A stretch of DNA of 64,000 bases from a virus, in the IMG/VR virus record IMGVR_UViG_3300020176_000010, positions 1 to 64,000 of that record. One strand, given 5' to 3'. The first letter of the stretch is position 1, and each line of letters starts with the position of its first letter. Shown here one piece after another: positions 1 through 64,000 of this stretch. Under the pieces are notes generated by a model. The model saw nothing but the letters and a program-made list of their open reading frames with translations. It made no database searches and had not been told where the DNA came from. The translations under genes were made by a program, and so were the position numbers.

Positions 1-375
1 GGCACCATTGATGATAGCGCACGGCAGTGGAGCTACTGGCCACCACATCACCCGCGCAGCAAGTGGCACCGCTGGCTGTGGCTTGGCACTCGCAACATGG
101 CATCGCGCCTTGCCTCCGATGCCGGCCCAGAGATCACACCAGAGATGCGCTCGCGCCTTCGTCACTTCGGCGACGCAGAAACCAGCAAGAGCCATCCTGG
201 AGTTGCCGTGTACGAGCTCGATGGTCACTGGCAGATCTACGCCATCGAGAAGGCCCCATTCGGCCTTGTTGTCAGGCGCAATGTCGGCGTGAAGCTGTCG
301 ATGGCTGTTGGAGCGCTGCGCCGCCGCGCGCCGCTGGTTATGATCAAGTGGAGCCTCTTGCGGGGCATGCAATAA
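1..375 (+). CDS. Phage protein, probably 5'-truncated by window edge
   Basis: Frame 1 is open from base 1 (GTIDDSARQWSYWPP...) to TAA at 375; track start at 97 may be internal. Confidence 0.6.
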   Translation, partial: GTIDDSARQWSYWPPHHPRSKWHRWLWLGTRNMASRLASDAGPEITPEMRSRLRHFGDAETSKSHPGVAVYELDGHWQIYAIEKAPFGLVVRRNVGVKLSMAVGALRRRAPLVMIKWSLLRGMQ

Positions 376-394
376 AACGATAGCAGGATCATTC

Positions 395-2308
395 ATGGCA
401 GCAATTGCATTCAAGACATTTAAGGGCGAAATCCCAAGGGAAGAGCCTCACCTGCTGCCAGACCTGTACGCCCAGCTGGCTGAGAACTGCGACTTCTCGC
501 GAGGAGCGCTCTCTCCGCTCAAGGATGGGCTGCTGCTGCGCAACATGTCCACCAACCCAACGCGCGGCATCTACACCGAGGACGGCATCTCGTTCTTCAC
601 CTGGACTGTTGAGGCGCAGGCGTTTGGTAGCCCGATCATTGACGACAAGTACAACCGGGTGTTCTACCTGATCCCGGGTGAGGGGGTCTTTCGGGTGGCT
701 TCGAAGCTACAGATGTCGTTCACCGGCGGCCCGCCAACGCAATCCTTCATCGCAGGAGTTCCAAGACCCACAGCGGCCCCAATCCTTTCGCTGATTGAGA
801 GGTCGACGTTCCCAGACTACCCAAATGTGCTCGTAAAGTGCGATGCCTGGTGGGAGTTCAACGGGAAGGCGTACGGGAAGACAGCTGTTTCGCTTACAGC
901 AGAGTCCGCGCTTAGGCAATACCGGTTCAACACCCCGCCAATGCCAGAAGGGACCCCGGAGGAGGCTGTGCTGTGCGCGAACTTCAAATTCGTGAACCAG
1001 GACGATGCATCGGATATTGCATCCCTTCAGCTGCGCTCTGGAGTGTCGACTCGCACATCATCAATCCCGGGGACCGCGGAGGCGACACTCTCTTCGACAC
1101 CTTCCGGCGCTGTGGTATCCATCACCTATGGAACAAGCGAGACCAGGGCTTACACCTACGTGCTCGAAAACACCTGGGATGAGGAGAGCGCGCCTTCGCC
1201 ACCAGCAGCCATTTCCGTCACCTACGTGCAGGACGTGAAGATTGAGGTTGCGAGCGTCGATTTCACGGGATACCAGGCATTCAAGCGCGTGAACGTCTAC
1301 CGCACCTATGGTGGTGGGGATGCGTACGTGCGCGTGAAGACGGTTGTTTCTGGCGGTACATACATCGACAACACGGTGGCCCCAACCGATGTTGGTGTTG
1401 CGCTCGAGAGCATCGACTTCTACCCGCCGCCAACAGGCCTGCAGGGCCTCACAGTCCTGCCCAATGGGTGGTTCGCTGCATTCAAAGGGAACACCCTTTA
1501 CATGTCCGAGCCGTACCGTCCGCATGCCTGGCCGTACAGCATGACCTTCCCCACTGTGATCCGCGGGCTGTGCCCTGGCCAGCAGTCGCTGGTGGTCACT
1601 GCAGCTGACGGCGTTTATGTGGTGGCCGGCTCGTTCCCAAAGTCTGCGCAGCAGGTGAAGCTGTCGCTGCCGCAGGCTGGGATCGCGCAGCGCAGCATGG
1701 CGAACATTGACGGCGCAGTGGCCTATGCATCGAATGACAACGTCATCCTGGTGTCTGGCACATCCGCCACAGCCGAGGCTGGCCAGAAGCTATTCACGCG
1801 CGACAAATGGCGTGAGCGCTATCGCCAGTCACTACAGGATGCCAGCATGCGCTTCGGCTACCACGATGGCGCATTGGTGATGACATCGAAGACCCAGAAC
1901 CAGGGCTTCGTGATTCGACTGGATGAGGGTGTGGGCTTGTTTTCGCGAACGACCATCGGGTTCGACTCGATGTTCCTTCTGCCCGTCAACGACGCCCTGT
2001 ACTACTCGCTTGGGAATGCGGTCTACCAGTACAACGCCGGTGACGCAAAAACGTTCGACTGGTGGAGCAAGGACTTCGTCTTTCCGGAGCACGCCACATT
2101 CGGCGCAGGGTACATCCGCTGCGACGGCCCGGTGATAATGAAGCTGTACGCGGAGGGCGTCCTGGTCTATGAGCGGCAGCTGACCACGGGGCACTTCCGA
2201 ATCAAGGATCTGAAGAAGCAGCTCCGCTGGTCGGTGCGCCTCACTGGGACCAACACCGTTCGCGAGCTTCACTTAGCTCGCTCCATGGGGGAATTTAAGC
2301 AAGCATGA
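395..2308 (+). CDS. Podovirus-type tail protein (nozzle/tubular protein-like, resembling 933W-type tail genes)
   Basis: 637 aa, AGGA RBS; N-terminal FKGEIPR..P.LLP...AQLAENC and ETRAYTY...W.EESAPSP and LYMSEPYRPHAWP motifs recalled from podoviral tail proteins. Confidence 0.7.
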   Translation: MAAIAFKTFKGEIPREEPHLLPDLYAQLAENCDFSRGALSPLKDGLLLRNMSTNPTRGIYTEDGISFFTWTVEAQAFGSPIIDDKYNRVFYLIPGEGVFRVASKLQMSFTGGPPTQSFIAGVPRPTAAPILSLIERSTFPDYPNVLVKCDAWWEFNGKAYGKTAVSLTAESALRQYRFNTPPMPEGTPEEAVLCANFKFVNQDDASDIASLQLRSGVSTRTSSIPGTAEATLSSTPSGAVVSITYGTSETRAYTYVLENTWDEESAPSPPAAISVTYVQDVKIEVASVDFTGYQAFKRVNVYRTYGGGDAYVRVKTVVSGGTYIDNTVAPTDVGVALESIDFYPPPTGLQGLTVLPNGWFAAFKGNTLYMSEPYRPHAWPYSMTFPTVIRGLCPGQQSLVVTAADGVYVVAGSFPKSAQQVKLSLPQAGIAQRSMANIDGAVAYASNDNVILVSGTSATAEAGQKLFTRDKWRERYRQSLQDASMRFGYHDGALVMTSKTQNQGFVIRLDEGVGLFSRTTIGFDSMFLLPVNDALYYSLGNAVYQYNAGDAKTFDWWSKDFVFPEHATFGAGYIRCDGPVIMKLYAEGVLVYERQLTTGHFRIKDLKKQLRWSVRLTGTNTVRELHLARSMGEFKQA

Positions 2309-4053
2309 CTCCATTCAAACGCACAACGCAGGTAACAACGCTGCCGCCAACCATCGGGATCAAGGATCCAGAGGTTCGCGCGTTCCTTGACGCCATGGTG
2401 AACGCCTGGGACCTGCGTAGCGGCGTCACAAATGCGGATGACAGGGAGCGATTCGTCACCCTTGGGGAGATAAAGAAGCTGACGAACAAGGCTATTGTGC
2501 AGGCGTTTTCGCGCGGCTCCGGCGTGGCCGGTGGTGGCGGCGGCATTCCAAACCCTGGTGAAGACGATGTCTCCGGGATGATCGATGGGATGGTTGACTC
2601 CATTCGCCAAAGCATTCTGTACCAGCTGCTTGGCACATCAGTTGCACCAATCGATATCACAAACCTGAGGTCGAGAATCGATGCTGCCATCGGCGAGGTT
2701 GGTGCCACCATCCTGCGCGAACAAACGATTCGCTCGAGCGCGGATGAGGCTTTCGTATCACAGATCGAAGGCATCATTGCTCGCGTTGAAGAATCGGAGG
2801 CTGCAATCTTCGAAGAGCAGGAGATTCGCCTAACCAAGGACACCGCCCTCGCAAGAGCCATCAATACGATGTGGGCAGCCATTGGCGGAGATCAGGCAGT
2901 CATCCAGGACGGGCAGCTTGCAGCCGTGACGCCGTCCGCGGTGCAGGCCTCCAGATGGACGCAAGTCGTTGCATCCGTCACCGACCCAAACACGGGTCAG
3001 ATCAACTCCACGTCGATCAAGCAGGATCTCAACTCATACGCCAGCAAGGTGGATGGCAAGTTCAACTCCATCTACTCGGTTCGAGCCCAGGTGGATGTTG
3101 GCGGCCGAACCGTCGTTGGTGGCTTTGGGCTTTCCGCAACAGCTGGAGCTGGTAGCGCCGAAGGCCCGACCATCGATTTTGGCGTGCGAGCCGACAGGTT
3201 CTGGATTGCGGCCACATCTGGCTCTGGAGATGTGGCGTCGCAGATGAGTCCAGCGAAGAACGAAATGCCGTTCATCGTTGTGACCAGCACGCAAACCTAC
3301 AACGGAATCACCTATCAGCCCGGCGTCTACATGAAGTCGGCGTTCATTGTTGATGCATCGATCACCAACGCAAAGATTGGCAGCCTGATCTACTCCAACA
3401 ACTTCGATGGAGCAATAAGCCCCGACGGGAAACTGATCATCACCAACGGGACGCAGGGGTGGGCCATCGACAAGTCTGGCAACGCTGTGTTCAACAACCT
3501 CGTCGCGAGAGGCACGCTGCTGTCTGACAACTACAGCCCAGGCTTCAGTGGGTGGCGCATAGACAGGAGCGGATCGGCAGAGTTCAATGGCATTATCCTT
3601 TCCAGGCCGAACATCATCCGATCAGGCGTTTATGATGCAAGCGGAATCACTGTCAGCGCATATATCCAGGATGGCTTTGACGGCAGAGACAATCCTATCA
3701 GCAGGCCAATCACAAAAAGTGACGTCGTTGCATCCATCCTGATTGACACCGGCTACAACACGCTAACAGACGTCGGTTTGACGAATGGCCCTGGTTTTTG
3801 CGCTCGAGTGCTAGCTATTGCTGGTGGTTGGCACATGTGGTGGGCCGGTGGAACGCCGGCAAGCCCGACGTACAATGTGTACCCAGATGTTTCTGTCGGA
3901 TTCTACAATTCGTTCGGAATCAGTGGGGTGATATTCACCGGTGAGTACGGCCGCGTGTACATTCGACTCAATGTGGCGATCGATCTGTTGCAGCCCAACA
4001 TCACGCAGATTCGCCTTGGAAACTTTCGCTGGGAGCTGGCGCGACTGACATGA
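2305..4053 (+). CDS. Tail tip/fibre protein with DUF1983-like region
   Basis: 582 aa; GGFGL...FGVRADRFWIA...PFIV...GVYMKSAFIVDASITNAKIG motif; lower-GC variable C-terminus; ATGA overlap with upstream gene. Confidence 0.7.
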   Translation: MTPFKRTTQVTTLPPTIGIKDPEVRAFLDAMVNAWDLRSGVTNADDRERFVTLGEIKKLTNKAIVQAFSRGSGVAGGGGGIPNPGEDDVSGMIDGMVDSIRQSILYQLLGTSVAPIDITNLRSRIDAAIGEVGATILREQTIRSSADEAFVSQIEGIIARVEESEAAIFEEQEIRLTKDTALARAINTMWAAIGGDQAVIQDGQLAAVTPSAVQASRWTQVVASVTDPNTGQINSTSIKQDLNSYASKVDGKFNSIYSVRAQVDVGGRTVVGGFGLSATAGAGSAEGPTIDFGVRADRFWIAATSGSGDVASQMSPAKNEMPFIVVTSTQTYNGITYQPGVYMKSAFIVDASITNAKIGSLIYSNNFDGAISPDGKLIITNGTQGWAIDKSGNAVFNNLVARGTLLSDNYSPGFSGWRIDRSGSAEFNGIILSRPNIIRSGVYDASGITVSAYIQDGFDGRDNPISRPITKSDVVASILIDTGYNTLTDVGLTNGPGFCARVLAIAGGWHMWWAGGTPASPTYNVYPDVSVGFYNSFGISGVIFTGEYGRVYIRLNVAIDLLQPNITQIRLGNFRWELARLT

Positions 4054-4406
4054 TCTACATCCTCAACAACGACGGCACGCTGAAGGCGGAGGCCTTTGAC
4101 AGCGACGATACCATCGGAGACCAGAAGACAACAACCATCGCGCCGCCGCCATGGCGCGATGGATTTGTGCGGGTCTTTAATGGGTCCAAGTGGGTGGAGC
4201 TCGAGCGCAAGCTCAGCAACGAGCACCCAGCTCAACCAGTGCGCCGAATGTACCCACCAATCACGGAGCAGCTGGACATGCTGTGGCACGCCATGGATCG
4301 AGGCGATATACCAAAGGCTGGCGAGTTCTACGAGACGATCAAGGCCGTCAAGGAATCAACCCCTGCGACGCCAAAGATTTTCGAAGTTGGAAGGATGCCG
4401 GAATGA
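4050..4406 (+). CDS. Tail fibre assembly chaperone-like protein
   Basis: 118 aa directly after fibre gene; RRMYPPITEQLDMLWH motif. Confidence 0.6.
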   Translation: MIYILNNDGTLKAEAFDSDDTIGDQKTTTIAPPPWRDGFVRVFNGSKWVELERKLSNEHPAQPVRRMYPPITEQLDMLWHAMDRGDIPKAGEFYETIKAVKESTPATPKIFEVGRMPE

Positions 4407-4909
4407 CGTGGTACAGGTTCAGATCAATCCCAGTGCCAGGCTTCAACCTTGTCGAGTCAACGCCATCAGTTGGCGATGAGCATGCCAAGCGATTCGGCTT
4501 CGGCGTGACGCCAAAGAATCAAGCCACTCTGAACATCTACATCTCCGGCGAGTTCACGGTCGAGATCATCGACGCGTCCTTCTCGCAGACCATGCGCCCT
4601 GGGGATACGAGCCTCGACATGTCAATTTCCGAGTTCCCAAGTGGATCCCTGTGCACGGAGCGCGCCACTGCGGGGCCGGCGAAGAGGCTTTGCCTGTCGC
4701 CATCAACCTCAAGCGGAAGGTGGAGGCGCAGGATTGAGATGCTCCCGCCAGGGGGGTCGATTGCCATAGAGACTGGCGCAATCGTGATCGTGGCGTCAGG
4801 GTCTGCGGTTGCGTCTGGCCGCAAGATGCAGCCAGGAGACGCGGCCGTCGACTGTAGGATTGTGGAGTCTCCAGCCGGCGCAAAGCTGGTGGTGGCGAGT
4901 TTGATGTAG
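4403..4909 (+). CDS. Hypothetical protein (cupin-like, tentative)
   Basis: ATG 4403 overlaps previous stop (ATGA); MTWYRFRSIP... Confidence 0.6.
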   Translation: MTWYRFRSIPVPGFNLVESTPSVGDEHAKRFGFGVTPKNQATLNIYISGEFTVEIIDASFSQTMRPGDTSLDMSISEFPSGSLCTERATAGPAKRLCLSPSTSSGRWRRRIEMLPPGGSIAIETGAIVIVASGSAVASGRKMQPGDAAVDCRIVESPAGAKLVVASLM

Positions 4910-4980
4910 CCAAAAGCCCAACATCTTGTTGTTTCAGGGTACAATCCGCGCGCGCGTTTGTTGCGCATGGAGGTGCGCCC

Positions 4981-5433
4981 GTGATCAGAAAAGCCGAGTT
5001 CTCCGATGTGCCAGCCATGTTGGAGATCGGCCGCCGATTTCACTCGGCAACGCTGTATGCAACGTACGGCGCAACCTTCAGCCCCGAAAAGCTCGGGGAA
5101 TCCCTCTCGAACTATCTGAGCTCCAGCGACGCATGCGTCCTGGTTGCTGAAAAGAACGACGTCCTGGTTGGCGTCGCATGCGCCGTCAAGACGCAGCTCT
5201 ACATGTCCGACGACGACGTCGCCGTGGAGCTCTTCTGGTGGGTTGAGCCAGAGGCTCGCGGCGGTACGTTGGCCATCCGGCTGATGAACCAGCTCGAGCA
5301 GTGGGCCGCCCAGGCTGGATGCAAGTGCATGGCCATGTCGTCCATGGCCACCATCGAGGGGAGTCCAGCTGACGAGATCTACTCTCGGCGCGGCTACCGC
5401 AACATCGAAAAATCGTGGATCAAGGGTTTGTAA
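4981..5433 (+). CDS. GNAT-family acetyltransferase
   Basis: GGAGG RBS, GTG start; MIRKA..D, ELFWWVEPEARGG, YSRRGY motifs. Confidence 0.8.
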   Translation: MIRKAEFSDVPAMLEIGRRFHSATLYATYGATFSPEKLGESLSNYLSSSDACVLVAEKNDVLVGVACAVKTQLYMSDDDVAVELFWWVEPEARGGTLAIRLMNQLEQWAAQAGCKCMAMSSMATIEGSPADEIYSRRGYRNIEKSWIKGL

Positions 5434-5434
5434 C

Positions 5435-6199
5435 ATGGCAGCAATCACAGCAGCCGTCGTTGGGGCAACTGCAGCGGTAGCCGGTGTGGCGAACGCTTCT
5501 AAGGCCCGCAAGGACGCAAAGAACGCCCAGGCGCAGCAGAAGGAGGCGGCCGACCGCCAGGCGGACATTGCCGAGCGCCAACAGGAGATGGCGGAAGAGC
5601 AGTACCAACGGTACAAGACCACCTTCCAGCCGCTCGAGGACCAGTATGTCGCAGAGTCTGCGAACTACGGCTCCATCGCCAACCAGAACAAGAAGGCCAA
5701 GGAGGCTGCATCTCTGGTTCGCGGCAACTTCGCCACGGCGCGTGAACAGCTGTCGCGCACACCAGGCATCAACACCAACAGCCAGGCCTACCTACAGGAG
5801 GCCAACCGGCTGAACCTTGCTGAGGCAGCAGCCAGCGCATCCACGCAGAACAAGGCGCGCGAAGACACTGTAGCCAAGGGTCGCGCCTACGCCACAGACG
5901 CACTGAGCCTTGGCAAGGGCCTGTCGGCAAATGCCGCATCCTCGCTAGGCGCTGCAGGCTCCGCTTACAGCAGCATCGGGTCCACATACGGGAACCTGGC
6001 ATCAGGCGCGCGAGCGAGCGCAGCAGACTCTATCAACGGCATCGGCACGATTGGACGGGCTGTTGGAGGCCTGCACCAGAGCGGGGCTCTGGACAGGATC
6101 GGCAGCACGGTTGGCGGCTGGCTTGGGTCCACCAACAGCAACACGCCAGCAATGATCGACACCAACACGACCGTAATCCCTGACACGATGTTCGCATAA
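5435..6199 (+). CDS. Internal virion / DNA ejection protein
   Basis: 254 aa Ala/Gly/Gln-rich helical protein with hydrophobic N-terminus, after GNAT gene as in podoviral ejection clusters. Confidence 0.65.
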   Translation: MAAITAAVVGATAAVAGVANASKARKDAKNAQAQQKEAADRQADIAERQQEMAEEQYQRYKTTFQPLEDQYVAESANYGSIANQNKKAKEAASLVRGNFATAREQLSRTPGINTNSQAYLQEANRLNLAEAAASASTQNKAREDTVAKGRAYATDALSLGKGLSANAASSLGAAGSAYSSIGSTYGNLASGARASAADSINGIGTIGRAVGGLHQSGALDRIGSTVGGWLGSTNSNTPAMIDTNTTVIPDTMFA

Positions 6200-6208
6200 G
6201 GAAGCAGC

Positions 6209-7927
6209 ATGGCACTCTTTGAACTAGCCCGAGGCCTTGCCGCCGGATACAACGGATTCAACGAAGGTGTTGACGCCGAGAAGAACCGCCAGCAGGCCGA
6301 TGCTGACCGCAAGTACCAAGCCGAGCAGCGCGCCTACCAACAGAGTCAGCAGAAGCGCACGATCGACGACCAGCGCCGCGCAGACGAGGCGCGCACCGCA
6401 CTGCAGGGTGTCGACATCATGCGGCCACAACCGCAAGTGCTGCGCGACGTCGCCAGCATCCAGGCCAAGGCTGGCAACATCGTTGAAGCACTGAAGACCC
6501 AAGAGGCGGCAACCGCGTCTGCTTACAAGCAGTCCGCCGAGCGCTTTGCGCAGATCCGCGCCGCGGCGCCAAGCATGACCGCTGAGCAGCTAGCCAAGGC
6601 GGCCGCTGACGCATTCAACTCCGACTACCTTCCGTCCAAGCTGAATGGCTACCAAGTCAACCCCGATGGCTCCATCGACATCGACGTAGCATCGCCAGAT
6701 GGCCGCTCACTGAAGCACCGCTTCAAGGACAAGAACGAGCTCCTGACTGGCATGGAGGCGCAGTACAGCCCTGACACCTACAACGCCTTCATCAAGGCCC
6801 AGCGCGACGCTGCGATCAAGGCGCAAGAGAAGATCGCCGAGCCTCGCGTGGTCTCCCCTGGGGCAACGCTCACAATCGGCGGCAAGCCCGTCTACGAAAA
6901 CCCGAATGGTCGCAATGTGATTGGCCAGGCCGAGGATGGAAGCCTCGTCTACGGGCAGCCAACTGGCGGCGGATCTCGCGCAAGCTCCGGCGGGTCTGGC
7001 GGAAAGGCTGCGAAGCCGGCTGACCCGCTGGCTCCGTACGTAGACGCATTTGAGTTCTCTTCCACAAAGGGTGAGAACAAGCTGCAAGAGGACGCTCTGG
7101 CGCGCGGTCAGAGCTACCTGCCAGCCCTTGCTCAGCAGGGCGTCAACCCGCAGGTTGCCGCGCTCATTGCTCGCGACGCAGCTGTTGATCCTACCAAGAC
7201 GGAGCTGCAGATTGATCACAGAACTGGCCGCGTTGATCGCATCTACCGCAACAAGGATGTCAATGGCGGGGAGCCTGTTCGCATTGCTGAAAACGCCGGG
7301 ACCGTAGAAGACCTCGTCAAGCAGGCCGGCGGCAAGCCAGAAGTGATCAAGAAGGATGTGGAGACGATGCTCTCCAGGATGGTCTCTGAAGCGCCATCCG
7401 AAAAGCGCCAATCGATCATGGATAGCTACATCAAGCTGGCATCCGATCCTGCGAAGCGTCAGGAATTCTTGCAATCGCAGCTCAACGCCGGCAAGTCACC
7501 GGAGGCTATCAAGAACCTCGAGAGGCAGCTGTCCTTGATTGGCGCCTATGTCAAGCCTCAGCAGGAGGTCGCCAAGAGCGGCAATGCAAACAAAGGCGAG
7601 TCACTGCTTAGTCGCCTTCGCAGCACAGGAGGGTTGTTTGGTCAGCAGCAAGCCATGCCGCAAACAGATCCAAACTCACCAGCCGGAAGGGCTCAGGCTC
7701 GACAGCAAGAGCTGCGCACACAGAAGGCAGAGAGCGAGCGGCAGTCTGCTGCACAGAAGGCGGAGCGCGAAAAGCTCACAGCCGCAGAGTACAGCGCAGA
7801 TCGCCAGGCTGTTGCCGATGGCAAAATGACAGCCCTCGAGCTTGCGCAAAAGTGGGACTCACGTCGCCGCGAGCTCTCCGTAAAGGATGCCGCCGATCTG
7901 CAAAATGCAGAGCGCCAAATTCGCTGA
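6209..7927 (+). CDS. Internal virion / DNA ejection protein
   Basis: 572 aa helical Q/A-rich protein; GLAAGY N-terminus; position before giant gene. Confidence 0.6.
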   Translation: MALFELARGLAAGYNGFNEGVDAEKNRQQADADRKYQAEQRAYQQSQQKRTIDDQRRADEARTALQGVDIMRPQPQVLRDVASIQAKAGNIVEALKTQEAATASAYKQSAERFAQIRAAAPSMTAEQLAKAAADAFNSDYLPSKLNGYQVNPDGSIDIDVASPDGRSLKHRFKDKNELLTGMEAQYSPDTYNAFIKAQRDAAIKAQEKIAEPRVVSPGATLTIGGKPVYENPNGRNVIGQAEDGSLVYGQPTGGGSRASSGGSGGKAAKPADPLAPYVDAFEFSSTKGENKLQEDALARGQSYLPALAQQGVNPQVAALIARDAAVDPTKTELQIDHRTGRVDRIYRNKDVNGGEPVRIAENAGTVEDLVKQAGGKPEVIKKDVETMLSRMVSEAPSEKRQSIMDSYIKLASDPAKRQEFLQSQLNAGKSPEAIKNLERQLSLIGAYVKPQQEVAKSGNANKGESLLSRLRSTGGLFGQQQAMPQTDPNSPAGRAQARQQELRTQKAESERQSAAQKAEREKLTAAEYSADRQAVADGKMTALELAQKWDSRRRELSVKDAADLQNAERQIR

Positions 7928-7943
7928 TCAACAAAAGTAATAC

Positions 7944-10900
7944 ATGGCACAGCAAGACTTCTCCGACATCGCATCACTCATTCCCGATGCGCAGCCGAGC
8001 GCCGCAACGAAGCCCGCAGCACAACAGCAGGCATCCGAGTTTTCGGACATCTCCGCTCTGTTGCCAGATGCGGCCCCTGCGCAGTCCGGTGTTGATGGCT
8101 TCGTTGCCCAGTACCGACCACTTGCGGAGCGCGTTGCAAAGCAGGCCGGCGTGGCGCCCGAGGCGATTCTCGGCCAATGGGGTCTTGAGACTGGCTGGGG
8201 CAAGAGCGTAATCCCTGGCACAAACAACCTTGGGAACATCAAGGACTTCAGCGGCGGCGGCGTTCTGGCAACCGACAACATGACCGGCAGCCGAGATGCG
8301 TATCGCAAATACGGCTCTGCAGAGGACTTTGGAGATGATTTTGCAGGCCTGCTTGCTCGCCGCTACAAGTCCGCCATTGGGTCTGGCCAGAATGCGGAGC
8401 GCTACTTCACTGCGCTGAAGACGTCCGGCTATGCGGAGGATCCAGACTATGTGAAGAAGGGCGTCGCGGCGACACAGATGGCTGCCCGCGCCATGGGGTC
8501 AGCAGCGCCTGCGTCTTTACAGGCGAAGAGCGAGTACGGCTCCATCCAGCCGCAGCCCCCGCGGTCAACCTTCGATGCCATCAAGGACATGGGAAGCGCC
8601 TTGTGGCAAGGCGCCAAGTCGACCGCCAGATCTGTTGGCGCAACTGGCAGCGCATACATCGGCAATCTGTCGGATGTTGAGCTGGCAGCAGAGGCGCAGA
8701 AGTCGGATGTTGCGAACAATCCAGCGGCGCTTCAGTCGCTCCAGGGAGAGATCGCTCGCAGGAAGGCCGCAAACCCAAATGCAGGCATTCTAGATGCCGC
8801 CGCCGACGTCATTGGCGCCGCGCTGCAGAACAAAGAGGGCATGGCGCAGATGGTTGCAAACCAGGCGCCAAACTCTGCTGTGGCGCTCGGAGGAGCCTGG
8901 GCTGGCGGCAAGGCCGGCGCTGCCGTTGGATCTGCGTTTGGCCCAGCTGGCACGGTGGTTGGCGGCGTGCTCGGCGGGCTCGCCGGCATGTTCCTCGGCA
9001 ACGCGGCAATGGAGACCGGCGGCAAAGCCATTGAGAAGGCTGAAGGCGGGTTTACCCCACAGGAGCGAACAGAGGCCATCGAGGAGGGCGCCGTAAAGGC
9101 TGGCGTCATTACAGCCGTCGATGCCGCAACATTCAAGCTCGGCGGCGCCATTGCGAGCAGCCTGAACAAGGGGGCAATCCGCGCTGGCGCTCGAGCCGAG
9201 GCGAAGGTGCTTGCAGATGCTGGCATCAATATCGCTGACGGCGCAGAGATCGTTGCTGCGCTGGCAAAGAATCCAGCACTTCGCAAAACAGCCATCGAGG
9301 CAGGAGAGAAGGCTGCAAAGGCGGCAAGCTCCACGGCTTCAAGGATTGGCACGGCCGGCACGCTACTGACCACAGAAACGCTCGGCGAAGGTGTCGGCGA
9401 GTACGGCGGCGAGCTTGCCGCAACCGGTCAGGCTGACCCGTACGATGCAGCACTGGAGGCCATCTCCAGCTTCTCGCAAAGCGCACCGCAGGCCGCCATG
9501 TCCATGGTGCAGTCTGCAAGCAACAGGCTCGACACAAAGGCGATCGTTGCCGCGGCTCCAGAGATGGCACCAGTCATCGAGAAGGCCGCAACTCCAAACT
9601 CACCACTGTCGCGCGCCGCCATGGCTGCCAACACGCCAGAGGTGGTGGCGCAACGCCAGGCCGAGCGGTCCGCGCAAGCTGGCGCTTTGGGCGATGCGTC
9701 TGCAGCAGAAGCGGCTCCAGCGGCGGCGAAAGATGCTGGCGTTCGACTGGCAGAGCTCGAGGCTATCGCCAAGGGCACGCCGTCGCAACAGGTGACAGAC
9801 GAGTCCGGCAATCCGTTGACGATTCCAGGCGAGCCTGGCCGCTTCTTCACCCAGGAAGAAAAGGCGGAGTATGACCAGCTTGTGCAAATGCGCGACGCCA
9901 CCGAAAAGGTGCGCAACGCAGACAAGCCGCAGGTCGACGAGATCTCCACCCGCGTGGAAGAGATCTCTGCATCGATTCGCGAGAATGGCACACTGCAGGC
10001 CATGCGCGACGCAGGCGAGAACACCAACGCCCTGCTGAAAGACTTGGCCATCGCCAAGAGCAAGTCCACGGCCGCCGCGCAACGCGAGCAGGCCCTGGCG
10101 CGTGTCGAGTTTGCACTCGGCATGTCCGACCAGCTGATGCCAGCCCGCCAGCCGCGCGAGGCCGCAGACCCCATCCAGGCTCAGCTGAGCAACCCACAGA
10201 TTTCAGAGGTCGATCGCGAAGAGTTGAGCATCAACTACTTTGCGTCGAAGAATCAGGCCTTGCCAGAGAAGACGCGCCAGCGTGCACTCGAGCGCGCGCA
10301 GGAGATCGTTGGCCGCTATGCGGCGCCTTCGACGGGTCGCGCAGAGGGTGATCTATCGCCGGCCGTGCTTGCTGACATCGCTCCGCAGCCCGGCTCTCCA
10401 GAGGAGGCTCTGCGTCAGGCTGAGCGCTTCGACAGTGGCGCCTACCAGTTCAAGGCCGAAGGCTTCCCCGACGAGGCTGCAGAGCTCGAGCTGCAGGCTG
10501 ATGCTGCGCGCAAGGAGGCTGCAGTTCGCCGCGAAGCGATCGAGCTGGCAAACCGCGTTGAGCAGGTTCCAGCACCCGCCGTGGCCACGCCAGCCGGCCC
10601 GGGCCCTGCGGCGCTACGAAAGCGCAAGGCAACTCTGCGCCAGCTGGTCGACAATGGTCTCGGCCGCGTTGAGCGCCGCAACGATGGCTTCTTCCTGGTG
10701 AGCCAGAACGGACGCCAGGAGTTCAAGCTGGACGGCATGGCCGACGCGCAGCTGGCACGCACGGCGATCGCAGACTCCATCCGCGACGGCGCAGCCAAGG
10801 CCAACACCAACCCCACAGAAGGCCAAAAGCAGGCCGGCAACTACAAGGTCGGCGAGATCAAGTTCGATGGCCTGACGCTGGCCGTCGAGAACCCGCAGGG

Positions 10901-13900
10901 ATCCACCCGCAGCGGCGTCGACCCAAACGGCGAGCGCTGGGAAACCGTGATGCCAGCCAACTATGGCTACATCCGCGGATCTGCCATGGCGGCCGACGGC
11001 GACAAGGTGGACATCTACCTGCCGAACAACGCTCGCTCCGGTTCTCCAGCGTGGATCATCGACCAGTACAACGACGACGGCTCGTTCGACGAGACCAAGA
11101 CCGTGCTGGGCGTGCGCACCGCAGAAGAGGCGACGCGCATCTACGACGCAGGCTACTCGGATGGCTCTGGCCCGCGCCGCCGCGGCGCCGTGACCGAGAT
11201 GTCCATCGAAGACTTCAAGGCCTGGGCCAACTCCGCAGCCGCCAAGAAGCCAGCCGGCGCGCCGCGCGTGATGGATGAGCAGGCGGCGATCGCCGCCAGC
11301 GCCGCAGCCGACGGCCTGCGGGTCACCGGAACCATGCCCGTTCGCATCGATGGCGAGACCAGGAACATCGGCCTCGTGTCCGAGTTGCCTGATGCCGAGT
11401 CGATCGCGCGCGGCGGCCGCGCCACGCGCATCTCCAAGAAGCAGGGCGAGGTGCTGCAGGCAATCGCTCAGGCGTTTGGCAAGAGGGTTCAGTTCTTCTA
11501 CGAGCCAAAGAACGTCGGCGCCGGCGATGGGTTCATCATGAACAACGACCGGTCGACGATCTACCTGAACACCGTGTCAGGCCGCTCGCCGATCGTCGTG
11601 TTCGGCCACGAGCTGATGCACCAGCTCAAGCGCGACAACCCAGAAGCGCACGCAGCCATTGCGGCAGTCGTTGAGCGCCGCGTGAACCGCCAGGCCGCCG
11701 ACAACCTGTACGGCAAGGAGCTTGGCTACTCCGGCGACTCGGTGATGGAGGAGCTTATCTCCGACATCGGCGGTGACCTCATGTCTGACAAGACCTTCTG
11801 GTCCGACGTCATGGATGAGGTGCACGCGCAAAACGACACCAAGGCTGCGCGCAAGATCATCGTCAAGCTGGCTGATTTCCTGATGCGCTCGATCGAAGCG
11901 CTGTCGCGGAACCTGCGCAGCTACGCCGACACCGGCGCAGGCTCGAAGCTGGTCGACGACATGACCGAGATTCGAGCCGCCTTCCGAGGCGCCCTGGCTG
12001 ACTACATCAAGCAGCAAGGCATCAGCAAGCCAGCCATGCAGGCTGAGATCCTGAAGGCCGGACAGGATGCAAAACGGTCTGCCGGCCGCACCACAAAGAG
12101 CGACGTTCAGGGCGACATGTTCCAAGGCGACATGATTGGCCCGGACGAGAAGGTTGCAACAGGACGCGTCATTGACAGCAAGGGAGGCACCGAGGAAGGC
12201 GGGAATGTCGACAGCGCTGGGCGCCAGATTGCCCCAACACGCCAGGCTCTCGAGAACTTCTGGAAGTGGTTTGGCGATAGCGATGCGGTTGACGACAACG
12301 GCCGCCCATCCTTGTACCACCACACCACGCGCAACGACTTCGATAAGTTCGAGGCGAATCGCGTTACAAAGAACAGCGGCACATTCGACGAATGGGAGAC
12401 ATCACGCGCCGCGATCTTCTTCACGGAATCGCTGGAAGATAGCCAGGCCTACGGTAAGGCCGGAAAGGGCTTCGAGCCTGGCGCCAACGTCATGCCGGTG
12501 TACCTGAAGGCTGAGAACATTCTTGACATGACGAGCGGCTATCTGCCCAGCTACGGAAGAGATGCAGCCCGCATCGAAGAGGCCGGACTGAACCCGCGCT
12601 ACATGGATCGGTTCGACTGGTCCAAGTTCGACGACGAAGATGGCAAGGAGATGGTCGATGCACTCAAGCGCGCCGGCTATGACGCGGTCAAATTCTGGGA
12701 TCAGAATCCAGACACGCAAGAAGACTTCCAGGCGCTCGCCGTCTTCTCGCCGGAGCAGATCAAATCAGCTCTCGGCAACCGCGGAACATTTGACAGCGCG
12801 GATGCCAACATCACACGCAGCGCAAGCCGCGATGACGCCCTGACCGTCGAGGCCTACCACTTCAGCCGCCAGCCGCGCAACGTACTCAGCACCGGCGCGT
12901 ACGGCTCGGGCCTGCAGGGCAGCGACCGTGACGCCATCATGGACCACCCAGACAAGCGCCTGCGCAAGCGCCTCTACTTCTATGTGAACAAGGGTACTGG
13001 CGTGCGCCCAGAGTCTGGCGTTGGCGGCATTGCCCATAAGGCCATCCTGTCGAACATCTACGACAGCGACGCTGACGCAAAGCGCCTCAAGCAGGGCCGC
13101 GACAAGCGCGCCTTCGAGAGCGCCGTGCTGGATGCTGGCTATGACGGCTACCTGGCCCGCCTGGACGGCACCCAGCCCGGGCAGGTCATCCTGCTTGGTC
13201 AGAAGACCGTGGAGCCAGAGGTGCTGGGCCAGCGCACGCAGATCCCAGAAGCCAAGGCTGTGCCGCAGCCAGCGCAGCGGAGCATGGATGCTGGCGATCG
13301 GATCATGGCCAACAGCAGCCTGCCGGCTGGCCGCATGGACCTCGGCATGTGGTCTCGCGTGCTGCGCGGGATGATGCCTGACGTGCATGCGCAGCTGGAC
13401 GCGGCAGGCGTGTTTGATGGCGACGGCTCGTTCTACAAGGATGAGTTGGTTGCCCGTGCGCGCAAGTCGCAACCCATCGCCGCCCAGAGTAAGGGGCGCG
13501 AGGCCAAGATCGAGAAGCTGGCGCCCGTGGCGCAGCGCGGCCAGCGCGTGGTTGGCCAGCGCGTCACACTGTCTGCCGATGAGAAGCAGGCCATCGAGTT
13601 CTCCGCAGAAACGACCGGCGTCTCCGCCAAGGAAATCACGCGCGTCGTTCGAGAGCACAAGCTGGCGCATCCAACATCGCAAGGCTGGGCCCCGCTCAAT
13701 TTCGCCAAGACAAAGATCGAGAAGGGAAAGATCGCCTACGAATATGACAAGGTGCCATACAGCTTCAATGCTGACGCGGATGGCCGCGCGCTGAAGCCTG
13801 GCACTACGGAGTACGACCGCCGTGTTGGCGCCGTTGCGCGTCGCATGACCGACGAGGTGCGTCGTGTGCACCAGCGCGCAGCAGATGGCGACAAGAATGC

Positions 13901-16900
13901 AGAGAACATCCTGGCCCAGGCCGGGTGGTACAAGTCGATGCGCGCCCGCCTTCGCCATGAGTTCGGCGGCCTGGGCGACCTGTTCGCAGACCTGCTTGGC
14001 GCTACCAGCCCCAACACTCCAGTGCGCGACAACTGGACCAACGCCGTGGACTCTCTGCGCCGCGCCACGCGTGGCGACTTCGACCAGCTGATCCCTGCAT
14101 GGGAGGCGTGGGCGGATGACATCGATGCGCGCGAGACCGAGCTGCGAGCCTGGTTCAATGGCCAAATGGCAGACGGCAAGAGCAAGAAGGCCATCAAGGA
14201 ATCCGCTGAGTACAAGGAAAAGCTGGACAGCCTGATCGCTGCGCGCGAGCTGCCTGACGCCCTGCTGCCTACCAAGGAGACCGGCAAGAAGTACGGCTTC
14301 AACGGCCGCAATGTGGCGCGCGCCATGGTCGATCTGTGGCGTGTCGTGCGCGATGCGGACCCCGACGTCAAGCGCGGCGGCACGGCGCCAAAGGCAGTGA
14401 ACTTCAGCGGGAACCTGATCGGCTTCCGTGAGCGCGCAACCATCGACGTGTGGGCGGCCCGCATGCTGCAACGCCTGTCTGGCGGATTGCGCGTGCCGAG
14501 CATGGCTGAGGTCGGCGTGAGTGGCGAGATGCGCGCAGATGGCGCCACCACACTGCAGTTCGGGTTTGGCCAGGACGTCTTCTCGGATGCGGTGAAGCGC
14601 ATCCGCAAGGATCCAGAACTCAAGACCAACGACACGCTGGCCAAGATCAACGATGACGACCTGCAGGCTGTGGTCTGGTTCGTTGAGAAGGAGATCTGGA
14701 CAGCCAACAACTGGACCAGCGCAGCTGGCGAGGGCGGGTCGTTCGAGCTCGAGGCCAGCCTGTCTGGCTCCGCGGAACAGGAGCGCATCAAAGAGCTGCG
14801 CCGCATCATCGACTCCAGCAAGTCCAAGCCGGACGCAAAGGCCAAGGCCCGCGCGGAGCTGGCCAAGCTGGAGCGCACCGTGGACCGCTTTGTGGGCGGC
14901 CTGTCTACGCAGATGTCGATGGACACCCAGGGCATCGACTTTGTGCCACAGGACTCCGACATGGCTCGCCTGTCCAACGAGGTGACCACCGCGATCTACG
15001 AAGACGATAGCGCCACCGCCGTGCTGGCATCGAAGGCCCTGGCCACCGAGGGCCGGTACGGAGGCATCGAGCGCTCACTCGACCTCGAGGTTGTTGCGCG
15101 TGAAGGCTACAAGCCGGCGGCGCTGTGGAAGAAGATGCTCGAGATCGCCGATCGCGCCAAACAGGACAGCACGTTCCTGTCCCGCGTGCTGCGCGACGAC
15201 GAGGAGGTTGATATGCTGCGCCACCGCCCTGGCGTGGAGATCTATTTCCGTGAGGCCGCATCGCGCGAAAAGCTCGAGCGGGTGCTTGGAGAGTTGGCCA
15301 ACGAGGGGGTCGAGTTCCTGACTGTCATCGTTGATGGTCGCCGCATGTCTGACGCCGTCAAGGGCCAGATGCCACCGGCCGTCGGTGTGCGCATGCAGTA
15401 CGTTCCAGAGTTCGATCAGCGGTATGGTTTCGACGACCTTAGCTCCTTGGATGATGCTGCTCTTGCAGCTAAAATCCAGGACAAGGCCGCGGAAATGACC
15501 GCACTTGCAGACCGCGTCGCAAAGGCGGTCGGGAATGTCTCATTTGCCAGCCAGTTCTGGTACGAGACTGATGTGGCGTTTGGCCACGAATACCAGGAGA
15601 AAATTGATGCCATCACAACTGGAAGTGCTGAAGGATCAGCTGCGCAGGCTGGAGGCCGAGAATGGGCCGGACGGACCGCTCGCGCGGGGCTTGAAAGCGC
15701 GAATCGCCAAGCTCGAGAAACCGCACGCACCCAACCCGGTGGAGATGTACTCGATCGGAACCAGGCCGGCACCAATGACGCAGGACGGCCAGGCGCTACC
15801 GGAAGCGCCAACTCGGGATCAGTTCAAGACGCAGGCGGAGTTCGAAGAAGCGCTCGGCGGATGGCGCTCGATGGTGGGCAGGATCAGAGGATTGAAGGCC
15901 GGGAAGAAGACGGAAGCCTGACCGGCCTGCCGCGCGACTTCAACATCGCCGGCCAGCAGATCCGCGCAAGCCACTGGGCGCCCGCCGAGGCTGTCGCGCG
16001 CAAGTACATGGCTGATGCTGGGCTGGAGTACACACCACCAGCCCGCTACGCCAAGGTCGATCCAGAGCGCGCAAAGCGCATCGCGGCCGAGTACGACAAG
16101 CTCAAGCACGACCCACAAAATCCGCAGGTCAAGGCGGCCTATGAAGCCCTAGCCCGCGAGACGATCGCACAGTACAGCGCCGTCATCGATAGCGGCCTGC
16201 AGGTCGAGTTCATCGACTTCGCCAAGCAGGGTGACCCATACGCAGCAAGCCCGCGCCTCATGACGGAGGATGTGCGCAACAACAACCACATGTGGCTGTT
16301 CAGCACACGCGACGGGTTTGGCTCTGACGCCGAGTTTGACCCGATCGACAACCCGCTGCTCGCCGAGACGGAGTTCACCATCAGTGGCCAGAAGGCCTTG
16401 GTGAATGACTTGTTCCGCGTGGTGCACGACTACTTTGGCCACGTCAAGGAGGGCGTCGGCTTCCGCGCAGACGGCGAAGAGAACACCTGGCGCGCGCACA
16501 GCTCGATGTTCTCACCACTGGCGCAGCGCGCACTCACCACCGAGACGCGGGGGCAGAATTCCGCAGTGAACTTTTCCTCGAAACCTCTGTTCCAAGTGAT
16601 TGGTGAACACAGGGCGAGGATGCTTTATGACGAAGGATATGCGCGGAGGGTTGCGCGAGACGAAGCCGGTGACGTACGCCGGCGTGACGTACAGGACGTC
16701 AAGGGATTGTCCGGTGTATCCGGTCTGGAACGGGATGATGTATCGGTGCTTCAACCCCAAGGCTCCGAGCTTCAAGCACTACGGCGCCCGGGGAATAACG
16801 GTGGATCCACTGCTGCAGACTCTGCAGGGGTTCCTGGACGTGATGGGGCTTCCGCCGACACCGGCACACCAGATCGACAGGATCAACAACGACGGCAACT

Positions 16901-17303
16901 ACGAGCCGGGCAATCTGCGCTGGGCAACGCCAACGGAGAACCTTCGCAACAAGCGAACCTCTCGGATGTTGACGCACAACGGCAGGACGCAGGCGATGTC
17001 GGCATGGGCCGAGGAGCTAGGGCTGTCGACGCAGGCACTCAAGGCTCGGCTCGACAGGTACAACTGGACAGTCGATCAGGCACTCGAGACGCCTCTGGGG
17101 ACGGGCGGGAGCCGCTTTGGAAAACGATCACCGTAGGTGAGCACAACAGAACCGCCAGCTCCGGCGACACGCACTACGCCGACCAGAAGGTTGGCCTGCT
17201 GCCACAGTGGGTCAGCGAAGAAGGTCGTCGCGATTCAACGCCGGCCGAATACAATCAGCGCATCGAGGCGATGAAAGATCTGATCGCCTGCCTCCGCAAC
17301 TAA
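7944..17303 (+). CDS. Giant polyvalent virion protein 1 (glucosaminidase, InPase-like, HExxH metallopeptidase, ART-PolyVal, further unnamed domains)
   Basis: 3119 aa; GQWGLETGWG..NNLGNIK..GYAEDPDY (GH73-like, ~8090-8500); ENPQGSTRSGVD..YGYI..DGDKVDIY (~10800-11250); HELMH (11607-11621); FWKWFGDS..YHHT..EQIKSALGNRGTFD (~12250-12830). Confidence 0.85.
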   Translation: MAQQDFSDIASLIPDAQPSAATKPAAQQQASEFSDISALLPDAAPAQSGVDGFVAQYRPLAERVAKQAGVAPEAILGQWGLETGWGKSVIPGTNNLGNIKDFSGGGVLATDNMTGSRDAYRKYGSAEDFGDDFAGLLARRYKSAIGSGQNAERYFTALKTSGYAEDPDYVKKGVAATQMAARAMGSAAPASLQAKSEYGSIQPQPPRSTFDAIKDMGSALWQGAKSTARSVGATGSAYIGNLSDVELAAEAQKSDVANNPAALQSLQGEIARRKAANPNAGILDAAADVIGAALQNKEGMAQMVANQAPNSAVALGGAWAGGKAGAAVGSAFGPAGTVVGGVLGGLAGMFLGNAAMETGGKAIEKAEGGFTPQERTEAIEEGAVKAGVITAVDAATFKLGGAIASSLNKGAIRAGARAEAKVLADAGINIADGAEIVAALAKNPALRKTAIEAGEKAAKAASSTASRIGTAGTLLTTETLGEGVGEYGGELAATGQADPYDAALEAISSFSQSAPQAAMSMVQSASNRLDTKAIVAAAPEMAPVIEKAATPNSPLSRAAMAANTPEVVAQRQAERSAQAGALGDASAAEAAPAAAKDAGVRLAELEAIAKGTPSQQVTDESGNPLTIPGEPGRFFTQEEKAEYDQLVQMRDATEKVRNADKPQVDEISTRVEEISASIRENGTLQAMRDAGENTNALLKDLAIAKSKSTAAAQREQALARVEFALGMSDQLMPARQPREAADPIQAQLSNPQISEVDREELSINYFASKNQALPEKTRQRALERAQEIVGRYAAPSTGRAEGDLSPAVLADIAPQPGSPEEALRQAERFDSGAYQFKAEGFPDEAAELELQADAARKEAAVRREAIELANRVEQVPAPAVATPAGPGPAALRKRKATLRQLVDNGLGRVERRNDGFFLVSQNGRQEFKLDGMADAQLARTAIADSIRDGAAKANTNPTEGQKQAGNYKVGEIKFDGLTLAVENPQGSTRSGVDPNGERWETVMPANYGYIRGSAMAADGDKVDIYLPNNARSGSPAWIIDQYNDDGSFDETKTVLGVRTAEEATRIYDAGYSDGSGPRRRGAVTEMSIEDFKAWANSAAAKKPAGAPRVMDEQAAIAASAAADGLRVTGTMPVRIDGETRNIGLVSELPDAESIARGGRATRISKKQGEVLQAIAQAFGKRVQFFYEPKNVGAGDGFIMNNDRSTIYLNTVSGRSPIVVFGHELMHQLKRDNPEAHAAIAAVVERRVNRQAADNLYGKELGYSGDSVMEELISDIGGDLMSDKTFWSDVMDEVHAQNDTKAARKIIVKLADFLMRSIEALSRNLRSYADTGAGSKLVDDMTEIRAAFRGALADYIKQQGISKPAMQAEILKAGQDAKRSAGRTTKSDVQGDMFQGDMIGPDEKVATGRVIDSKGGTEEGGNVDSAGRQIAPTRQALENFWKWFGDSDAVDDNGRPSLYHHTTRNDFDKFEANRVTKNSGTFDEWETSRAAIFFTESLEDSQAYGKAGKGFEPGANVMPVYLKAENILDMTSGYLPSYGRDAARIEEAGLNPRYMDRFDWSKFDDEDGKEMVDALKRAGYDAVKFWDQNPDTQEDFQALAVFSPEQIKSALGNRGTFDSADANITRSASRDDALTVEAYHFSRQPRNVLSTGAYGSGLQGSDRDAIMDHPDKRLRKRLYFYVNKGTGVRPESGVGGIAHKAILSNIYDSDADAKRLKQGRDKRAFESAVLDAGYDGYLARLDGTQPGQVILLGQKTVEPEVLGQRTQIPEAKAVPQPAQRSMDAGDRIMANSSLPAGRMDLGMWSRVLRGMMPDVHAQLDAAGVFDGDGSFYKDELVARARKSQPIAAQSKGREAKIEKLAPVAQRGQRVVGQRVTLSADEKQAIEFSAETTGVSAKEITRVVREHKLAHPTSQGWAPLNFAKTKIEKGKIAYEYDKVPYSFNADADGRALKPGTTEYDRRVGAVARRMTDEVRRVHQRAADGDKNAENILAQAGWYKSMRARLRHEFGGLGDLFADLLGATSPNTPVRDNWTNAVDSLRRATRGDFDQLIPAWEAWADDIDARETELRAWFNGQMADGKSKKAIKESAEYKEKLDSLIAARELPDALLPTKETGKKYGFNGRNVARAMVDLWRVVRDADPDVKRGGTAPKAVNFSGNLIGFRERATIDVWAARMLQRLSGGLRVPSMAEVGVSGEMRADGATTLQFGFGQDVFSDAVKRIRKDPELKTNDTLAKINDDDLQAVVWFVEKEIWTANNWTSAAGEGGSFELEASLSGSAEQERIKELRRIIDSSKSKPDAKAKARAELAKLERTVDRFVGGLSTQMSMDTQGIDFVPQDSDMARLSNEVTTAIYEDDSATAVLASKALATEGRYGGIERSLDLEVVAREGYKPAALWKKMLEIADRAKQDSTFLSRVLRDDEEVDMLRHRPGVEIYFREAASREKLERVLGELANEGVEFLTVIVDGRRMSDAVKGQMPPAVGVRMQYVPEFDQRYGFDDLSSLDDAALAAKIQDKAAEMTALADRVAKAVGNVSFASQFWYETDVAFGHEYQEKIDAITTGSAEGSAAQAGGREWAGRTARAGLESANRQARETARTQPGGDVLDRNQAGTNDAGRPGATGSANSGSVQDAGGVRRSARRMALDGGQDQRIEGREEDGSLTGLPRDFNIAGQQIRASHWAPAEAVARKYMADAGLEYTPPARYAKVDPERAKRIAAEYDKLKHDPQNPQVKAAYEALARETIAQYSAVIDSGLQVEFIDFAKQGDPYAASPRLMTEDVRNNNHMWLFSTRDGFGSDAEFDPIDNPLLAETEFTISGQKALVNDLFRVVHDYFGHVKEGVGFRADGEENTWRAHSSMFSPLAQRALTTETRGQNSAVNFSSKPLFQVIGEHRARMLYDEGYARRVARDEAGDVRRRDVQDVKGLSGVSGLERDDVSVLQPQGSELQALRRPGNNGGSTAADSAGVPGRDGASADTGTPDRQDQQRRQLRAGQSALGNANGEPSQQANLSDVDAQRQDAGDVGMGRGARAVDAGTQGSARQVQLDSRSGTRDASGDGREPLWKTITVGEHNRTASSGDTHYADQKVGLLPQWVSEEGRRDSTPAEYNQRIEAMKDLIACLRN
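15447..15475 (+). promoter_or_regulatory. Sigma70-like promoter internal to giant gene
   Basis: TTGGAT-N17-TAAAAT about 130 nt upstream of nested ORF 15607. Confidence 0.55.
15607..15921 (+). CDS. Nested overprinted protein (+1 frame within giant gene), 104 aa
   Basis: AGGAGA RBS 6 nt before ATG; protein-like MPSQLEVLKDQLRRLEAENG...; host-frame translation over this span is low-complexity G/A/R-rich. Confidence 0.65.
   Translation: MPSQLEVLKDQLRRLEAENGPDGPLARGLKARIAKLEKPHAPNPVEMYSIGTRPAPMTQDGQALPEAPTRDQFKTQAEFEEALGGWRSMVGRIRGLKAGKKTEA
16627..17136 (+). CDS. HNH homing endonuclease overprinted in +1 frame within giant gene
   Basis: GAGGA RBS; W..MMYRC.NP....FKHYGARGITV...IDRINNDGNYEPGNLRWAT...N.RNKR motif. 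Confidence 0.85.
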   Translation: MTKDMRGGLRETKPVTYAGVTYRTSRDCPVYPVWNGMMYRCFNPKAPSFKHYGARGITVDPLLQTLQGFLDVMGLPPTPAHQIDRINNDGNYEPGNLRWATPTENLRNKRTSRMLTHNGRTQAMSAWAEELGLSTQALKARLDRYNWTVDQALETPLGTGGSRFGKRSP

Positions 17304-17315
17304 GGACCGAAGTAC

Positions 17316-20300
17316 ATGGCCCAGATTACGAACTGCCTGAAGCTCATCTCCCGCATGCCTGAGAGCGACCAGGACGCACTGGTTTCTCGACTTGACGAGC
17401 TGCAGGCTCTCGGCGTTCCTGCGCAGCGCGCACAGGTGCAGGCGGCCATCGACCTGATGTCGCGCCTGGAGCGCGAGGCAAACCCGCAGGGTATTCAACG
17501 CAGCGCAGCGCGCGACGTCACCGAGACGCCGGAGTTCCGCAGCTGGTTTGGCGATAGCAAGGTGGTGGATGCCGATGGCAAGCCGCTTGTCGTGTACCAC
17601 GCAACCACATCGAACATTAAAAAGTTCTCGACGAAGAAGTCAGCAGGCGGCTTCTACTTCACGCCAAACGCCGAAGATGCATACCCAAGCAAGCGCGGCG
17701 AAATGACGTCCGAGCGCGGTCTCAATGTGATGCCAGCCTACCTGGCCATCAACAGCCCACTGCGGACCAGCGACCCAGCCGATTGGCACAGGCTTGACGC
17801 AGACCGACGCTCCAGCATCGAGGATCGCGGATTTGACGGCGTCATTGTTGAAAACGAAGACGGGTCTGTGCGCGAGTACATCGCCTTCGAGCCCAGCCAG
17901 ATCAAGTCCGCCATCGGAAACCGGGGCACCTTCGACCCGGCCGACCCCGACATCACCCGCAGCGCATCCCGCCTGCCCGCCGGTGTTGAAATCATCGAGG
18001 TCGATGATGGCTTCGACGCCATGCAAGACGGCAAGCGCATCGGCCGCCTGCGCGACAACCTGCCACGCGGCGCCGCTGAGCGGCTGGACGAAAACGCCAG
18101 CGTCGACATCGTCAAGGTCGAGAACGAGTTCAAGGGCCAAGGTGTTGGCGCGGCCCTGTACGACGCCTTCTACGAGAAGCACGGCGGCCGCATCGCGCCA
18201 TCCGGCAAGACCTCGCCAGAGGCCTGGGCCCTGTGGAAGCGCAAGTTCCCTCAGAAGGTGCAGGAGTTCGTGCAGGCCGAAGCTCAGCGCATCCGCGACG
18301 GCGCAGACCCATTCATGGTCATGCGCAACATCACCGACAAGGACGTAGCGCGCGACGTGGCCATTGCGGCGGGCGACAACGTTATCCGCAGCGTGGCGCG
18401 GAATGTGGTCGATAGCGCCGAGTTCAAGCGCTGGTTCGGCGACAGTAAGGTGGCGGATGCCGAGGGTAAGCCGCTGGTGGTGTATCACGGCAGCCGATAC
18501 AACGCCGACATCAAGAGGTTCAGCGCAGCAAAGTCCGAGCAATCGGCGGCGGAGCGCGGAATCTACTTTACCGACAGCGCAGATCATGCAGATCAATACG
18601 CGAGCCAGTGGGGAGACGCCAGCCCAGAAGACGGCGGCTCAATTTACCCCGTCTATCTGAAGATTGAAAACCCCTACGTTTCCAATGCGTGGGAGTGGAA
18701 CATGGGCACAGACATCACGCCAGCCCAAGCTCGCAAACGAGGGCATGATGGCTACGTGATTCAAAACCACGAGGGCGGCACAACCTACATCGCCTTCCGC
18801 CCCGAGCAGATCAAGAGCGCCATCGGCAACCGCGGCACGTTCGACCCATCCGACACCGACATCACGCGCAGCGCCGCGCGCCCCGAATTCTTCAGCCAGC
18901 TGCAGCGCTCCATCGAACAAGTGCCAGACCGCCTGGCCACCATGTCTGCGCCACAGTGGAAGCTCTGGCTTGACGCCAATGCAGCCAAGCTGGGCGTAAA
19001 GAAGGACGAGATTGAGTGGTCAACAATCAAGGATTACTTGACACTTCGTGGCAAGGACAAGGTCACGCGCGACGAGTTGGCGGCATACCTGTCTGACAGC
19101 GGTGTGCGGGTGCGGGAGGTTGTTCTTGGTGGCGGCGGCACTGAAAAGGTAACCTTGGTTCGAGACTCAACCAGGCAGGACGCATGGGGAGAAGTCGTCG
19201 TCTATCGAAGCTCCGACGGGGCTTTCGTTGTCGAGAATGGAATTGGTGGGCAGAGCTGGTCGGTTCAGGATGCCGATTCATACGACAGCGACTACTCAGA
19301 AGACGATGGAAGCTACGCAGGAAGCTTCAGCTCACGCGAAGCTGTAGAGTCTTTCATCAATGGCCAGACGCAGGCCGCCGACCCATATTACTCCGGCGTT
19401 GGATCGAACCCAGCAACCAAGTATGGCGCCTATACCGTGCCCGGCGGCCCGCTCTCGCGCGATACTGAGATCCTGACCCGTGATGGCTGGATGCGGATGG
19501 ATGAGGTTCAGATCGGCGACGAGGTCATGACGCGACGAGATGAAGACGGCGGCCTGGAGTGGCAGCCAGTTGAAGCGCTGCCGACCGTTTACGCAGAAAA
19601 GCTATACCACTTCAAGAATCAATCGATCAACATGCGCGTCACGCCATGCCACAAGATGGTAGTCAAGCGTCGGCGCAGATCAACGGGCGAGATCGTTCGC
19701 GTCACGGCAGAGCAGCTTTGGGGCATGTCGGAGATGGTAGCCCCACTCACGGGGTCATGGGGCGGCGGTGAATTCTCTGACCTGTTTGATCAAGATCCTG
19801 GAGATGTCGCTGAGCTGCTTGGGTGGTTTATTGCAGAAGGCCACTACAAGACGGAGGCGGATGGCAAGAAGTCAACCATCGGTATTGCTCAGTGCCGATC
19901 AGCAAACAGCGACAAGTGCGCCCGTATCGAGTCCCTATTGGGGAGGATGGGTATCGCCTGGAATTACTCTGGCGGTCAGTATTGGCTGGGTGTCAAGAAG
20001 ATGTCTGCCGATCTGGTGCAGCTTCTGCATGCACAAGGGAAATCTGCTGAAAAGTATGTGCCTGGCTTCATGTTCAATGCGCCAGCCAGCGTCATTCAGC
20101 GCATGCTTGATGGCCTCTTGCTTGGCGATGGCTGCCTTGTAAAGCAGAATGGCCGAAAGCCTCGGTGGACATACCACACGAAATCCAAGCAGCTGGCAGA
20201 TGATGTCCAGGTGCTTGCTCTTCTCGTTGGTAAACGTGGATCCGTGTCTCGGCGCAAGACGGGTCTTTACACGGTCACCATCAATGATAAGCAGTGGGCG

Positions 20301-20879
20301 AGCATCGATGATGCGAAGCACGCGGTCGTCGATTACAACGACATCGCGTACTGCGTCACTGTGAAGAATCACTCGATCTACGTTCGTACCAATGGCGTCG
20401 CAGCGTTCACTGGAAACTCCAACTACCGCGAGGTGCTGATCACGTTGCCTCCGATTGGCCGGGTGAGATACACCGAGGAAAATGTCGTCGCCATCGATGA
20501 CGCGGACGACCCAAATCGTTCCCGCTACTTCTGGCGCTTCAAGGTTCCAGGCAATGAGCTACAGATCTCCAAGCAGGTTTACCGCACCCAGGAGGAGGCG
20601 AAGGCCTACATCCTGAGCGAGAAGCAGCCAGAGCCTCCGGCCGACAAGAACTACCGCTCCAGCCACTGGGATGCGCTGAATGTTATCGCGCATATCAGGG
20701 TGGATGATAGGGTGGACTCCGATGGAAAAAAAGTGCTCTTTGTGAATGAGCTGCAAAGTGATTTTGGCCAGGACTATCGCAAGGCAAAAGAAGCAATCGA
20801 GAGCGCTGTTGACACCGATTTTATGGGCATCGTCGAGCGCATGAAAAAAGCAGGCGTACTGGAGGTTGTTTGTGATTAA
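17316..20879 (+). CDS. Polyvalent virion protein 2 (ART-PolyVal, GNAT, ART-PolyVal, N-terminal part of an LPD-type domain; contains intein)
   Basis: 1187 aa; AAGGA RBS; two F..WFGDSKV.D..GKPLVVYH...QIKSAIGNRGTFD units; FKGQGVGAALY; YTVPGG/SNYREVLITLP...SSHW...ELQSD. Confidence 0.85.
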   Translation: MAQITNCLKLISRMPESDQDALVSRLDELQALGVPAQRAQVQAAIDLMSRLEREANPQGIQRSAARDVTETPEFRSWFGDSKVVDADGKPLVVYHATTSNIKKFSTKKSAGGFYFTPNAEDAYPSKRGEMTSERGLNVMPAYLAINSPLRTSDPADWHRLDADRRSSIEDRGFDGVIVENEDGSVREYIAFEPSQIKSAIGNRGTFDPADPDITRSASRLPAGVEIIEVDDGFDAMQDGKRIGRLRDNLPRGAAERLDENASVDIVKVENEFKGQGVGAALYDAFYEKHGGRIAPSGKTSPEAWALWKRKFPQKVQEFVQAEAQRIRDGADPFMVMRNITDKDVARDVAIAAGDNVIRSVARNVVDSAEFKRWFGDSKVADAEGKPLVVYHGSRYNADIKRFSAAKSEQSAAERGIYFTDSADHADQYASQWGDASPEDGGSIYPVYLKIENPYVSNAWEWNMGTDITPAQARKRGHDGYVIQNHEGGTTYIAFRPEQIKSAIGNRGTFDPSDTDITRSAARPEFFSQLQRSIEQVPDRLATMSAPQWKLWLDANAAKLGVKKDEIEWSTIKDYLTLRGKDKVTRDELAAYLSDSGVRVREVVLGGGGTEKVTLVRDSTRQDAWGEVVVYRSSDGAFVVENGIGGQSWSVQDADSYDSDYSEDDGSYAGSFSSREAVESFINGQTQAADPYYSGVGSNPATKYGAYTVPGGPLSRDTEILTRDGWMRMDEVQIGDEVMTRRDEDGGLEWQPVEALPTVYAEKLYHFKNQSINMRVTPCHKMVVKRRRRSTGEIVRVTAEQLWGMSEMVAPLTGSWGGGEFSDLFDQDPGDVAELLGWFIAEGHYKTEADGKKSTIGIAQCRSANSDKCARIESLLGRMGIAWNYSGGQYWLGVKKMSADLVQLLHAQGKSAEKYVPGFMFNAPASVIQRMLDGLLLGDGCLVKQNGRKPRWTYHTKSKQLADDVQVLALLVGKRGSVSRRKTGLYTVTINDKQWASIDDAKHAVVDYNDIAYCVTVKNHSIYVRTNGVAAFTGNSNYREVLITLPPIGRVRYTEENVVAIDDADDPNRSRYFWRFKVPGNELQISKQVYRTQEEAKAYILSEKQPEPPADKNYRSSHWDALNVIAHIRVDDRVDSDGKKVLFVNELQSDFGQDYRKAKEAIESAVDTDFMGIVERMKKAGVLEVVCD
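19449..20417 (+). mobile_element. Intein (class 3-like, Pro1) with LAGLIDADG endonuclease, 323 aa
   Basis: Block A PLSRDTEILTRDGW; block B VTPCHKM; LLGWFIAEG and MLDGLLLGDG; block F AYCVTV; ends FTGN|S; removal restores YTVPGGSNYRE. Confidence 0.85.
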
Positions 20880-21507
20880 GACCTTCTATGTTTACAGGCA
20901 CTACCACACCGACAGCGGACTCCCATTTTATGTTGGCAAGGGGACCAGACTATCCAAGAGTGACGGCTATCGCAGGGCTTTTGATGTGCATCGAAGGAAG
21001 GCCTCATGGAAAAGCGCGTCCGCAAAGCACGGCCTAGTGGTAGAGGTTGTGGCCGAGTTCTTTGCTGAGGCGGATGCTCTTGCGTTTGAGGCCGATTTGA
21101 TAGCTATGCATGGTCGCCGGGATCTTTGTGCTGGCACGCTCATAAATCACACCGATGGGGGTGAGGGGTGCTCTGGGTTTAAGCACAAGCCGGAGTCAAT
21201 CGAGCGCATTCGGATGGCAAGCCAAGGGCGCCGCCTTGGCGATGCGTCACGCCGCAGAATCTCCGATGCGCTAACCGGTAGTCGGCACCCTGGCTACGGC
21301 CGCCGGCAGTCGGCAGAAACGTCCGAGCGAAAAAGGGTGGCGATGCTAGGTAAAAACTTAAATGGTCGCTCTGTGCTGGATCGCTCAACAGGCGCTGTGT
21401 ACAAATCAGTTCTTGCGGCATCAAGAGCAACAGGAATACCGGCACGAACACTCGCCAACTATCTGCATGGCGAGAGGAAGAATAGAACAGAAATGGAGTT
21501 CGCATAA
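20872..21507 (+). CDS. GIY-YIG-like homing endonuclease with NUMOD3-type repeats
   Basis: GGAGG RBS plus GTG overlapping upstream stop; FYVYRH...PFYVGKG...E..LI...INHTDGGEG; H.PESIERI, S.ETSERK. Confidence 0.8.
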   Translation: MIKTFYVYRHYHTDSGLPFYVGKGTRLSKSDGYRRAFDVHRRKASWKSASAKHGLVVEVVAEFFAEADALAFEADLIAMHGRRDLCAGTLINHTDGGEGCSGFKHKPESIERIRMASQGRRLGDASRRRISDALTGSRHPGYGRRQSAETSERKRVAMLGKNLNGRSVLDRSTGAVYKSVLAASRATGIPARTLANYLHGERKNRTEMEFA

Positions 21508-24500
21508 TGGCCTGCCGATACACCTACCAGGGCAAGACCTACGAGGCCCACGAATTCGACGACGTGCTGCGCGCTATGGCGCCAATGGATGCGGAGAAGT
21601 TCATGCCTACCGTGAAGAGCATTCCATCAGCGCCACTGATCTCCGACACCAAGGCCTGGGCCGGCCTCGCCCTGAAGCGCGCCATCATGATGGCCGTGGA
21701 GGAGGGGCACGACAAGATCGCTTTGATCACCGGGCAGCAGGCCGCGGATCTCTATGACCTGAGCAAGCAGATCAGCAGGGTCGAGTTCTCGGACGCCAGC
21801 AGCGGAGGCGTCAGTGATGCCAACCTTGGCGCGCCAGATGGATCTGGGAATCTGTCGGCATTCGACCTTGACGGCAAGCGTGTCATCGACACCTATGTCA
21901 GCGCCGACAAGATCGAGGACTATGTTGGCAAGGAGGTTGCGCGCAAACTACTCGAATCCGAGCCAAGGGCCGTCCGCGCCGCCGGAGTTGGCCTGCGTCG
22001 CCGCTCCCTTGATGGCCTAGACCTCAAGGTCGGTGGCGAAGGCATGCGCGCCTTCTACGACCAGATCATCCCCCAGGTGGCGCGCGACGTGCTGAAGAGG
22101 CTGGGCGGCGGGCAACTGGCCACAGCGAAAATCACAACCGACAAGAATGGCTGGCACATCACGCCACCCAGCCAGACGGCCAGCGGAAAGTGGATGGTCA
22201 AGAGCAGCGACTACAACTCCGTCGGCCTCAAGTTCGACACAGAGGCCGAGGCGCGCGCCGCCCTGGCCGAGAAGCAGGAAACGAGCGAGCAGGTTTCGCT
22301 CGACATCACGGACTCCATGCGCGAGAAGGTGGCCTCCGGCGTGCCGCTGTTCAGCCGCCGCCGTGGCTGGGATGCATTCCCTGACGCGATCATCGCGACA
22401 CCGCCGTCCACACAATCAAGCGACCCATCGTACGCAGCAGCCAAGGGCGGCGACATGAAGGCCGCGCTCGAGCTCGTGGACCGCGTGATGCCCGATGACA
22501 TCGAGCAGCGCGTGCGCGCAACCATTGGTGATGCCAAGCCTATCGTTGCCGCCGTGCACGCCGAAGAGGCCGCCGGCCGCAACAAGATCCCCTTGGCCAC
22601 CGCCTTCGTGCTCGGAGAGCGCATGGGTCTGCAGGTCGACGAGAAGCTGGTTCAGGCATCACGCGCCAAGCGCACCGGCTCCGACGGCATGGCCCGCCTC
22701 GGCGTGCAGCCAGAGTTTGCCGGCGAAGTGGAGCGCGACGCAGACTACCTGCTGGTCGATGACACCCTGGCCCAGGGCGGCACGCTGGCGCAGCTCAAGA
22801 CCCACATCGAGGACAACGGCGGCCGCGTCGTGGGGGTATTCGCGCTGAGCGGCAAGCAATACTCTGCTAAGATTTCCCTTGATAATGCAACACTTAATGA
22901 TGTCAGGGCGAAGTATGGATCGATCGAAGACTGGTGGAAAGGCGAGCTCGGCTACGGCTTCGAAGGCCTCACACAGTCCGAGGCCCGCTACATGCTCAAC
23001 TCCGGGCTTTCGCCTGAAGCCCTGCGAGATCGAGTCGCTGCAGCACGACAAGCGGCTGGCGCTGGAGATGGCGCGCAGCGTTCGGAAAGCGTTGGCGATC
23101 AAGAAGTAGTACGCAGCATGCCGCGCGTTCCTGGTTTGAACGCCGGGCCTGTCGAGAGCACGACAGGAGACTATGGCCGCGAGTACACGCCGCAGCAGTT
23201 GGCCATGTTCAAGAACACCGGCCGCACCACGCAGAAGCCGTCCCTCGTTGAGCGCCTAAAAGAGGCTCGCAAAGACTTGGGCAAGAAGATGGCCCAAGGC
23301 ATCGTCGATCAATTCCGCCCGCTGCGCGATCTCGGCGGCAACGCCTACACGCTGGCCCGCTTGTCAAAGGGCGCGGCCGGCGCGTTCGAGGCGCTGCTTG
23401 GCCACGGCAAACTGAAGATCGTCGATGGAGCCTACGACGCAGACACCAGCGGCGGCTTCATTGACACCGTCGGCAAACCCCTTGGCCGCGAGATCGAAGA
23501 CTTCATGTGGTGGGTAGCCGCCAACCGCGCGGACAGCCTTTCTCTGCAGGACCGCGAGAACCTCTTCACTGACGACGACATTGCCGCGGGCAAATCGCTG
23601 GCAGACGGAGACCTCGAGTTCGACTACCTCCTGCAGAGCGGCGCAACAACGCGCGACCGCAAGGCCGCCTACGAGGACTCGCTGAAGAAGTTCAACGCGT
23701 TTGGCAAGAATGTGCTGGACATCGCCGAGGAGAGCGGACTGATCGATGGAGAGAGCCGCAAGCTGTGGGAGAGTGAGTTCTACGTGCCGTTCTACCGCGT
23801 GAGCGAAGAGGATGGCTCATTCATTGGCGCAAAGATCAAGGGCGGCCTGGCTCGCCAGCGCGCGTTCCACGAGCTCAAAGGCGGAAGCCAGAAGCTGAAC
23901 AGCGACCTGCTGGCGAACACCATGCGCAACTGGGCGCACCTGATCGACGCGTCTGCGAAGAACCGCGCAGCCAAGGCGACGCTTGAGTCTGCGCAGAATG
24001 TCGGCATCGCGCTTGAGGCTGACGCTGAGACCGTACGCCAGCTCGGAAAGTCGATGGGCGGCAAGGGTGGCACCGTTTGGTTCATGGACGGCGGCCAGCA
24101 GCGCCACTTCCTGGTTGGCGACCCATACGTGCTCGAGGCAATCAATAGCCTGGAGTACGCCGGCCTGCGCGGCCCACTGATGGACGCCCTTTCCACAATG
24201 AAGCACTGGCTGACCGTCGGCGTCACGGCGTCGCCAGCGTTCAAGATCCGCAACTTGATCCGCGACTCGATTCAGGCCATCAGCTTGAGCGGCCTGAGCT
24301 ACAACCCGGTGACCAACCTGGTTGAGGGCTACAAGGCCACAGATCGAGCAAGCCAGGACTACGTCTCTACGCTGGCATCTGGCGGCCTGATTCGCTTTGG
24401 CTCCATGCTGGAAGACAGCGCATCAGAGCGCGTACGGAGGCTTGTGAAGAAGGGCGTCGATGGCAACACCATCCTGGACAGCGAGAGCAAGGTGCAGGCC

Positions 24501-25712
24501 TTCTATGGGAAGTACCTTGAGCCAGCGATTGAGGCCTACCAAGAGATCGGCAACCGCGGGGAGGAGATCAACCGCGCCTCGCTGTACAAGCAGCTGCGCG
24601 CAAAGGGCGTAAGTCATGCGGAGGCATCCCTGATGGCGCGCGACCTTATGGACTTCAGCATGCAGGGAACGTGGACCAGCATTCGGTTCCTGACCCAGGT
24701 TGTGCCGTTCATGAACGCCCGCCTGCAGGGTATGTACAAGCTGGGCCGTGGAGCCATGGAGGATCCTCGTCGATTCGCCCTGGTTACCGGCGCCGTGGCA
24801 CTCATGTCTATCTCGCTGCTGGCGGCCTACGGCGATGACGACGACTGGAAAAAGCGCGAGGACTGGGATCGCGATGGATTCTGGTGGTTCAAGTTCGGCG
24901 GCACAGCATTCCGCATTCCGAAGCCATTCGAAATTGGCGCCATCGGCAGCCTTGCCGAGCGTGGAGTTGAGCTCTTCACCAACGACGAGTTCACCGCAAA
25001 GCGCTTCGGCAGCCGGGTGCTCCACCTGCTTGGCGACAACCTGGCCATGAACCCAATTCCGCAAGCTGTGAAGCCAATGCTGGACATCTACGCCAACAAG
25101 GACAGCTTCTCCGGCAGGCCGATCGAGTCGATGGGCATGGAGCGCCTGCAGTCCGAGTACCGCTACAACGTGCACACAAGCATGATCGCCAGGGGCGCCA
25201 GCTCCGCGCTGAATGCGGCAACGCGCACCGTTGGCGCGGAGGCCCTCAGCCCGGTGCAGATCGACTCACTGATCCGCGGATACTTTGGATGGCTTGGAAC
25301 CTTTGTGGTTGCAGGAGCGGATATGGCAGTGCGCCCACTCACTGACGAGCCAGCACGCCCACAGGCCGATTACCTGAAGGTGGTGTCACAGGGTTTCTTG
25401 AAGACCTTGCCAGAGCCTGGCTCAAAGTACGTGAGCGCCATGTACGACCAGGCAAAGGTAATCGAGCAGGCCTACGCCACGCACCGGCAGATGGTCAAAG
25501 AGGGCAAGGTCGACGAGGCGCGCGAGTTCGCGGCCGAGAACAAAGATCTGCTGGAGCGCCACCGCAGGATCGAGGGCGTCAAAGAGGCCCAGTCCAAGAT
25601 CAACAAGCGCGTGCGCGAGATCGAGCTCAGCGACATGGACCCAGCTCGCAAGGCCGAGGAGATCCAAAAGCTGCGCGATCAGTCGGGCAAGATCGCTCGG
25701 AAGGTTTACTGA
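21507..25712 (+). CDS. Polyvalent virion protein 3 (C-terminal part of split LPD-type domain, PRTase-like domain, LPD38)
   Basis: 1401 aa; P.AP...AW..LALKRAI..A.E.G.D...GEGMRAFYD; YLLVDDTLAQGGTL (PRPP-binding loop); RIPKPFEIG (LPD38 hallmark). Confidence 0.85.
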   Translation: MACRYTYQGKTYEAHEFDDVLRAMAPMDAEKFMPTVKSIPSAPLISDTKAWAGLALKRAIMMAVEEGHDKIALITGQQAADLYDLSKQISRVEFSDASSGGVSDANLGAPDGSGNLSAFDLDGKRVIDTYVSADKIEDYVGKEVARKLLESEPRAVRAAGVGLRRRSLDGLDLKVGGEGMRAFYDQIIPQVARDVLKRLGGGQLATAKITTDKNGWHITPPSQTASGKWMVKSSDYNSVGLKFDTEAEARAALAEKQETSEQVSLDITDSMREKVASGVPLFSRRRGWDAFPDAIIATPPSTQSSDPSYAAAKGGDMKAALELVDRVMPDDIEQRVRATIGDAKPIVAAVHAEEAAGRNKIPLATAFVLGERMGLQVDEKLVQASRAKRTGSDGMARLGVQPEFAGEVERDADYLLVDDTLAQGGTLAQLKTHIEDNGGRVVGVFALSGKQYSAKISLDNATLNDVRAKYGSIEDWWKGELGYGFEGLTQSEARYMLNSGLSPEALRDRVAAARQAAGAGDGAQRSESVGDQEVVRSMPRVPGLNAGPVESTTGDYGREYTPQQLAMFKNTGRTTQKPSLVERLKEARKDLGKKMAQGIVDQFRPLRDLGGNAYTLARLSKGAAGAFEALLGHGKLKIVDGAYDADTSGGFIDTVGKPLGREIEDFMWWVAANRADSLSLQDRENLFTDDDIAAGKSLADGDLEFDYLLQSGATTRDRKAAYEDSLKKFNAFGKNVLDIAEESGLIDGESRKLWESEFYVPFYRVSEEDGSFIGAKIKGGLARQRAFHELKGGSQKLNSDLLANTMRNWAHLIDASAKNRAAKATLESAQNVGIALEADAETVRQLGKSMGGKGGTVWFMDGGQQRHFLVGDPYVLEAINSLEYAGLRGPLMDALSTMKHWLTVGVTASPAFKIRNLIRDSIQAISLSGLSYNPVTNLVEGYKATDRASQDYVSTLASGGLIRFGSMLEDSASERVRRLVKKGVDGNTILDSESKVQAFYGKYLEPAIEAYQEIGNRGEEINRASLYKQLRAKGVSHAEASLMARDLMDFSMQGTWTSIRFLTQVVPFMNARLQGMYKLGRGAMEDPRRFALVTGAVALMSISLLAAYGDDDDWKKREDWDRDGFWWFKFGGTAFRIPKPFEIGAIGSLAERGVELFTNDEFTAKRFGSRVLHLLGDNLAMNPIPQAVKPMLDIYANKDSFSGRPIESMGMERLQSEYRYNVHTSMIARGASSALNAATRTVGAEALSPVQIDSLIRGYFGWLGTFVVAGADMAVRPLTDEPARPQADYLKVVSQGFLKTLPEPGSKYVSAMYDQAKVIEQAYATHRQMVKEGKVDEAREFAAENKDLLERHRRIEGVKEAQSKINKRVREIELSDMDPARKAEEIQKLRDQSGKIARKVY
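22885..23109 (+). CDS. Possible nested overprinted peptide (+1 frame) at end of PRTase domain; start uncertain
   Basis: Ends LKPCEIESLQHDKRLALEMARSVRKALAIKK; preceded by local AT-rich patch with TGcTAAGAT (22865-22873). Confidence 0.35.
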   Translation: MQHLMMSGRSMDRSKTGGKASSATASKASHSPRPATCSTPGFRLKPCEIESLQHDKRLALEMARSVRKALAIKK

Positions 25713-25915
25713 CAGCACGGGGCTGTGATGGCCCCGTATCTGATTGCCTGGAGGATGGATCCAACGATCCATCCGGCAGCCCCGAGGCAAACCATCCAGA
25801 CGACAGCCGTGCCAAACAAGTCCTTGATGCGAGCCTTTGTGGCACCGCCAAGGATTGCAAAAAGACCAAAGAAAGCGAGTAGTGCGAGCATTGCCGATTT
25901 TATAGAGGTCGGCAA
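25706..25915 (-). CDS. Small two-TM membrane protein
   Basis: 69 aa with two hydrophobic stretches, convergent with giant gene. Confidence 0.5.
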   Translation of the reverse strand: MPTSIKSAMLALLAFFGLFAILGGATKARIKDLFGTAVVWMVCLGAAGWIVGSILQAIRYGAITAPCCQ

Positions 25916-26169
25916 TGCTTGAGTCTCTTTTCTGCGCTAAATCGTGCAGAACTCGTGCAGCTGTCGCTTTTTTAAGACGTATGCCTCATGAGCCTTTTCT
26001 GGTGCCTCGTAGAAGCCTGCGTGGTGCTGCTTGCCATTCAGGTTCACCTTTGCTCCCCATGCGTTTCGCTGCGCAGACCAGTAGACGCCAAGCAGGCCCG
26101 ATGCCTTGTTGTGCGACCACGCCTTCCGCGTGTTCTGCGCATTCTGGGACTTTTGACATCCTCTCCGGC

Positions 26170-27243
26170 CTAAACGCCGGAGATTCCTTCTGCAAGACGG
26201 CGATGTCCCGCCGCGAGAATGTTTTTTGCTGCATTCACGTCCCGGTCGTGTACCGCGCCGCAGTCGCTGCAAACCCATTCTCTTATTCGCAAACCTGCTC
26301 TACCTTTCGGACTGCTGGCGGGTATGGCCCCGCAGCACGAACAAGTCTGGGTGGTGTAGCTTTCGTTGACTACCTCGAAGACGATACCGGCCTGCTGGCT
26401 CTTGTATTCCAACATCGTCTTCAAACTGGCCCAGCCCGCATCCAGCGTGCTCTTGGCCATCTTGGTTTTGACCAGCTTGGCGCTGGCCACGTCGCCCACG
26501 AAGATGGCGGCGTTGTTTTTCACAAGGTTCGTGGTGAACTTATGGATTGCATCCTTGCGGCGATTCGCAATCTTGGCGTGTATCGCCTTGACGCGCTTTT
26601 TCTTCCGCGCCCGTTGCGCGACCGCCAGATGCGGCTCAAGCTCACGGAACCACCGTCCTTGCAGCTTGTCGCCGTCGCTTGTGGTGGCGCACTCTTTCAG
26701 ACCCAAATCGATGCCAACAGCCGATGCCCCCTGGCTGGGAAGAGCCTCGACCTCGACGGCAACATTGAAATACCAGCGCCCACGGCTGTCTTCGTTGAAC
26801 GATCCGGCTCGCAGCTCAAAGCGGCTCAGGCCATAGCTGTCCCACAGGCTGAATTTGTGCCCACCAAACTGGACTTGGCCCGACTTGTACTTGGCGTGCC
26901 CGCCCTTGAATGGAATCCAGCCAAGCGAATACTTGGGCGACTTCGGGTTGCTGACGCGCCAGTTGAGGCGGGTCTTCTTGAACTGCTTGCGGCGTGTGGC
27001 GTACTCCACGCACACCAGTTGCACTGTGCCGCTGCCGACCGTAACGCCATCGCACCTGCTGTAGCCGGCGGTGAGCTTCTGTAGGTCGTAGGCGCTCAGC
27101 CACTTGCCACGCTCACGGATGGCGCGGCTGCTGGTTTCGTTGGCGAAGTTGAACACCTGATTCACGTCGCGCGCCATGCGCCGAAGCACACTGGCGTGCT
27201 TGTCCTTGATGCGAATCTTGAGTGTCTTCACTGCCGTCTGCAT
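26170..27243 (-). CDS. tnpB: TnpB RNA-guided nuclease
   Basis: GIDLG, VNESYTTQTCSCCG, WVCSDCGAVHDRDVNAAKNI motifs; 357 aa from MQTAVKTLKIRI. Confidence 0.9.
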   Translation of the reverse strand: MQTAVKTLKIRIKDKHASVLRRMARDVNQVFNFANETSSRAIRERGKWLSAYDLQKLTAGYSRCDGVTVGSGTVQLVCVEYATRRKQFKKTRLNWRVSNPKSPKYSLGWIPFKGGHAKYKSGQVQFGGHKFSLWDSYGLSRFELRAGSFNEDSRGRWYFNVAVEVEALPSQGASAVGIDLGLKECATTSDGDKLQGRWFRELEPHLAVAQRARKKKRVKAIHAKIANRRKDAIHKFTTNLVKNNAAIFVGDVASAKLVKTKMAKSTLDAGWASLKTMLEYKSQQAGIVFEVVNESYTTQTCSCCGAIPASSPKGRAGLRIREWVCSDCGAVHDRDVNAAKNILAAGHRRLAEGISGV

Positions 27244-27307
27244 GGCGTTATTGTGGCACGAAAATACGACGCTTGCAATCTGTTCTCGTGCCACGGATAA
27301 TTCGGGC

Positions 27308-27469
27308 ATGGAAGAACGAAAAAAGACCGGGCGCCCGCCTGTCGCGCCGGATAAGGAATTGGTGCATGGCACGCTGCGGCTCACGCGCTCGCAGTGGGAA
27401 AAGGTTCGCATAGCTGGTGTTCCTGCACTACGGCTGCTGATTGATCGATGGCGCCCGAAGAAGCCCTGA
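27308..27469 (+). CDS. Small DNA-binding protein (GRP hook plus RHH-like) inside IS
   Basis: MEERKKTGRPP...TLRLTRSQWEKV...LRLLID, divergent from tnpB. Confidence 0.55.
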   Translation: MEERKKTGRPPVAPDKELVHGTLRLTRSQWEKVRIAGVPALRLLIDRWRPKKP

Positions 27470-27526
27470 CGGGCTTCGCGCTTTCCTTCCCCGGCCTGAA
27501 GGCCGAGGCTTGACGCGCATTCTTGG

Positions 27527-28093
27527 TCACGGATGCGGGTCATACACAAAGTCCTGCTTGCTCTTTGGCTCTTCTGATTTCAGGTGGCGCTCGATCTTCG
27601 CGGTGGCTGTGATGTGCATTCCAGACATGTAGCCATTAATGCTCACGGGGTGTACTGTGATCAGCTTTTGCGAGTCGATGAAGTAGGCCTGTACGCCTCC
27701 TTGCGTGATGATATTCAGCCGACCAAACAGGTCGCCAGGCCCCCACCCCGCGGTGCCGAGATACTGGGTGATAGTGTCGCGAAGCGCTTCGTCAATCTGG
27801 CGCGCGATGCGCATGCCGAGCTGACTTGATATCTCATTGCTGACGTCGACAATACCCCGCGAATTTGGGACGCTCTCGACGCGGAATACTTCAATACCAA
27901 GACCCGCCGCGTACCCCAGAACCCCCTCAACAGCGCGCTGTTCCATGCCCTGCTGAAAAAGAAGAAGCGTCGCGCCGCGGCAGCCGGCCATATCGGATGG
28001 CACTCGCACCATTCGGTATTTCTGTATAAACATCTTCTGCGCAAACATTTCTGCAGTAATCGTGTTCCGCGCGCAAATCAAAAGCTGACTCAT
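27527..28093 (-). CDS. Hypothetical protein
   Basis: 188 aa ORF, GGAG RBS, coupled to neighbours. Confidence 0.6.
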   Translation of the reverse strand: MSQLLICARNTITAEMFAQKMFIQKYRMVRVPSDMAGCRGATLLLFQQGMEQRAVEGVLGYAAGLGIEVFRVESVPNSRGIVDVSNEISSQLGMRIARQIDEALRDTITQYLGTAGWGPGDLFGRLNIITQGGVQAYFIDSQKLITVHPVSINGYMSGMHITATAKIERHLKSEEPKSKQDFVYDPHP

Positions 28094-28386
28094 AAAACCA
28101 CTCCTTCACTCCATGCGGCCACGTATTCAGCGCCGCGAATGCTGTCCGTCCTGCGCACCATGCGCCACGCTGCGCGCCACGCCTTGCGTCTTGTCGGGTA
28201 CATCTGCATCCAGCCCCAATGGCTGGTGATGCGATGGTCGTGCCCGTCGAAATAGTGCACAGCGCACCAGGTCTCCTTTGTCACGATGCACTCGTACACG
28301 TAGACCAGGTCCGCGTGCCCGCCATGGCCGCGGATCACATCGAGCCGCCACCTTGTGTGGCCCTGCTTAATCCGGCGCCTTGTCAT
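28090..28386 (-). CDS. Hypothetical protein
   Basis: 98 aa with 4-nt overlaps on both sides. Confidence 0.55.
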   Translation of the reverse strand: MTRRRIKQGHTRWRLDVIRGHGGHADLVYVYECIVTKETWCAVHYFDGHDHRITSHWGWMQMYPTRRKAWRAAWRMVRRTDSIRGAEYVAAWSEGVVL

Positions 28387-28979
28387 TTCGGCTGTATGCG
28401 AATACGCCGGTCATCGCCAAGCAGCCTGCGAATTTCATTGAATGCCACCATACGCTCCGATTCGACGTGCCTCGCAACCTTCAGTGCGACGTACCTGTTT
28501 GGCTTTGTTCTCAGCCGCTCCAGATCCTCCATGACGCCAATGAGCTCAATGATCCTGTCTATCTTCTGGTAGTCGCTCTCGTTTCTGCCATCGAGCAGGG
28601 TTGACCTTTCGTTGCCAATCTTCTGCATGCGAGCTTCGAGCATCCTTGCCGCCTCCGCGTCAGCCTTCGCCTTATTCTTCGCGAGAAGCTCTTCGTTGCG
28701 CACGGCGGCTGGCGTCTTTGGCTTGGACTCCTGTGCAGAGGTCTCCTCTGGCGGGTTAAGAACCAGGGACCACACAATGCGTCCGCTGGCACTCTTTGAA
28801 GCCTCTACAACTCCGGCATCAAGTGCTACCTTCATTGCATCAACCAGGTCTTGAGGCCGGTCGATGCAGAGAGCCTCCGCGAGATCCGGGCTTCGCATAG
28901 CGCAGTCGCACTCCCGCAGGTATGCAACCGCGCGGTGCGCGATGGTCCCTGGTTGCAGAATGTTTTCTCCAGTCGCCAT
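28383..28979 (-). CDS. Hypothetical protein with N-terminal winged-helix-like region
   Basis: 198 aa; AVAYLR...MRSPDLAEAL...L..G.V pattern. Confidence 0.55.
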   Translation of the reverse strand: MATGENILQPGTIAHRAVAYLRECDCAMRSPDLAEALCIDRPQDLVDAMKVALDAGVVEASKSASGRIVWSLVLNPPEETSAQESKPKTPAAVRNEELLAKNKAKADAEAARMLEARMQKIGNERSTLLDGRNESDYQKIDRIIELIGVMEDLERLRTKPNRYVALKVARHVESERMVAFNEIRRLLGDDRRIRIQPK

Positions 28980-28990
28980 TGCCTTAGCCC

Positions 28991-29938
28991 TTACGCTTGA
29001 GTGGATGCCGCAGCTTCAGCAGCGCTGGCTACGCCGCTTTCCGCCTCGCCCCCAAGAGCTTCGATCAGGTCTGGGATGAGCTTTACCAGCTCGCCTGTTG
29101 CAATCGCCACGTCAGTGTCAAAACCGCCGTCATCGACTTTAGCGCCCTCAAACACGGCGTCCAGGAACTGCAGCCTCTTCAGCTGACAGCCCTCGGTCAG
29201 CATGAACGAGACGCGGTCGCCCCAGGTCAGTGCCAGCTTGGTTGGCAGCTTGCCATGCTGGATGTGCTGCTGCACTTCGGCAATGTCCAGCGGGTGGCGG
29301 CCGTAGCGCACCACGGCCTTGCTTTCATCGCAGGCCTTCAGCTCACACTCGCGGTCAATGGTGAAGCTGTGCATCTCGTAGAGGTCGTCATCTCCGCCAG
29401 ACAGCCAGTGCGCCATGGCGGCCTGCGGGCTTGTTTGCGTGCTGAGCAGCGACAGAGATAGACCGGGGATCGCATCAACCAATAGCGTCACGATCTCGTC
29501 GGCGCGGCTTTGGCTGGATGCATCAACCAGCAGTGTGCGCGCAGCAGGGTCGATCCACACCCAGGTGCTTGCCTGCTTCGTGAATGCGTACGGCAGCAGG
29601 TCGAGCAGAGCCTCTTCCTTGAGCTCCTTGGTCTCTTTGCGGCCAGGCTTGCGGCCAGTTTCTTTCTCGATGAGTGCGACCTTCTCCGCAACCTTGCGAG
29701 CCAGCACAGAGCCTGGCACAACCTTGGCCTCCGACATGAAGCGCAGGATCCACTGGCCAGCAACACTCTCAATGAGTGCTCCGTTCTTGTCGCCGCGCGG
29801 CGGAATCCACCCGTAGGACTTCTGCTGGGTTGCGCCGCACTCCAGGAACGGAGCCTTGGCCAGAGAGCTCTCGATGGCGCTTAGGTCATCGCCCACAAGA
29901 CTGTTGGCGATGCGATAAATGATTGCTTGTTTGAACAC
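28991..29938 (-). CDS. rdgC: Recombination-associated protein RdgC
   Basis: MFKQAIIYR, GWIPPRG, LLPYAF, LALTWGDRVSFMLTE, FDTDVAIATGEL; AGGAG RBS. Confidence 0.9.
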   Translation of the reverse strand: MFKQAIIYRIANSLVGDDLSAIESSLAKAPFLECGATQQKSYGWIPPRGDKNGALIESVAGQWILRFMSEAKVVPGSVLARKVAEKVALIEKETGRKPGRKETKELKEEALLDLLPYAFTKQASTWVWIDPAARTLLVDASSQSRADEIVTLLVDAIPGLSLSLLSTQTSPQAAMAHWLSGGDDDLYEMHSFTIDRECELKACDESKAVVRYGRHPLDIAEVQQHIQHGKLPTKLALTWGDRVSFMLTEGCQLKRLQFLDAVFEGAKVDDGGFDTDVAIATGELVKLIPDLIEALGGEAESGVASAAEAAASTQA

Positions 29939-29942
29939 TTGA

Positions 29943-30140
29943 TTACTCCTTGTTGCTTACTTCTGGAACCTGTGTTGCCGCCTCTTTTTGGTGTGCGCTC
30001 AGCTTGAGCTGCTCGCGCAGCCTGTAGATCATCGCCTCACGCTCGAGCAGCATTTTTTCTTGCACGCTGATGTGCCGCGTTGCCATTGCCAGCGAATTCT
30101 TCAGGGCCCGAAGGCGCTTCGTCGTGATGACGGTGATCAC
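29943..30140 (-). CDS. Hypothetical protein
   Basis: 65 aa, GGAGG RBS. Confidence 0.5.
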   Translation of the reverse strand: MITVITTKRLRALKNSLAMATRHISVQEKMLLEREAMIYRLREQLKLSAHQKEAATQVPEVSNKE

Positions 30141-30141
30141 G

Positions 30142-30498
30142 TCAGCCTCCGTTCATCTTCTTGATGAATTCCGCGTACAGGTCGCCGAGCGTTTTTGCGA
30201 TCGACCCAACCTCTTCTGCCTGCTTCTCCTCAAATCCAGAACCAAGAAGTGCAGCCGATGAGGAAGCGCTTTCGGCAAGGATGATGATGCCTGGAATCTC
30301 TGGTAGATCATCCAAGACACACCTGCCCTCATTCTCGAGCTTCGAAGTCATTGATGCCAAAGCGAACATCATCTGATGCATGTTGAAGATGATCGAAACA
30401 GCTGTCACAAACTGCTCGCCCTTGATCTTCCGTGTGTTGCTTACGATTTCGTTCACAGATTCATGGAAGTCGTGCTTGATCTTTTCCGGGTTGCTCAT
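30142..30498 (-). CDS. Hypothetical protein
   Basis: AGGAG RBS before MSNPEK; downstream of predicted promoter. Confidence 0.6.
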   Translation of the reverse strand: MSNPEKIKHDFHESVNEIVSNTRKIKGEQFVTAVSIIFNMHQMMFALASMTSKLENEGRCVLDDLPEIPGIIILAESASSSAALLGSGFEEKQAEEVGSIAKTLGDLYAEFIKKMNGG

Positions 30499-30521
30499 TG
30501 AATCTCCTTTTGATGGCGCCA

Positions 30522-30550
30522 ATTATCACACGAAAAGTTGGCGCCACAAC
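30522..30550 (-). promoter_or_regulatory. Leftward promoter with GTTG-N6-CAAC operator
   Basis: GATAAT -10 on minus strand, 9 nt from palindrome GTTGgcgccaCAAC. Confidence 0.55.
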
Positions 30551-30584
30551 AAAAACTTGCGTTCGTGGCGCAAAAAAGCAACGG

Positions 30585-31226
30585 CTATTTCGGCAGCTGC
30601 TCCTTGAACCAGCTGTCGTATGCGATATGCACGCCTGCCAGGTAGTTGATCGCACCAAGGATCTCCGCCTGGGCCCGGCCATCCTGCAGGCGGCGCGACT
30701 CGCCAGCCTTCTTGGAGGCCTGGTACAGCATGCCATCAACGCTGCCGAGTGTGCGGCTGATGGAGCTCATCGGCTGATCCTCGAACTGCACGCCAGCGCT
30801 TGCGTGGCGGTCCTTGCCCTTGCCATTGGCGGCCTGATCCAGTGCTGCCACCAGAACGTTCAGCAGCTTCTCGTAGCCCTTTGGCACCTCGATCGTCAGC
30901 ATGCTGCGGTCAGGCTTGCTGGCAATGTCGACGCCAAAGGCGACTGGCTTGACTTCTTCGCCCTCTTGCTCTGCGGGTGTCTCGACACTCTTCGCCGGCT
31001 CATCTGGCAGCAGGTGGGTAAGGTCGTCTGAACTGTCCCCGGCATCACCGAGGTCGCCCCACGCCTTGCCGTTTTTTCCGCAGCTGCCAACATCCTCGCC
31101 AGTGCGGTCGCTCAAAAGATTTACCGGGAAGTCATGATGACCATCGATCGAACCAATCCGAACAACATCACCACAGCGCGTGCGCCACCGCTGCCCAACA
31201 GCGATCTCAATTCCGTTTACTGCCAT
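30585..31226 (-). CDS. Conserved phage protein (GKGKDRH-type C-terminal domain)
   Basis: GAGG RBS; ALDQAANGKGKDRHA...YQASKK..ES...EILGAINYLA. Confidence 0.6.
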   Translation of the reverse strand: MAVNGIEIAVGQRWRTRCGDVVRIGSIDGHHDFPVNLLSDRTGEDVGSCGKNGKAWGDLGDAGDSSDDLTHLLPDEPAKSVETPAEQEGEEVKPVAFGVDIASKPDRSMLTIEVPKGYEKLLNVLVAALDQAANGKGKDRHASAGVQFEDQPMSSISRTLGSVDGMLYQASKKAGESRRLQDGRAQAEILGAINYLAGVHIAYDSWFKEQLPK

Positions 31227-31228
31227 AG

Positions 31229-31399
31229 CTACTTCCTCTTCGAATTGAATAGGCGCCAGCATGCTGCGCAGCGCCACTTGCCAGGCGTCAGCTCGACGCC
31301 GCTTGCCTGCTCCTTTTTCTCGCCACACTGCACGCATTCGCGAAGTGGGCGAGCATCACGGAGCGACCCATCAAGAGCGTGATACTGGTGATGGGCCAT
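31229..31399 (-). CDS. Small zinc-finger protein
   Basis: CVQC...CAAC. Confidence 0.45.
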   Translation of the reverse strand: MAHHQYHALDGSLRDARPLRECVQCGEKKEQASGVELTPGKWRCAACWRLFNSKRK

Positions 31400-31403
31400 G
31401 GCG

Positions 31404-32096
31404 TTAGAACGACTTGCCGCCCTCTGTTGTGCGGTTCTCGATCTTGTGATCTGGCCGGTGAGCGTTGTAGCGAATCTTTTCTGCAATTGCGCCGCCGAGA
31501 TCCATTTCCAATCCGCCCGCCAGATCGCAAATGCGAATGACAGCATCTGCCAGCTCAACCTCCAGCATTGGGCGGTGCGGCAGCTTGTCGTCCATCAGGC
31601 CCTTGCGGTGGCCCTCCAGACCTTCGGAGACCTCGCTGTGCACCAGGGCCAGCTTGGTGCCAATCCACAGGCTGAGGAACTTCGTAGGCCACAGGCGCAC
31701 ATCCTCGCCGGTCTCTGTGTCTTTCCACCAGCCGGAGCTTGCTGCAGCGCCGTGGCACACGGCCACCAGCAGGTTGCCTGAGTTGGCCACATCGTCTGAC
31801 GATACATCGGCAGAGCCTTTGTTCTCTGTCACGGAGCCGAGCAACGAGAGCAGCATGTTGTAGGCGTACTGCATGTCCGTGGCGCGCTCGTCGTCATCGA
31901 ACTTGATGTCGCTCAACAGGTCCGCGGCGATGCCCAGGCGGTCGGCTGCAGGCGATTGATCCTTCACTGCGGTGACGTACGCCTTGACCAGCTCCTCTGC
32001 ATCGGTGATGTCGATGCTGGACTTGCGTGGGCTGAGAACGATGGAGGCAGCAACTGCGTGCTGCAAGGCGGTCTGGCTGATTGGTGCGTGGTTCAT
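31404..32096 (-). CDS. MazG-like nucleotide pyrophosphohydrolase domain protein
   Basis: LALVHSEVSEGLEGHRK...EVELADAVIRICDLAG...K..YN. Confidence 0.8.
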   Translation of the reverse strand: MNHAPISQTALQHAVAASIVLSPRKSSIDITDAEELVKAYVTAVKDQSPAADRLGIAADLLSDIKFDDDERATDMQYAYNMLLSLLGSVTENKGSADVSSDDVANSGNLLVAVCHGAAASSGWWKDTETGEDVRLWPTKFLSLWIGTKLALVHSEVSEGLEGHRKGLMDDKLPHRPMLEVELADAVIRICDLAGGLEMDLGGAIAEKIRYNAHRPDHKIENRTTEGGKSF

Positions 32097-32287
32097 TGTG
32101 TGTCCTTGTCGTCCGTTCTGGACGTGAGATTGAAATTGGGGCCGAACTCAAGGCCATCGCGCGGACTGGCTGTGATTCGGTTGCGGTGGGTGCAGTCCAC
32201 GTGGCTGCACTCCCATGTTGCATTGCTTCCAAGAGGCTTCCCTGCGGAGGCCTTCTTGCTGCAAATGGCGCACTGCTGCTGTTGCAT
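32093..32287 (-). CDS. Small Cys-containing hypothetical protein
   Basis: CAIC...CSHVDC; coupled overlaps. Confidence 0.45.
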   Translation of the reverse strand: MQQQQCAICSKKASAGKPLGSNATWECSHVDCTHRNRITASPRDGLEFGPNFNLTSRTDDKDTQ

Positions 32288-32508
32288 CAGCGCAGCGTGG
32301 CGAGGCCCAGGCGATGCTTCTCTGCCTTACGCGTCAGCTTGCTGCCTGCTGGGCGCTTAGGGCCCTTGGTGCGCGAGCGGAAGACGTACCCGCCACGTGA
32401 GTTGACGGGCGCAGGGCCAAATGGCGTGAAGCCGAGTGGGTTGAGAGATGTCGGCGCACCGACGCCAAACATGGCCGCAATGGATGCAAGGATGGTTGCT
32501 GCTTTCAT
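32287..32508 (-). CDS. Hypothetical protein
   Basis: Short ORF, stop overlaps next start. Confidence 0.45.
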   Translation of the reverse strand: MKAATILASIAAMFGVGAPTSLNPLGFTPFGPAPVNSRGGYVFRSRTKGPKRPAGSKLTRKAEKHRLGLATLR

Positions 32509-32580
32509 GGGTACTGCTTTCAAAAGTTGATGGGCCGAAGCCCATATTCTAACGCAAGTTTTTGTTGCTACTGCAGAAAA

Positions 32581-33150
32581 TCAGAAGGGGACATCTTGGT
32601 CAAAATCATCAAACCCACTTCCACCACCGCCGCCTCCGCCGTAGTTCTGCTGCTGGCCCTGCTGTTGGCGCTGCTGCCCGCCCTGCTGTCGCTGATGCGG
32701 CACGCCGTACCCGCCGCCACTCCCTTGGGGTGCCTGGCGCTGCTGCTGCCGCTGCTGGCCGCCGCCGTAGCCGTCATCATAGCCACCGCCATCGCCACCG
32801 CGGCCGCCGCCGTCTTGGCGCGGGCCCAGCATCTGCATCTGGCCGGCGCGGATCTCGGTGCTGTACTTTTCAACGCCGGACTGGTCCGTCCACTTGCGGG
32901 TGCGCAGGCTGCCTTCCACGTACACCTGCGAGCCCTTGCGCAGGTACTGGTTTGCGATTTCGGCCAGCTTGCCGTTGAATACGATGCGCACCCACTCGGT
33001 GTGCTCCTTATGCTCGCCGGTTTGTTTATCCTTCCATTTCTCCGTGGTGGCCACGGTGATGTTGCAAACCATGTCACCCGAAGGGAACGTCCTTGCTTCT
33101 GGGTCGCGGCCAAGGTTGCCGATGATTTGAACCTTATTCAGACTTGCCAT
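32581..33150 (-). CDS. ssb: Single-stranded DNA-binding protein
   Basis: [18 protein letters not shown]...[12 protein letters not shown]...DFDQDVPF. Confidence 0.95.
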
Positions 33151-33607
33151 TTCTCTTCACTCCGTTTTTTATTGCGATCCGTCCAGCGTACTGCCGACTG
33201 ATTCCAAACTGCCTTCCAATATCTGCGTACGGGACCCCATTCCTTGCCAGCTCAACGATCGCTAACTCGTCTTCAGCGCCGATGACTGTGTGCGGCAACA
33301 TGAATCCCTTTGCTTGGCGCCCTTTCTTCACGGCGTCCTGCATGTTCTCCTTTCTCGTTCCGGCGAATAGATGGAGCGGGTTGATGCACTTTCTGTTGTC
33401 GCACAGATGGCACACATCAAGCCCATCAGGTATTTCCCCGTTGACAAGCCTGTATATGTGCCGATGTGCCCCATCAGCCTTTCGGTTGACTGTCGCCCTG
33501 GCGTAGCCGTTGCCTTGGACGCACCCCGTGTACTCCATACACCCGGCTTCTGTTGTTACTGTTTTCCTCAGCAGCGTCGCCGCGCTGCCGCAAACATCAA
33601 GCAGCAC
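33134..33607 (-). CDS. HNH endonuclease
   Basis: AHRHIY....[28 protein letters not shown]. Confidence 0.85.
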
Positions 33608-33617
33608 AACCGAATCG

Positions 33618-33887
33618 CTACAGCGTTTCGTTCAGGTTCTTGCTGGGGCGAAACTTCGCCACCCGCTTGGCCTTGATCTTGATTGGATCGCCAGTGCCAG
33701 GGTTGCGGCCGGTGCGCGCAGCACGCTTTGCCAGCTCGAATGTCCCGAAGTTTGTGATGCTCACACTGCCGCCGCGGCGCAGCGACTTCTTTGTGCGCTC
33801 CACAAAGGAATCGAGCATGCGCGCGGCCACTGCCTTGCTCACATCCGCGTCCGCGGCGATTGCCCCGATCAGTTCTGACTTGTTCAT
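33618..33887 (-). CDS. HU-family DNA-binding protein
   Basis: MNKSELIGAIA...FGTF....RAARTGRNPGTG..IKI.A.....F.P. Confidence 0.9.
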   Translation of the reverse strand: MNKSELIGAIAADADVSKAVAARMLDSFVERTKKSLRRGGSVSITNFGTFELAKRAARTGRNPGTGDPIKIKAKRVAKFRPSKNLNETL

Positions 33888-33915
33888 TGCTTGCTTCTTT
33901 CTGCCCTGCGGGCGG

Positions 33916-34122
33916 TTACTGCGCACCCTTGCGCATTTTCTTGTAGGCCTTCTTCAGCTGGATCTCCATGCCTCGGACGGTCAGTGGGTTGTTGATCACT
34001 CGGTCGTGCCCTTTGATGTTCGCAATGACGAGCTCTCGCTCGGGTGCTGCGTACATCTGCTGGTCCATGGCCATCTCTTCGCGCGCCAGTTTGCGCAGCC
34101 GCTTGGCCACGCGCCCGCTCAT
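33916..34122 (-). CDS. Hypothetical protein
   Basis: 68 aa, GAGG RBS; MSGRVAKRLRK. Confidence 0.55.
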   Translation of the reverse strand: MSGRVAKRLRKLAREEMAMDQQMYAAPERELVIANIKGHDRVINNPLTVRGMEIQLKKAYKKMRKGAQ

Positions 34123-34169
34123 TTGAGAACCTCGCTCTTTTTCATCTGCTACTTTCGACGATATTGAAA

Positions 34170-35078
34170 CTATGCCAGCAGCAGGGCCGCCAGCGGTGAA
34201 GAAAGCTGCGCAGGGGCCGCAGCTGCAGCCTGACTCACAACAGCCCGCGGCTCAAGGTCCGTGGGCGCATCGGTCGACAGGATGTTTGAGTTCAGTCCGT
34301 CGCGACGGAATGGCTTGGACCAGAACTTAATGGCCTCCTCGACGCGCGCATTGAATGCCATGAGCTCCATCTCCATCTTCTCGATGAAGTTGTCGTCTCG
34401 GTACACCCGCTTGACCAGGAGCTCGTTGCGCACGTTCTTGAGCTGCGGCATCCAGATGATGTTGTCAACCCACTCCCACCCGCGGATCCACATTCCGCCC
34501 TGCACCTGGTGCTCGTACTCAGAAAGGTCGAGGCTCTGGACCATCTCGCGCAGCTTTGCCGTGCTGGACGGCGTCTTGATCTCGATGCCGCCGTTCTGGC
34601 CGCGCACCTTGCCATCAGTGCTGTAGCCGAACAGTCGATCTTCGGTGAGCGCGATACCGCTCTCCACAATCTCGACGTCGTACAGCTCCTCGTAGCGAGC
34701 GCGGGCCCACATCTCCTCCTCATTGCCGCGGCGCATAGCCTGCGTCTGGTAGGTATCGCCGTATGGTTTGCCGCTGATGCGCTCGAACGCGAGCTCGTCG
34801 CAGTAGGCGATCGACGCACTGCTTGGGCCGACTGTTGGCTTGCCAGCCAGCGCGTCCGCCACAGACTGAGCTTTGGGGTCAGCCTTGTAGCCGGCGATTG
34901 CGCGAGCCTCAGCCTTGTCCTTGCCAGCCAGGATGGCGTCGACATAGGCGCGCTGCTTATCGTCCAGCGTGGACACCGTGGAGATGGCGGTGCTGAACAT
35001 GCTCGCGGTAATCACACCGACGCGCGCCAAATGCCACTCTGGAGTCCCTTGTTCACACTCGATGATGTGGTAGCTCAT
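34170..35078 (-). CDS. YqaJ/lambda-exonuclease family protein
   Basis: EQGTPEWHLARVGVITAS...M.RG..EE..AR...STDG...IEIK.P...QVQGGMW. Confidence 0.85.
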   Translation of the reverse strand: MSYHIIECEQGTPEWHLARVGVITASMFSTAISTVSTLDDKQRAYVDAILAGKDKAEARAIAGYKADPKAQSVADALAGKPTVGPSSASIAYCDELAFERISGKPYGDTYQTQAMRRGNEEEMWARARYEELYDVEIVESGIALTEDRLFGYSTDGKVRGQNGGIEIKTPSSTAKLREMVQSLDLSEYEHQVQGGMWIRGWEWVDNIIWMPQLKNVRNELLVKRVYRDDNFIEKMEMELMAFNARVEEAIKFWSKPFRRDGLNSNILSTDAPTDLEPRAVVSQAAAAAPAQLSSPLAALLLA

Positions 35079-36004
35079 TTCGATGACCCTTCTGCATCAA
35101 TGACAATCCCAAGCTCCTGGCGGCGCTTCAGCACCGCCGCGCGGATGCGGTCGTACGCGCCCTTGTCGCGCGCCTCGCTTGCGGCTGTAAGGCCCTCCTT
35201 GCGGATGGCGTCGATCTCCTTGCCGCTCTCTGCGCCGTCGAGTCGAGCAAGAATGTTGCCGACATTGAATGCTGGCCGATCCGGCTCGATGACCTGCTCG
35301 GACGCGAAGTCGATACCCTCTCCGCCGTCGGTGTTGAGGTGGTGCACAGCCTTGTCCAGGCGCTCGGTCTTTGGCCACATCTTTGATGCGCGCTTCACCA
35401 GCGTCTTCTTCACCATCTCGCTGTAGTCCGTCACCCATGGGCATGGACGCTTCTTTGCGATCCAGGCCTGCCACGCATCAGACCGATCGCGGATGGCATT
35501 GACCTCGTCGATGGACATGGTGTCTGTGAGGTAGTCGCCGTCAGCGGTCTTTGCCACGCAGTACACGCCAACGATGTCGCCGCGATCTTTGGCGAACGGG
35601 TCGAACTCATGGACCGGCGGCTTGTCGACGCCCTTCAGAATCAGGCGGTCCGCCTGACGAACAACCTCGCACTTCACCCAGCGGATAGACCCGCTCTCGA
35701 CAGCCAGGTCGGCAAGCCCCATGTAGGAGATCACGAGCGTGATTCCACCCTTTCGCGGCACCAGGTAGGCTTGCTTCTTTGCAGGGTTCAGCGAGATACC
35801 GATGGCAGCGACATTAATCACCGCATCGCGCACCGACTGCGGGTTCTTCAGCGCGATCTGGCGCGCATAGTCGTTGCTGTAGATGGACTGCAGCGCAAAC
35901 TCCTGCTCGCGCGCAAACTCGATTGTCTTGTCGACGCGGACCCTTTCGAATACCGGCGCGGCAGAGTCGATGATCGACTCGATCGTCATTACTTCGTTGC
36001 TCAT
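35075..36004 (-). CDS. recT: RecT-family single-strand annealing protein
   Basis: GISLNPAKKQAYLVP...ISYMGL...GVYCVAK...PW.TD..EMVKKT..KRA.K.WP. Confidence 0.85.
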   Translation of the reverse strand: MSNEVMTIESIIDSAAPVFERVRVDKTIEFAREQEFALQSIYSNDYARQIALKNPQSVRDAVINVAAIGISLNPAKKQAYLVPRKGGITLVISYMGLADLAVESGSIRWVKCEVVRQADRLILKGVDKPPVHEFDPFAKDRGDIVGVYCVAKTADGDYLTDTMSIDEVNAIRDRSDAWQAWIAKKRPCPWVTDYSEMVKKTLVKRASKMWPKTERLDKAVHHLNTDGGEGIDFASEQVIEPDRPAFNVGNILARLDGAESGKEIDAIRKEGLTAASEARDKGAYDRIRAAVLKRRQELGIVIDAEGSSK

Positions 36005-36020
36005 GGATTGCTCCGCTTTC

Positions 36021-37259
36021 TCAGAATGGAACTTGCATGTCGACGCTCAGCTTTCGCAGGTCCATCGACATGAGCCAATCGAGGGCAACCGCCTCCGACA
36101 CCTTGTAGGCATTAGCCATTACGCGAAGGATGTCTGCGTCGGATGGGCGGCCTGGCAACTCAGCCGCTGGATCCGAATCAACGGTCTCGCGCACAGGCTG
36201 GTCGACAGCCTGCTCAACCGCGTGCGATGGCTTTGCTGACTCCTCGGCAGCCTTTTGTGCGCGCCCAGCCTCTTCGGCCTCGGCGCGCTTGCGCTCGCGC
36301 AGCTCGACCTCCTGCTTGCGGACGGCCTCGCGCTCTGCATTCAAGCGATCCTGCTCTTCGCGCAGCACGCGCTCAGCCTCGGCGCGCTCTGCTGCGAATG
36401 CGTCCTGTTGAGCCTTCAGCTGGGCGGCCGCGTCGGCGGCATCGCGCGCAGCCTTGTCTGCTGCTTGGCGGCGCTGCTCTTCTGCCAAGATCTGCGCGTT
36501 GCGCGCCTCTTCCTCTTGCCGCTGGCGCGCCTCATCCAGTTCGCGCTGCTGGGCGGCGATGCGCTCGCGCTCTGCCGCGGCCAGCGCTTCCTGCTCTGCG
36601 CGGGCTTCTTCGATGGCCTTGCGCTCTGCATCGAGTCGGGCGGCCTCCTGCTCGCGGCCGAGCACAGAGTCGCGCACCTCCGTGAGCTTGACCTTCATCT
36701 GGTCAACCAGCGCAACAGCCTCTTCCAGAAACTCTGCGAAGCGCTCCTCGTTGATTGGCATGGCTCCGAGGTCTGCAATGACCGCAGAGATCTGGGCACT
36801 GTTCATGTTAATGACGGCGAGCGGCAGGCCTGCAATCACGGCGATGCGGTCGCGGATGGTCTTCACACGCGCAGCCTCGGCCTCTGCTTTGGCTTTTCGC
36901 TCCGCTTCGCGCCGAGCCTCGTCTGCAACGATCTGCTCATCGATCGGCTTCTCGAGTTTTTCGACTTCGTCCTTGATGAACTTAACCTTTTCGCGAGCCA
37001 GGCGCTGCTGCTCTAGCACAGGCTTGTTCCACTCGGAGTAGGCCTTATCGGCGCTTGTGCGAATGCGGACAAGTTCGGCGCGAGCTTGGCGCGCCTCTTT
37101 GTCGCCCTTGGTGGTGGTCAGGTCGAACACCGCGTTCTGGTACTTTGTGCGTGCGTCGTTGAGGATGGTCTCGATTGGATCGAGAACGGTCAGCGCGCCC
37201 TTGAAAGAAACCACTTCTTCCGCCGACTGCTCGCCGGCGGGTGCTGCTTCAGATGTCAT
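36021..37259 (-). CDS. Coiled-coil protein of recombination operon
   Basis: AGGAG RBS; long E/A/R/Q-rich helical sequence. Confidence 0.7.
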   Translation of the reverse strand: MTSEAAPAGEQSAEEVVSFKGALTVLDPIETILNDARTKYQNAVFDLTTTKGDKEARQARAELVRIRTSADKAYSEWNKPVLEQQRLAREKVKFIKDEVEKLEKPIDEQIVADEARREAERKAKAEAEAARVKTIRDRIAVIAGLPLAVINMNSAQISAVIADLGAMPINEERFAEFLEEAVALVDQMKVKLTEVRDSVLGREQEAARLDAERKAIEEARAEQEALAAAERERIAAQQRELDEARQRQEEEARNAQILAEEQRRQAADKAARDAADAAAQLKAQQDAFAAERAEAERVLREEQDRLNAEREAVRKQEVELRERKRAEAEEAGRAQKAAEESAKPSHAVEQAVDQPVRETVDSDPAAELPGRPSDADILRVMANAYKVSEAVALDWLMSMDLRKLSVDMQVPF

Positions 37260-37296
37260 TTGATCTCCTGTTAACCGATGCGTGTCGGCAGGAGAA

Positions 37297-37325
37297 ATTA
37301 TAGCGGCAGTTGTTGGTGACACAAC
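37297..37325 (-). promoter_or_regulatory. Leftward promoter with GTTG-N6-CAAC operator
   Basis: Perfect TATAAT on minus strand (37297-37302); GTTGgtgacaCAAC. Confidence 0.65.
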
Positions 37326-37353
37326 AAAAAGTTGCGCCACCGTCGCAAAAAAA

Positions 37354-38157
37354 TCACACAGCCACCGGCATGGGAACGAAATCCCGAGGCGTGTACCCGA
37401 CGATGCGGAAGTCGTCGATGGTGTACCCGTCGATGTCCGTGTTGTCCGTCAGGATCTCGAGCTGGGCTCTATCGCCCCACACGGGCCCGGCCTCCACAAC
37501 CTTGCGCATCTGCTCGACGTGGTTCAAGTAGATGTGCGCGTCGCCGTAGTTGAACACCAGGCGGCGCGGCTTTCGACCTGTGGCGCGAGCATAGAGATGT
37601 AGGAGTAGGGCGTACGCGCTTATGTTGAATGGAGCCCCAAGGGCGATGTCCCAGCTGCGCTGGTAGACCTGCATGTCGAGCCACTCGTCTCCGCCTGCGT
37701 AGCACTGGTGCCAGGCATGGCATGGGGGTAGGGCCATGTACGGAATCTCCGATACGTGCCACGCTGTTACGATGTGCCGCCTTCCATGCGGGTCTTTCTT
37801 GATGCCGTCGATCAGCCCGGCAACCTGATCAATCTCCTCTCCGCGCGGCCCGACAAAGCACCTCCAGACGGAGCCATAGACTGGCCCAAGGTCTCCACCC
37901 TTGTTGGCCCATGGAGTCCACAGCTTGCTTCCGCGATCCTCGAGCCACTTGACATTTGTCTGCCCAGCCAAGAAGAAAAGCATTTCAAGAAACGCTGTGC
38001 GCCACCGCGTCTCCTTTGCCGTCACCAGCGGGAAGCGATGGCGCAAATCCCACTCAATGCTGCCACCAAAGATGCTGAGCGTGCCGACGCCTGTGCGATC
38101 TTTCCGCTCCTCGCCGGTCATGAGGATATTCTGTGCGAGCTCAATGTAATTCTGCAT
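37354..38157 (-). CDS. thyA: Thymidylate synthase
   Basis: DRTGVGT, DLGPVYG, RRHIVTAW, MALPPCH, YQRSWD..LG.PFN, GDAHIY. Confidence 0.95.
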   Translation of the reverse strand: MQNYIELAQNILMTGEERKDRTGVGTLSIFGGSIEWDLRHRFPLVTAKETRWRTAFLEMLFFLAGQTNVKWLEDRGSKLWTPWANKGGDLGPVYGSVWRCFVGPRGEEIDQVAGLIDGIKKDPHGRRHIVTAWHVSEIPYMALPPCHAWHQCYAGGDEWLDMQVYQRSWDIALGAPFNISAYALLLHLYARATGRKPRRLVFNYGDAHIYLNHVEQMRKVVEAGPVWGDRAQLEILTDNTDIDGYTIDDFRIVGYTPRDFVPMPVAV

Positions 38158-38195
38158 ATCGTCCAATCAGCTGTTGTTGCAATAAATTCTATTCG

Positions 38196-38669
38196 TTAAT
38201 TGGCCATCGGCCTGGTTGGCTTGAACCATGCTGGGTCCATCCACCCCCCGCCACCGCCGGGAACGTCGGGGTGCACCTTGATAAGCACACCCGTGTACGA
38301 TACCTGCACCTTGCGCAGCTGCCCCGGCGGCGCCTTGCCGAGCTCGAAGTCTGGCTGGCGGTGTGTGACGGTGTGCTGCGTCACGCGGCCTGAGAACCTA
38401 GTGAACACCTCATCGCCAACAGCAATGGCCCGTGCAGCATCGCGGTTGCACCCCATCCACTGAGGGCTGTCGTCCCAGGCGCCAACAGCACCAGATGGCT
38501 TGTACATGACGACTCCTGCTGCCGACTGGATCCACAAGCGCCAGTGCTTTCGCTCGCCGGCGGCGGCAAGCTCGGCGGCCCTCTCGGAGCTTGGCGCAAC
38601 GATGGTCATGATGTCCCAGCCAGCCGCGCCGCTCCATGGGTGGCCAGCGTTGCGCTCTACGGTTATCAC
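38196..38669 (-). CDS. Hypothetical protein
   Basis: GTG start overlapping upstream stop; Trp-rich. Confidence 0.45.
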   Translation of the reverse strand: MITVERNAGHPWSGAAGWDIMTIVAPSSERAAELAAAGERKHWRLWIQSAAGVVMYKPSGAVGAWDDSPQWMGCNRDAARAIAVGDEVFTRFSGRVTQHTVTHRQPDFELGKAPPGQLRKVQVSYTGVLIKVHPDVPGGGGGWMDPAWFKPTRPMAN

Positions 38670-38878
38670 AGCCTGCCCTTGCTCTCTGCTGTCATGCGGC
38701 CCTTCACACTCTTTGGAATGACGGGCTTCTTCGACCAGCAGAGCGCGCCATCGTACCAAGGCATCACCGCCAGCCGGCCGCCCTCGGTGACGACCAGTAG
38801 CTCACCGCTTGGCGGCGGCTCGATGGCTGGGTCTTTCATGACCCAGTCCTTGTTCGTTGGGTGCTGTGGATCTGACAT
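38666..38878 (-). CDS. Hypothetical protein
   Basis: AGGAG RBS, 70 aa. Confidence 0.55.
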   Translation of the reverse strand: MSDPQHPTNKDWVMKDPAIEPPPSGELLVVTEGGRLAVMPWYDGALCWSKKPVIPKSVKGRMTAESKGRL

Positions 38879-38902
38879 TGTTTTAACTCCTTTTATTTAC
38901 AC

Positions 38903-39127
38903 TTATCGCTGGTTGTTGCTATTAGTTTTGACGTCCTTGAACGATCGCCTTGGGTAACCCTGGGCCGAGATTCGGCTCCAGATTTCATCCTTCTTGGTCC
39001 GGTCCAACTGGTTCCAGTTGGCCACCTCGAGGTAGTGCCTCCCGCAGGCGCGACAGTTCTCGTCATAGAGCGTCGTGCACACACCAACGCAAGGGCTGTC
39101 AGGACGCTCCGCATTCGATGTGGTCAC
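38903..39127 (-). CDS. DUF1289-like Cys-rich protein
   Basis: SPCVGVC.......C..CGR...EV..W. Confidence 0.7.
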   Translation of the reverse strand: MTTSNAERPDSPCVGVCTTLYDENCRACGRHYLEVANWNQLDRTKKDEIWSRISAQGYPRRSFKDVKTNSNNQR

Positions 39128-39345
39128 CGGGCTTCCCTTTTGCAGTATTCGCAGGAGATTACGCCAAAGCGCAGAGGGGCTCCGCAGCCTTCGCAACACG
39201 AGAAAATTCCACCTCGACGCAATGCGCCGCTGGTGGTGTCATTCCCTCTTTCTTGCGTATAACCCGCAATCACCCTCTTCACCTCGTGCGATTTAACAGC
39301 AGACACCGCTGCCGCTGCCGCTGCCGCAGTCGAAATGGCCGCCAT
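39124..39345 (-). CDS. Small zinc-finger protein
   Basis: CEGCGAPL.....CEYC. Confidence 0.5.
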   Translation of the reverse strand: MAAISTAAAAAAAVSAVKSHEVKRVIAGYTQERGNDTTSGALRRGGIFSCCEGCGAPLRFGVISCEYCKREAR

Positions 39346-39347
39346 GA

Positions 39348-39611
39348 TTATTGGCCTTCGCCATCTTCCGTCTTGCGCTCACGCATCTTGCGCGCGGCGA
39401 CGGCGCCACTGAGCACATCGTTCGCATACTCCAGGATGGCCATCGGCCGGTACTCCTGAGTCTCGCCGCCGTCAGCGTCTGGGGGCATGCGCTTTATTGG
39501 CAGCGGGAAGCCTTTGCGCTCCCAGTCTGGCTCGTGGCGAACGGTGATTGTCCGTTGCTCGATCAGTGCCTCTGTCGCCTGTCGCGCGAGCGTTTGAATG
39601 TCTGCTGTCAT
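39348..39611 (-). CDS. Hypothetical protein
   Basis: 87 aa in tightly coupled early operon. Confidence 0.55.
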   Translation of the reverse strand: MTADIQTLARQATEALIEQRTITVRHEPDWERKGFPLPIKRMPPDADGGETQEYRPMAILEYANDVLSGAVAARKMRERKTEDGEGQ

Positions 39612-39820
39612 GCTGCTGGATCCTTCCCCGTTGAATGAATGATCGGCACCAGGGTGCCTTTGTCCGTCAGTTGGCTACCCCACTCGTGCGCATAACCATG
39701 CTTGATGAGCCCCTTCGCGATGCGGTCGACAGACCCTCGCCTCAGGCTCAGCCGCTCCGCCAGCTCTGCGCGCGTGGCAGGCAGTGCCGCCTGCGCCTTG
39801 CTTATGGTCTCTGGAGTCAT
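39608..39820 (-). CDS. Small winged-HTH protein
   Basis: PATRAELAERLSL...V......LIKHGY. Confidence 0.55.
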   Translation of the reverse strand: MTPETISKAQAALPATRAELAERLSLRRGSVDRIAKGLIKHGYAHEWGSQLTDKGTLVPIIHSTGKDPAA

Positions 39821-40044
39821 GTATTTTCTCCAAGCCTTGCTTTGGCTGCGGCAACTGCCGCCGACCGCTTGATGACAAAGGCTTCCGGCTTCCAGGCGAA
39901 GGTGGCATCTGTGTGCGGAGAGGACTGCTCAAGAGCATCCAGAAGCTGCCGAATCAGCGCATCGTCCTGCTTGCGCGCAGCCTCAAGAATTGCGATTGAC
40001 TGGTACGCAAAAGCTAATTTTCCGGTCGGTTTACCCAGCGCCAT
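39817..40044 (-). CDS. Hypothetical protein
   Basis: GGAGG RBS, 75 aa. Confidence 0.5.
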   Translation of the reverse strand: MALGKPTGKLAFAYQSIAILEAARKQDDALIRQLLDALEQSSPHTDATFAWKPEAFVIKRSAAVAAAKARLGENT

Positions 40045-40219
40045 GCTGGCCTCCTACCGGCCTGATGGATAAGCATTGCCCCGCATCTGTGTTCTTGTAA
40101 GCAGCCCACCATTTGTTGGCGCAGTCATTGCAGAAGGTTGCCGACTGAGGTCCCTTGCTTGTGGGCCATTTAAAATTCTGAGTTGCCAGCTTTTCGCACT
40201 GGCTGCATTTTTCATCCAT
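40031..40219 (-). CDS. Small zinc-finger protein
   Basis: CSQC...FCNDC; GGAGG RBS. Confidence 0.5.
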   Translation of the reverse strand: MDEKCSQCEKLATQNFKWPTSKGPQSATFCNDCANKWWAAYKNTDAGQCLSIRPVGGQHGAG

Positions 40220-40775
40220 GCTGACCTCCTTTGATGCCGTGTTCGGCTTCTGTTGTGCGAAGCAGCCGCAGCATGTCGTCCTTTTCTTGATCGTCTAGCG
40301 ACCACCCCATGGAGTCGATGAGCGCATATGCCTTGCAATCCGGCAGCGGCTCCCTCGCAGCTGGCTGCGTGACGCCCCGAACAAAGGCCATCGCATCCAA
40401 GATGGCGGAGTAGGCATCTGGGTGTTGCGACTCGTCAATAAAGCCGCTGCCCTCAAGGATCTTTGAGAGGTTGTGTAGACTCCAGTAGAGGTCTTCGCTT
40501 GACTCCCGTGCAACTGGCTGACTTGCCATCAACCTTGCGTTCTCATTCTCCAGCCGCGCAATCTCTGTTCGCAGCAAACAATAGCCGCTCATGTCTTCAT
40601 GGGGGTGGCTGCGGGTGCAATCTGCTGGCTGTGATGCGCCCCACTTTTCGAGGGCTGCGCGGGCGAATTCCACTTCACCCTCAAACCAAACTTCACCTGA
40701 GCTGAATTGTGCAAAGGCTTTTAAGTGTTGTTGCGCCAGCGCCAGAATCTCCGCATCGCTCGGTGTGTTGCTCAT
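40212..40775 (-). CDS. Mosaic hypothetical protein
   Basis: 187 aa; CTRSHPHE module; QP.AREP-type linkers. Confidence 0.6.
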   Translation of the reverse strand: MSNTPSDAEILALAQQHLKAFAQFSSGEVWFEGEVEFARAALEKWGASQPADCTRSHPHEDMSGYCLLRTEIARLENENARLMASQPVARESSEDLYWSLHNLSKILEGSGFIDESQHPDAYSAILDAMAFVRGVTQPAAREPLPDCKAYALIDSMGWSLDDQEKDDMLRLLRTTEAEHGIKGGQHG

Positions 40776-41281
40776 GGTGTGTCTCCTGTGTGTAAAGGAG
40801 AGTATGGAGAGTATTCACCTTTTATCCTTATGGATGCCTCCCTGTAGCGCTCCCACGCGGCTTCCGGTGTTTTGAACGTTCCCAAGTGAATCACCTTTCT
40901 GCAGTGACTAATAGTGGCTTTGTATTTGCCATTAGCCAACCTAGAAACTCCGCGAAAACCACTTTGGCTTTTTGTCTTCACAATGTTTGCACTGTTCTGG
41001 CTGCAATTTGAAGGCCTCAAGTTGCAAATGCGGTTATCCAGCCTGTTTCTATTTATGTGGTCTAAAAACATGGGTGGCTTCTCCCCATAAAAAATCATCC
41101 ACGCGACACGATGTACTAAATAGGTTTTCCCATGGCATATGACCTTTCTGTATCCGTGTCGATCGAAGCTGCCAGCGACTATTCCCTTTTTGTTGTGGCC
41201 TCGCTGAATACGCCATCTAAGCTCGCCACTTTCAGGGTCGTAAACAAAGCAGGAGCGCAAGAGTTCAATCTCGTCCGTCAT
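40772..41281 (-). CDS. HNH-AP2 homing endonuclease
   Basis: YDPESG.L.W...HRVAW...[16 protein letters not shown]...SGFRGV...HLGTF; AT-rich relative to flanks. Confidence 0.85.
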
Positions 41282-42654
41282 ATTCCTCCCTGTGCGGCTA
41301 GAGCTGCGTCGATGGCAGCATCCCATTCGCACCCGCACAAATTCACAGCAACGTACCATGCTGCGCCGTGTTTTGCGTCATTACCTTCGCGCAGCCACCG
41401 ATACCGCGCAGCATCCTTCGCGTCATCACTCAGCGGCTCAGGCGCTCGCTGGGGTGCTGCTTGTTGTTTACCGATGGCTTCAGCGGCCATAACCGCAGCT
41501 TTGATCGTTGCGTTTACACAGATCAAGTCGTGAAAACGCTGAATTGCTGCGTGTAGGTCTCCGACCCTGCTAGCAGGGCCAATGAGACCAACGCTTTCCG
41601 CAAGCTCCATCGTCTTTTTGACAACGGTAGTAGGCTCCTGCGCCTCCTGCTGGGGTGCTGCCTCAGCTTCCATCAAAGCCCTTTTGAGCAGCGCAATCTC
41701 TGCCTCGCGGGATGCCAAAACACCACGCACAGAAAGCAGCATTGCGCTCAGGGATGCCTTTTCATCGTGTGCCCAACGAGCGGCTTGAACAAACTTGCGC
41801 ACAGCCTCACCGCTGACAGTCTTGCCACTCAAAAAGTCTGCGGCAGTCTTGTGGTCAAAGCCGCTATTCCCCACCCCTGGCGCTGCCTCGGGTGCGGCTT
41901 GCTGCTCTGCTTGTGTGTGTAATGCTGCACAAAGCTGCATACCGTTCACCGCCTCAATTGCGGCAGCCCACACGGTTCGAGGATCGGGGTTCCCCTTGTA
42001 CGGGCACCAATCGTCAAACATTTGCTGTTCTTCAAGTGGCGAGATAGTCAACGGCTCCCCTGGCGCTGCCTTGGGGGCGGCTTGCTCCATGCGCAGTGCA
42101 TGGGTGCGGTCTGTGAAGTTGCGGGCTTGTTCGGTGGTGTAAAGCGTGCGCTTTGGGTGCATCGACGCATGGAATGACTGGTGCGATGGCTCCACCCGCC
42201 ACCCAACGATTGCGTCTCCGTGTTCGCATGCTTTGAGCTCCGCAATCTGGTGGGTAGTTGGCTCAGGCAGCTCCGCATAAACCGCGCCGGATTCGGATGT
42301 GATAGCTGACTTCTCTGCCTGCGCCACCTCGACAAGCTCCAGCGCTGCGGCCGGGTATATCTGAACGGAGCCGCGCTCCGTGTTGCTCTCCACTGCATAA
42401 CCTTCAGGTGCGAGGGCGGTGGAGTACGTGCCAACGACGCGCCCTGTCCACTGGCTGCCCTTGACCTTGGTGACCAGGACGCCAACTTTGAACTTGGCTG
42501 CTGGCGCTGCGCTGAGCGCATGCACACCGCTCAATGCCTTGATCACTGCCTTGCGCGCCGCCTCGGTCTTGGCGTTGTAGGTCGCGCATCCGCAGCGGTG
42601 CCGCGTCTCTGCGTATTCGTCGATCAGCTCGATCAGCGTCTTGGTGTTGCTCAT
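41278..42654 (-). CDS. Mosaic early protein containing a DfrB/R67 dihydrofolate reductase-like SH3 domain
   Basis: [53 protein letters not shown] closely resembles R67 DHFR; C-terminal DAARYRWLR...DAAIDAA module. Confidence 0.8.
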
Positions 42655-42932
42655 TGCAAGCCGCCTTCCGTATCGTCCGCCGGAAGGCGCTTCACTGAAA
42701 TCGCGCCACCAAGCTCCTCGGCCGGTATGAACTCACCGGACTCGAGGGCGACCCCGGGGCGAAACGCAGGCGCCTTAGCGCCAACGCGCTCGAGTGATTC
42801 GATAGCCGGTCCAAGCAGGCCCTCCGCAATGCGTTTGGCGCTTGCTGTGTCGCGCACCTGTCCGCCGATCATTTGCGCATACAGGTGCCGCAGGTTTGCG
42901 ACAGCTGCGCTGCTTGTTGTGGCATTAGCCAT
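42651..42932 (-). CDS. Hypothetical protein
   Basis: 93 aa, coupled operon. Confidence 0.55.
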
Positions 42933-43167
42933 TCTTCTTCTCCTTGCTTGCGCCCGTGGCGCTCAATGCGAATACATAGTTGCTGTGGCTGTCTATGCCT
43001 GACGGCCGAAGGGTTCCGTCGGTCGCCAGGCGCTTTGCCTCACTCTGGTCGACGGGTAGCTGCTCGCTGTTTTTGACCAGGAAGAAGGTCTGGCTGCGCG
43101 CCCCGAACTTGAGCACGCCGCCATCGCGCAGCGCTGGCAGGATCTTGATGCTGCCTGCCGTCATCAC
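42925..43167 (-). CDS. Hypothetical protein
   Basis: 80 aa, coupled operon. Confidence 0.5.
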   Translation of the reverse strand: MMTAGSIKILPALRDGGVLKFGARSQTFFLVKNSEQLPVDQSEAKRLATDGTLRPSGIDSHSNYVFALSATGASKEKKNG

Positions 43168-43565
43168 ACGCCACCCAGCGATGCGATGAGCTTTTCAACC
43201 CTCTCACCCACGTTGTCACGCATGTACGCGAACAGCGCTCGGTTTTGCTCAGCCAGCTTGCGCACCTCTCCGGTCAGCTCTTCAATGCGCTCCTCGAGAA
43301 CATCCAGGCATTGCGGAGAATGCTCCTGCTGCCGCTGTGGATTTTCGTTCTCGCGCTTCTGGAGCGCTGCACGGATTGCATTTCGCGCAGCCTCTGGCTC
43401 GTACAGCCGCATGAGACCCCGGCCATACGGAACTGAGTGCACCGGCGCAATGCCAGCCTCGTCGAGAATCTTGTTTGCCTGCGCGTTGAATATGCCGAAC
43501 TCCCTGGCGAGCTGCCCTGGGTTCATGAGGTCTGTCGTCTTTGTGCTGCTTGCCGCCTGGTTCAT
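43164..43565 (-). CDS. MerR/HTH-like protein with coiled coil
   Basis: MNPGQLAREFGI....N..L...GI...RLYEPE; C-terminal heptads. Confidence 0.5.
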   Translation of the reverse strand: MNQAASSTKTTDLMNPGQLAREFGIFNAQANKILDEAGIAPVHSVPYGRGLMRLYEPEAARNAIRAALQKRENENPQRQQEHSPQCLDVLEERIEELTGEVRKLAEQNRALFAYMRDNVGERVEKLIASLGGV

Positions 43566-43584
43566 TTAAATCTCCCGCATGCAA

Positions 43585-43869
43585 TCAGATGTCCGTAGCG
43601 TGCGAGCGGTGAAGGCGGTGACCTTCCTTGAACTCGCAGCATGCAGGGAACTGCCGGCCGGTGAATTGGTTGTGAGACACGCACCCGTGGATCGTATTGC
43701 AGGATGGGCAGCACCATGTTCCGCCAACGAGGCGCGAATCCAGGCACTCGTAGGTGTGCACTCGGTTGTGTGCCAGGGCAGTCTTGAAAGACTTGCGCTT
43801 GGCCGCGGCACGGCGCCATTTGTGCCATGCTGCCGTGATGAAAAGAATCGGGATGTCCAGCAATTTCAA
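43585..43869 (-). CDS. Hypothetical Cys/His-rich protein
   Basis: AGGAG RBS downstream of predicted promoter; CPSC, CCEF..GH. Confidence 0.45.
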   Translation of the reverse strand: MKLLDIPILFITAAWHKWRRAAAKRKSFKTALAHNRVHTYECLDSRLVGGTWCCPSCNTIHGCVSHNQFTGRQFPACCEFKEGHRLHRSHATDI

Positions 43870-43890
43870 CTCCTTGTTGTTGATGATTCA

Positions 43891-43919
43891 ATTATAGGAG
43901 GAAATGTTGGCATCGCAAC
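43891..43919 (-). promoter_or_regulatory. Leftward promoter with GTTG-N6-CAAC operator
   Basis: Perfect TATAAT on minus strand; GTTGgcatcgCAAC. Confidence 0.65.
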
Positions 43920-43942
43920 AGAAAGTGTGTGCGGCAGGCAAC

Positions 43943-43966
43943 AAAAAGCCCGGACTTGCCGGGCTT
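43943..43966 (-). terminator. Intrinsic terminator
   Basis: AAGCCCGG-acttg-CCGGGCTT hairpin followed by T-run on minus strand. Confidence 0.7.
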
Positions 43967-44096
43967 AGTGTCTTTGACGTAGTTTGTGCTGCAGTATTAA
44001 CGATTCATAGGCATTGCTCCTTGGGGTGCTGATGATGGTCGCTTCAAATAAAGAAGCTCCATTCTCTACAGCTCAAGACCCGTGTCAATAGGGGTT

Positions 44097-44249
44097 GATG
44101 GCGGCCGGCGCTGAACTCCGGCATCTCTTAGACGAACGGCCCATTTGGGCCATACCCGGGCCAGTTTCCGGGATCTCCCCATGCGGGGAATCTTTACTGG
44201 AGAAGCCCTTTTGTATCAGGGGCGCATCAGCCTGCGGATTCACCATCAT
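44097..44249 (-). ncRNA. C4-antisense-like / tRNA-like structured RNA
   Basis: Minus strand TGATGGTGAATCCGCAGGCTGATGCGC...GCCGGAGTTCAGCGCCGGCCGCCATCA with closing stem and several internal hairpins; recalled similarity to phage C4 RNA motif. Confidence 0.55.
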
Positions 44250-44880
44250 TGAAGCGGGCCGGACGGCCATTCCCGGCTATGACACTGTTTGACGTGCCTC
44301 ACAAGCCATGCCTCCCGCGCTTTCGCGCCGCCTGGAGCATGAACTCCAATTCTTCCCCGGGTATCGACTACCGGCTTCTCGGCTGTTTTGCGACCCCGTT
44401 GCAGGTTTCCCGCACTTCGTCGCGTCCGCTTCAATGATGGCCCTCGTCTTTCCGAGGCGTCTCCTGCCGCGAGTGCACCAGCCGAAGCCGAGGCGTCGCT
44501 AAGTTGCAAGCATCGTGGTCAGGACACCACCAGCGTCACAGGTGCAACTCCCGCTGACCGTTATCCACTCTATGTTTCAGGTCAGAAAGCCAAACCCCTT
44601 TCGGGTTGTGGAGGCTGGATTCACCATCGTGGCGGAGCACTGCCCGACGGGTTGCAAGCAGGCCAGGCTGCAAGAACCCACAATGCTCCGACACGATGGC
44701 TCTGCTTTCGCAGAAATCGTGGCGGTGTTTTTCAATCCACCGCTGCCCCAGATGCTTGGGCCTTATCGCCGTGCTCGCCCGTTTTCTGGCACTTCGTCTT
44801 CGGTACTCGCCGAGCTTTCCCTACTGGCTTCGCCATACTTCCACGACGGTCCGCACTCTTTTGCGCTCCGCCGCCAGTTA
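44244..44880 (-). ncRNA. Further structured non-coding units
   Basis: Inverted repeats CATCATTGAAGCGG/CCGCTTCAATGATG and CCATCGTGGCGGAGCA/TGCTCCGACACGATGG; no convincing ORF. Confidence 0.4.
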
Positions 44881-45507
44881 GGCGGCAATGCGATCATCAC
44901 TCATCCTTGGCATGTGAGCGTGGTAGTTGCTCAGTATTGCCAGCTCGTTTGCATAGAAGCTCCTACGCCTCTCTACAAAGATGCCCTCATCGTGGTTTGA
45001 CAAGCGGCCGGATTTTCCACTTACTCCAATAATGTCTATCAGCTTCGACTCAAGCATCAATGCTTCGAGCTCTGTGAGCCCATCCCTCATGATGACGGGC
45101 ACAACCCTGTGGCCAGAATCCTGAATTCTCTGCTTCACCTTTCTGTGGAGGCCATTTCTGTTCATGTTGAGCGCCCTATCTCCAGCCCCCTTGCCTATGT
45201 AAAATGGGTTGAACTCGGCCCCAAGCGATGCCAAGAATGTTGAAACTGGGTGCGCTCCTGCACGTATCGGCTTCGATGAATCGCAGTGTGCATACACGTA
45301 GAACTTACGCTCATCTGATAGTCGAACGGACTCGTATATCGAGCTGATGTCACAGTCCCAGATTGCGTTCGCAGCCTCAAACTTCCTCTTGTAGTCTTTA
45401 TTCTTGCTTACCGGGCGAAGACATCCGGCCGCAGATTTCAGCTGGTTAATTGCCCGCACGATTGAGTCCAGGTCATCAAGGTCTACTGAGAAATTCTTGA
45501 TCTTCAT
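44878..45507 (-). CDS. GIY-YIG-like endonuclease
   Basis: FYVYAH...PFYIGKGAGDRA...H...LTE.EAL.LE..LI...G...L.N; AT-rich. Confidence 0.75.
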   Translation of the reverse strand: MKIKNFSVDLDDLDSIVRAINQLKSAAGCLRPVSKNKDYKRKFEAANAIWDCDISSIYESVRLSDERKFYVYAHCDSSKPIRAGAHPVSTFLASLGAEFNPFYIGKGAGDRALNMNRNGLHRKVKQRIQDSGHRVVPVIMRDGLTELEALMLESKLIDIIGVSGKSGRLSNHDEGIFVERRRSFYANELAILSNYHAHMPRMSDDRIAA

Positions 45508-45879
45508 GCTGCTACTTCGATCACGGAATCGGGCTCTCGCGAACCGGATTTCGTGATGCACATCTTGCGATGTGCGCCACGGCTGCCGACGCATGTAGGG
45601 ATGCAGCGCTCCCCAGGAGATCCCCACCTCTCGGTGGCCGGATGCGTCTACCGGTGTGGACTGATCAAAGTATAGCCGCAGCTGCAACAAAAAACGCGCC
45701 AGCAAAACATTTTTATGTGAACTTGTTGCAAAGACGCACTGCCGTCGCAGCCATTTGGCTCGAGCTCTCGACAAGCGGCCAGCCGTCGGTGCATGCGCCG
45801 CGGCAACAAGGATCACTCAGCGCAGCCGAATTGCCCAGCCAATCCGCACACCCGTGGCCATAATACAACACAACAAACC

Positions 45880-45909
45880 GTTGGCGCGGCAACAATTACA
45901 AAATACAAT
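45880..45909 (+). promoter_or_regulatory. Rightward early promoter with GTTG-N6-CAAC operator
   Basis: TTGGCG-N17-TACAAT, overlapped by GTTGgcgcggCAAC. Confidence 0.65.
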
Positions 45910-45956
45910 GCCTACTGCGCTGCAGGCGTGCAGTGCATTTGCAACAAGGAGTATTC

Positions 45957-46319
45957 ATGACATTTGTAAACATCCACGGCCAGCCGATCGACATCGCAGC
46001 GCTGGTCACCAAGAAGACCTCCAAGGTGAAGATGCCAACTGTCTCCGTGCACAAGGGCTTCCAGCCCATGGGCTACAGCCAGGAGCAGATCTCCGAAGCC
46101 CGCCGCAAGCACGAGTCCGACAGCCGGCTCGAGATGCAGGCCGGTCGCCCGCCGCTGGAGCCATTCTCGCTCGATGGGTTCCTGCGCAAGGCAAGGCCGA
46201 AGAAAATCGGCAAGCCGCTCTCTTCACACGACGCAGCAAGCGTGGCCGCAAGCCTTGCCGAAAAAGGCGGATGGGTGAAGGTCCATGTTGTTGAGCTGAA
46301 GAAGGGTGGAGCAGCATGA
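45957..46319 (+). CDS. Hypothetical protein
   Basis: AAGGAG RBS, first gene after promoter. Confidence 0.65.
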   Translation: MTFVNIHGQPIDIAALVTKKTSKVKMPTVSVHKGFQPMGYSQEQISEARRKHESDSRLEMQAGRPPLEPFSLDGFLRKARPKKIGKPLSSHDAASVAASLAEKGGWVKVHVVELKKGGAA

Positions 46320-47437
46320 CACTCACACCAAAGGGACAGATCGACCGCGCCGGCCGCGTCAGCTTCGGTGATGCGAGCCTTGACGTGTGGGAGGACACCA
46401 TGCCACCCCTGTCGGGCCTCGATGCCCACAAAAAGCGCGACGCATGGGAGGCCGCATTCAAGCGGCAGGTCTTCGCCCGCATCATCCAGCAGCTGAACCG
46501 CATCGGCTGGACAGTCCAGAAGCCGCCAGTCAACCCGCACGACGTGAAGCACTACGGCGGACGGGTGGCTCGGTGGGCTGCAGAGCGGCATCGCAACTGC
46601 AGCAAGGGCGACCTAACAGGCGAGCTGAAGATCAGTGGCCGCTCCATCAATTTCCAGATGTGGCAGGGCGTCAACACCCCCACCCGCCCAGACCACGGTG
46701 GTCGCTACGAAAGCGACCTCGAAGGCTGCATGCCTTACGTGCTGCGCCTGGAGATGGAGCGCACGCGCCGCCGCATCCGCGACTACCTGTGCGCGGTTTT
46801 CGCTGGCTACACTTTTGATAGCAAGCGCCGCACCATCTACAGGCGCCCGCTACAGTTCACAGCCATGGACTTGATCGAGCAGAGCTACGCAAAGAGCTGC
46901 CACTTCAAGGGGGACATGGCCGACTACCTCAAGCGGAACGGATACACCGAGCTGCCCAGCTACAACTGCACCAGCCGCGACGGACATCGGATCCAGCACG
47001 GCCAGCGCGTCTGGTTTCAGGATTACAACGGCCGCATCTGCGAGGGCATCGCCTACTACAACATCAACAACATGTGGTGGGTGGTCACTGGACGCTACGA
47101 CCGGCGCAACATCGGCACGAGCGACATCTGGGTGAAGTGCCCAGAAAACCCGCGCGTCAAACGCAACGAGCGCCAGCGCCGCAAGCGCCTGGAGGGCCTG
47201 CTGGCCGACGCCGTGAAGGCCATGGACTTCGACCGCGCGAAGGTGCTCAAGCGCATCCTTTGGCCTGAGCCCGAGCCACTGTTCCACATCATGAAGGGCG
47301 ACGCCTACTTTGCGCCGAACTACTGCGGCTACCGCAGCAGCCCGATCGACGCCGGCAAGTACACCAAGGCTGAGCTGCGCCCCTACCAGGACCAGATACA
47401 GCGCGGCACCCTGCGCGCCATCCCTGCCTCAGAATAA
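46316..47437 (+). CDS. Conserved hypothetical phage protein
   Basis: 373 aa, strong GC3 bias; YYNINNMWWV and YFAPNYCGY motifs. Confidence 0.75.
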   Translation: MTLTPKGQIDRAGRVSFGDASLDVWEDTMPPLSGLDAHKKRDAWEAAFKRQVFARIIQQLNRIGWTVQKPPVNPHDVKHYGGRVARWAAERHRNCSKGDLTGELKISGRSINFQMWQGVNTPTRPDHGGRYESDLEGCMPYVLRLEMERTRRRIRDYLCAVFAGYTFDSKRRTIYRRPLQFTAMDLIEQSYAKSCHFKGDMADYLKRNGYTELPSYNCTSRDGHRIQHGQRVWFQDYNGRICEGIAYYNINNMWWVVTGRYDRRNIGTSDIWVKCPENPRVKRNERQRRKRLEGLLADAVKAMDFDRAKVLKRILWPEPEPLFHIMKGDAYFAPNYCGYRSSPIDAGKYTKAELRPYQDQIQRGTLRAIPASE

Positions 47438-47452
47438 CCAACGAGGAATCAC

Positions 47453-48484
47453 ATGAGTGCTACAGAAAAGATATCTGCCGGCGCAGATCCCGCAAGCGCT
47501 GGCGGCGAAATACACCAGGATGGCGGCCCGCCGGGCTCGGGTGGATGGAGGGCTCACGCTGAGAACATGGAGCGCGAGCGCGACCACTGGCGCGAGCGTG
47601 CCCGGACCATGGAAGATCACCAGCGCTGCACGGTCTGGTACTGGCAGGGCGATGGCAACGACCACCCTGAATCGATGGTGAACAGCTTGCCAGTGGTCAT
47701 CCGCGCAGACCAGCTGCGGGCGCTCATCGCTGGCGGGGTGCAGTCGCTTTCACAGAAAAAAGCTACGCCGGCAAGCGTGGATAAAGCGCAGGCAGCTATC
47801 AATTCAGGAGCGGCGGCGGGGCCGAGCTGGTGGAGCAAGCGCGCCGACGAGATCGAGGGTCAGGTGGCGCTCACGGGCAGCCCGGAGGCCATGCGCTGCT
47901 ACACCGACATGCGGACATTGCTGCAGGCTGCGGCTGGGGCAGCACCCCAGCAGGAGGCGCAGGAGCCGGGAGAAATTCCCGAATCAATCGAGCGCATGGC
48001 TACCGGCAGATACAAAGTGGTGCCTTCACATGAAAGCATGTTCCATCGATGGGCTGTTGTCGCAGGCTCTGGAACGCAGCAGCTCTATCTAGGGCGCGAA
48101 GTTGAATGCCAAAACATGGCGCGCAAGTTTGCTGGCGCATTTCTCGACGGCGCATTTTTTGCCATGCAGCAGCCAGCACCCCAGCAGGAGGCGCGGGAGC
48201 CTGTGGCATTCAGGTGCTTGCATGAATGGGATGGACTGATCCGAACATCCATGCCTCCAAAATATGCGTGCAAGCACTGCCACAACTTCTTCGATGCGCC
48301 GCCCTCACCCGCACTCCAGCCAGCGCCTGCGCCGCTGAGTGATGACGTTTTCCAAAAAACATGGAGGCTGCTCGACGAGCTGGAAAAGCTGCGCAGCGCA
48401 AACCGTGACGAGGAAGACTGGGGTGCGCTCAACAGGCGCGATAGCGAACTGCGCGCAGCGCTGGCAGAACGGGAGGGCGCATGA
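47453..48484 (+). CDS. Mosaic hypothetical protein
   Basis: 343 aa; VWYWQGDG.D..ES module; PQQEA.EP linkers. Confidence 0.7.
   Translation: MSATEKISAGADPASAGGEIHQDGGPPGSGGWRAHAENMERERDHWRERARTMEDHQRCTVWYWQGDGNDHPESMVNSLPVVIRADQLRALIAGGVQSLSQKKATPASVDKAQAAINSGAAAGPSWWSKRADEIEGQVALTGSPEAMRCYTDMRTLLQAAAGAAPQQEAQEPGEIPESIERMATGRYKVVPSHESMFHRWAVVAGSGTQQLYLGREVECQNMARKFAGAFLDGAFFAMQQPAPQQEAREPVAFRCLHEWDGLIRTSMPPKYACKHCHNFFDAPPSPALQPAPAPLSDDVFQKTWRLLDELEKLRSANRDEEDWGALNRRDSELRAALAEREGA
47767..47811 (+). repeat. REP-like element copy (GCAGCTATCAATTCAGGAGC)
   Basis: Matches copies at 60125-60169 and 60436-60483. Confidence 0.55.
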
Positions 48485-48741
48485 CCACCAGAACAATTCC
48501 GGCGCATACGATCAAGACCTGCGACTGCTGCGACGTGATCATGAATAGAGAGAACTCGCGGCAGGATGGAAGCCTGACCCTCAAAGCTGACGCGCTGGAC
48601 ATGCATGGCCACGCGGTTGCAAGCGCAACCCGCAAGCTGGACCTATGCGACTCGTGCCCGCATGACATGGAGAAGGGCATCGGCGCAGTCCTGCGCAGCA
48701 AAGCTGAGCAGCGAAAGGCCAACGAAGGAGCAACGAAGTGA
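48481..48741 (+). CDS. Small zinc-binding protein
   Basis: CDCC...DLCDSC. Confidence 0.55.
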   Translation: MTTRTIPAHTIKTCDCCDVIMNRENSRQDGSLTLKADALDMHGHAVASATRKLDLCDSCPHDMEKGIGAVLRSKAEQRKANEGATK

Positions 48742-49052
48742 CTCACTTTTTCGACGACATCCAGGTCATCAAGAAGCGCGTGCGCGCGAGCGATCCGGTG
48801 AGCAGCGTGCAGGCCGCCGAGCGATCAACGAGGTTCTCAGAGACCCACAAGGGTCGGATCCTGGCGGCCATGGAAAGGCTGGGCGGATCAGCTACAGCGC
48901 ACGAGATCAGCATATCCACAGGACTGTCCGTGGTCCAGATCGACAGGCGACTGCCAGAACTCGAGCGCGACAATCTGGCGGGTGTGGTTGAGCTGGCCGG
49001 AGAAGATGTTATGCGGGGCGGCTTTCGCTTGTGGCGGCTGAAAAAAATTTAG
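48738..49052 (+). CDS. Winged-HTH protein
   Basis: RASDPVSS.QAA...TAHEI...GL......RRLPELER; AGGAG RBS. Confidence 0.65.
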   Translation: MTHFFDDIQVIKKRVRASDPVSSVQAAERSTRFSETHKGRILAAMERLGGSATAHEISISTGLSVVQIDRRLPELERDNLAGVVELAGEDVMRGGFRLWRLKKI

Positions 49053-49273
49053 CCGTAGGGCGGCAAACAGTTGCGCTGCCAAGCGCTTGTTGCACTACAA
49101 TCCAATCGCGGCGCGCAATGCGCTGCACCATAGCTCCCGCACGAACTTGGCCGTGAGTGCGGGGTTTCAGTAGTCGTAGAGGGCTCAGGGAGAGGGAGCT
49201 GTGCGAAAGCACGCCCCGATCTGCGACGGGGAGGCCAAGAGCTTCTCTCTCACCCTGAGCCCGGGAAGTAGTA

Positions 49274-49699
49274 ATGAATCACGAAAACGAAGAGCAATTT
49301 GAGGCCACCTACAGGAAGCGCCTCGCGGAATCGATAGCCGAAGAGCGCTCCCATACCGAAGCCATCGAACGCATGGCGCGCGATAACGCCGAGTCAATTC
49401 GCTACCTATGGGAGCGCGGCAACGGGTACGGCGGATGGATTCATCGCGTTCTTGCGAGCGCCGCCGGTCGCGCAACCGGGCCCGCGGGATGCGCCGACTC
49501 TGGCAGAAAGAAAAAAATTGATGGCGCACTTCGAACAAAAGTGTTTGAGCGCGATGCCTACCGATGCGTTCACTGTGGGGCGCACAAGGATCTTTCCTGC
49601 GACCACATCCTCCCAGAGTCAAAAGGCGGAGAGACAACCTTCACCAACCTGCAGACGCTATGCCGCCCGTGCAACAGCAAGAAGGGGGCGCGTCAATGA
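49274..49699 (+). CDS. HNH endonuclease domain protein
   Basis: VFERD.YRCVHCG....L..DHILP.SKGG.....NLQTLCRPCNSKKG. Confidence 0.85.
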   Translation: MNHENEEQFEATYRKRLAESIAEERSHTEAIERMARDNAESIRYLWERGNGYGGWIHRVLASAAGRATGPAGCADSGRKKKIDGALRTKVFERDAYRCVHCGAHKDLSCDHILPESKGGETTFTNLQTLCRPCNSKKGARQ

Positions 49700-50619
49700 C
49701 CATCAGGCGAGGTGCCCGGCGAAATGGGTTCACGGTTCTCGATAACGCCGTCTTTAATTCCGGCCTCAGCTTTCGAGCAATTGGACTTTTGACGTACCTG
49801 CTGAGCAAGCCGGACCACTGGGAGGTCTCTGTCCAGCAGCTCGTCAACATATCCAGTGGAACGCTGCGCCCAGACGGGCGGGACAGCATCTATTCGATCA
49901 TCGATGAGCTCATGAAAAAGGGGTTCATTCGTCGCGAGAGAAAGCGCGACAACGGGCGCATGAATGGCTACGACTACGAGGTTCACGACGTTCCTCAGAG
50001 AGAGTTCCCATCACCGAAAACGCCTCTGCCGGAAACGGCGGCGCCGGAAACGCCTCTGCCGGAAACGGCGGCGCCGGAAACGCCTCTGCCGTCTACGGCA
50101 GAATCGACACAAGTAAAGACTGACTTGGAAGTAAAGACTGAATTGGAAGTAAAGACTGAATTGCCGGCAGCTTCGCAGCCGCCCGCAGTGAAGGTGGTCG
50201 CTGAGCCTGTTGATGAAAAAGAGACAGCCCTGCAGTCGGCATGCCGAGCGACATGGGCGGCCTACGGTGAGGCGTACGCAGCGCTGTATGGCGCCCCTCC
50301 GCTGCGCAACGCGTCAGTGAACGCGAAGATCAAGCAGTTCGTGCAGCGGATTGGCTACGAGGAATCTCCGGAGGTTGCCCGCTTCTACGTGGAGCGCATT
50401 CGAGAGCGAATCGTCTCCCAGAGGTTCCATGACGTTGGGTTGCTGCTGTCTGGTGCTGAGGGCTATCGGACCCAGTGGTACACCAACACCACGATGACCG
50501 GGACGCGCGCCCAGCAGATTGACAAGACGCAGAGCAACGCCGACGCGGCCGATGAGGCGCTTGCAATCCTGATGGCCCGCCGCCGCGCGCAGGCGGAAGG
50601 GGGTGATGCATGGCACTGA
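49696..50619 (+). CDS. Replication initiator (lambda O-like, HTH)
   Basis: FTVLDN......LSFRAIGLLTYLLSKPDHW...L...GFI; internal iterons. Confidence 0.8.
   Translation: MTIRRGARRNGFTVLDNAVFNSGLSFRAIGLLTYLLSKPDHWEVSVQQLVNISSGTLRPDGRDSIYSIIDELMKKGFIRRERKRDNGRMNGYDYEVHDVPQREFPSPKTPLPETAAPETPLPETAAPETPLPSTAESTQVKTDLEVKTELEVKTELPAASQPPAVKVVAEPVDEKETALQSACRATWAAYGEAYAALYGAPPLRNASVNAKIKQFVQRIGYEESPEVARFYVERIRERIVSQRFHDVGLLLSGAEGYRTQWYTNTTMTGTRAQQIDKTQSNADAADEALAILMARRRAQAEGGDAWH
50014..50164 (+). repeat. Probable replication origin: 15-bp-period iterons plus three 18-mers
   Basis: CCGGAAACG-type units at 50014, 50029, 50044, 50059, 50074, 50089; AAGTAAAGACTGA(A/C)TTG x3 at 50111-50164. Confidence 0.75.
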
Positions 50620-51413
50620 GCGACAACGATCTTGCCTGGCTGGTGCGGCAGCTGGCGGCAACAGCCGAGCTGCTCGGGCAGGAGATGAGGCCAAACGCCG
50701 CAGCGCTGCTTGCTGACGACCTGTCAGCCTACGACAGGCCAACTCTTGCTGCAGCGCTCCAGAGGGTTCGCATGGAGCACACCGGCAAGCTTACGCTCAA
50801 GGCAGTCATTGACCGGATTGACGAGGCGGCTGGCCGACCTGCGGCAAATGAGGCGTGGGCAATGGCGATGAGCGCCCAGGATGAGCGCAACACCGTTGTT
50901 TGGACGCAGGAGGCTTCGGATGCCTGGCTGGTGGCAAAGCCCATTGCAGACAGTGGCGACATGGTTGGCGCTCGCATGGCGTTCATTGCGGCGTACGAGC
51001 GGCTTGTGCGCACCGCGCGCGAGGAGCGCAGGATGCCAGCCGTTACCGTGTCCCTTGGTTGGGATGAGCAGCTGCGCGCCTTGGCCGTCGAGAAGGCGGT
51101 AAAGGCTGGATACCTAACGAAGAATGCAGCTCTCGAGTATTCGCAGCCGGCCGGCCGGCTGACATGGGTTGACCCCGTGAAGCTGCTTGCCGGGGATGTG
51201 CAGCCAGGCCACACAGCAACCCCAGAGCAGCGTGAGAGGCTGAAGAAATTGCGCGACGAGATTGCCTCAAAGGCCGCCCGCAGAGCTGAGGAGTCTGCAG
51301 CAAAGGCGAAGGTTGAGAGAGATGCACTTACCGAGCGAAAGCGCCTCGCGCAAAAGGCTGTTGATGAGCGCTTAATGAATGGAGCTGAAGATGTACGCAC
51401 AGAACACCGCTAG
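50610..51413 (+). CDS. Replication accessory protein (P/helicase-loader-like)
   Basis: Follows initiator; RPAANEAWA...VVWT.E...ARMAF..AY.R....VSLGWD. Confidence 0.65.
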   Translation: MALSDNDLAWLVRQLAATAELLGQEMRPNAAALLADDLSAYDRPTLAAALQRVRMEHTGKLTLKAVIDRIDEAAGRPAANEAWAMAMSAQDERNTVVWTQEASDAWLVAKPIADSGDMVGARMAFIAAYERLVRTAREERRMPAVTVSLGWDEQLRALAVEKAVKAGYLTKNAALEYSQPAGRLTWVDPVKLLAGDVQPGHTATPEQRERLKKLRDEIASKAARRAEESAAKAKVERDALTERKRLAQKAVDERLMNGAEDVRTEHR

Positions 51414-51897
51414 TCATTGGGCGGAGATCCGAGAGATCTACTCTGGAATCACCGATGGAATTAGCAAGTCTCCCGCAAACCGGTACGCAGTGGATCCATA
51501 TTTTTGGTGCGGGACAACGATAGAGCTCAGCCCAATTGAGCGGATTGTCTGGGACGAGGCGCGCGCTTTTGGTCTCGTTCTCTACCCGCAGTTTCCGATA
51601 GATAGGTTCTTCGCTGACTTTGCGAGCCCGGCTGCAAAGGTGGTGATTGAGTGCGATGGTGAGGAGTTTCACAAGGACGCAGCAGCGGATCGTGCGCGCG
51701 AGCGTGTCATGGAATCTCTTGGGTGGCATGTGTATCGAATCAGTGGGGCTGCGCGCCACCGGGCAATGCGCGGAGAGGGGCACAGGATCAACGAGATGGA
51801 CTGGTTGTTCAATCGAATTTGCTCCGAGCACCCGGAGGTGGTGTCAGCTCAGATGGTCTCTCGCATTCGCTCCGGTGGCCGAGAGTTCCAGCAATGA
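51391..51897 (+). CDS. DUF559/Vsr-like PD-(D/E)xK endonuclease
   Basis: SPIE...W...PQFPI..FFADFA......IECDG..FH...D..R.......GW.VYR. Confidence 0.8.
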   Translation: MYAQNTASHWAEIREIYSGITDGISKSPANRYAVDPYFWCGTTIELSPIERIVWDEARAFGLVLYPQFPIDRFFADFASPAAKVVIECDGEEFHKDAAADRARERVMESLGWHVYRISGAARHRAMRGEGHRINEMDWLFNRICSEHPEVVSAQMVSRIRSGGREFQQ

Positions 51898-52067
51898 CAA
51901 CGAAGCAACGCGCAAAGCAAGCGCTAGCCGACCTCCGGCCAAACGCCACGATCAAGTGCCTGCAATGCGACCGGCAAAAGTCGCATGCTGGCAGCGTGAA
52001 GTTTCACGCCCACCACATCTGCGAAGAGTGCGCGGCAAATCTGAAGGCAAAGGAGGTCGCAAAGTGA
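51894..52067 (+). CDS. Small zinc-finger protein
   Basis: CLQC...ICEEC. Confidence 0.5.
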   Translation: MTTKQRAKQALADLRPNATIKCLQCDRQKSHAGSVKFHAHHICEECAANLKAKEVAK

Positions 52068-52378
52068 CCGTCTCAAGCACGCTTCCGCAGGTTCTTGGAG
52101 CCTACAAGCCAACGCCTCGCCCGCCGCGCAAGCAGCAGTACCGCGGTTACTCCGTCGAGCCAAGGCGCACCTCCGAGACCCTGCTCTCCGACCACCAGGT
52201 GCGCGAGGCTCGATGGCTCAGCCAGTACGGCGGATGGACGCACGCCATGGTCCGTGATCACTTTGGGCTTACGGCTCAGTACACGAACCGGCTGCTGTCC
52301 TATGTGGTCAGGTCGAAGATCTACACAAAGGAGGGTGATTTCCCTCCAGGGTACAAGCCAGGAACGGCGACAAACTAA
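52064..52378 (+). CDS. Hypothetical HTH-like protein
   Basis: GGAGG RBS, GTG start; LSDHQVREAR. Confidence 0.5.
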   Translation: MTVSSTLPQVLGAYKPTPRPPRKQQYRGYSVEPRRTSETLLSDHQVREARWLSQYGGWTHAMVRDHFGLTAQYTNRLLSYVVRSKIYTKEGDFPPGYKPGTATN

Positions 52379-52392
52379 GACACAATCGCAAC

Positions 52393-52605
52393 ATGAAATT
52401 ACTTCACATCGATGAGTCCCGCTGCGCGGGCCGCGACACAAAACCAAACCCCACGATCTGCGCCGAGCGCCAGTCCTGCCTGCGTCACACCCAGATGACC
52501 AAGGACCGGGAGATGGGCCTTGAGAGCCTCAAGGTCATCAAGGTGATGACCCTGCCACGCGTCGGGGCGCACGCGTGCAACTACCGCCTGCGGCAGACGC
52601 CATGA
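52393..52605 (+). CDS. Hypothetical Cys-rich protein
   Basis: D.SRCAG......C.ER..CLR. Confidence 0.5.
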   Translation: MKLLHIDESRCAGRDTKPNPTICAERQSCLRHTQMTKDREMGLESLKVIKVMTLPRVGAHACNYRLRQTP

Positions 52606-52817
52606 GCGCCACCGACACAACGAGCGCCGAGTGCATGCACCAGTGCCTGGTACGCCATGTGCTGAAGATGCGCGCCGCGCGTGGTGGCGCAGATCGTGCG
52701 CGCGACTTCCTGGATGGCTGGGAGAAGAAGCACCCTGGCGAGAAGACGCTACGCGCGGATGTCATGGACCAGTGGGGTCGAGGCAACCGTGGCGCTGACG
52801 GCGACTGGAGGTCGTGA
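52602..52817 (+). CDS. Hypothetical protein
   Basis: HQCLVR.......L..D...QW..GNRG. Confidence 0.55.
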   Translation: MSATDTTSAECMHQCLVRHVLKMRAARGGADRARDFLDGWEKKHPGEKTLRADVMDQWGRGNRGADGDWRS

Positions 52818-53290
52818 TGGCTGAGATCCTGATGATCAAGACAGCAGCCGGCGGCCTAGCTCCAGCAAACGACGATGAGGCCGAGAAGCTGCGGCGCATG
52901 AAGACCGGCGCCACGGTGAAGGTCGCCGTCTCCGAGATGCGCAACGGCCGCTTCTTCCGCAAGTGGTGGGTGCTGGCCAAGTTCGCGTTCGACACATGGG
53001 CGGAGACTGCGCCGCGCGCCATGTACAAGGGCGAGCCAGTGGAGCACAGCTTCGACAGGTTCCGCAAGGATCTGATTGTGCTCACAGGCCACCACCGCTG
53101 TGTGTTCAACGCCCTGGGAGAGATGCGCCTGGAGCCGGAGTCCATCAGCTGGGCAAAGATGGACGAGGACTCGTTCGAGAAGCTGTACTCCAGCACGATC
53201 AATGTGATTCTCGGGAAGATCCTGCATCGTCCCGAGCTGACAGAGGATCGCTTACGCAGCCTTATCGACCAACTGATGAGCTTCGACTGA
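52817..53290 (+). CDS. DUF1367-family protein
   Basis: G.L.PA...RN..F.RKW..L...FDRFRK.L.V.TG...PESISWAKMDE..F..LY. Confidence 0.8.
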   Translation: MAEILMIKTAAGGLAPANDDEAEKLRRMKTGATVKVAVSEMRNGRFFRKWWVLAKFAFDTWAETAPRAMYKGEPVEHSFDRFRKDLIVLTGHHRCVFNALGEMRLEPESISWAKMDEDSFEKLYSSTINVILGKILHRPELTEDRLRSLIDQLMSFD

Positions 53291-53367
53291 GTGTTGTGTT
53301 TTTGCACGTTGCTTTTCTGCGACGCTATTCTGTGTTAAAACCTGCCGTCACAACAAAATGTTTTCAC

Positions 53368-53646
53368 ATGAATAAGCAAGAACTCATCGCAGCAGTAGCC
53401 AAAGAATCTGGCCAGGCGGCCAACACGGTGCGCGCCATTCTCGACGCCACCGACAGCGTCGTGCGAAGAGCTGTCGGCGCCGGCGACGAGGTGTTCCTGT
53501 TCGGGCTTGGCAAGGTCTTCACAAAGCGCCGCGGCAAGACAGTTGCCAGCAACTTCGGCAAGTCGCAGCCGATTGTTGTGCCGGAGCGCAACCTGGTCCA
53601 GTTCCAACCATCTTCGGGCCTGAAGCAGGCCGTCAACCAGAAGTAA
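53368..53646 (+). CDS. Second, divergent HU-family protein
   Basis: MNKQELIAAVA...V.LFGLGK....R...VP.R..V.F.PS..LK..VN. Confidence 0.8.
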   Translation: MNKQELIAAVAKESGQAANTVRAILDATDSVVRRAVGAGDEVFLFGLGKVFTKRRGKTVASNFGKSQPIVVPERNLVQFQPSSGLKQAVNQK

Positions 53647-53649
53647 CGC

Positions 53650-54084
53650 GTGCTGGTGCGTTTCACCGTACCGGGCGACCCGGTGGCAAAGGGGCGGGCC
53701 AGGTCTGTCGCGCGCAGGGGCAAGGGCGGTGCCTCGTACATCGCCCACATCACGCCAGAGAAGACGGAGCGGTACGAGGCGCGCGTAGCCGTGTTTGCGC
53801 AGCAGGCTATGGCTGGCCGCCCGGTGATCGAGGGACCGGTGGCGCTGTCGGTGACCGCGCTTTTCCCGATCCCGACCAGCTGGACGAAGAAGCGCCAAGC
53901 CGCCGCGCGCGCAGGCACCGAGCACCACACCAAGCGACCAGACGCGGACAACTGCGCAAAGGCAGTCCTTGACGGACTCAATGGGGTGGTTTGGAAGGAC
54001 GACTCTCAGGTCGTAACGCTGTCAATCGAAAAGCGATACGCGGAAGTCCCGCGCGTCGAGGTTATTGTTGGGGCCGTTGAATGA
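53650..54084 (+). CDS. rusA: RusA-family Holliday junction resolvase
   Basis: PG.PVAKGRAR...KRPDADN..KAVLDGLNGVVWKDDSQV. Confidence 0.9.
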   Translation: MLVRFTVPGDPVAKGRARSVARRGKGGASYIAHITPEKTERYEARVAVFAQQAMAGRPVIEGPVALSVTALFPIPTSWTKKRQAAARAGTEHHTKRPDADNCAKAVLDGLNGVVWKDDSQVVTLSIEKRYAEVPRVEVIVGAVE

Positions 54085-54596
54085 GTGGCGGGATCACAAC
54101 CCTAGAGAGGATCGCTAGGGCATACAGCTCAAGCGACCTCGGCATGGAGAGCTACGAGCGGCAGCGCATCAAGGATGTAGATGTGCTCACCGCAACAGGC
54201 ATTGCGGCAAAGCGCAACAGCCTATCGGCGGCCATCATGGCGGCCCAGGCTGGCGGTGGCGTGACAGCCCTCAAGCACGCGCGCGAGTCCATCCTTGGCC
54301 TTGCTCGCAAGCTGAGCATCCGGCGCAATTGGCAGGTATCCGAGGGTGATCTGGTTCGCATTGCGGAGCTCTCCCTGGTGCACCACATCAGCCCGGCATG
54401 CAGGCACTGCGGTGGACTCGGCTACCACGTCACACCAGGCGCTGACAGCCTATCCAGTCGCAAGTGCAGCCACTGCAAGGGCACCGGCAGACACCCAATC
54501 CAGAAGAGACACAGGGCCCACGTCGAGGTTGTTCTTGGGTCTCTTGCAAGCATCGACTCGCTGGCCGAGTACCACGTAAGAAAGCTGCTCAGATGA
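54081..54596 (+). CDS. Putative late antiterminator (Q-like, zinc finger)
   Basis: CRHCGGLG...CSHCKGTG; position after rusA. Confidence 0.55.
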   Translation: MSGGITTLERIARAYSSSDLGMESYERQRIKDVDVLTATGIAAKRNSLSAAIMAAQAGGGVTALKHARESILGLARKLSIRRNWQVSEGDLVRIAELSLVHHISPACRHCGGLGYHVTPGADSLSSRKCSHCKGTGRHPIQKRHRAHVEVVLGSLASIDSLAEYHVRKLLR

Positions 54597-55150
54597 CGGG
54601 GCTCATCACGATCGACGAAGCTCTGGCCGACCCCATGGCTGGCCGCGCAAAGATCCTGGGGGGAACGTTCGAGGACATAGTCAATCCGGTTGATGGTGTC
54701 GTCTACCCAGCTATCAACCGCGACCCGCACCAGGATGTCGTGCGCGAATTCCACTCCAAAATTGAGAGCGCAATTGGTCGCAGCATCAGTCCAAAGGTGA
54801 CATTTTCCAGGGCAATGTTCCTGGGCATGAGCGCGCCCAACAAGATCCACAGCGATCGGATCATGGCGTCTCATGCTGCCCATATCTACCTATCGACGGA
54901 CTGGCCGGAGGGGTCTGGAACCAGCTTCTGGGAGCACAAGGTGTACGGCCCCGTGCACGACGATCGTGTTGTTCCGGCCGACATCAGGACCAACGAGATG
55001 AGCGACTGGAACAGGCTCTATCTCGCGCAGGCGGCTTTCAATCGCATGCTGGTGCACCGCGGTGACCTGTGGCACTTAGCAGAGCCAATCGGTGGGTGGG
55101 GCGACAAGCCGGAAAACGCCCGCTTGGTCATCACCTGCTTCTTCGACTGA
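54593..55150 (+). CDS. 2OG-Fe(II) oxygenase-like protein (DUF6445-like)
   Basis: IHSD...IYLS......GTSFW...FNR.L......WH.....G.G.....RL....FF. Confidence 0.7.
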   Translation: MTGLITIDEALADPMAGRAKILGGTFEDIVNPVDGVVYPAINRDPHQDVVREFHSKIESAIGRSISPKVTFSRAMFLGMSAPNKIHSDRIMASHAAHIYLSTDWPEGSGTSFWEHKVYGPVHDDRVVPADIRTNEMSDWNRLYLAQAAFNRMLVHRGDLWHLAEPIGGWGDKPENARLVITCFFD

Positions 55151-55638
55151 TGCTGCGCCGCACTCCATTCAAGCGCACTATGCCAGCCTCGCAGGCGGGA
55201 TCCCGAGAGGAGCGCCTACAGTCCCGGGCGGCGGCCGCGCTGAGAAATAGGGCCACTAGGGCTGCTGTGGTTGTTGCGTCACAGGCCGCTGTGGTGTCGA
55301 CGCCAAAGCGAGAGTACGTCAGGAGCAAGGAACTGCGCGAGGCGTACCGCCTGATACCGTGCCAGCACTGCGGCAGAGACGATGGCACGGTGTGCTGCGC
55401 GCACAGTAACTGGGGGGCTCACGGCAAGGGTGGCGGAATCAAGGCTGATGACAGCCGCGGTGCCAGCCTGTGCTCTGCATGCCATGTGCCGGTGCTCGAC
55501 CAGGGGTCGAAGCTGAGCAAGGCCGAGCGGCAGGATATGTGGTGGCGGGCCCATGTAAGGTCTGTTGGCCTTCTGGTGAAGCGCGGACTGTGGCCACATG
55601 GCGTGGCCGTTCCTGACATCTCGTCACCGCCCTGGTGA
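55150..55638 (+). CDS. HNH-like nuclease (DUF1364/DUF968 type)
   Basis: PCQHCG.......AHSN....GKG.GIKADD......CSACH. Confidence 0.7.
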   Translation: MLRRTPFKRTMPASQAGSREERLQSRAAAALRNRATRAAVVVASQAAVVSTPKREYVRSKELREAYRLIPCQHCGRDDGTVCCAHSNWGAHGKGGGIKADDSRGASLCSACHVPVLDQGSKLSKAERQDMWWRAHVRSVGLLVKRGLWPHGVAVPDISSPPW

Positions 55639-56010
55639 CAGAGCGTATGGGTGTCTGCGAAGGTCCATGACCGGAACGCCTGCGGACGCTGCCCTTGACA
55701 CCATGTCGTCAGTCCCGTTTCCGCCGGGGAATGCCACGACGCCGTCTGGCTTTCCCTCCCGTAGCATCCTTTCGTTGCGACTGCTGCCTGCGCGTCTTCC
55801 GAGCATGCGCCACATCTCTGGAGTAACTGGAAATGCGATATGCTCTACGCCTCGATAGATCGCCCAGTCTTTTGCCAGGGTGTCTGCGCCGCGGGCGTCT
55901 CCATGGATCAGCAGTGAGATTCCAGACTTCCTGAACACTGCATCCAGCGCTGAATAGACAGCGCTGCGGTTGCTGTAGTTTCTGCCTCCTGTAACCAGCA
56001 CCCTTTTCAT
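55624..56010 (-). CDS. SLOG-family protein (DUF2493/YspA-like)
   Basis: RVLVTGGRNY...LIHGDARGAD.LA..WA...AG..RN..ML....D.VVAFPGG.GT..M. Confidence 0.85.
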   Translation of the reverse strand: MKRVLVTGGRNYSNRSAVYSALDAVFRKSGISLLIHGDARGADTLAKDWAIYRGVEHIAFPVTPEMWRMLGRRAGSSRNERMLREGKPDGVVAFPGGNGTDDMVSRAASAGVPVMDLRRHPYALSPGR

Positions 56011-56291
56011 GCCGCTGTCTTGCTCGCGTTCTTCTTCAGAGCCTTCTCCCGCGCCTCCTGCGGCAACGCTGAGAACCAAGCCCTGGCCACCGACATCTTG
56101 AACTTGCGACTCTGACCGGTTCCGCTGTTGTTGTTGCGCTCGAATTCGTGGGCCATGTGGCCATAGTGCTTTCCGAGTGCCACGATCTGCTGCCTGGATA
56201 TGCCAAGCTTTTCGGAGATCTCTTCCATGGTGTAGAGCGGCTCGCGCTTTACACCGCTTCGGCGGTAATTGACCAGCGACGCGTAGTTCAT
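56007..56291 (-). CDS. HTH-like protein
   Basis: LYTMEEISEKLGIS. Confidence 0.55.
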   Translation of the reverse strand: MNYASLVNYRRSGVKREPLYTMEEISEKLGISRQQIVALGKHYGHMAHEFERNNNSGTGQSRKFKMSVARAWFSALPQEAREKALKKNASKTAA

Positions 56292-56625
56292 TTGATGCGG
56301 ACCCCCGGAAGCGTCAGCCGACTGATGCGCGCACCAATGTCGGTGGCGTAGTGTGGCGTGTAGCGGAAGTCCTTGTTGGCCAGCCCGCCGTTGGATGGCT
56401 CAATGCGGCTGCGCACGCGTGGCGCCTCCGTCTTTTGGTTGGTTGTCTGTTGCACGATGATCTCCTATTGATCAGCCTGGGTAAGCGTTGAATTCAAGCT
56501 CGCGCTCGAGCGCCTTGTCTGCCGAAGATTGGCGGTATGGATCCAGCTCTTTTGCGCGAGCCCGCAGAATGTCTGCAGCTGCGAGCTCCTCCTCTGTTGG
56601 GATTTGGAGCTCGGCTGGCGCCTTG

Positions 56626-56856
56626 TTAGGCTGCAGCATGCTCTGGGCTGTGGATGCGGCCGGATCGATCTGGCGACACCGCGGTGTACTCATTGCGAGC
56701 AACCTCGGCATCCTCGCGGGTGGCATGCTTGCTGAAGTCGATGAAAGTCAGGCCGGCGTACTTGGCCAGGACGTGGTGCCCCTGGGCGACAGCCTTGGGG
56801 ATTTCGGCCTCAACAGCCTTGGCGTTTTGGCGAGCGATAACGTTCAGATCATTCAT
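56626..56856 (-). CDS. Hypothetical protein
   Basis: GAGG RBS before MNDLNVIARQ. Confidence 0.55.
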   Translation of the reverse strand: MNDLNVIARQNAKAVEAEIPKAVAQGHHVLAKYAGLTFIDFSKHATREDAEVARNEYTAVSPDRSGRIHSPEHAAA

Positions 56857-56932
56857 GGTGTACCTCTTAAAAGTTTGGTGGTGACGCAGGGATTTGCATC
56901 GGTGAGTGCGGCTCGCCACACTCACAGCTACA

Positions 56933-57208
56933 TCATCCTCGCTGTGCTGCGTATCGGCTCCACTGGCGCTGGTTGTGTGCCATGGCGCGTGATGCGCCGA
57001 GGTTTCGATCTTTGGCGCTCTTCAGCGCGAAGGCCTTTTCGACGGCGCTGTCGTAGGTTCCAGTCCAGATGTACTGCCCGCCTGGAGTGACAACACCGTA
57101 CTCGAGCTTGCTGCCAGACTGGCGAGCTGCAATCACGTATGGGTAGAGGCCTCCTGCGCTGTGGCGCTGAATCGAGCTTCCGTCTGAGAGATGTCCTTGA
57201 TACTGCAC
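56933..57208 (-). CDS. Hypothetical protein
   Basis: AGGAG RBS, first gene after predicted promoter. Confidence 0.55.
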   Translation of the reverse strand: MQYQGHLSDGSSIQRHSAGGLYPYVIAARQSGSKLEYGVVTPGGQYIWTGTYDSAVEKAFALKSAKDRNLGASRAMAHNQRQWSRYAAQRG

Positions 57209-57234
57209 TTTGAGCTCCTTGCTGCGATGACCTC

Positions 57235-57263
57235 ATTATGCACGAAAATGTTGTGGCACCAAC
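57235..57263 (-). promoter_or_regulatory. Leftward promoter with GTTG-N6-CAAC operator
   Basis: CATAAT on minus strand; GTTGtggcacCAAC at the same 9-nt spacing as other copies. Confidence 0.6.
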
Positions 57264-57276
57264 AGAAAGTTCAAAT

Positions 57277-57483
57277 TCACGCATGCGCCGTGTGGGTATT
57301 GGCCTCGTTCCATCGACCACCCTCGTAGAAGCCAATAAACGGACCGACGCAAAACACCAGCGTGCTGGTGGTTCGCAGAAAGACTCGGTCGCCTGATGCT
57401 GGTCCTCCGCTCGCACGGTACGCCCTTGCGGGCCCCAGCTTGCGCGGCACGCGGCGACGACGTGGCTTGATCTCCTTTGCCAT
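57277..57483 (-). CDS. Hypothetical protein
   Basis: AGGAG RBS, 68 aa. Confidence 0.45.
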   Translation of the reverse strand: MAKEIKPRRRRVPRKLGPARAYRASGGPASGDRVFLRTTSTLVFCVGPFIGFYEGGRWNEANTHTAHA

Positions 57484-57581
57484 AGTTGGCTCCTATGCTG
57501 TGATGGTGATGATGACCGCAGATGCGATTGAGACGGCGGTGATGGCCGCCCACCACACCTTCGAGTATTGGCGGCCGGAAC

Positions 57582-57974
57582 TCATGTGGTTGGCCGCTTC
57601 TGGGCCGGCTTGGGCCTCGCCTCCCCAGCAACGCAGATCATGACAGCAAGGATGTCGTAGACGCGCGTTCCGTCTTCCGTCCACTCCTTCACCGTCCCCT
57701 GGATGACACCGCCCTGCAGGTCGACGCGGCCAATCTGGCCATAGCTTGTGCCGCATCCGGTGACACCCATTCGGACGCGGAAGTCGCCTTTGTCGGACGT
57801 CAGGTCGACCAGGGCGTCTGACTGCTTGGCCTGGTTGCTGTTGGTGTACGTGCGCACAGACGACTCCAGCACCTTAGCCTTGCCGCCATCGAAGTGCACG
57901 ACCCAGAGGTCTTTTGTCTGGGCGTGGGCTGCGCCGGATAGGATGGCGGCAGCAATGATGAGTTTCTTGATCAT
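57582..57974 (-). CDS. Secreted/periplasmic protein
   Basis: Signal peptide MIKKLIIAAAILSGAAHA; two Cys. Confidence 0.6.
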   Translation of the reverse strand: MIKKLIIAAAILSGAAHAQTKDLWVVHFDGGKAKVLESSVRTYTNSNQAKQSDALVDLTSDKGDFRVRMGVTGCGTSYGQIGRVDLQGGVIQGTVKEWTEDGTRVYDILAVMICVAGEARPKPAQKRPTT

Positions 57975-58207
57975 GATTTTTTCACTGTGTATTTGCCCTG
58001 GTACTCTCCACCAATGCGCTGCAGGTGCGGGTTGTTCTTGGGCTCGTTGAGGTCGGCTGTGGTGTAGGGTTGCAGCTCGGATGCGCCAGCCTTTTCGCGC
58101 ACCCAGCCGTTGTCGTTTCCGATGACGGAGAAGAGGATGCCGCCCTGCACGAATGCGCGCAGTCCATTCCACTTGCCGTACACGCGGCCCGGGTTAGGCT
58201 GATGCAT
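57971..58207 (-). CDS. Hypothetical protein
   Basis: AGGAG RBS before MHQPNPG. Confidence 0.5.
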   Translation of the reverse strand: MHQPNPGRVYGKWNGLRAFVQGGILFSVIGNDNGWVREKAGASELQPYTTADLNEPKNNPHLQRIGGEYQGKYTVKKS

Positions 58208-58580
58208 GCTCTGTCTCCTGTGAAGCCTGCGCCTTGAGCGCTCGAATTTCAGCGAGGCGTGCAAGCAGCTCATCCTCCTCGTCGGCCATCGATAGATTCA
58301 CGCGCTGCCGCAAGTCATCCAGCGCCTGCGCCGCAAGCTCTTCGAAGCGCCTGGCGATCACCTCCGCCAGCGCGACATCGAAGATCTTGCTCCTCCAGTA
58401 GTTTTGCGCACCGTGGCTTGCTTGGTGCCCAATTTGCGTTTCAACATTGATGGTGTGAAGTTTCCCAACAGGGCTGCCATCGAAGTGCGGCTGAGGCTTT
58501 TTGAGGAGGCTGACGTAATGCGCTGCGATGTCGTACTCGCGCTTCAGCTCGTCTGTTTTTTCGAACTTGCGCATGATCAC
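58194..58580 (-). CDS. Hypothetical protein
   Basis: 128 aa coupled to ACP gene. Confidence 0.55.
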   Translation of the reverse strand: MIMRKFEKTDELKREYDIAAHYVSLLKKPQPHFDGSPVGKLHTINVETQIGHQASHGAQNYWRSKIFDVALAEVIARRFEELAAQALDDLRQRVNLSMADEEDELLARLAEIRALKAQASQETEHASA

Positions 58581-58861
58581 GCCCCTGGGATTTTCGACTG
58601 GGCCAAGCTCGTCAGCTTCTGAACTAGCGTGACGGCGTCGCCGATGGTTGCAACCGCGGAGCCCTCTTCGTCGGACACCTCGATCTCGAACTCATCCTCG
58701 AGCGCCATGACCAACTCCACCAGGTCCAGGCTGTCGCAGCCCAGGTCTTTTTCTAGTGACTGCTCGGCGGCGATCGAGGCTTGCTCAATGCCGAGCTGCT
58801 CTGAGACCAGCTTGGTGATCCGCGGCAGGATCTCTTGCGTTGAAATTTCTGCAGTGCTCAT
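58577..58861 (-). CDS. acpP: Acyl carrier protein
   Basis: EQLGI.......L..DLGCDSLDLVELVMALEDEFEIEVSDEE.....TIGDAV. Confidence 0.9.
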   Translation of the reverse strand: MSTAEISTQEILPRITKLVSEQLGIEQASIAAEQSLEKDLGCDSLDLVELVMALEDEFEIEVSDEEGSAVATIGDAVTLVQKLTSLAQSKIPGA

Positions 58862-59028
58862 GTAATGCTTTCCAATGCAGGGCAACATCGCCCGCAACAA
58901 CCCTGCACGCAGGGCTGGCGCGGATGTGGTCACGCCATGTTTATCTCTTTTTAAGCGAATGAGATAATTATTGCAGAAGCAACATAAAACGCAAGTTCCG
59001 GCTGTTCCGGTGTTGCGTTTTTGTTGCG

Positions 59029-59373
59029 TCAGATCCTGATAAATGAGATCTGGCAGTCGCAGATGTCTTCGCAGTCAATCCTGCTGGACGCCGTGAGCTG
59101 CTCGTAGGTGGGGCGAGCGATGCGGTAGCCGGCGCGCCTCACATCTTCCAGGCAGAACTGCTCGCGGAACCAGACATCCAGGCCATCGGTTTGCCTGGCC
59201 AGCTCCGTCGCACGCCCGAGGCTCATGCCGTCCAGCTGAATGTGCATCAACGCATAGTCGTCCTCCACTGCAACGCGGCTGACGATGTAGGTGTTGCCAT
59301 CTGGGCACTTCACGCGAACGGCGTTCCATGCTGGATTGGTGGGTTTGGTGGTCTTCGTCCAGTAGTTGGCCAT
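59029..59373 (-). CDS. Hypothetical protein
   Basis: GAGG RBS, 114 aa. Confidence 0.55.
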   Translation of the reverse strand: MANYWTKTTKPTNPAWNAVRVKCPDGNTYIVSRVAVEDDYALMHIQLDGMSLGRATELARQTDGLDVWFREQFCLEDVRRAGYRIARPTYEQLTASSRIDCEDICDCQISFIRI

Positions 59374-59375
59374 GG

Positions 59376-59807
59376 TTAGATTTCCTCACTTTCGATGCCA
59401 TCCATCCGCTCGCGCTCGGCACGTAATGACTGGGCGGATTCCCAGCTGTCGACCCACTCCTGGAAGTGGTTGCGTTCATCGGTTTGCTCTCCGACGGTGG
59501 CCATATGGCTCTTCACCTGCTCGACCAGCGCGGCGCGCAGTGGCATGGTGGCGCGGTGGATGATGACGCCGGCGAGCTTCTGCTTCACCGGGAAGGCTGC
59601 GCACATCATCACCTCAGCTATCGCCTGACGCAGCTTCGGGTCTGCTGGGTTGAAGCCGTAGTGGCGCAGGATGCTGGCCACGCCCGGGGCATCCAGGCTC
59701 GGCGGTTTGAAGGCATCATCGATTGCGGCATCCACCGTGGGGCAAGTCTCGGGCACCAGCTCGAAAGAGCGACGCTCGGCGGCGGTGTAGTTGATCCTGG
59801 TGGCCAT
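59376..59807 (-). CDS. Hypothetical protein
   Basis: MATRINYT...VPETCPTVD. Confidence 0.55.
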   Translation of the reverse strand: MATRINYTAAERRSFELVPETCPTVDAAIDDAFKPPSLDAPGVASILRHYGFNPADPKLRQAIAEVMMCAAFPVKQKLAGVIIHRATMPLRAALVEQVKSHMATVGEQTDERNHFQEWVDSWESAQSLRAERERMDGIESEEI

Positions 59808-59809
59808 GG

Positions 59810-60100
59810 TCAGCCCGCCTTCCGCAGCGCCAGCAGGCGCGCAGTGATGTCGTTGGCAGCCTTGGAGCCGCCGTGTTTGTCCGGGTGGCACAGGCGCACC
59901 AGGGTGTCGATCTCGTCGGGCGTGAATGTGCCGCGCTGCATCTGTGACTTTGGCACCAGGTCGCCGCGGTTGACCCGCCGCACCAGGTCATTCCACTTGT
60001 TCAGCAGCTCTTGGTACTCGAGCTCGGTGATGCGCTTCGCGATATCAAGCTCGGCAGCTGCGCGCAGCAAGCGGTTGTAGCTCTTCTGTGTGACGAACAT
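59810..60100 (-). CDS. Protein with truncated J-domain (HPD motif)
   Basis: LVRLCHPDKHGGSKAANDITARL. Confidence 0.65.
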   Translation of the reverse strand: MFVTQKSYNRLLRAAAELDIAKRITELEYQELLNKWNDLVRRVNRGDLVPKSQMQRGTFTPDEIDTLVRLCHPDKHGGSKAANDITARLLALRKAG

Positions 60101-60124
60101 GCGGGCCTTTCTGTACGGAGCTTT

Positions 60125-60169
60125 GCTCCCGAATTGATAGCTGCAAGCGCTTTCTGAATAAGCGCTAGA
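60125..60169 (-). repeat. REP-like element copy
   Basis: TCTAGCGCTTATTCAGAAAGCGCTTGCAGCTATCAATTCGGGAGC on minus strand. Confidence 0.6.
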
Positions 60170-60179
60170 CGTGAATTTG

Positions 60180-60431
60180 TCAGTCGAACTTGAAGACCAA
60201 GCCGCCGGCCAGCGGCTGGCAGTCAACCAACTCCTGGCGCTGCTCATCGGCTCCGCTGAAGCACACCAGATTGCCCTGGTAGTTCACCAGTCCGACTTCA
60301 GACCAGAGCTCAGGGTTCTGCCGGTAGTGATCTCCAGCGGATGCGGAGACGTAGCCCGGGAATTCGTACACCCGACACTGCGGGTGGTGGACGTCGCCGG
60401 ATGGTGGCGCGATGTAAAGAGTGGTGGTCAT
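60180..60431 (-). CDS. Hypothetical protein
   Basis: AAGGAG RBS lies within the REP-like element. Confidence 0.55.
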   Translation of the reverse strand: MTTTLYIAPPSGDVHHPQCRVYEFPGYVSASAGDHYRQNPELWSEVGLVNYQGNLVCFSGADEQRQELVDCQPLAGGLVFKFD

Positions 60432-60435
60432 AATT

Positions 60436-60483
60436 GCTCCTTAATTGATAGCTGCTTGCGCTTGCTAATCAAGCGCTAGAGGC
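60436..60483 (-). repeat. REP-like element copy
   Basis: TCTAGCGCTTGATTAGCAAGCGCAAGCAGCTATCAATTAAGGAGC on minus strand. Confidence 0.6.
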
Positions 60484-60527
60484 AGATTTCACTGGGAAAC
60501 CCTGGCACGCAGGGCTTCGCGGTGGAA

Positions 60528-60914
60528 TCAGGCCGCCTGCTTCAGTTCGCCGCGACCCAGGCGGGTGCCGTCGAGCTGGAAGAAGTACACGGGGTTGAAC
60601 TCACCCCAGGCGGCGGCGCGCGGGCCGTACAGGTGACCTTCATCCTTGGATGGGATGTAGACCGCGATGCAGTCCTGGTTCAGCTTCTCTGCCAGCCAGG
60701 TGGTGCACACACGGACGTCACCGGTGTGGGATGCGCGCACCACCAAAGTGGGCTCCGTGTCGCTGGCCACGATGGCAAAGCCGATGACCTTGAAGTTCAG
60801 GCACTTCACAGATGTGAGTGCTGTTTCGAACAATGGGATCTCGCGGCCAACCGAGTAGACGTTGTCGAACTCTTGTGGGATTCCGTTCAGGCCAATATTG
60901 AGAATGACTTCCAT
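60528..60914 (-). CDS. Conserved phage early protein
   Basis: LNIGL...TEPTLVV...L.QDCIAVY.....G.LYGP.A..WG.FNP.YF; AAGGA RBS. Confidence 0.65.
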   Translation of the reverse strand: MEVILNIGLNGIPQEFDNVYSVGREIPLFETALTSVKCLNFKVIGFAIVASDTEPTLVVRASHTGDVRVCTTWLAEKLNQDCIAVYIPSKDEGHLYGPRAAAWGEFNPVYFFQLDGTRLGRGELKQAA

Positions 60915-61046
60915 GATGTTTCCTTTACTACTGCAACAAAAACTTGCGATAGAGTGATTATGCACGCCAAGGAAAAATCAAGGAAATAAATAACCTTGCG
61001 ACTTTGTCTGGTATTGGTGAAGATCGTTGTCTTCGCGCAACGTTTG

Positions 61047-61075
61047 TTGCGAACACGACAGGATGTGTGTAGAAT
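61047..61075 (+). promoter_or_regulatory. Late promoter (pR'-like)
   Basis: TTGCGA-N17-TAGAAT upstream of lysis genes. Confidence 0.7.
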
Positions 61076-61151
61076 CGCGCGCAGTCAGAATTGACCACGG
61101 CCATCAACAGGCCCGGCGCCAGCGGAACCCGTCTTTCGCTGACGTACTGTT

Positions 61152-61210
61152 AACCCGGCAGCGCGCCCATCACATCTTGATGCGCGAGCTCGTCCGGGTT
61201 TTTTGTTTTG
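61152..61210 (+). terminator. tR'-like terminator
   Basis: AACCCGG...CCGGGTT stem followed by T-tract about 130 nt after promoter. Confidence 0.55.
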
Positions 61211-61291
61211 CGGCGCCCGCTGAAGTGATGGCGGGTTTGGGTTGGGGGTTCCTGGCCGGTGGCCGCAGCTATATCGCCAACCGGAATATCC

Positions 61292-61426
61292 ATGCGCTAC
61301 AAAGCCAAGTTCCAGAATGGCGTGTGGAAGTTGTTTGACAGCCACACGTACACCGACATCGACACCTTCGATACGCAGAAGGCTGCCGAGCTGGCGGCCG
61401 ATCGGGCCAACGCTCGCAGGCGTTGA
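61292..61426 (+). CDS. Small hypothetical protein (44 aa)
   Basis: MRYKAKFQNGVWKLFDSHTYTDID...; below ORF-track cutoff. Confidence 0.45.
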   Translation: MRYKAKFQNGVWKLFDSHTYTDIDTFDTQKAAELAADRANARRR

Positions 61427-61591
61427 TCGCAAACCCAGCAAGCGATTGACACCGCGCCCGCTCAGGGTGTGGTGAAGACAAAGCTGGCCCAAGCAAACGG
61501 TGGGCAAACCGCTTGCCACCGGATGCGCCCGGCATCAGCTCCCACCACCACGGGACGCCGGGCGCAAGCCGCAGAAGTTAAGAGGTGCCGC

Positions 61592-61903
61592 ATGCAGGAC
61601 AGCCCACGCCGCCCTGATGGGGGATCGGATAGACGTGTCGGTCAGGCGTTGACGACTGAGATCGTCAAATACATCGACCACGCTGTCGAGAGCAAGGTGC
61701 GCGAGTTTGCGAACTCAGCAATCCCAGACGGAGACGTCGCCAAACACAAGGCAGGGCACCTACAGAGGATGGAGTCCGAAAAGGACCGGCAAGCCCTGTG
61801 GAAGAGCGTGCGGGAGAAGGTACTCGCAGGCGGCATCTGGTCCGCTGTGGCGCTGCTTGCAACGGCTGCGGCCGAAGGAGCAAAGCAATGGCTTCAACGT
61901 TGA
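61592..61903 (+). CDS. Holin-like membrane protein
   Basis: GAGGT RBS; C-terminal hydrophobic helix; start of lysis cluster. Confidence 0.5.
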   Translation: MQDSPRRPDGGSDRRVGQALTTEIVKYIDHAVESKVREFANSAIPDGDVAKHKAGHLQRMESEKDRQALWKSVREKVLAGGIWSAVALLATAAAEGAKQWLQR

Positions 61904-62352
61904 GGCACAAGCTGCGGTGCATGCTTGTGAACACCATCCCGTTCGCGGTTGTTCTTGGGTTGCTTTCCACTGTGAAGATGCTCGAGCCAGTTGTGCTGCC
62001 TGTGGTCACTGGTTTCGTGGTGCACGAGATCTCCCAAGCGGGACAGCTTGTGACCATCTCCGGCACGATGATCAAGGAGCGCGAGAGTTGCAAGTTCGAG
62101 AGTGTGACTGCGTACAGCGTGTTCCCTGCCGGTATCGAGAAGCAGCGCGTGCCGATCTTGTTCCTGGACTCCCGCGGTGATGACATGTCAAACCGCACCA
62201 GTGGCGCCCAGAAGTGGGGTCCGTGGCGCATCACCATACCGGTGTCACCCAAGACGGTGGCCATCGAATTAACAAGCCTTCACACCTGCCATTGGATGTG
62301 GGGGCAAACAACGCTGCTCGCTACGGTGCCACTGGTCAGCGAGACCCACTGA
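61888..62352 (+). CDS. Membrane-anchored protein (antiholin-like, tentative)
   Basis: AGGAG RBS; N-terminal TM then soluble domain with two Cys. Confidence 0.5.
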   Translation: MASTLRHKLRCMLVNTIPFAVVLGLLSTVKMLEPVVLPVVTGFVVHEISQAGQLVTISGTMIKERESCKFESVTAYSVFPAGIEKQRVPILFLDSRGDDMSNRTSGAQKWGPWRITIPVSPKTVAIELTSLHTCHWMWGQTTLLATVPLVSETH

Positions 62353-62364
62353 GCGAGGTAGCGC

Positions 62365-63228
62365 ATGGCACAAATCAACAAGGCTGGAGAGGATCTCGTC
62401 TTCAGCTACGAGCAGTACCGTGAGTTCGCGTACCCAGACCCAGCAAGCCCCCTGGCCAAGGCCACCCGCGGCATGCGTGTACGCTGGGGCTATCGCCCTG
62501 CTCGAGAAATCATTGCGGAGCTCGACGAAAGCGTTAAGCATCTGCACGGCAACCCATGGACCTGCGGCATCGGCCGCACGCGTGGCGTGACCATCGATAC
62601 CCGCATGTCCAAGGCTGAGGCCTGGAAGGACATGAGAGCCGAGCTCGACATGGTCGCCACCCAGGTGCGCGACGCGTGCAAGATCGAGCCCAACGAAAAC
62701 GAACTGGCCGCCATGACCAGCCTGGCCTACAACATCGGCATGGGCTGGAGTGGCTCCAAGAAACCAGCCGGCGCAAAAGACGGCTTCCGCCAGTCCAGCG
62801 TCCTGCGCGCCCACAACCGTGGCGACAAGCAGGCGGCCGCCCGGGCGTTCCGATTGTGGAACCGCGCCGGCGGGGTGGAGATGGATGGGCTGACCAAGCG
62901 CCGGGTGTCAGAAGCTGACCTGTACCTGAAAGCGCCGCGAGTGCTGATGGACCCAGCTGTAGATGATGGCGATGACCCAACGATGCCTCAGACGGTGGAT
63001 GCCGAGCGCCCCATGACGCAGAGCTCCATCAACCGCAGCGCCTTGGTGGCCGGCGGCACGGCCGCTGCAGCCACGGTTGCTGAGACGGCCCGCACGGCGG
63101 CCGAGGTGAAGTACAGCGTGGCCCAGCTGGGCGACTGGCTTCTGCCCGTTATGTTGCTGGTGATTGTGGCCCTGTGCGGCTACATCATTTACGAGCGCGT
63201 CCGCGTGCGCAAGCAAGGCTGGTACTGA
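62365..63228 (+). CDS. Endolysin, GH24 lysozyme-like, with C-terminal TM segment
   Basis: E.....AYPD...WTCGIGRT...A..SLAYNIG...SS.LR..N.GD..AA..F..W..AGG....GL..RR..E. Confidence 0.85.
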   Translation: MAQINKAGEDLVFSYEQYREFAYPDPASPLAKATRGMRVRWGYRPAREIIAELDESVKHLHGNPWTCGIGRTRGVTIDTRMSKAEAWKDMRAELDMVATQVRDACKIEPNENELAAMTSLAYNIGMGWSGSKKPAGAKDGFRQSSVLRAHNRGDKQAAARAFRLWNRAGGVEMDGLTKRRVSEADLYLKAPRVLMDPAVDDGDDPTMPQTVDAERPMTQSSINRSALVAGGTAAAATVAETARTAAEVKYSVAQLGDWLLPVMLLVIVALCGYIIYERVRVRKQGWY

Positions 63229-63683
63229 TGACGGTTATCGCCTGGGATGGAAAGATACTGGCAGCAGACAAGCGCTGCTTGAGCGCCTGGCGCGCCGGCA
63301 CGGTAACCAAGCTGCACAGCATCAACAACAAATCCGTTGCCGCCATTGCCGGTGATCTGGCCAAAGGCATGGAGATGATCCAGTGGTTGCGCGATGGTGC
63401 AATACCGGGCTCATTCCCAGCTGCGCAGCGCACCAGCGAATACGTGCTTGTTGCCGAGCTCCGGCACGGTGGACTGCTGTACCTCTACGAGGACTCGCCA
63501 GTGCCGTTTCGAGTCGAGGACAAGGTGTGGGCTGGTGGGAGTGGGCGCGACTTCGCCCTGATGGCCATGCACCTTGGGCACAGCGCTGTTGATGCGGTGA
63601 AGCTGACGTCCGTGCTCACCCAGGGGTGCGGCAACGGCGTGAACTCCGCATGGTTCGAGCGCGGCAGCCTGGAGATGAGATGA
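63228..63683 (+). CDS. Ntn-hydrolase (proteasome-beta/HslV-like) protein
   Basis: MTVIAWDG..LAADK...K...AG...GSG..FA..AM..G..A..AV; N-terminal Thr nucleophile. Confidence 0.7.
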   Translation: MTVIAWDGKILAADKRCLSAWRAGTVTKLHSINNKSVAAIAGDLAKGMEMIQWLRDGAIPGSFPAAQRTSEYVLVAELRHGGLLYLYEDSPVPFRVEDKVWAGGSGRDFALMAMHLGHSAVDAVKLTSVLTQGCGNGVNSAWFERGSLEMR

Positions 63684-64000
63684 CCAAGATATTCGACCTG
63701 ATCCCCAGCTGGGTGTACGCCGCTGCTGTCGCGCTGCTGTCGACCATGCTGCTCCTGCAATGGAGCGCCAGCAACGTCGAGATCCAGCGCCAGAAGATGG
63801 CCGTGCTGGCGGAGCAGAAGAAGCACAGCGACTGCGTCGCCGAGCAGCTGAAGATCAACACCAAGGCCAAGGACGAAGCCCGCCAGCGCGAGCAGGACCT
63901 GCAGGCCCAAGCCGACAAGGATCGCCATGAATCGCAAACTCGCATCAATCGCCTGCGCACTGAGCGCGATGCTGCTCTTGCCAAGCTGCGCGACCGCCCC
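63680..64000 (+). CDS. Rz-like inner spanin, 3'-truncated by window edge
   Basis: GGAG RBS; N-terminal TM followed by coiled coil. Confidence 0.6.
   Translation, partial: MTKIFDLIPSWVYAAAVALLSTMLLLQWSASNVEIQRQKMAVLAEQKKHSDCVAEQLKINTKAKDEARQREQDLQAQADKDRHESQTRINRLRTERDAALAKLRDRP

Follow-up and report, generated by a model that had tools for sequence, protein, structure and literature searches.

A probable HNH-like homing endonuclease gene, out of frame and unspliced, within the gene for a giant phage polyvalent virion protein

Introduction

The usual view has been that a homing endonuclease gene spares its host gene only by residing in an intron, in an intein or between genes. Group I introns (e.g. 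I-HmuI) and inteins with HNH or LAGLIDADG endonucleases are selfish genes that occupy conserved sites, are distributed sporadically and are accompanied by co-conversion, and the locus described below resembles them in each of these respects. Unlike them, it has no detectable ribozyme core or Hint domain, and its insert would stay in the product. Other endonuclease genes lie without intron or intein in essential or conserved genes, as at our locus, and there too the host adapts. A free-standing homing endonuclease gene, mobE, is said to split nrdA of Aeromonas phage Aeh1, and gene 60/39 of phage T4 is reportedly split with mobA and a 50-nt bypass. The T4 gene 60 bypass uses matched take-off and landing codons on either side of its 50-nt gap. 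The outcome in these cases is two polypeptides or a ribosomal hop, whereas the host frame at our locus is kept open and would be read through.

The closest described systems are HNH insertions that lie hidden, out of frame, in the DNA methylases of actinophages, namely the ‘ShiLan domain’ (gp65) and Pacc40 gp60 (Arsenault, Gosselin & Gogarten, Genes 2025, PMC11855218). In that report, the insert lies within a conserved part of the host coding sequence, holds no host-frame stops, carries an HNH-like ORF in an alternative frame, has no intron or intein signature, is sporadically distributed and begins with sequence that resembles the host sequence beside the site. Our locus is like these cases on every point, and we found at it a discrete insertion, an open host frame, an alternative-frame HNH-like ORF, no intron or intein signature and a disjunct distribution. 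Unlike theirs, the host is not a mycobacteriophage methylase but a polyvalent virion protein from a phage of ~60% GC that occurs in salt-marsh and soil metagenomes.

The interrupted host gene

The window is the whole stretch of DNA analysed, 64,000 nt (positions 1 to 64,000) of the virus record IMGVR_UViG_3300020176_000010. Its relevant features are as follows.

7944-17303, plus strand: host gene for a polyvalent virion protein of 3119 aa, open throughout (ORF list and translation)
15861-16574, plus strand: N-terminal part of the unnamed conserved host domain interrupted by the insert; start approximate; motifs NDxFRxVHDYFGH, GEEN and ETRGQNS
16563-16574, plus strand: upstream co-converted host codons A-V-N-F (W-V-N-Y in the closest empty alleles)
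16575-17135, plus strand: insert of 561 nt, or 187 host-frame codons with zero stops, delimited against empty alleles
16584-16610, plus strand: host-frame peptide PLFQVIGEH of the 5' border, one copy of a diverged direct repeat, upstream of the HNH start
16616-16620, plus strand: Shine-Dalgarno (SD) sequence GAGGA, six nt ahead of the HNH ATG
16627-17136, plus strand: HNH-like ORF of 169 aa and a TAG stop, shifted to the +1 frame with respect to the host, with a DRINNDGNYEPGNLRWAT..EN..N core and an HTH-like C-terminal part
17112-17144, plus strand: 3' border peptide PLWKTITV plus native GEH in the host frame, the second repeat copy, overlapping the HNH C-terminus and stop
17136-17168, plus strand: downstream co-converted tract, GEHNRTASSGD vs GETNRKAGAAE in 97%-identical empty hosts, which are identical to the window past the tract
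17136-17303, plus strand: host C-terminal tail, the remainder of the domain (GEHNRTASSGDTHYADQKVGLLPQW...), with invariant N429, Q442 and K443 retained in 5/5 filled alleles

The host protein has an N-terminal glucosaminidase/SLT lysozyme region, a glycine zipper, InPase and ART-PolyVal domains and a C-terminal unnamed conserved domain (Pfam matches PF01832, PF18823 at E=3e-40 and PF18760 at E=9e-20). We class it as a polyvalent protein because it is giant and combines InPase, ART-PolyVal and lytic domains, and its homologues carry the same sets. The unnamed domain recurs at 60 related viral loci, with H189, D190, H194, E206, H213 and E228 invariant (alignment A1), and matches phrog_3170, a family of unknown function. 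Its window segment and 42 aligned members gave no credible match in Pfam, a search of NCBIfam gave none, and the best hit of a PDB profile search (E=0.014) was at chance level. In homologues the motif is read gap-free as ETRGQNSW(V/L)N(F/Y)GPxGxxNRTA..DT.(Y/F)ADQK.GLLP.W, and in the window the insert takes the place of the native GPx turn. The next gene downstream begins at 17316, 13 nt past the host stop. Separately, a gene next to the host gene probably carries a true intein.

A first-pass annotation of the window had described much of this layout: a complete HNH gene with its own ribosome-binding site in the +1 frame, a host frame that stays open as low-complexity R/G/D/A/Q sequence, an interrupted ETRGQNS...GLLP.W motif and loosely duplicated borders. 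All four are present as described. Read in the host frame, the insert specifies 187 residues that are rich in G/R/A/D/Q/S and 64% of which are disorder-promoting. Both border peptides recur in the four other filled alleles known at this site (named below), PLFQVIGEH being conserved as a host-frame peptide and WKTITVGEHNR being identical in 5/5 filled alleles, the window included.

The embedded ORF

The HNH-like ORF is open from stop to stop over 16600-17136, with its ATG at 16627 and its TAG at 17134-17136. It matches the HNH families phrog_3377 (E=1.4e-40) and phrog_374 (E=1.9e-34); in all, three HNH or restriction-endonuclease PHROGs besides phrog_3377 match at E <=1.4e-27. Pfam and NCBIfam gave no HNH match, so the ‘HNH’ label derives from the motif and from the names of the PHROGs; HNH_3 was touched by only 1/20 members of the ORF family (E=0.02), and PDB sequences gave no match. 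The motif in the window reads H-Q-I-D-R-I-N-N-D-G-N-Y-E-P-G-N-L-R-W...E-N..N, with N96 and N108 unchanged across 20 relatives (alignment A2); the opening His is Tyr in the filled allele L006 and absent in several relatives. Several family members have C-terminal HTH-like matches.

In the body of the insert, frame-specific constraint follows the ORF. GC3 peaks there (0.79) in the HNH frame rather than the host frame, and of the 94 differences between window and L006 in the ORF body, 33 are HNH-synonymous and 7 host-synonymous. The interior of the insert is poorly conserved when read in the host frame (41-62% identity). L006, L150 and the Ralstonia phages Gamede and GP4 likewise have a run of purines resembling an SD ahead of the ATG, giving SD plus ATG in 5/5 cases seen at the DNA level. 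A scan of 16300-17400 found no sigma-70-like site that might serve as a promoter for the ORF, and its two terminator-like hairpins are both on the minus strand and at chance level. A +1 frameshift that would fuse the giant protein to the HNH product was considered and set aside: a TGA at 16597-99 shuts the HNH frame just 27 nt ahead of its start codon, and a slippery site is not evident.

A homologous ORF (~44-46% identity) lies within the annotated ‘DarB-like antirestriction’ coding sequence of Ralstonia phages GP4 (NC_054964) and Gamede (NC_054958). As in the window, the surrounding gene is a giant polyvalent one, the ORF is in its +1 frame, the host frame contains 0 stops, and an AAGGAG stands ahead of the ATG just as an SD does in the window. 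The site differs from ours: it lies between modules, close to the first quarter of the protein, and relatives carry a ParB-like module there. We sought a clean empty site for this insert and found none (Gervaise and RPZH6 have the ParB-like module and Gerry a shorter form); because the region is a module mosaic, these phages provide no simple empty/filled pair. The RefSeq records of both annotate the giant coding sequence only and leave the embedded ORF unannotated, and our literature search found no paper tying the ORF of these phages to polyvalent proteins.

The ORF of the window also shares 53% identity over 76 aa with the one hidden in Pacc40, and it matches Pacc40 gp60 at the DNA level. 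The frame relation differs, in that the Pacc40 host reads the other shifted frame.

Empty and filled alleles

Empty alleles, whose recovery the first-pass annotation had proposed as a means to map the insertion, proved to be abundant. Among 60 viral loci with the domain, the 58 covered at the site all lack the insert (55 with an ETRGQNS-type motif, and L132-134 with EARGQNSW); the other two are L143, which ends before the site, and L144. Of giant homologues, 117 of the best 119 have an empty site, and in the remaining 2-3 the motif is missing. Some empty hosts (P0015-17) are 97% identical to the window in the domain; a host of the P0015 type reads …NSWVNYGPHGETNR… at the site.

Four other alleles, L006, L150, P0003 and P0004, are filled at the same codon, so that five are known with the window, three of them compared at the DNA level. 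L006 shares 130/169 HNH residues and 116/187 host-frame insert residues with the window, and both inserts are exactly 187 codons long, in a host whose upstream 240 aa are just 47.5% identical to those of the window. L150 shares 101/164 HNH residues. A degenerate DNA pattern for WKTITVGEHN retrieved only the L006 contig among viral contigs and one contig (L150) among metagenomes. Past the insert, L006, P0003 and P0004 carry hundreds of further host residues.

The flanks of the insert have changed together with its arrival. The Trp of NSW is A or V in 5/5 filled alleles; in the empty alleles it is W in 116/117 and Y in 1/117. Filled alleles therefore lack three nearly invariant host residues, this Trp together with Gly and Pro in the GPx turn, and because of this loss the host domain may be impaired rather than intact. 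A soil-run contig (run X2) differs from the window at 28 positions in 575 nt upstream of the insert, at <=3 within it and at 21 in 402 nt downstream (insert vs ~5% flank divergence, Fisher p <=2e-7). A near-identical insert within the ~5% diverged flanks of this soil strain reflects recent transfer. Homing, by cleavage and gene conversion of the empty allele, would account for the co-conversion tracts and the mosaic identity, and these features, with the sporadic distribution, appear to be the signatures of a currently mobile element.

Stop avoidance in the host frame

Across the 187 codons of the insert, 0 stops interrupt this frame vs 3.3-5.8 expected. When the HNH codons of the window are resampled synonymously, the probability of finding no stop is 0.0013 if two genes supply the reference codon usage, 0.0097 if the giant gene alone supplies it and pseudocounts are added, and 0.013-0.016 if codons are permuted within the gene. 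The corresponding permutation and reference-usage values are 0.016 and 0.0097 for the window, 0.019 and 0.0077 for L006, 0.0047 and 0.0058 for Gamede, 0.019 and 0.0019 for GP4, and 0.012 and 0.0027 for L150. Since resampling of the window gives only 0.001-0.016, the frame is open beyond what GC3 bias provides. The first-pass annotation had cautioned that this frame of a GC3-rich gene is naturally stop-poor; that much is correct, and it is insufficient as an explanation (~0.001-0.02 per lineage).

The avoidance can be traced to individual codons. In the window, a T-ending codon stands before codons starting with AA, AG or GA in 0/38 cases vs 16/130 before other codons (Fisher p=0.013). Pooling the window with L006, Gamede and GP4, which are partly related lineages, gives 0/168 before such risky codons vs 61/543 before others (p=3e-8). 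Whether homologous inserts share the absence of stops, a comparison likewise suggested at the outset, is answered by the six related embedded inserts (L006, L150, P0003, P0004, Gamede and GP4), of which 0/6 have host-frame stops. Viral contigs hold 80 relatives, of which 79 carry 1-27 stops in the corresponding frame, and the sole exception is embedded at the same site; stops thus occur in 79/79 free-standing relatives. The 17 non-embedded loci with a GC content of >=0.58 still have 1-13.

The favoured explanation and its rivals

We consider it probable that a homing endonuclease gene of the free-standing, HNH-like type invaded the coding sequence of the polyvalent virion protein at the conserved NF-GPx-GExNR turn of the C-terminal domain, and that it is not spliced out but read through as a 187-aa loop. 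The host mRNA would be translated straight across the 561 nt, yielding the complete protein plus an excursion of 187 residues that is low in complexity and probably floppy. The nuclease would arise as a separate product when ribosomes initiate internally, in the +1 frame, at the SD and ATG of the ORF. A host-frame stop would remove the conserved end of the domain and, in relatives, downstream domains as well. The polyvalent protein presumably must remain in one piece, and selection at the level of the phage probably purges such stops, which would explain why HNH codons never end in T before the risky codons. The element would spread when an empty allele is cleaved and repair copies the insert together with short flanks; both the cleavage activity and its target are predicted. 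The first-pass annotation had proposed a homing element tolerated as an unspliced loop of ~185 aa, and the empty and filled alleles and the stop avoidance support this proposal, with disorder of the loop and homing itself being likely properties rather than observed ones. The host domain might retain its function, and selection for the open frame could instead concern continuity of translation, or polarity, and not the peptide itself.

Of the other explanations, an unlikely one is that the element crippled a dispensable C-terminal domain and that the frame is open by composition or luck, or to spare the next gene (17316) from polarity. The near-invariant Trp and Gly-Pro are indeed lost, the next gene does lie 13 nt past the stop, filled alleles are rare (0/119 among the best 119 other giant homologues), and a stop-poor frame means that 3-6 stops rather than dozens would be expected by chance. 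Against this, the five diverged alleles at the site and the two Ralstonia phages have zero stops, whereas 79/79 free-standing relatives have them. The invariant residues and motif downstream are present in all filled alleles, changes at the 3' border are host-synonymous, and in L006, P0003 and P0004 a long host sequence comes after the insert.

It is quite improbable that the insert is removed by an unrecognised route, such as a degenerate intron, ribosomal bypass or atypical protein splicing, to leave a mature protein without the loop. Removal would make the replacement of the near-invariant turn residues matter less. Moreover, 5/5 filled alleles keep a diverged direct repeat at the two borders that recalls the take-off and landing codons of T4 gene 60, and a ribosome might hop from the G-E-H codons (GGT-GAR-CAC) at 16602-10 to their copy at 17136-44. 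The start of the ShiLan insert is likewise reported to resemble the downstream exon (PMC11855218). However, host-frame stops would become harmless if the insert were removed, yet every lineage avoids them. There is no stop after the putative take-off codon, and the gap to be bypassed would be ~530 nt vs 50 nt in T4. The first-pass annotation saw no intein blocks or intron core, and our searches agree: an Rfam scan of 16000-17700 at E values up to 10 gave zero matches, and thus no P1-P9 ribozyme core of a group I intron, and no Hint or intein family of Pfam was found in the host frame. The ORF occupies 510/561 nt of the insert, leaving just 51 nt outside it; 52 nt lie 5' of the ATG and none 3' of the stop. 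The insert ends in ...TITV and the +1 extein residue is Gly, where an intein would call for HN and for C, S or T, respectively. Finally, a contig from an RNA library, in which contaminating DNA is possible, is unbroken across the 3' junction (16898-17268). No spliced joint or empty-allele joint was seen in 4 sequencing runs, in which the RNA cover consists of two short contigs and rare spliced forms would be invisible in contigs.

Very improbable is the explanation that the ORF has ceased to be, or never was, a mobile nuclease but is a domesticated DNA-binding or regulatory protein, or that the overprinted peptide gives the polyvalent protein a new function: the weak nuclease assignment, a motif His that is not conserved across the family and the HTH-like matches speak for it, and against it stand the sporadic distribution (97%-identical hosts are empty, and 47%-identical hosts are filled at the same site), the co-conversion tracts, the near-identical insert in 5%-diverged flanks and the poor conservation of the interior in the host frame, with only 7/94 host-synonymous differences.

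Under the favoured explanation of a read-through insertion, the borders deserve separate attention. The two border peptides are conserved, resemble each other and change host-synonymously even where the HNH frame suffers. In the 5' border (16575-16626), 7/13 differences between window and L006 are host-synonymous; the final three differences within the insert are all host-synonymous and HNH-nonsynonymous, and one of them abolishes the HNH stop in L006. We tentatively suggest, as a possibility that is on balance doubtful, that the peptides (S/G)x(K/Q/R)PL(F/H/Y)xV(I/L/V)GE and P(L/R)WKTITVGEH act at the protein level as a host-frame adaptor carried by the element, a beta-ribbon stalk that joins the ends of the insert and re-creates the native turn. 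If so, a nuclease gene could be housed in a folded domain without RNA or protein splicing. This would be a third and purely structural solution next to introns and inteins, and it would account for the border resemblance reported for ShiLan.

Implications

The layout was already published in 2025 (PMC11855218), and the locus is a well-supported new example rather than a new principle. The out-of-frame and unspliced state shown in that report amounts to a fourth lifestyle of such genes, and the locus carries it over to Gram-negative phages and their giant polyvalent virion proteins. What it adds is a quantified avoidance of stops, substitution patterns that differ by frame, tracts of co-conversion, and an insert that is near-identical between genomes 5% diverged. 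The authors of that report detected no ribosome-binding site and suggested leaderless GTG starts; the locus has a clear SD and ATG and, because these are ordinary initiation signals, bears on the question left open there of how hidden ORFs are translated.

Gene callers miss such ORFs, as the GP4 and Gamede records illustrate. For this reason, the low-complexity ‘linkers’ of giant phage proteins may sometimes be overprinted selfish genes.

Empty and filled alleles

The record behind the window is 81,140 bp long and 99% complete according to IMG/VR, and the window is its first 64 kb. Three features concern us first:

7944-17303, + strand: giant protein gene (host gene), an ORF of 3119 aa
16575-17135: insert within this gene, 561 nt or 187 host codons
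ATG 16627 to TAG 17134-36, + strand: inner HNH-like ORF, 169 aa, +1 frame relative to the host, inside the C-terminal domain

The 3119-aa product combines an N-terminal glucosaminidase/SLT lysozyme region, a glycine zipper, an InPase domain (PF18823, E=3e-40) and an ART-PolyVal domain (PF18760, E=9e-20) which makes it a phage 'polyvalent' virion protein of the usual type. A conserved domain takes up the final ~290 native residues; it has no named match in Pfam, NCBIfam or PDB and falls in phrog_3170 (function unknown in PHROGs), with its invariant residues lying within the motifs VHDYFGH, GEEN and ETRGQNS.

The first-pass annotation had proposed to find empty alleles and to map the insertion with them, and such alleles prove to be the common form. 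In Octadecabacter virus BD1, gp16 reads without a gap as …TTETRGQNSWVNFGPYGDANR…ADQKVGLLP. Among 60 viral-contig loci encoding the domain, one (L143) ends before the site and another (L144) is printed short of it; all 58 that are readable there have the short form, 55 of the ETRGQNS type and three (L132-134) with EARGQNSW. The 5.8-billion-protein collection yielded 1223 giant homologues at E ≤1e-10, and of the best 119, which were inspected, 117 are empty, the other two or three being without the motif. P0015-17, the nearest homologues at 97% identity over the domain, read …NSWVNYGPHGETNRKAGAAETHYADQK…, and the window reads …NSAVNF[187 aa]GEHNRTASSGDTHYADQK…, beyond which it is identical to them. 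The 561-nt segment is thus, as these alignments indicate, an insertion within the host CDS. From the comparison with P0015-17, it replaces the GPx turn of empty alleles, and foreign-type host codons, ~4 upstream and ~11 downstream, came with it as a co-conversion tract.

Four further alleles are filled at the identical codon. Two are contigs, the viral L006 and the metagenomic L150, and two are proteins, P0003 (1928 aa) and P0004 (1034 aa), recovered by searching the insert's host-frame reading against 1.84 billion representatives. The L006 insert is also exactly 187 host codons long and its HNH protein is identical to that of the window at 130/169 positions, with hosts only 47.5% identical over the 240 aa upstream; for L150 the figures are 101/164 for the HNH protein and 75/181 for the host-frame insert. 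All five filled alleles have A or V in place of the Trp of NSW and share the border peptides …PL(F/H/Y)xV(I/L/V)GE… and …WKTITVGEHNR. In L143 and L144 the domain match is ~300 nt longer than at other loci and includes additional in-frame sequence upstream of the site, still within the domain; this is apparently a different insertion.

The inner ORF

The inner ORF is the real gene of 16627-17136. A Shine-Dalgarno sequence, GAGGA, lies 6 nt 5' of its ATG, and this canonical pairing with ATG is present in all five cases examined at the DNA level, the window included. The GC3 peak of 0.79 in this interval belongs to the inner frame; the host frame has GC1=0.79 and GC3=0.51 here, against a GC3 of 0.76 elsewhere in the giant gene. 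Relatives of the inner ORF occur in 1051 phage records, and its protein matches four PHROG families labelled HNH or restriction endonuclease (E 1e-40 to 1e-27), with the core H-Q-I-D-R-I-N-N-D-G-N-Y-E-P-G-N-L-R-W-A-T-P-T-E-N-L-R-N. The name 'HNH' should nonetheless be used with caution. Pfam and NCBIfam give no HNH match, only one of 20 aligned relatives touches HNH_3 (E=0.02), no solved structure matches by sequence, and the opening His of the core is Tyr in L006, the closest relative, and missing from some others.

Homologues are embedded in the same manner in the giant genes of two Ralstonia phages:

Gamede NC_054958, 2941-3495: inner-ORF homologue, 184 aa, +1 frame, inside a 'DarB-like antirestriction' CDS
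GP4 NC_054964, 2941-3495: the same

Both have no host-frame stops and AAGGAG 5' of the ATG, and both are un-annotated in RefSeq. They sit where Gervaise and Ralstonia phage RPZH6 (MT361768) carry a ParB-like module. The DarB-like gene of RPZH6 is annotated as two overlapping CDS with a frame change at ~1578-1599, which points to a frameshift or sequencing error unrelated to the HNH element. The insert's host-frame reading also matches other sites, namely residues 381-477 of an 881-aa PolA-like protein (P0009) and, in a polyvalent protein of 4258 aa (P0012), residues 1512-1631, which follow its InPase domain; these segments are likely further overprinted copies of the family in other host genes.

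Stop avoidance in the host frame

Over the inner ORF the host frame reads without a stop as a peptide rich in G/R/A/D/Q/S, bearing out the first-pass description of an HNH gene with its own ribosome-binding site set in an open, low-complexity host frame. That annotation had cautioned that this frame is naturally stop-poor, which is right in kind, but codon resampling still predicts 3.3-5.8 stops across the insert in the window. The probability of none is 0.0013 with the codon usage of two neighbouring genes, 0.0097 with that of the giant gene plus pseudocounts, and 0.013-0.016 when the inner ORF's own synonymous codons are permuted. The other loci agree (permutation/reference usage: L006 0.019/0.0077; Gamede 0.0047/0.0058; GP4 0.019/0.0019; L150 0.012/0.0027). 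The host frame begins at HNH third positions, and a stop requires a T-ending HNH codon followed by an AA, AG or GA codon; T precedes 0/168 risky positions and 61/543 elsewhere (p=3e-8, pooling the window, L006, Gamede and GP4, with independence overstated by the related pairs window/L006 and GP4/Gamede).

The clearest control for a frame open beyond composition comes from the relatives. The host-equivalent frame holds 1-27 stops in 79 of 80 viral-contig relatives, including 1-13 in each of the 17 loci with GC ≥0.58, and the sole stop-free relative is the embedded L006.

Read-through or removal

Differences between the window and L006 partition by region. In the HNH body (16627-17090), 33 of 94 are HNH-synonymous and seven host-synonymous, and half fall at HNH third positions. 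In the 52 nt 5' of the ATG, seven of 13 are host-synonymous and eight lie at host third positions; the final 25 nt of the insert hold three, each silent in the host frame and nonsynonymous in the HNH frame, and one of them destroys the HNH stop in L006. By these patterns, the interior is constrained to encode the nuclease and to avoid stops in the host frame, and the borders and tail are constrained as host protein. The invariant N, Q and K of the domain, downstream of the insert, are kept in all filled alleles. Such constraint is what read-through, not removal of the insert, would predict, and the conserved host-frame border peptides suggest that a structural 'stalk' by which the host tolerates the element may be written into the element itself.

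We consider removal by splicing or bypass very improbable. The G-E-H codons duplicated at the borders invite the idea of take-off and landing sites, but the first copy is not followed by a stop, ~530 nt separate the two copies, and an insert that is skipped would have no need to avoid stops. As first noted, intein blocks and an intron core are not seen. An Rfam scan of the insert region is empty, 510 of its 561 nt are taken up by the inner ORF, the host frame has no Hint domain, and Gly is the first residue to follow the insert. In a metatranscriptomic library (X6), one contig is unbroken over 16898-17268, from the insert interior into the host tail, and no joint across the insert appears in any of four runs; this makes a weak case against splicing, since DNA is present in RNA libraries and rare forms go unseen in contigs.

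Mobility and related elements

The spread of the insert is sporadic, with hosts 97% identical in the domain empty and hosts 47% identical filled. For a contig from a soil-metagenome run (X2) over 16000-16920, 28 differences are listed in the 575 nt leading up to the insert and one (≤3) within it; a second contig of this run (16894-17333) departs from the window at 17246 and 17300 alone, and a third at 19 positions over 17305-17537. Divergence is therefore ~5% in the flanks and ≤0.5% in the insert (Fisher p ≤2e-7; at half the flank rate, at most three differences would have P = 4e-4), and the shared tract is ~16542-17245. Some chimerism is possible in these metagenome assemblies, but the key contrast falls within single contigs. 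Together with the co-converted flanks, the sporadic spread and this contrast point to recent horizontal movement. The alleles, stop avoidance, frame-wise constraint and co-conversion thus support the original proposal of a putative homing element tolerated as an unspliced loop of ~185 aa.

The next gene may carry another element:

17316-20879, + strand: second polyvalent protein gene, 1187 aa, two ART-PolyVal stretches

Its product matches Hint_2 (E=0.004, aa 714-784) and also LAGLIDADG_3 (E=1.5e-9, aa 928-992), which points to a probable LAGLIDADG intein. Adjacent polyvalent genes would thus each house a selfish element, of two different kinds.

The layout at this locus, an out-of-frame HNH gene in an open host frame without splicing signals, is exactly that described in the main text of Arsenault, Gosselin & Gogarten (Genes 2025, PMC11855218) for hidden inserts in mycobacteriophage methylases, which have no host-frame stops or intron/intein signals, a predicted protruding loop, a disjunct distribution and a beginning similar to downstream host sequence. 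Pairwise alignment of the inner-ORF protein with the hidden ORF within Mycobacterium phage Pacc40 gp60 (338-817 of L151) gives 53% identity over 76 aa (E=1e-25); on the HNH naming of that hidden ORF those authors are equally cautious (section 3.6). The Pacc40 host reads the HNH +1 frame and the host of the window the +2 frame, whose Pacc40 equivalent contains stops; since the hosts use different shifted frames, either alternative frame can stay open. The published main text proposes leaderless GTG starts and leaves the translation route open, whereas the window has a Shine-Dalgarno sequence plus ATG. DarB, Ralstonia and polyvalent proteins have 0 occurrences each in that main text, and our literature search found no paper linking out-of-frame HNH genes to polyvalent proteins.

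The locus therefore belongs to a kind published in 2025, and what is new is the host-gene family and the phage group. To the published picture it adds a Shine-Dalgarno sequence plus ATG in five DNA-level cases, stop avoidance quantified against a free-standing control, frame-partitioned constraint, co-conversion and recent transfer, and border peptides that are conserved in the host frame.

What the first reader, a model, noticed from the sequence alone, without database searches (positions are those of the whole stretch)
15447..15921. Nested gene with its own promoter and RBS inside the giant effector gene: candidate built-in immunity protein
Seen: TTGGAT-N17-TAAAAT, then AGGAGA-N6-ATG and a 104-aa helical ORF in the +1 frame, lying in an interdomain linker of the host protein. 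It follows an enzyme-like domain (GWY...TSP...PK..NF..N...TIDVW...QA..W). Inference: an independently expressed inhibitor or antitoxin of a neighbouring toxic domain, genetically inseparable from it when domains are shuffled.
Basis: partly seen in the sequence, partly recalled or inferred. Interest (0 to 1): 0.72.

Follow-up and report, generated by a model that had tools for sequence, protein, structure and literature searches.

The report
Hidden partner gene inside giant phage gene
A 104-codon gene with its own ribosome-binding site is written one base out of step inside the floppy linker of a giant phage virion-protein gene, is kept in the same place in many unrelated phages, and probably makes a small helical protein that clamps onto the enzyme-like domain encoded right after it.

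Summary
ATG 15607 to TGA 15921 is a 104-codon ORF, +1 to the 3119-codon polyvalent virion-protein gene (7944-17303), with AGGAGA 6 nt upstream.

In this window alone the open frame is not beyond chance, and the proposed promoter is not supported.

Comparative data show a real gene:
- A profile of its C-terminal motif hits 34 of 61 places that carry the domain encoded directly downstream.
- All 34 hits are +1 to that domain and lie in short frames. The host frame is open across all 34.
- 13 of 14 lineages have a Shine-Dalgarno plus start codon, against 2.9 expected by chance.
- Substitutions follow the +1 frame's third codon positions.
- The +1 peptide is far better conserved than the host-frame peptide, which is a polar, low-complexity linker.

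Co-folding places the conserved helix on that domain's most conserved face: score 0.83, best control 0.01.

Best reading: an independently translated partner of the downstream domain, possibly an inhibitor. There are no expression or binding data. The scan has noted other nested genes in polyvalent-gene linkers on other DNA, but not this family. My searches found no paper describing it.

The parts
7944..17303 (+). Host gene: 3119-codon polyvalent virion protein (frame 0)
   Evidence: ORF list and translation. Pfam: Glucosaminidase at residues 59-174, InPase at 960-1095, ART-PolyVal at 1450-1616.
15447..15475 (+).
   Evidence: Present in the sequence. Not reported by the promoter scan: 0 sites in 7944-17303, 1.5 expected in shuffles.
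15595..15600 (+). Shine-Dalgarno AGGAGA, 6 nt before the nested start codon
   Evidence: An SD plus start codon in the +1 frame is found in 13 of 14 lineages, against 2.9 expected.
15607..15921 (+). Nested gene, +1 frame, 104 aa (P0002), stop codon included
   Evidence: Four close homologues called as separate 102-104 aa proteins. The family profile finds 298 cluster representatives at E<=1e-3.
15808..15885 (+). Conserved C-terminal motif of the nested protein (P68 to I93): P-x-R-x-x-F/Y...E-F/Y-x-E-A-x-x-x-W/F/Y-x-x-R-x-G-R
   Evidence: This stretch forms the predicted interface.
15606..15899 (+). Host-frame linker overprinted by the nested gene (polar, low complexity)
   Evidence: Composition 90% G/A/S/R/D/Q/T/P/E/N. 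The host-frame peptide is poorly conserved: BLOSUM62 0.72 per residue against 2.15 for the +1 frame. Its openness is selected: P 0.000-0.06 in 11 of 17 loci.
15900..15935 (+). Host-frame motif REEDGSLTGLPR, where frame-0 conservation resumes. It overlaps the last 7 codons of the nested gene.
   Evidence: Frame translations of all loci.
15921..16569 (+). Downstream domain (frame 0), first part: uncharacterised, enzyme-like by conservation
   Evidence: 60 viral loci found with it. Alignment A3 has 39 invariant columns including the HDYFGH motif. AF2 pLDDT 94 on the L013 orthologue. No fold match.
17151..17303 (+). Downstream domain, last part, after the HNH insert
   Evidence: Comparison with Octadecabacter phage BD1 gp16 and 'tail' tblastn hits.

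Best explanation
ORF 15607-15921 is a genuine small-protein gene that is translated on its own. It is written in the +1 frame over the disordered linker of a phage polyvalent virion-protein gene.

Ribosomes start at the internal AGGAGA-N6-ATG. They make a 104-aa protein with an N-terminal helical hairpin, a disordered middle and a conserved C-terminal amphipathic helix with a basic tail. They stop exactly where the next conserved domain of the giant protein begins. Ribosomes reading the giant gene pass straight through the same DNA and produce only a polar spacer.

The small protein is the trans-acting partner of the domain encoded immediately downstream. Its conserved helix is predicted to lie across that domain's most conserved surface.

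Inference, not shown: the protein acts as a removable cap on a catalytic face, either an inhibitor or 'safety catch', or else an assembly chaperone or cofactor. Writing it into the linker lets a separate polypeptide be encoded next to its target without breaking the single-chain giant protein.

My odds, step by step: about 0.9 that it is a real, independently initiated gene; about 0.6 that it binds the downstream domain; about 0.3 that it specifically inhibits it. The confidence given is for the first two together.
For: 1. Conserved place and frame.
- tblastn of the protein hits 14 of 68 fetched loci, all +1 to the downstream domain and ending at its start. The host-frame peptide hits only 2.
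- A motif profile run over six-frame fragments hits 34 of the 61 places that carry the domain. Every hit lies in a fragment of 43-145 codons and none lies in the giant frame.
- All 34 are +1, and the host frame is open across all 34. These loci range from 0.38 to 0.69 G+C.

2. Start signals. 13 of 14 lineages have a start codon with an SD 5-10 nt upstream, against 2.9 expected from the same frame elsewhere in the host genes.

3. Selection in the +1 frame.
- BLOSUM62 per residue over distant pairs is 2.15 (+1), 0.72 (host) and 0.37 (+2). Column entropy by +1 codon position is 0.89, 0.94 and 1.36.
- Diversity peaks at host position 1 inside the motif and switches to host position 3 at the domain start.
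- A natural variant contig differs at 23 sites in the overlap: 10 synonymous in +1 against 5 in the host frame. In the domain, 14 of 16 differences are synonymous in the host frame.

4. The host frame is kept open. With the +1 protein held fixed, recodings leave the host frame open in 0.000-0.06 of trials in 11 of 17 loci.

5. It is a family. There are 298 cluster representatives at E<=1e-3, mostly 43-180 aa. They share an N-terminal D-P motif and the C-terminal helix.

6. Link to the downstream domain.
- All 8 true matches to a DNA pattern for the motif are nested and directly followed by the domain.
- 0 of 8 loci with the upstream segment have the motif.

7. Predicted binding, on the natural L013 pair.
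- ipSAE was 0.83, 0.71 and 0.88 in three runs; the best of 3 controls scored 0.01. That mark was reached by 116 of 157 solved complexes and 2 of 215 mismatched pairs. Runs agree in at least 67% of contacts, and partner pLDDT is at least 63.
- The interface is the conserved motif (residues 56-63, 73, 75-94).
- On the domain it touches the invariant residues Y117, T139, G142, G144, N172, R176, F191, E196, Q222, N235 and Q248.
- Interface columns are more conserved than the rest, 0.75 against 0.61.
Against: - There is no transcript, ribosome or peptide evidence. Contigs in an RNA library cover parts of the region, but this does not show transcription.
- 27 of 61 places have the domain without a profile hit, including phage BD1. 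The domain can therefore exist without the small gene. Six of those places keep a degenerate open +1 frame.
- The motif is not exclusive to this setting. It occurs four times in tandem inside a tape-measure protein and twice in several other proteins. It may be a generic helical module, and the docking may be less specific than the score suggests.
- The co-fold is a model run with my own alignments, so the calibration holds only roughly.
- The window and L012/L013 share 86-87% identity in the domain but only 37-42% over the nested protein. The motif itself is 20 of 26 identical.
- In L054 the nested ORF ends 419 nt before the domain.
- The interface differences between loci with and without the gene are confounded by phylogeny.
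- The motif regex and profile were derived from the family itself, which is an ascertainment bias.
Confidence: 0.55

Rival explanations
1. The gene is real, but the protein works independently of the neighbouring domain, for example as a virion-assembly or scaffold-like factor, or as a host-directed peptide. It sits in this linker only because linkers tolerate overprinting.
For: - The motif also occurs in tandem in a tape-measure protein and in multi-copy small proteins.
- There is a weak PHROG match of one relative to a head scaffolding family, E 0.0035.
- 27 of 61 places have the domain without the gene.
- The protein has a basic C-terminal tail.
Against: - Position is constant: the motif lies 77-98 nt before the domain start in 30 of 31 regex hits.
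- All 8 true pattern matches are followed by the domain.
- The co-fold score is 0.83 against 0.01 for controls, with the conserved motif at the interface.
Confidence: 0.25
2. The +1 frame is reached by programmed ribosomal frameshifting from the giant frame. This would give a shortened giant protein with an alternative helical C-terminus, rather than a free small protein.
For: - In the window an A-run (GAG AAA ATT) follows the SD-like AGGAG, a layout that can stimulate +1 shifts (the mechanism is from my own knowledge of prfB).
- L047 lacks an SD.
Against: - No shared slippery site was seen.
- In short forms a +1 stop lies only 12-23 codons before the motif, and a Met with an SD sits between the two.
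- 13 of 14 lineages have an SD plus start codon at initiation spacing.
- Gene callers found hundreds of free-standing small homologues.
Confidence: 0.07
3. One reading: an immunity protein or antitoxin for the enzyme-like domain upstream of the ORF.
For: Only position in this window: the ORF lies downstream of that domain.
Against: - That domain ends about 302 codons earlier.
- The segment directly upstream occurs in 8 loci with no motif and no downstream domain.
- Upstream sequence differs among motif-bearing loci: the 'up' query hits only L012 and L013 among them, at 28-31% identity.
Confidence: 0.03
4. The frame is not translated. The +1 conservation is a by-product of constraints on the host peptide or on RNA or DNA structure.
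For: - The +1 frame's openness is only mildly unlikely once the host peptide is given: P 0.44-0.92 in the 8 loci with G+C of 0.55-0.69.
- There are no expression data.
Against: - The host peptide is the less conserved frame.
- Third positions of the +1 frame are the most variable.
- SD and start codon are conserved.
- The +1 frame is open for 88-90 codons in loci of 0.38-0.48 G+C, where P is 0.003-0.056.
- No Rfam match in 7000-26000.
Confidence: 0.03

Closest known systems
Embedded same-strand phage genes: lambda Rz1 inside Rz (+1 frame); phiX174 B inside A and E inside D (own knowledge, not looked up here)
   Same: A small gene lies wholly inside a larger one on the same strand in a shifted frame. 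It has its own start signals, and both frames are kept open.
   Different: - ORF1 has no lipoprotein signal or spanin features.
- The host is a multi-domain virion protein, and the overlap is confined to a disordered linker.
- The nested frame carries the normal codon pattern, while the host frame looks like the overprinted one.
- The predicted partner is the next domain of the host protein itself.
Hidden out-of-frame HNH insertions ('ShiLan domain') in actinophage DNA methylase genes (PMC11855218; search listing and start of abstract seen)
   Same: An out-of-frame ORF lies inside a host gene whose frame stays free of stops and is read through.
   Different: - ORF1 has no nuclease or any other family match.
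- It is kept at one site in 34 of 61 places rather than scattered.
- It has a conserved partner domain.
- The same host gene does carry a true case of the ShiLan kind at 16600-17136.
Immunity proteins of polymorphic toxins and type II antitoxins (own knowledge; the general comparison with polyvalent proteins is in PMC5512222, passages seen)
   Same: A small protein is encoded right beside the domain it is predicted to bind. It covers a conserved, probably catalytic, surface.
   Different: - It is encoded upstream of and overlapping the effector gene, not as a following cistron.
- Toxicity of the domain and its neutralisation are untested.
- The small gene is absent from 27 of 61 places that carry the domain.
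Polyvalent proteins of phages and conjugative elements (Iyer et al. 2017, PMC5512222)
   Same: The host gene is one: lysozyme-like, InPase and ART-PolyVal domains in a single chain.
   Different: A term search of the paper's main text found no occurrence of 'overlapping' or 'frameshift'. The paper therefore does not describe nested genes in linkers. The downstream domain matches no Pfam model.

Membership tests
Embedded (nested) phage genes of the Rz/Rz1 kind | Small ORF wholly inside a larger same-strand gene in another frame, with both frames open | tested here: met
   34 of 34 relatives.
Embedded (nested) phage genes of the Rz/Rz1 kind | Own ribosome-binding site and start codon | tested here: met
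   AGGAGA-N6-ATG; 13 of 14 lineages against 2.9 expected.
Embedded (nested) phage genes of the Rz/Rz1 kind | Nested product is translated and functional | not testable with these tools
   Only indirect support: purifying selection in the +1 frame.
Spanin (Rz1-type o-spanin) | Lipoprotein signal peptide with a lipobox Cys | tested here: not met
   P0002 has no Cys and no hydrophobic N-terminus.
ShiLan-type hidden homing-endonuclease insertion | Nested ORF encodes an HNH or other homing endonuclease | tested here: not met
   No Pfam, PHROG or NCBIfam match for P0002.
ShiLan-type hidden homing-endonuclease insertion | Sporadic presence or absence among close homologues of the host gene | tested here: not met
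   Conserved at one site in 34 of 61 places across 0.38-0.69 G+C.
Toxin-immunity or toxin-antitoxin pair | The small protein binds the neighbouring domain | tested here: inconclusive
   The co-fold supports binding, 0.83 against 0.01 for controls. This is a model, not a measurement.
Toxin-immunity or toxin-antitoxin pair | The domain is toxic or enzymatic and is neutralised by the small protein | not testable with these tools
   The domain has invariant His, Asp and Glu residues but no fold or family match.
Programmed-frameshift product (G/GT-like) | Conserved slippery site at the frame junction | tested here: inconclusive
   No shared heptamer was seen by eye in the sequences upstream of the starts. 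No formal search was made.
Polyvalent protein (host gene) | Several unrelated effector or enzymatic domains in one phage-encoded chain | tested here: met
   Pfam Glucosaminidase, InPase and ART-PolyVal.

The most novel reading that the evidence does not exclude
Giant phage polyvalent-protein genes hide the genes for their own regulators in their linkers. Here the nested gene would make an active-site plug that is synthesised from the same mRNA just ahead of its target domain. The plug would load onto the domain as it emerges and keep it silent in the producing cell and in the capsid. It would be shed when the protein is ejected into the next host. That would be a toxin-immunity-like module whose two genes share the same DNA and so cannot be separated by recombination. 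It would also be a general reason why polyvalent-gene linkers repeatedly carry hidden frames.
Probability: 0.25. Interest if true: 0.85.

Novelty: new variant of a known kind. Interest (0 to 1): 0.72.

Why it matters
- Standard gene callers and GenBank records miss this gene. In MW202675.1 it lies unannotated inside a 'hypothetical protein'.
- If the small protein does cap the next domain, it gives a way into the function of a widespread, uncharacterised, high-confidence but unmatched fold in phage virion effectors.
- It would show how a single-chain multi-enzyme protein can carry a separate regulator without being split.
- The case is also a clean example for studying dual coding. The 'old-looking' frame is the nested one, and the host frame is only required to stay open.
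- The scan has now met nested genes in polyvalent-gene linkers on several unrelated genomes, which suggests a general rule worth a systematic survey.

Tried and rejected
- Group I intron or other RNA family: no Rfam match in 7000-26000 at E<=1.
- Family names for the nested protein: none in Pfam, PHROGs or NCBIfam. Relatives gave only weak PHROG hits: phrog_649 at E 0.0067-0.23, and a head-scaffold family at E 0.0035. Their Pfam hits were all below cut-off. The protein atlas gave a best score of 0.76, an unnamed cluster.
- Function of the downstream domain: no PDB sequence match (best E 0.12). Foldseek best E was 0.17. VIA-align wide gave a best Z of 2.7, to minigluzincin zymogens, which is not meaningful. 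The atlas returned only unnamed viral clusters.
- DNA of the closest relatives (P0004-7): the metagenome scan returned only an unrelated coiled-coil hit, L003. A viral scan with the single protein found none. The alignment was too variable for a scan.
- GenBank phages: P0002 gave no tblastn match. A short form gave one weak hit, which turned out to be a true nested copy.
- RNA evidence: a metatranscriptome run holds contigs over 15379-15628 and 15806-16020, but contigs cannot show transcription, starts or strand.
- In-frame versions of the motif: none in any six-frame fragment longer than 145 codons.
- Another +1 ORF in the giant gene (10240-10701) translates to Arg/Ser/Leu-rich junk and was dismissed.
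- Literature: six searches and a term search in PMC5512222 found no description of nested genes in polyvalent-protein linkers.
Full report
**What is there.** The window is the first 64 kb of an 81-kb viral record rated 99% complete.
- Positions 7944-17303 are one 3119-codon ORF. Its Pfam matches are Glucosaminidase, InPase and ART-PolyVal, so it is a phage polyvalent virion protein.
- The ORF is +1 to the giant frame and encodes 104 aa (P0002).

**Is it more than chance in this window?** Mostly not, on the ORF alone.
- The genome is about 61% G+C and holds 99 ORFs of at least 150 aa in the window.
- Given the host peptide, 57% of synonymous recodings leave the +1 frame open.
- The hexamer pair does not meet the scan's criteria: 0 sites in the gene, against 1.5 expected in shuffles.
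- Codon-position G+C is what stands out. The host's third-position G+C is about 0.8 along most of the gene but 0.48 in 15594-15893. There the +1 frame shows the coding-like pattern of 0.65, 0.48 and 0.74.
- The host-frame peptide over this stretch is 90% small, polar or charged. The +1 protein has ordinary composition.
- A different +1 ORF in the same gene (10240-10701) translates to junk. The contrast is therefore real.

**Relatives.**
- The protein has four close homologues (75-89% identity) that gene callers reported as separate 102-104 aa proteins.
- I fetched 60 viral loci with the domain encoded just downstream (15921-16598) and 8 with the segment just upstream.
- tblastn with the nested protein hit 14 of these 68 loci. 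Every hit was +1 to the downstream domain and ended at its start. The host-frame peptide hit only 2 loci.
- A regular expression for the motif matched 31 of 61 places (60 loci plus the window). All matches were in the +1 frame, and 30 of the 31 lay 77-98 nt before the domain.
- A profile of the motif was run over every stop-to-stop fragment in six frames of all loci and the whole window. It gave 42 hits in 42 sources: 34 of the 61 places with the domain, plus 8 loci fetched by DNA pattern. Every hit lay in a fragment of 43-145 codons, never in a giant frame.
- The host frame is open across all 34, and all 34 are +1.
- Many loci are near-duplicates. There are 24 distinct motif segments and roughly 14 lineages.

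**Start signals.** In 13 of 14 lineages a start codon in the +1 frame upstream of the motif has GGAG, GAGG or AGGA 5-10 nt before it. From the same frame elsewhere in the host genes, 2.9 would be expected.
- Examples are AAGGAGACGTTA-ATG in L017 and GGAGGACAAAACAG-GTG in the L049 group.
- In short forms a +1 stop lies only 12-23 codons before the motif, which leaves little room for anything but initiation.

**Which frame is selected?**
- Over distant pairs the +1 peptide scores 2.15 BLOSUM62 units per residue, the host frame 0.72 and the third frame 0.37. Column entropy is highest at +1 third positions: 1.36 against 0.89 and 0.94.
- In two groups of related loci, diversity in the motif peaks at host position 1. 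It switches to host position 3 at the domain start.
- A natural variant contig from a wastewater run spans the whole ORF without gaps.
  - It differs at 23 sites in the overlap: 10 synonymous in the +1 frame, 5 in the host frame.
  - It differs at 16 sites in the domain, of which 14 are synonymous in the host frame.
- With the +1 protein held fixed, the host frame stays open in only 0.000-0.06 of recodings in 11 of 17 loci. The giant frame is therefore kept open by selection.
- Both frames are used. Only the +1 frame constrains the amino-acid sequence.

**The family.**
- A profile search of 1.84 billion representatives found 298 proteins at E<=1e-3 and 19 at E<=1e-10. Most are 43-180 aa.
- Long forms share an N-terminal D-P motif and the C-terminal helix. 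Short forms keep only the helix.
- No library names the family.
- The motif also occurs four times in tandem in a tape-measure protein and twice in several other proteins.
- Alone, the window's protein models as a helical hairpin (4-19, 24-37), a disordered middle and a long helix (76-101), with mean pLDDT 64.

**Which domain does it go with?** The downstream one.
- A DNA pattern for the motif found 24 loci in the viral collection. Eight are true members, and all eight are nested and directly followed by the downstream domain. Six of the eight are contigs already fetched.
- None of the 8 loci with the upstream segment has the motif or the downstream domain.
- The downstream domain has 39 invariant columns, including the HDYFGH motif. 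It models at pLDDT 94.
- It matches no solved structure or named family.

**Binding.** I co-folded the natural pair from L013, using alignments A3 and A4.
- The score was 0.83 (three runs: 0.83, 0.71, 0.88) against a best control of 0.01. That mark was reached by 116 of 157 solved complexes and 2 of 215 mismatched pairs.
- The runs agree in at least 67% of contacts, and partner pLDDT is at least 63. The counts hold only roughly because I supplied my own alignments.
- The partner's interface is the conserved motif.
- The domain's interface includes invariant residues Y117, T139, G142, G144, N172, R176, F191, E196, Q222, N235 and Q248.
- Interface columns are more conserved than the rest, 0.75 against 0.61. 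Positions 110-122 and 136-137 are stricter in loci that carry the gene, but this is confounded by relatedness.
- This supports binding. It does not show it.

**Against, and open.**
- There are no expression data.
- 27 of 61 places have the domain without a profile hit, six of them with a degenerate open frame. Phage BD1 also lacks the motif.
- The window and L012/L013 share 86-87% identity in the domain but 37-42% in the nested protein. The motif itself is 20 of 26 identical.
- L054 has 419 nt between the nested ORF and the domain.
- Whether the protein inhibits, chaperones or activates is inference only.

**Known or new?** Nested same-strand genes are classical in phages (Rz1 in Rz, phiX174; own knowledge). 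Read-through of out-of-frame HNH genes was published in 2025 (PMC11855218; listing and start of abstract seen).
- The polyvalent-protein paper has no occurrence of 'overlapping' or 'frameshift' in its main text (term search).
- Five further searches found nothing on nested genes in such linkers.
- This scan has noted nested small genes in polyvalent-gene linkers on other genomes. Look-ups by sequence found none of this family.
- In GenBank phages the only copy found is unannotated, inside a hypothetical protein of MW202675.1.
- I class it as a new variant of a known kind.

Noticed in passing
window 16570-17150 (ORF 16600-17136, +): A second +1 nested ORF in the same giant gene is an HNH homing endonuclease (phrog_3377, E 1.4e-40). 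It is inserted inside the downstream domain between '...NSAVNF' and 'GEHNRTAS...'. It is absent from BD1 gp16 and from all 68 fetched loci. The host frame reads through it. An earlier agent already reported it (e1-6125577).
   Followed up: partly
window 17316-20879 (+): The next gene (1187 aa) has two ART-PolyVal stretches and an intein-like insert, with Hint_2 (weak) plus LAGLIDADG_3 matches.
   Followed up: no
L054:982-1399: In this relative about 419 nt of host-frame coding sequence lie between the nested ORF's stop and the downstream domain. In the others the two abut. This may be an inserted small domain.
   Followed up: no
P0113 (1045 aa, tape-measure protein), residues about 780-900: Four tandem copies of the same P-A-R-x-x-F...Y-x-E-A-L-x-x-W motif lie inside a PhageMin_Tail tape-measure protein. 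Two copies occur in P0010, P0013, P0041 and P0093. The helix may be an older, reusable module.
   Followed up: partly
window 15900-15935 and the same place in relatives: A host-frame motif R-E-x-D-G-S-L-x-G-L-P-R marks the start of the downstream domain in loci that carry the nested gene or its degenerate form. Loci without the nested gene keep only G-L-P. It could be a processing or boundary signal.
   Followed up: no
L096 (MW202675.1) 1453-1614: A GenBank metagenomic phage genome carries the nested gene (motif profile E 3e-15) unannotated inside hypothetical protein UOF80349.1.
   Followed up: yes

Follow-up and report, generated by a model that had tools for sequence, protein, structure and literature searches.

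Podophages have to load several megadaltons of internal protein, set its order and deliver it, and three genes that may bear on how this is done lie in a 64,000-nt stretch of viral DNA (the window; positions 1 to 64,000 of IMG/VR record IMGVR_UViG_3300020176_000010). Apart from an intein, their giant products P1, P2 and P3 possess Cys only at the ends that face one another, and we asked what these terminal Cys might do.

The P1-P3 locus and its cysteines

The features of the locus are collected in Table 1. P1 carries an N-terminal glucosaminidase/SLT domain, a glycine zipper, InPase and ART-PolyVal, and the Pfam hallmark of polyvalent proteins is present across the locus, namely InPase, ART-PolyVal (three copies across P1 and P2) and LPD38. 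Relatives carry LPD39. The neighbours of the three genes encode internal virion, tail and structural proteins, which places them in a virion-structural gene block, and their products are probably packed in the head and injected. P1, P2 and P3 share one reading frame, and a Shine-Dalgarno-like AAGGA (17302-17306) overlaps the P1 stop codon (17301-17303). Another ORF in the +1 frame (16600-17136) had no Pfam match at E <= 0.01.

Table 1. Features around the P1/P2 and P2/P3 junctions (positions in the window)
Feature	Position	Strand	Description
P1	7944..17303	+	giant polyvalent protein, 3119 aa, ending ...YNQRIEAMKDLIACLRN before the stop
Tail-A connector module, P1 C-terminus	17187..17300	+	...PAEYNQRIEAMKDLIACLRN; predicted helix; Cys codon 17289-17291
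P1/P2 spacer	17304..17315	+	12 nt between P1 stop and P2 start
P2	17316..20879	+	1187 aa (864 aa minus intein), starting MAQITNCLKLISRM; two ART-PolyVal domains
Head-A connector module, P2 N-terminus	17316..17489	+	MAQITNCLKLISRMPESDQDALVSRLDELQALGVPAQRAQVQAAIDLMSRLE; three predicted helices; Cys7 codon 17334-17336
Intein in P2	19449..20417	+	LAGLIDADG-type intein at aa 712-1034 of P2, beginning PLSRDTEILT and ending FTGN/S
Tail-B connector module, P2 C-terminus	20796..20876	+	...DFMGIVERMKKAGVLEVVCD; Cys1186 codon 20871-20873
GIY-YIG/NUMOD3 homing endonuclease gene	20872..21507	+	lies between tail-B and head-B and overlaps the gene on either side
Head-B connector module, P3 N-terminus	21507..21581	+	MACRYTYQGKTYEAHEFDDVLRAMA; Cys3 codon 21513-21515
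P3	21507..25712	+	1401 aa; LPD38; sole Cys is Cys3

An earlier note, made from the letters alone, had seen a lone Cys in P1 and what appeared to be Cys at the two termini only in P2 (intein aside) and Cys3 alone in P3. Counting Cys over the three proteins proved this observation exact. C3116 is the sole Cys of P1, with three residues after it. P2 has Cys at positions 7, 778, 860, 868, 940, 1013 and 1186, of which all five internal ones fall within the intein, as mapped by comparison with an intein-less homologue of 788 aa (P0002, with Cys7 and Cys787 only), and the two left outside it are Cys7 and Cys1186. The count likewise bore out the claim for P3.

Taking the 1.7% Cys of the remaining crude ORFs of the genome as the chance baseline, 53 Cys are expected in P1 against one observed (P about 4e-22) and 24 in P3 against one (P about 1e-9); given the counts, the probability that all four Cys lie no more than seven residues from the relevant ends is about 1.5e-9. 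That the motif is small is all that speaks for chance or an annotation artefact, an explanation that these values and the conservation across hundreds of clusters leave with a negligible probability and that we reject as refuted by the Cys counts. Since the modules are conserved and recur in relatives, the terminal Cys pattern is not due to chance.

Two families of paired terminal modules

A search profile built from seven head-A modules matched 203 representatives (protein clusters) at E <= 1e-3 among 1.84 billion proteins. The module, 58 aa long, lies at residues 1-57 in nearly all 203 matches and is found at N-termini only. Among the matches listed, 142/148 head-A proteins possess a Cys at position 4-12, where the set of 148 comprises the 150 listed plus P0003 and minus the repeat-type false matches P0086, P0093 and P0111. 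The six proteins that lack the Cys all have their start at a Met inside the module, as would be expected of miscalled starts. Moreover, no other Cys occurs in 71 of the 78 head-A proteins of at least 1000 aa among the matches listed (138,148 aa in total), and the internal Cys frequency of these 78 proteins is 0.0145%. The tail-A module sits at the extreme C-end with its Cys one to four residues from the end in 24/24 matches, several of which are proteins of the co-occurrence records described below, and 23 of the 24 are single-Cys proteins. The connector modules are only 16-45% identical, yet one Cys is kept in each.

Outside this protein set, the window-type head matched only two already known relatives in IMG/VR and nothing in prokaryote genomes, where the second head type gave one MAG contig (L146); JGI metagenomes yielded a single locus (L081). 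No cultured phage with the modules was found by tblastn with two head-A modules and head-B against 50,697 phage records. For the P1 tail region, cyanophage and Octadecabacter phage proteins match the preceding domain only, and gp16, the 2986-aa giant of the Octadecabacter phage, is an unsplit protein that lacks Cys.

Tail-A and head-A are also found together. All 16 phage records with enough upstream DNA (14/14 whole or partial virus records, G000-G013, plus L102 and L104) encode one tail-A protein upstream of one head-A protein on the same strand, and these records are mutually related, so that the counts are not independent events. As with C3116 of 3119 in P1, the sole Cys of the upstream giant is near the C-terminus in 16/16 records. 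The gaps between the two genes are 12, 12, 26 or 376 nt, or 3.4-7.8 kb, and none of the small ORFs examined in these intervals had a Pfam match at E <= 0.01.

These distances bear on a reading in which P1 and P2 are joined by stop-codon read-through or intein-like trans-splicing, or in which the Cys remain from an intein since lost. The in-frame 12-nt spacer, present in the window and in G002, would suit it, and the residues A/CL...TN/C faintly recall intein ends. However, the genes are 3.4-7.8 kb apart in G001 and ten other records and out of frame in G013, and read-through or recoding of the P1 stop was rejected because the genes are distant or out of frame in most relatives. As for splicing, Hint blocks would need far more room than the one to four residues after the tail Cys and the 3-11 ahead of the head Cys (three and six in the window); the position just ahead of the head Cys is occupied by N, G, S, A, T or K, with no conserved Asn; and Pfam Hint/LAGLIDADG matches occur at the true intein only. 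Intein relics and trans-splicing were therefore rejected for want of Hint blocks at the junction and of a conserved Asn, and the whole reading is highly improbable. Positions -3 to -1 of the head-A Cys are lipobox-like (L/I/M/F; S/T/A; mixed); a lipoprotein signal was rejected, as there is no hydrophobic core and just 3-11 residues precede the Cys.

The P2-P3 junction presents a second pair, with tail-B ending ...GVLEVxCD before the stop and head-B beginning MACRYTYQGK. Cys3 or Cys4 is present in 41/41 proteins that start with head-B, and 29 of the 32 head-B proteins of at least 900 aa have no other Cys. Conservation of the terminal Cys, which the earlier note had made essential to its reading, extends in this way to head-A, tail-A and head-B. 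Two further loci carry the B pair without an endonuclease gene between: in L144 a tail-B giant (at least 2912 aa visible, single Cys at -2) is followed 81 nt on by MACRYTY, and in L145 another (at least 2103 aa visible, single Cys at -2) is followed 11 nt on. The B pair sits inside one conserved domain, which is split in two halves, and the junction Cys is absent from homologues in which the domain is unbroken. Colinearity is seen for the A pair in G004, where the tail-A and head-A proteins match the N- and C-terminal parts, respectively, of the same giant PHROG profiles (563-1131 and 3945-4631 of phrog_10089; 709-899 and 2044-2867 of phrog_30335).

In all nine close junctions, the A and B types adjoin their own partner only, with no cross-type adjacency, and every record that allowed the check had both a tail and a head. 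As well, six proteins of 107-126 aa consist of head-A and tail-A only (P0075, P0095, P0120, P0138, P0148 and P0053), a tiny adaptor consists of head-A and tail-B only (P0068), and head-B is combined with tail-A in P0159, P0163, P0184 and P0185; two mid-sized proteins with both head and tail had no Pfam match at E <= 0.01. The earlier note had read two Cys-pair connectors as chaining three gene products; what stands is two distinct, conserved and widespread pairs of terminal modules, the A pair being predicted to be helical, and the chaining itself is kept as the proposal set out below.

Head-A and head-B could instead be N-terminal capsid-targeting signals, a class that includes those of phage P1 DarB and of T4 internal proteins, and attach to scaffold or portal in place of the tail of the protein upstream. 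The N-terminal 30 residues of DarB from phage P1 suffice to bring a reporter into the capsid, according to the consulted sections of that work (PMC9024508), and this precedent, together with the restriction of head-A to N-termini, lends the idea some appeal. It leaves the C-terminal modules, the one-to-one co-occurrence and the adaptors unexplained, and we regard it as improbable. Should the "target" be the tail of the preceding protein, targeting merges with the docking reading.

Proposed docking of the modules and the candidate disulfide

We consider it likely that the terminal modules dock heterotypically and are locked by an interchain disulfide, holding P1, P2 and P3 end to end. The three proteins would be pieces of one giant, Cys-free polyvalent (injected) protein that other phages encode unsplit, and each break would be bridged by a dedicated pair of docking modules: the C-terminal tail-A helix of P1 would dock onto the three-helix head-A of P2, and tail-B of P2 onto head-B of P3. 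The paired Cys, each a few residues from its chain end, would most likely form a disulfide once the particle leaves the reducing cytoplasm, and such interchain disulfides would unite the pieces in a single, nearly linear chain about 5400 residues long. For the phage of the window, we infer that the disulfide forms, that the three proteins are packaged together and leave in order through the tail in a single chain, and that reduction in the host cytoplasm then releases them.

The A pair is predicted to be helical, with one helix in tail-A and three in head-A, and in most relatives a beta-hairpin lies ahead of the C-terminal helix of tail-A. For the natural read-through of the P1/P2 junction, AlphaFold2 gave four helices with pLDDT 70-78, in a covalent fusion modelled from a two-sequence alignment at mean pLDDT 53. 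VIA-align placed this fusion model among solved four-helix bundles with Z of 6-8.2 over model residues 42-134, generic bundles only, and with helical bundles a Z that stays under about 13 may arise from their common arrangement alone. Foldseek gave no match at E <= 0.001, and the connector profiles matched no PDB sequence. Residue counts from the helix ends suggest that the two Cys would be out of register in the read-through fusion.

This poor-looking register is one of the points that favour docking without a disulfide, in which the Cys would contribute to packing, bind a metal or carry some other modification. Phages assemble in the reducing cytoplasm, which counts against a disulfide. The head-A Cys appears, from a reading of the sequence, to lie on the hydrophobic face of helix 1. 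Furthermore, no oxidising enzyme was found: a crude scan for WCxPC, CP[YFW]C, CPHC and C[VMI]QC revealed no shared thioredoxin-fold oxidoreductase motif across 13 genomes, the two matches (G003 and G004) being isolated, and this is weak evidence, as it comes from a motif scan and not a profile search. Against this, internal Cys are purged almost totally (to the frequency given above) and exactly one is nevertheless retained per module, where Ala, Ser or Val could serve for packing, and a metal site would lack a conserved His or second Cys. A real disulfide is present at equivalent ends in cyanopodophage A4 (Anabaena phage A-4L), in which, according to the consulted sections of the cryo-EM report (PNAS 2025; PMC12002296), the C-terminal helix of gp27 is inserted in all-alpha gp26 with a Cys1715-Cys5 bond. 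Docking without a disulfide is thus unlikely in our judgement.

Each terminal Cys might also bond its protein to a second copy of itself (P1-P1, P2-P2) in a symmetric core, as a single Cys could equally give homodimers and podophage internal core proteins are multimeric (five gp26 and five gp27 in A4, in the consulted sections of the same report). Nevertheless, such homotypic links sit poorly with tail/head co-occurrence in every informative record and own-partner adjacency at every close junction; the B-pair domain must be reassembled from its two halves, pure adaptors exist, and the A4 bond is heterotypic. The probability of this alternative is accordingly slight.

Beyond the three proteins, the heterotypic docking reading might be generalized, though only tentatively, to modular "beads on a string", in which at least two orthogonal families of Cys-tipped connectors, with pure adaptors, would assemble ordered cargo trains that are threaded through the tail and cut by reduction. 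The train could thread as a nearly linear polymer because the links are a few residues from the chain ends, and since a connector can be acquired or shed where a gene breaks, gene fission (including that by homing endonucleases) and gene fusion would both be tolerated. From a connector code that is conserved and recognisable in the sequence, one could predict the set of gene products that travel together and their order, and such a code would explain how giant injected proteins survive splits by selfish genes. As small orthogonal tags, the connectors could further serve to load capsids with foreign cargo.

Comparison with known systems

Polyketide and non-ribosomal peptide synthases use docking domains, orthogonal short C- and N-terminal pairs that order their subunits, and in AB toxins an interchain disulfide joins two chains until it is reduced in the target cytosol. 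With both, the connectors share an analogy of mechanism only and no homology.

Polyvalent proteins, described from phages and from conjugative elements, are giant and multidomain and are believed to accompany the DNA when it is delivered (Iyer et al. 2017, PMC5512222), and P1-P3 resemble them in possessing ART-PolyVal, InPase and LPD38. The main text of that study does not describe terminal connectors, and the words cysteine, disulfide, intein, split and homing are absent from it. In Schitoviridae, the ejection proteins (DEV gp71-gp73, N4 gp50) contain 0.00075% Cys against 0.865% in proteomes, which was explained by passage through the periplasm; no conserved terminal Cys is reported in the consulted sections of that paper (PMC11445570), whereas here the ends facing the next protein are the exception.

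[quoted passage not shown] 2010, PMC3045599, consulted in part). The P2/P3 junction is similar, with a GIY-YIG/NUMOD3 gene between the halves, while the P1/P2 junction differs in having a 12-nt spacer only and no homing endonuclease gene. The consulted part of that paper describes the Aeh1 tails as unique and charge-complementary, with no role for Cys; the tails here belong to widespread families with a conserved Cys, and occur also where there is no endonuclease, as in L144, in L145 and throughout the A pair.

The closest likeness is to A4, whose pre-ejectosome proteins gp27 and gp26 are consecutive giants with a sole Cys at each facing end. Cys1715 is the single Cys of gp27 (1717 aa) in the A-4L record and Cys5 that of gp26 (1114 aa), and their genes are 5 nt apart on the same strand. 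P2 likewise has Cys7 near its N-end, the rest of its Cys being confined to the intein and the C-end. Unlike the locus described here, A4 has one junction only, and it lacks polyvalent enzyme domains, a second type of connector and adaptors. No BLASTP match at E <= 0.01 links A4 gp26 or gp27 to the modules or to P1-P3, and HMM scores do not exceed 2.5 bits; without detectable sequence similarity, the precedent is one of analogy. We found such inter-protein links described in the literature nowhere except in the A4 paper, which, in its consulted sections (PMC12002296), presents the bond as a detail of the structure and describes no conserved family or rule. Such a disulfide has been seen once, in A4, and if the conserved, paired families of Cys-tipped connectors form such links, the A4 disulfide would become one instance of a widespread rule.

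Cysteines of the three large proteins

The source IMG/VR record is 81,140 nt long with 60% G+C, and the window covers its first 64 kb. Three large genes with a common reading frame lie downstream of genes assigned by PHROGs to an internal virion protein, a tail protein and a virion structural protein; they encode P1, P2 and P3, all of them polyvalent proteins as defined by Iyer et al. 2017. The earlier note had read a single Cys near the C-terminus of P1, Cys only at the two termini of P2 outside its intein, and only Cys3 in P3, and a count in all three proteins bears this out. P1 ends in KDLIACLRN, where C3116 of 3119 residues is its sole Cys; all five internal Cys of P2 lie within the intein (aa 712-1034), whose limits were set by comparison with P0002, a homologue that lacks the intein and whose 788 aa include Cys at 7 and 787 only; and P3 possesses Cys3 alone. 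Set against the remaining crude ORFs of this genome, with 1.7% Cys, this depletion and terminal placement are far beyond chance. The P1 stop (TAA) is followed after 12 nt by the P2 start MAQITNCLKLISRM, with AAGGA located 9 nt ahead of the ATG.

The P2 intein begins with Pro (PLSRDTEILTRDGW), carries a Cys within AYCVTV near its C-end and terminates in FTGN followed by Ser, which we take to be a class-3-like pattern with Gly replacing the penultimate His; P0044 is interrupted by an intein at this very position, and the Cys spacing is identical. Module boundaries of P2-type proteins share a short repeated motif (GIQRSAARDVTETPEF, DITRSASR, NITRSATR, VIRSVARKASESPEF, DITRSAARPEF), which may serve as a linker or be cut by a protease. 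As well, an out-of-frame ORF lies within the last P1 domain, for which Pfam gave no match at E<=0.01.

Location of the large genes and of associated features
Feature	Location	Length	Remarks
P1	window 7944-17303	3119 aa	glucosaminidase/SLT, glycine zipper, InPase, ART-PolyVal (Pfam)
P2	window 17316-20879	1187 aa	two ART-PolyVal, LAGLIDADG intein (Pfam)
P3	window 21507-25712	1401 aa	LPD38 (Pfam)
GIY-YIG/NUMOD3 homing endonuclease gene	window 20872-21507		between P2 and P3
P2 intein	window 19449-20417
Repeated boundary motif (GIQRSAARDVTETPEF/VIRSVARKASESPEF)	window 17490-18400		also in proteins P0002, P0005
Out-of-frame ORF	window 16600-17136	178 aa	+1 frame
Protein ahead of P1 homologue	G002 (L077/L130-L131) 25323-27170	615 aa	sole Cys at residue 3
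Its window counterpart	window 6209-7927		zero Cys
Small ORF before head-A	L081 3455-3751
Small ORF before head-A	L094, L098, L101, L102, L105, just upstream of position 3001
Lysozyme protein and giant, Octadecabacter phage BD1	L149 11100-23445	949 and 2986 aa	both Cys-free
A-4L gp28	L148 25321-28497	1058 aa	just two Cys, close together near C-end (HEGCATCAAL)
Adaptors, head-A + tail-A	P0075, P0095, P0120, P0138, P0148, P0053	107-126 aa
Adaptor, head-A + tail-B	P0068	116 aa
Proteins, head-B + tail-A	P0159, P0163, P0184, P0185	311-697 aa

The P1/P2 connector modules

The N-terminal module of P2 (head-A) was represented by a profile (A4, 58 positions) built from seven P2-type N-termini, and a search of 1.84 billion representative proteins gave 203 matches at E<=1e-3, of which 53 reach E<=1e-10. 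In nearly all matches listed, head-A makes up residues 1-57, and the proteins measure 1000-3400 aa. The sample considered (n=148) comprises the 150 matches listed plus P0003, minus the repeat-type false hits P0086, P0093 and P0111. The module has two subfamilies, that of the window (C[LM]K[LV][IV]S[RK]M.E.DQDALL.RLD) and another one (CI[RK]KAGKAL..DADAIREI). Among these listed matches, the Cys falls within positions 4-12, most commonly at 7, in 142/148, and each of the six Cys-less proteins begins at a Met inside the module. For the 78 of at least 1000 aa (138,148 aa, among the matches listed), it is the only Cys in 71, a second Cys lies within the last six residues in two, and internal Cys frequency is 0.0145%.

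The C-terminal module of P1 (tail-A) can be aligned with the C-termini of partner proteins from 12 other records, where identity to the window is 9-34% and only Leu at -3 and the Cys are invariant. Searching with a profile built from this alignment gave 24 proteins, several belonging to records already compared, and the module stands at the extreme C-end in all 24, with Cys 1-4 residues from the end (the sole Cys in 23). The conservation of the terminal Cys that the earlier note had made decisive is found in both partners (142/148 head-A among the matches listed, 24/24 tail-A).

The adjacency of Cys tail and Cys head, which the same note had wished to see surveyed, also recurs: exactly one large tail-A protein lies upstream of one head-A protein on the same strand in 14/14 records (G000-G013, including whole records of loci found by the second head-A subfamily), and loci L102 and L104 add two co-occurrences, while L081, L094 and L146, whose contigs stop too early for a judgement, stand outside the count. 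The tail-A proteins (656-3119 aa) have a single Cys, two in G003, and the head-A proteins (1054-2569 aa) have Cys at 6-9; the gaps are 12, 12, 26 or 376 nt, or 3.4-7.8 kb. For instance, the two close relatives G002 and G001 keep the pair: ELIACLNK in G002 is followed after 12 nt, in the same frame, by MAQLMSTSCLKL; LLECLKK in G001 is followed by tail-fibre-like genes and, 5.3 kb downstream, by MGALKLTACMKV; and in G003, a distant phage of 45% G+C, DICKKLKACL precedes one small ORF and then MSLATCIRKAGKAL.

Because the G004 pair matches the front and back of the same giant PHROG profiles, its tail-A and head-A proteins represent two halves of a polypeptide that is undivided elsewhere. Among 63 loci related to the last P1 domain, 37 are Cys-free over the visible part (298-2205 aa) of the reading frame that spans the match, and only three (L002, L003, L020) end in a Cys tail, all three genomes encoding a head-A protein. 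A cultured relative, an Octadecabacter phage, possesses an unsplit giant of 2986 aa with zero Cys.

In this phage, BD1, a 167-aa protein with a single Cys at residue 2 is encoded ahead of the giant and the lysozyme protein. The 615-aa protein of G002 is called from MGCRMSAYN, a start probably placed too early, because the window counterpart is without Cys. In many records a small ORF with the end motif ..EDEE[IV]..[IV][IL]AA[VF].. directly precedes and overlaps the head-A gene; in these records tail and head are set apart by tail-fibre-like genes. The end motif is acidic, then hydrophobic; Pfam found nothing in the ORF, which may encode a fibre chaperone.

The natural read-through of the window junction was modelled with AlphaFold2, aligned with its counterpart in G002; it joins the last 67 aa of P1, a Q in place of the stop, a linker of four residues and residues 1-95 of P2. 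As the earlier note had expected, the A pair is predicted to be helical, in a covalent read-through fusion with mean pLDDT 53: helices span 48-67 (tail), 70-83, 88-103 and 108-127 (pLDDT 70-78), and the rest is disordered. Residues 42-134 resemble solved four-helix bundles (Z 6-8.2), and Foldseek with this model returned nothing significant. The model fits a tail helix completing a bundle with three head-A helices; we regard it as weak evidence, because it describes a fusion, from a shallow alignment, with a common fold.

The P2/P3 junction and adaptor proteins

P2 ends in DFMGIVERMKKAGVLEVVCD (tail-B), and the ending GVLEV.CD (once CE) is shared by 11 head-A proteins among the matches listed. 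P3 starts with MACRYTYQGKTYEAHEFDDVLRAM (head-B), and its first 100 residues gave 47 matches, 41 of which start with this module and have Cys3 or Cys4; 33 of the 41 contain no further Cys (29/32 of those of at least 900 aa). In the remaining six, the following domain is internal to one chain and Cys-free at that place. Across nine close junctions, no cross-type neighbours (tail-A by head-B, or tail-B by head-A) were seen.

The P2/P3 break falls inside a variable insert of a conserved domain, and this domain is unbroken and without Cys in G001, in G002 and in most of eight more distant loci, the short, Cys-bearing L091 being an exception; P2 and P3 are fused in G001 and G002 (2173 or 2407 aa, only Cys9). 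In L144 and L145 (IMG/VR), MACRYTY begins 81 and 11 nt past a tail-B giant, without an endonuclease gene. The position of the break and this endonuclease-free pair argue that the window endonuclease occupies a pre-existing seam and is not the source of the tails. In the stretch 20866-21507, its ORF overlaps the P2 stop (GTG inside TGTGATTAA) and the P3 start (TAATG), and the insert from stop to start measures 627 nt, a length divisible by three.

Some proteins are made up of connectors alone (Table), and for these a role other than linking is hard to see. In the minimal adaptor P0075, three head helices are predicted, joined through a disordered linker to a beta-hairpin with a terminal helix behind it.

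Proposed chain and known systems

The terminal-Cys observation is confirmed and generalises strongly, and the chaining of P1, P2 and P3 is partly supported. Of the Cys-pair connectors proposed in the earlier note, two pairs of modules stand as conserved, co-occurring and type-specific, and the disulfide in the window proteins is suggested only by analogy with cyanopodophage A4. Most likely, pieces of a split polyvalent protein would dock end to end via type-specific modules, and the paired Cys, a few residues from the chain ends, would oxidise after the particle leaves the reducing cell, giving a nearly linear chain of 3119 + 864 + 1401 = 5384 residues. The pieces might then be co-packaged at a fixed ratio, threaded through the tail as one chain and released by reduction in the cytoplasm; Cys near the ends would be expected if the joint must pass a narrow channel.

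What is new is a set of two connector families, both widespread, along with a likely chain of three proteins, the adaptors and a tie to the gene fission of polyvalent proteins. Literature searches turned up no account of a conserved terminal-Cys connector family, and the main text of Iyer et al. 2017 has no mention of cysteine, disulfide, split or homing. For N4-like phages, suppression of Cys has been described in the ejected proteins and attributed to their passage across the periplasm (PMC11445570), and disulfides between virion proteins were described in the crAss001 tail (PMC10172136). For the endonuclease-split P2/P3 junction, the closest case is Aeh1 NrdA-a/NrdA-b, where unique charged tails are required for assembly (PMC3045599). 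The kind of link proposed here has been seen once, between the neighbouring ejection proteins gp27 and gp26 in the cryo-EM structure of A4 (PMC12002296). In the A-4L record, 5 nt separate their genes; Cys1715 is the sole Cys of gp27 (1717 aa) and Cys5 that of gp26 (1114 aa), and gp29 is Cys-free. The window modules and proteins have no detectable sequence similarity to gp27/gp26; however, they share the same terminal-Cys architecture, for which the bond was observed in A4.
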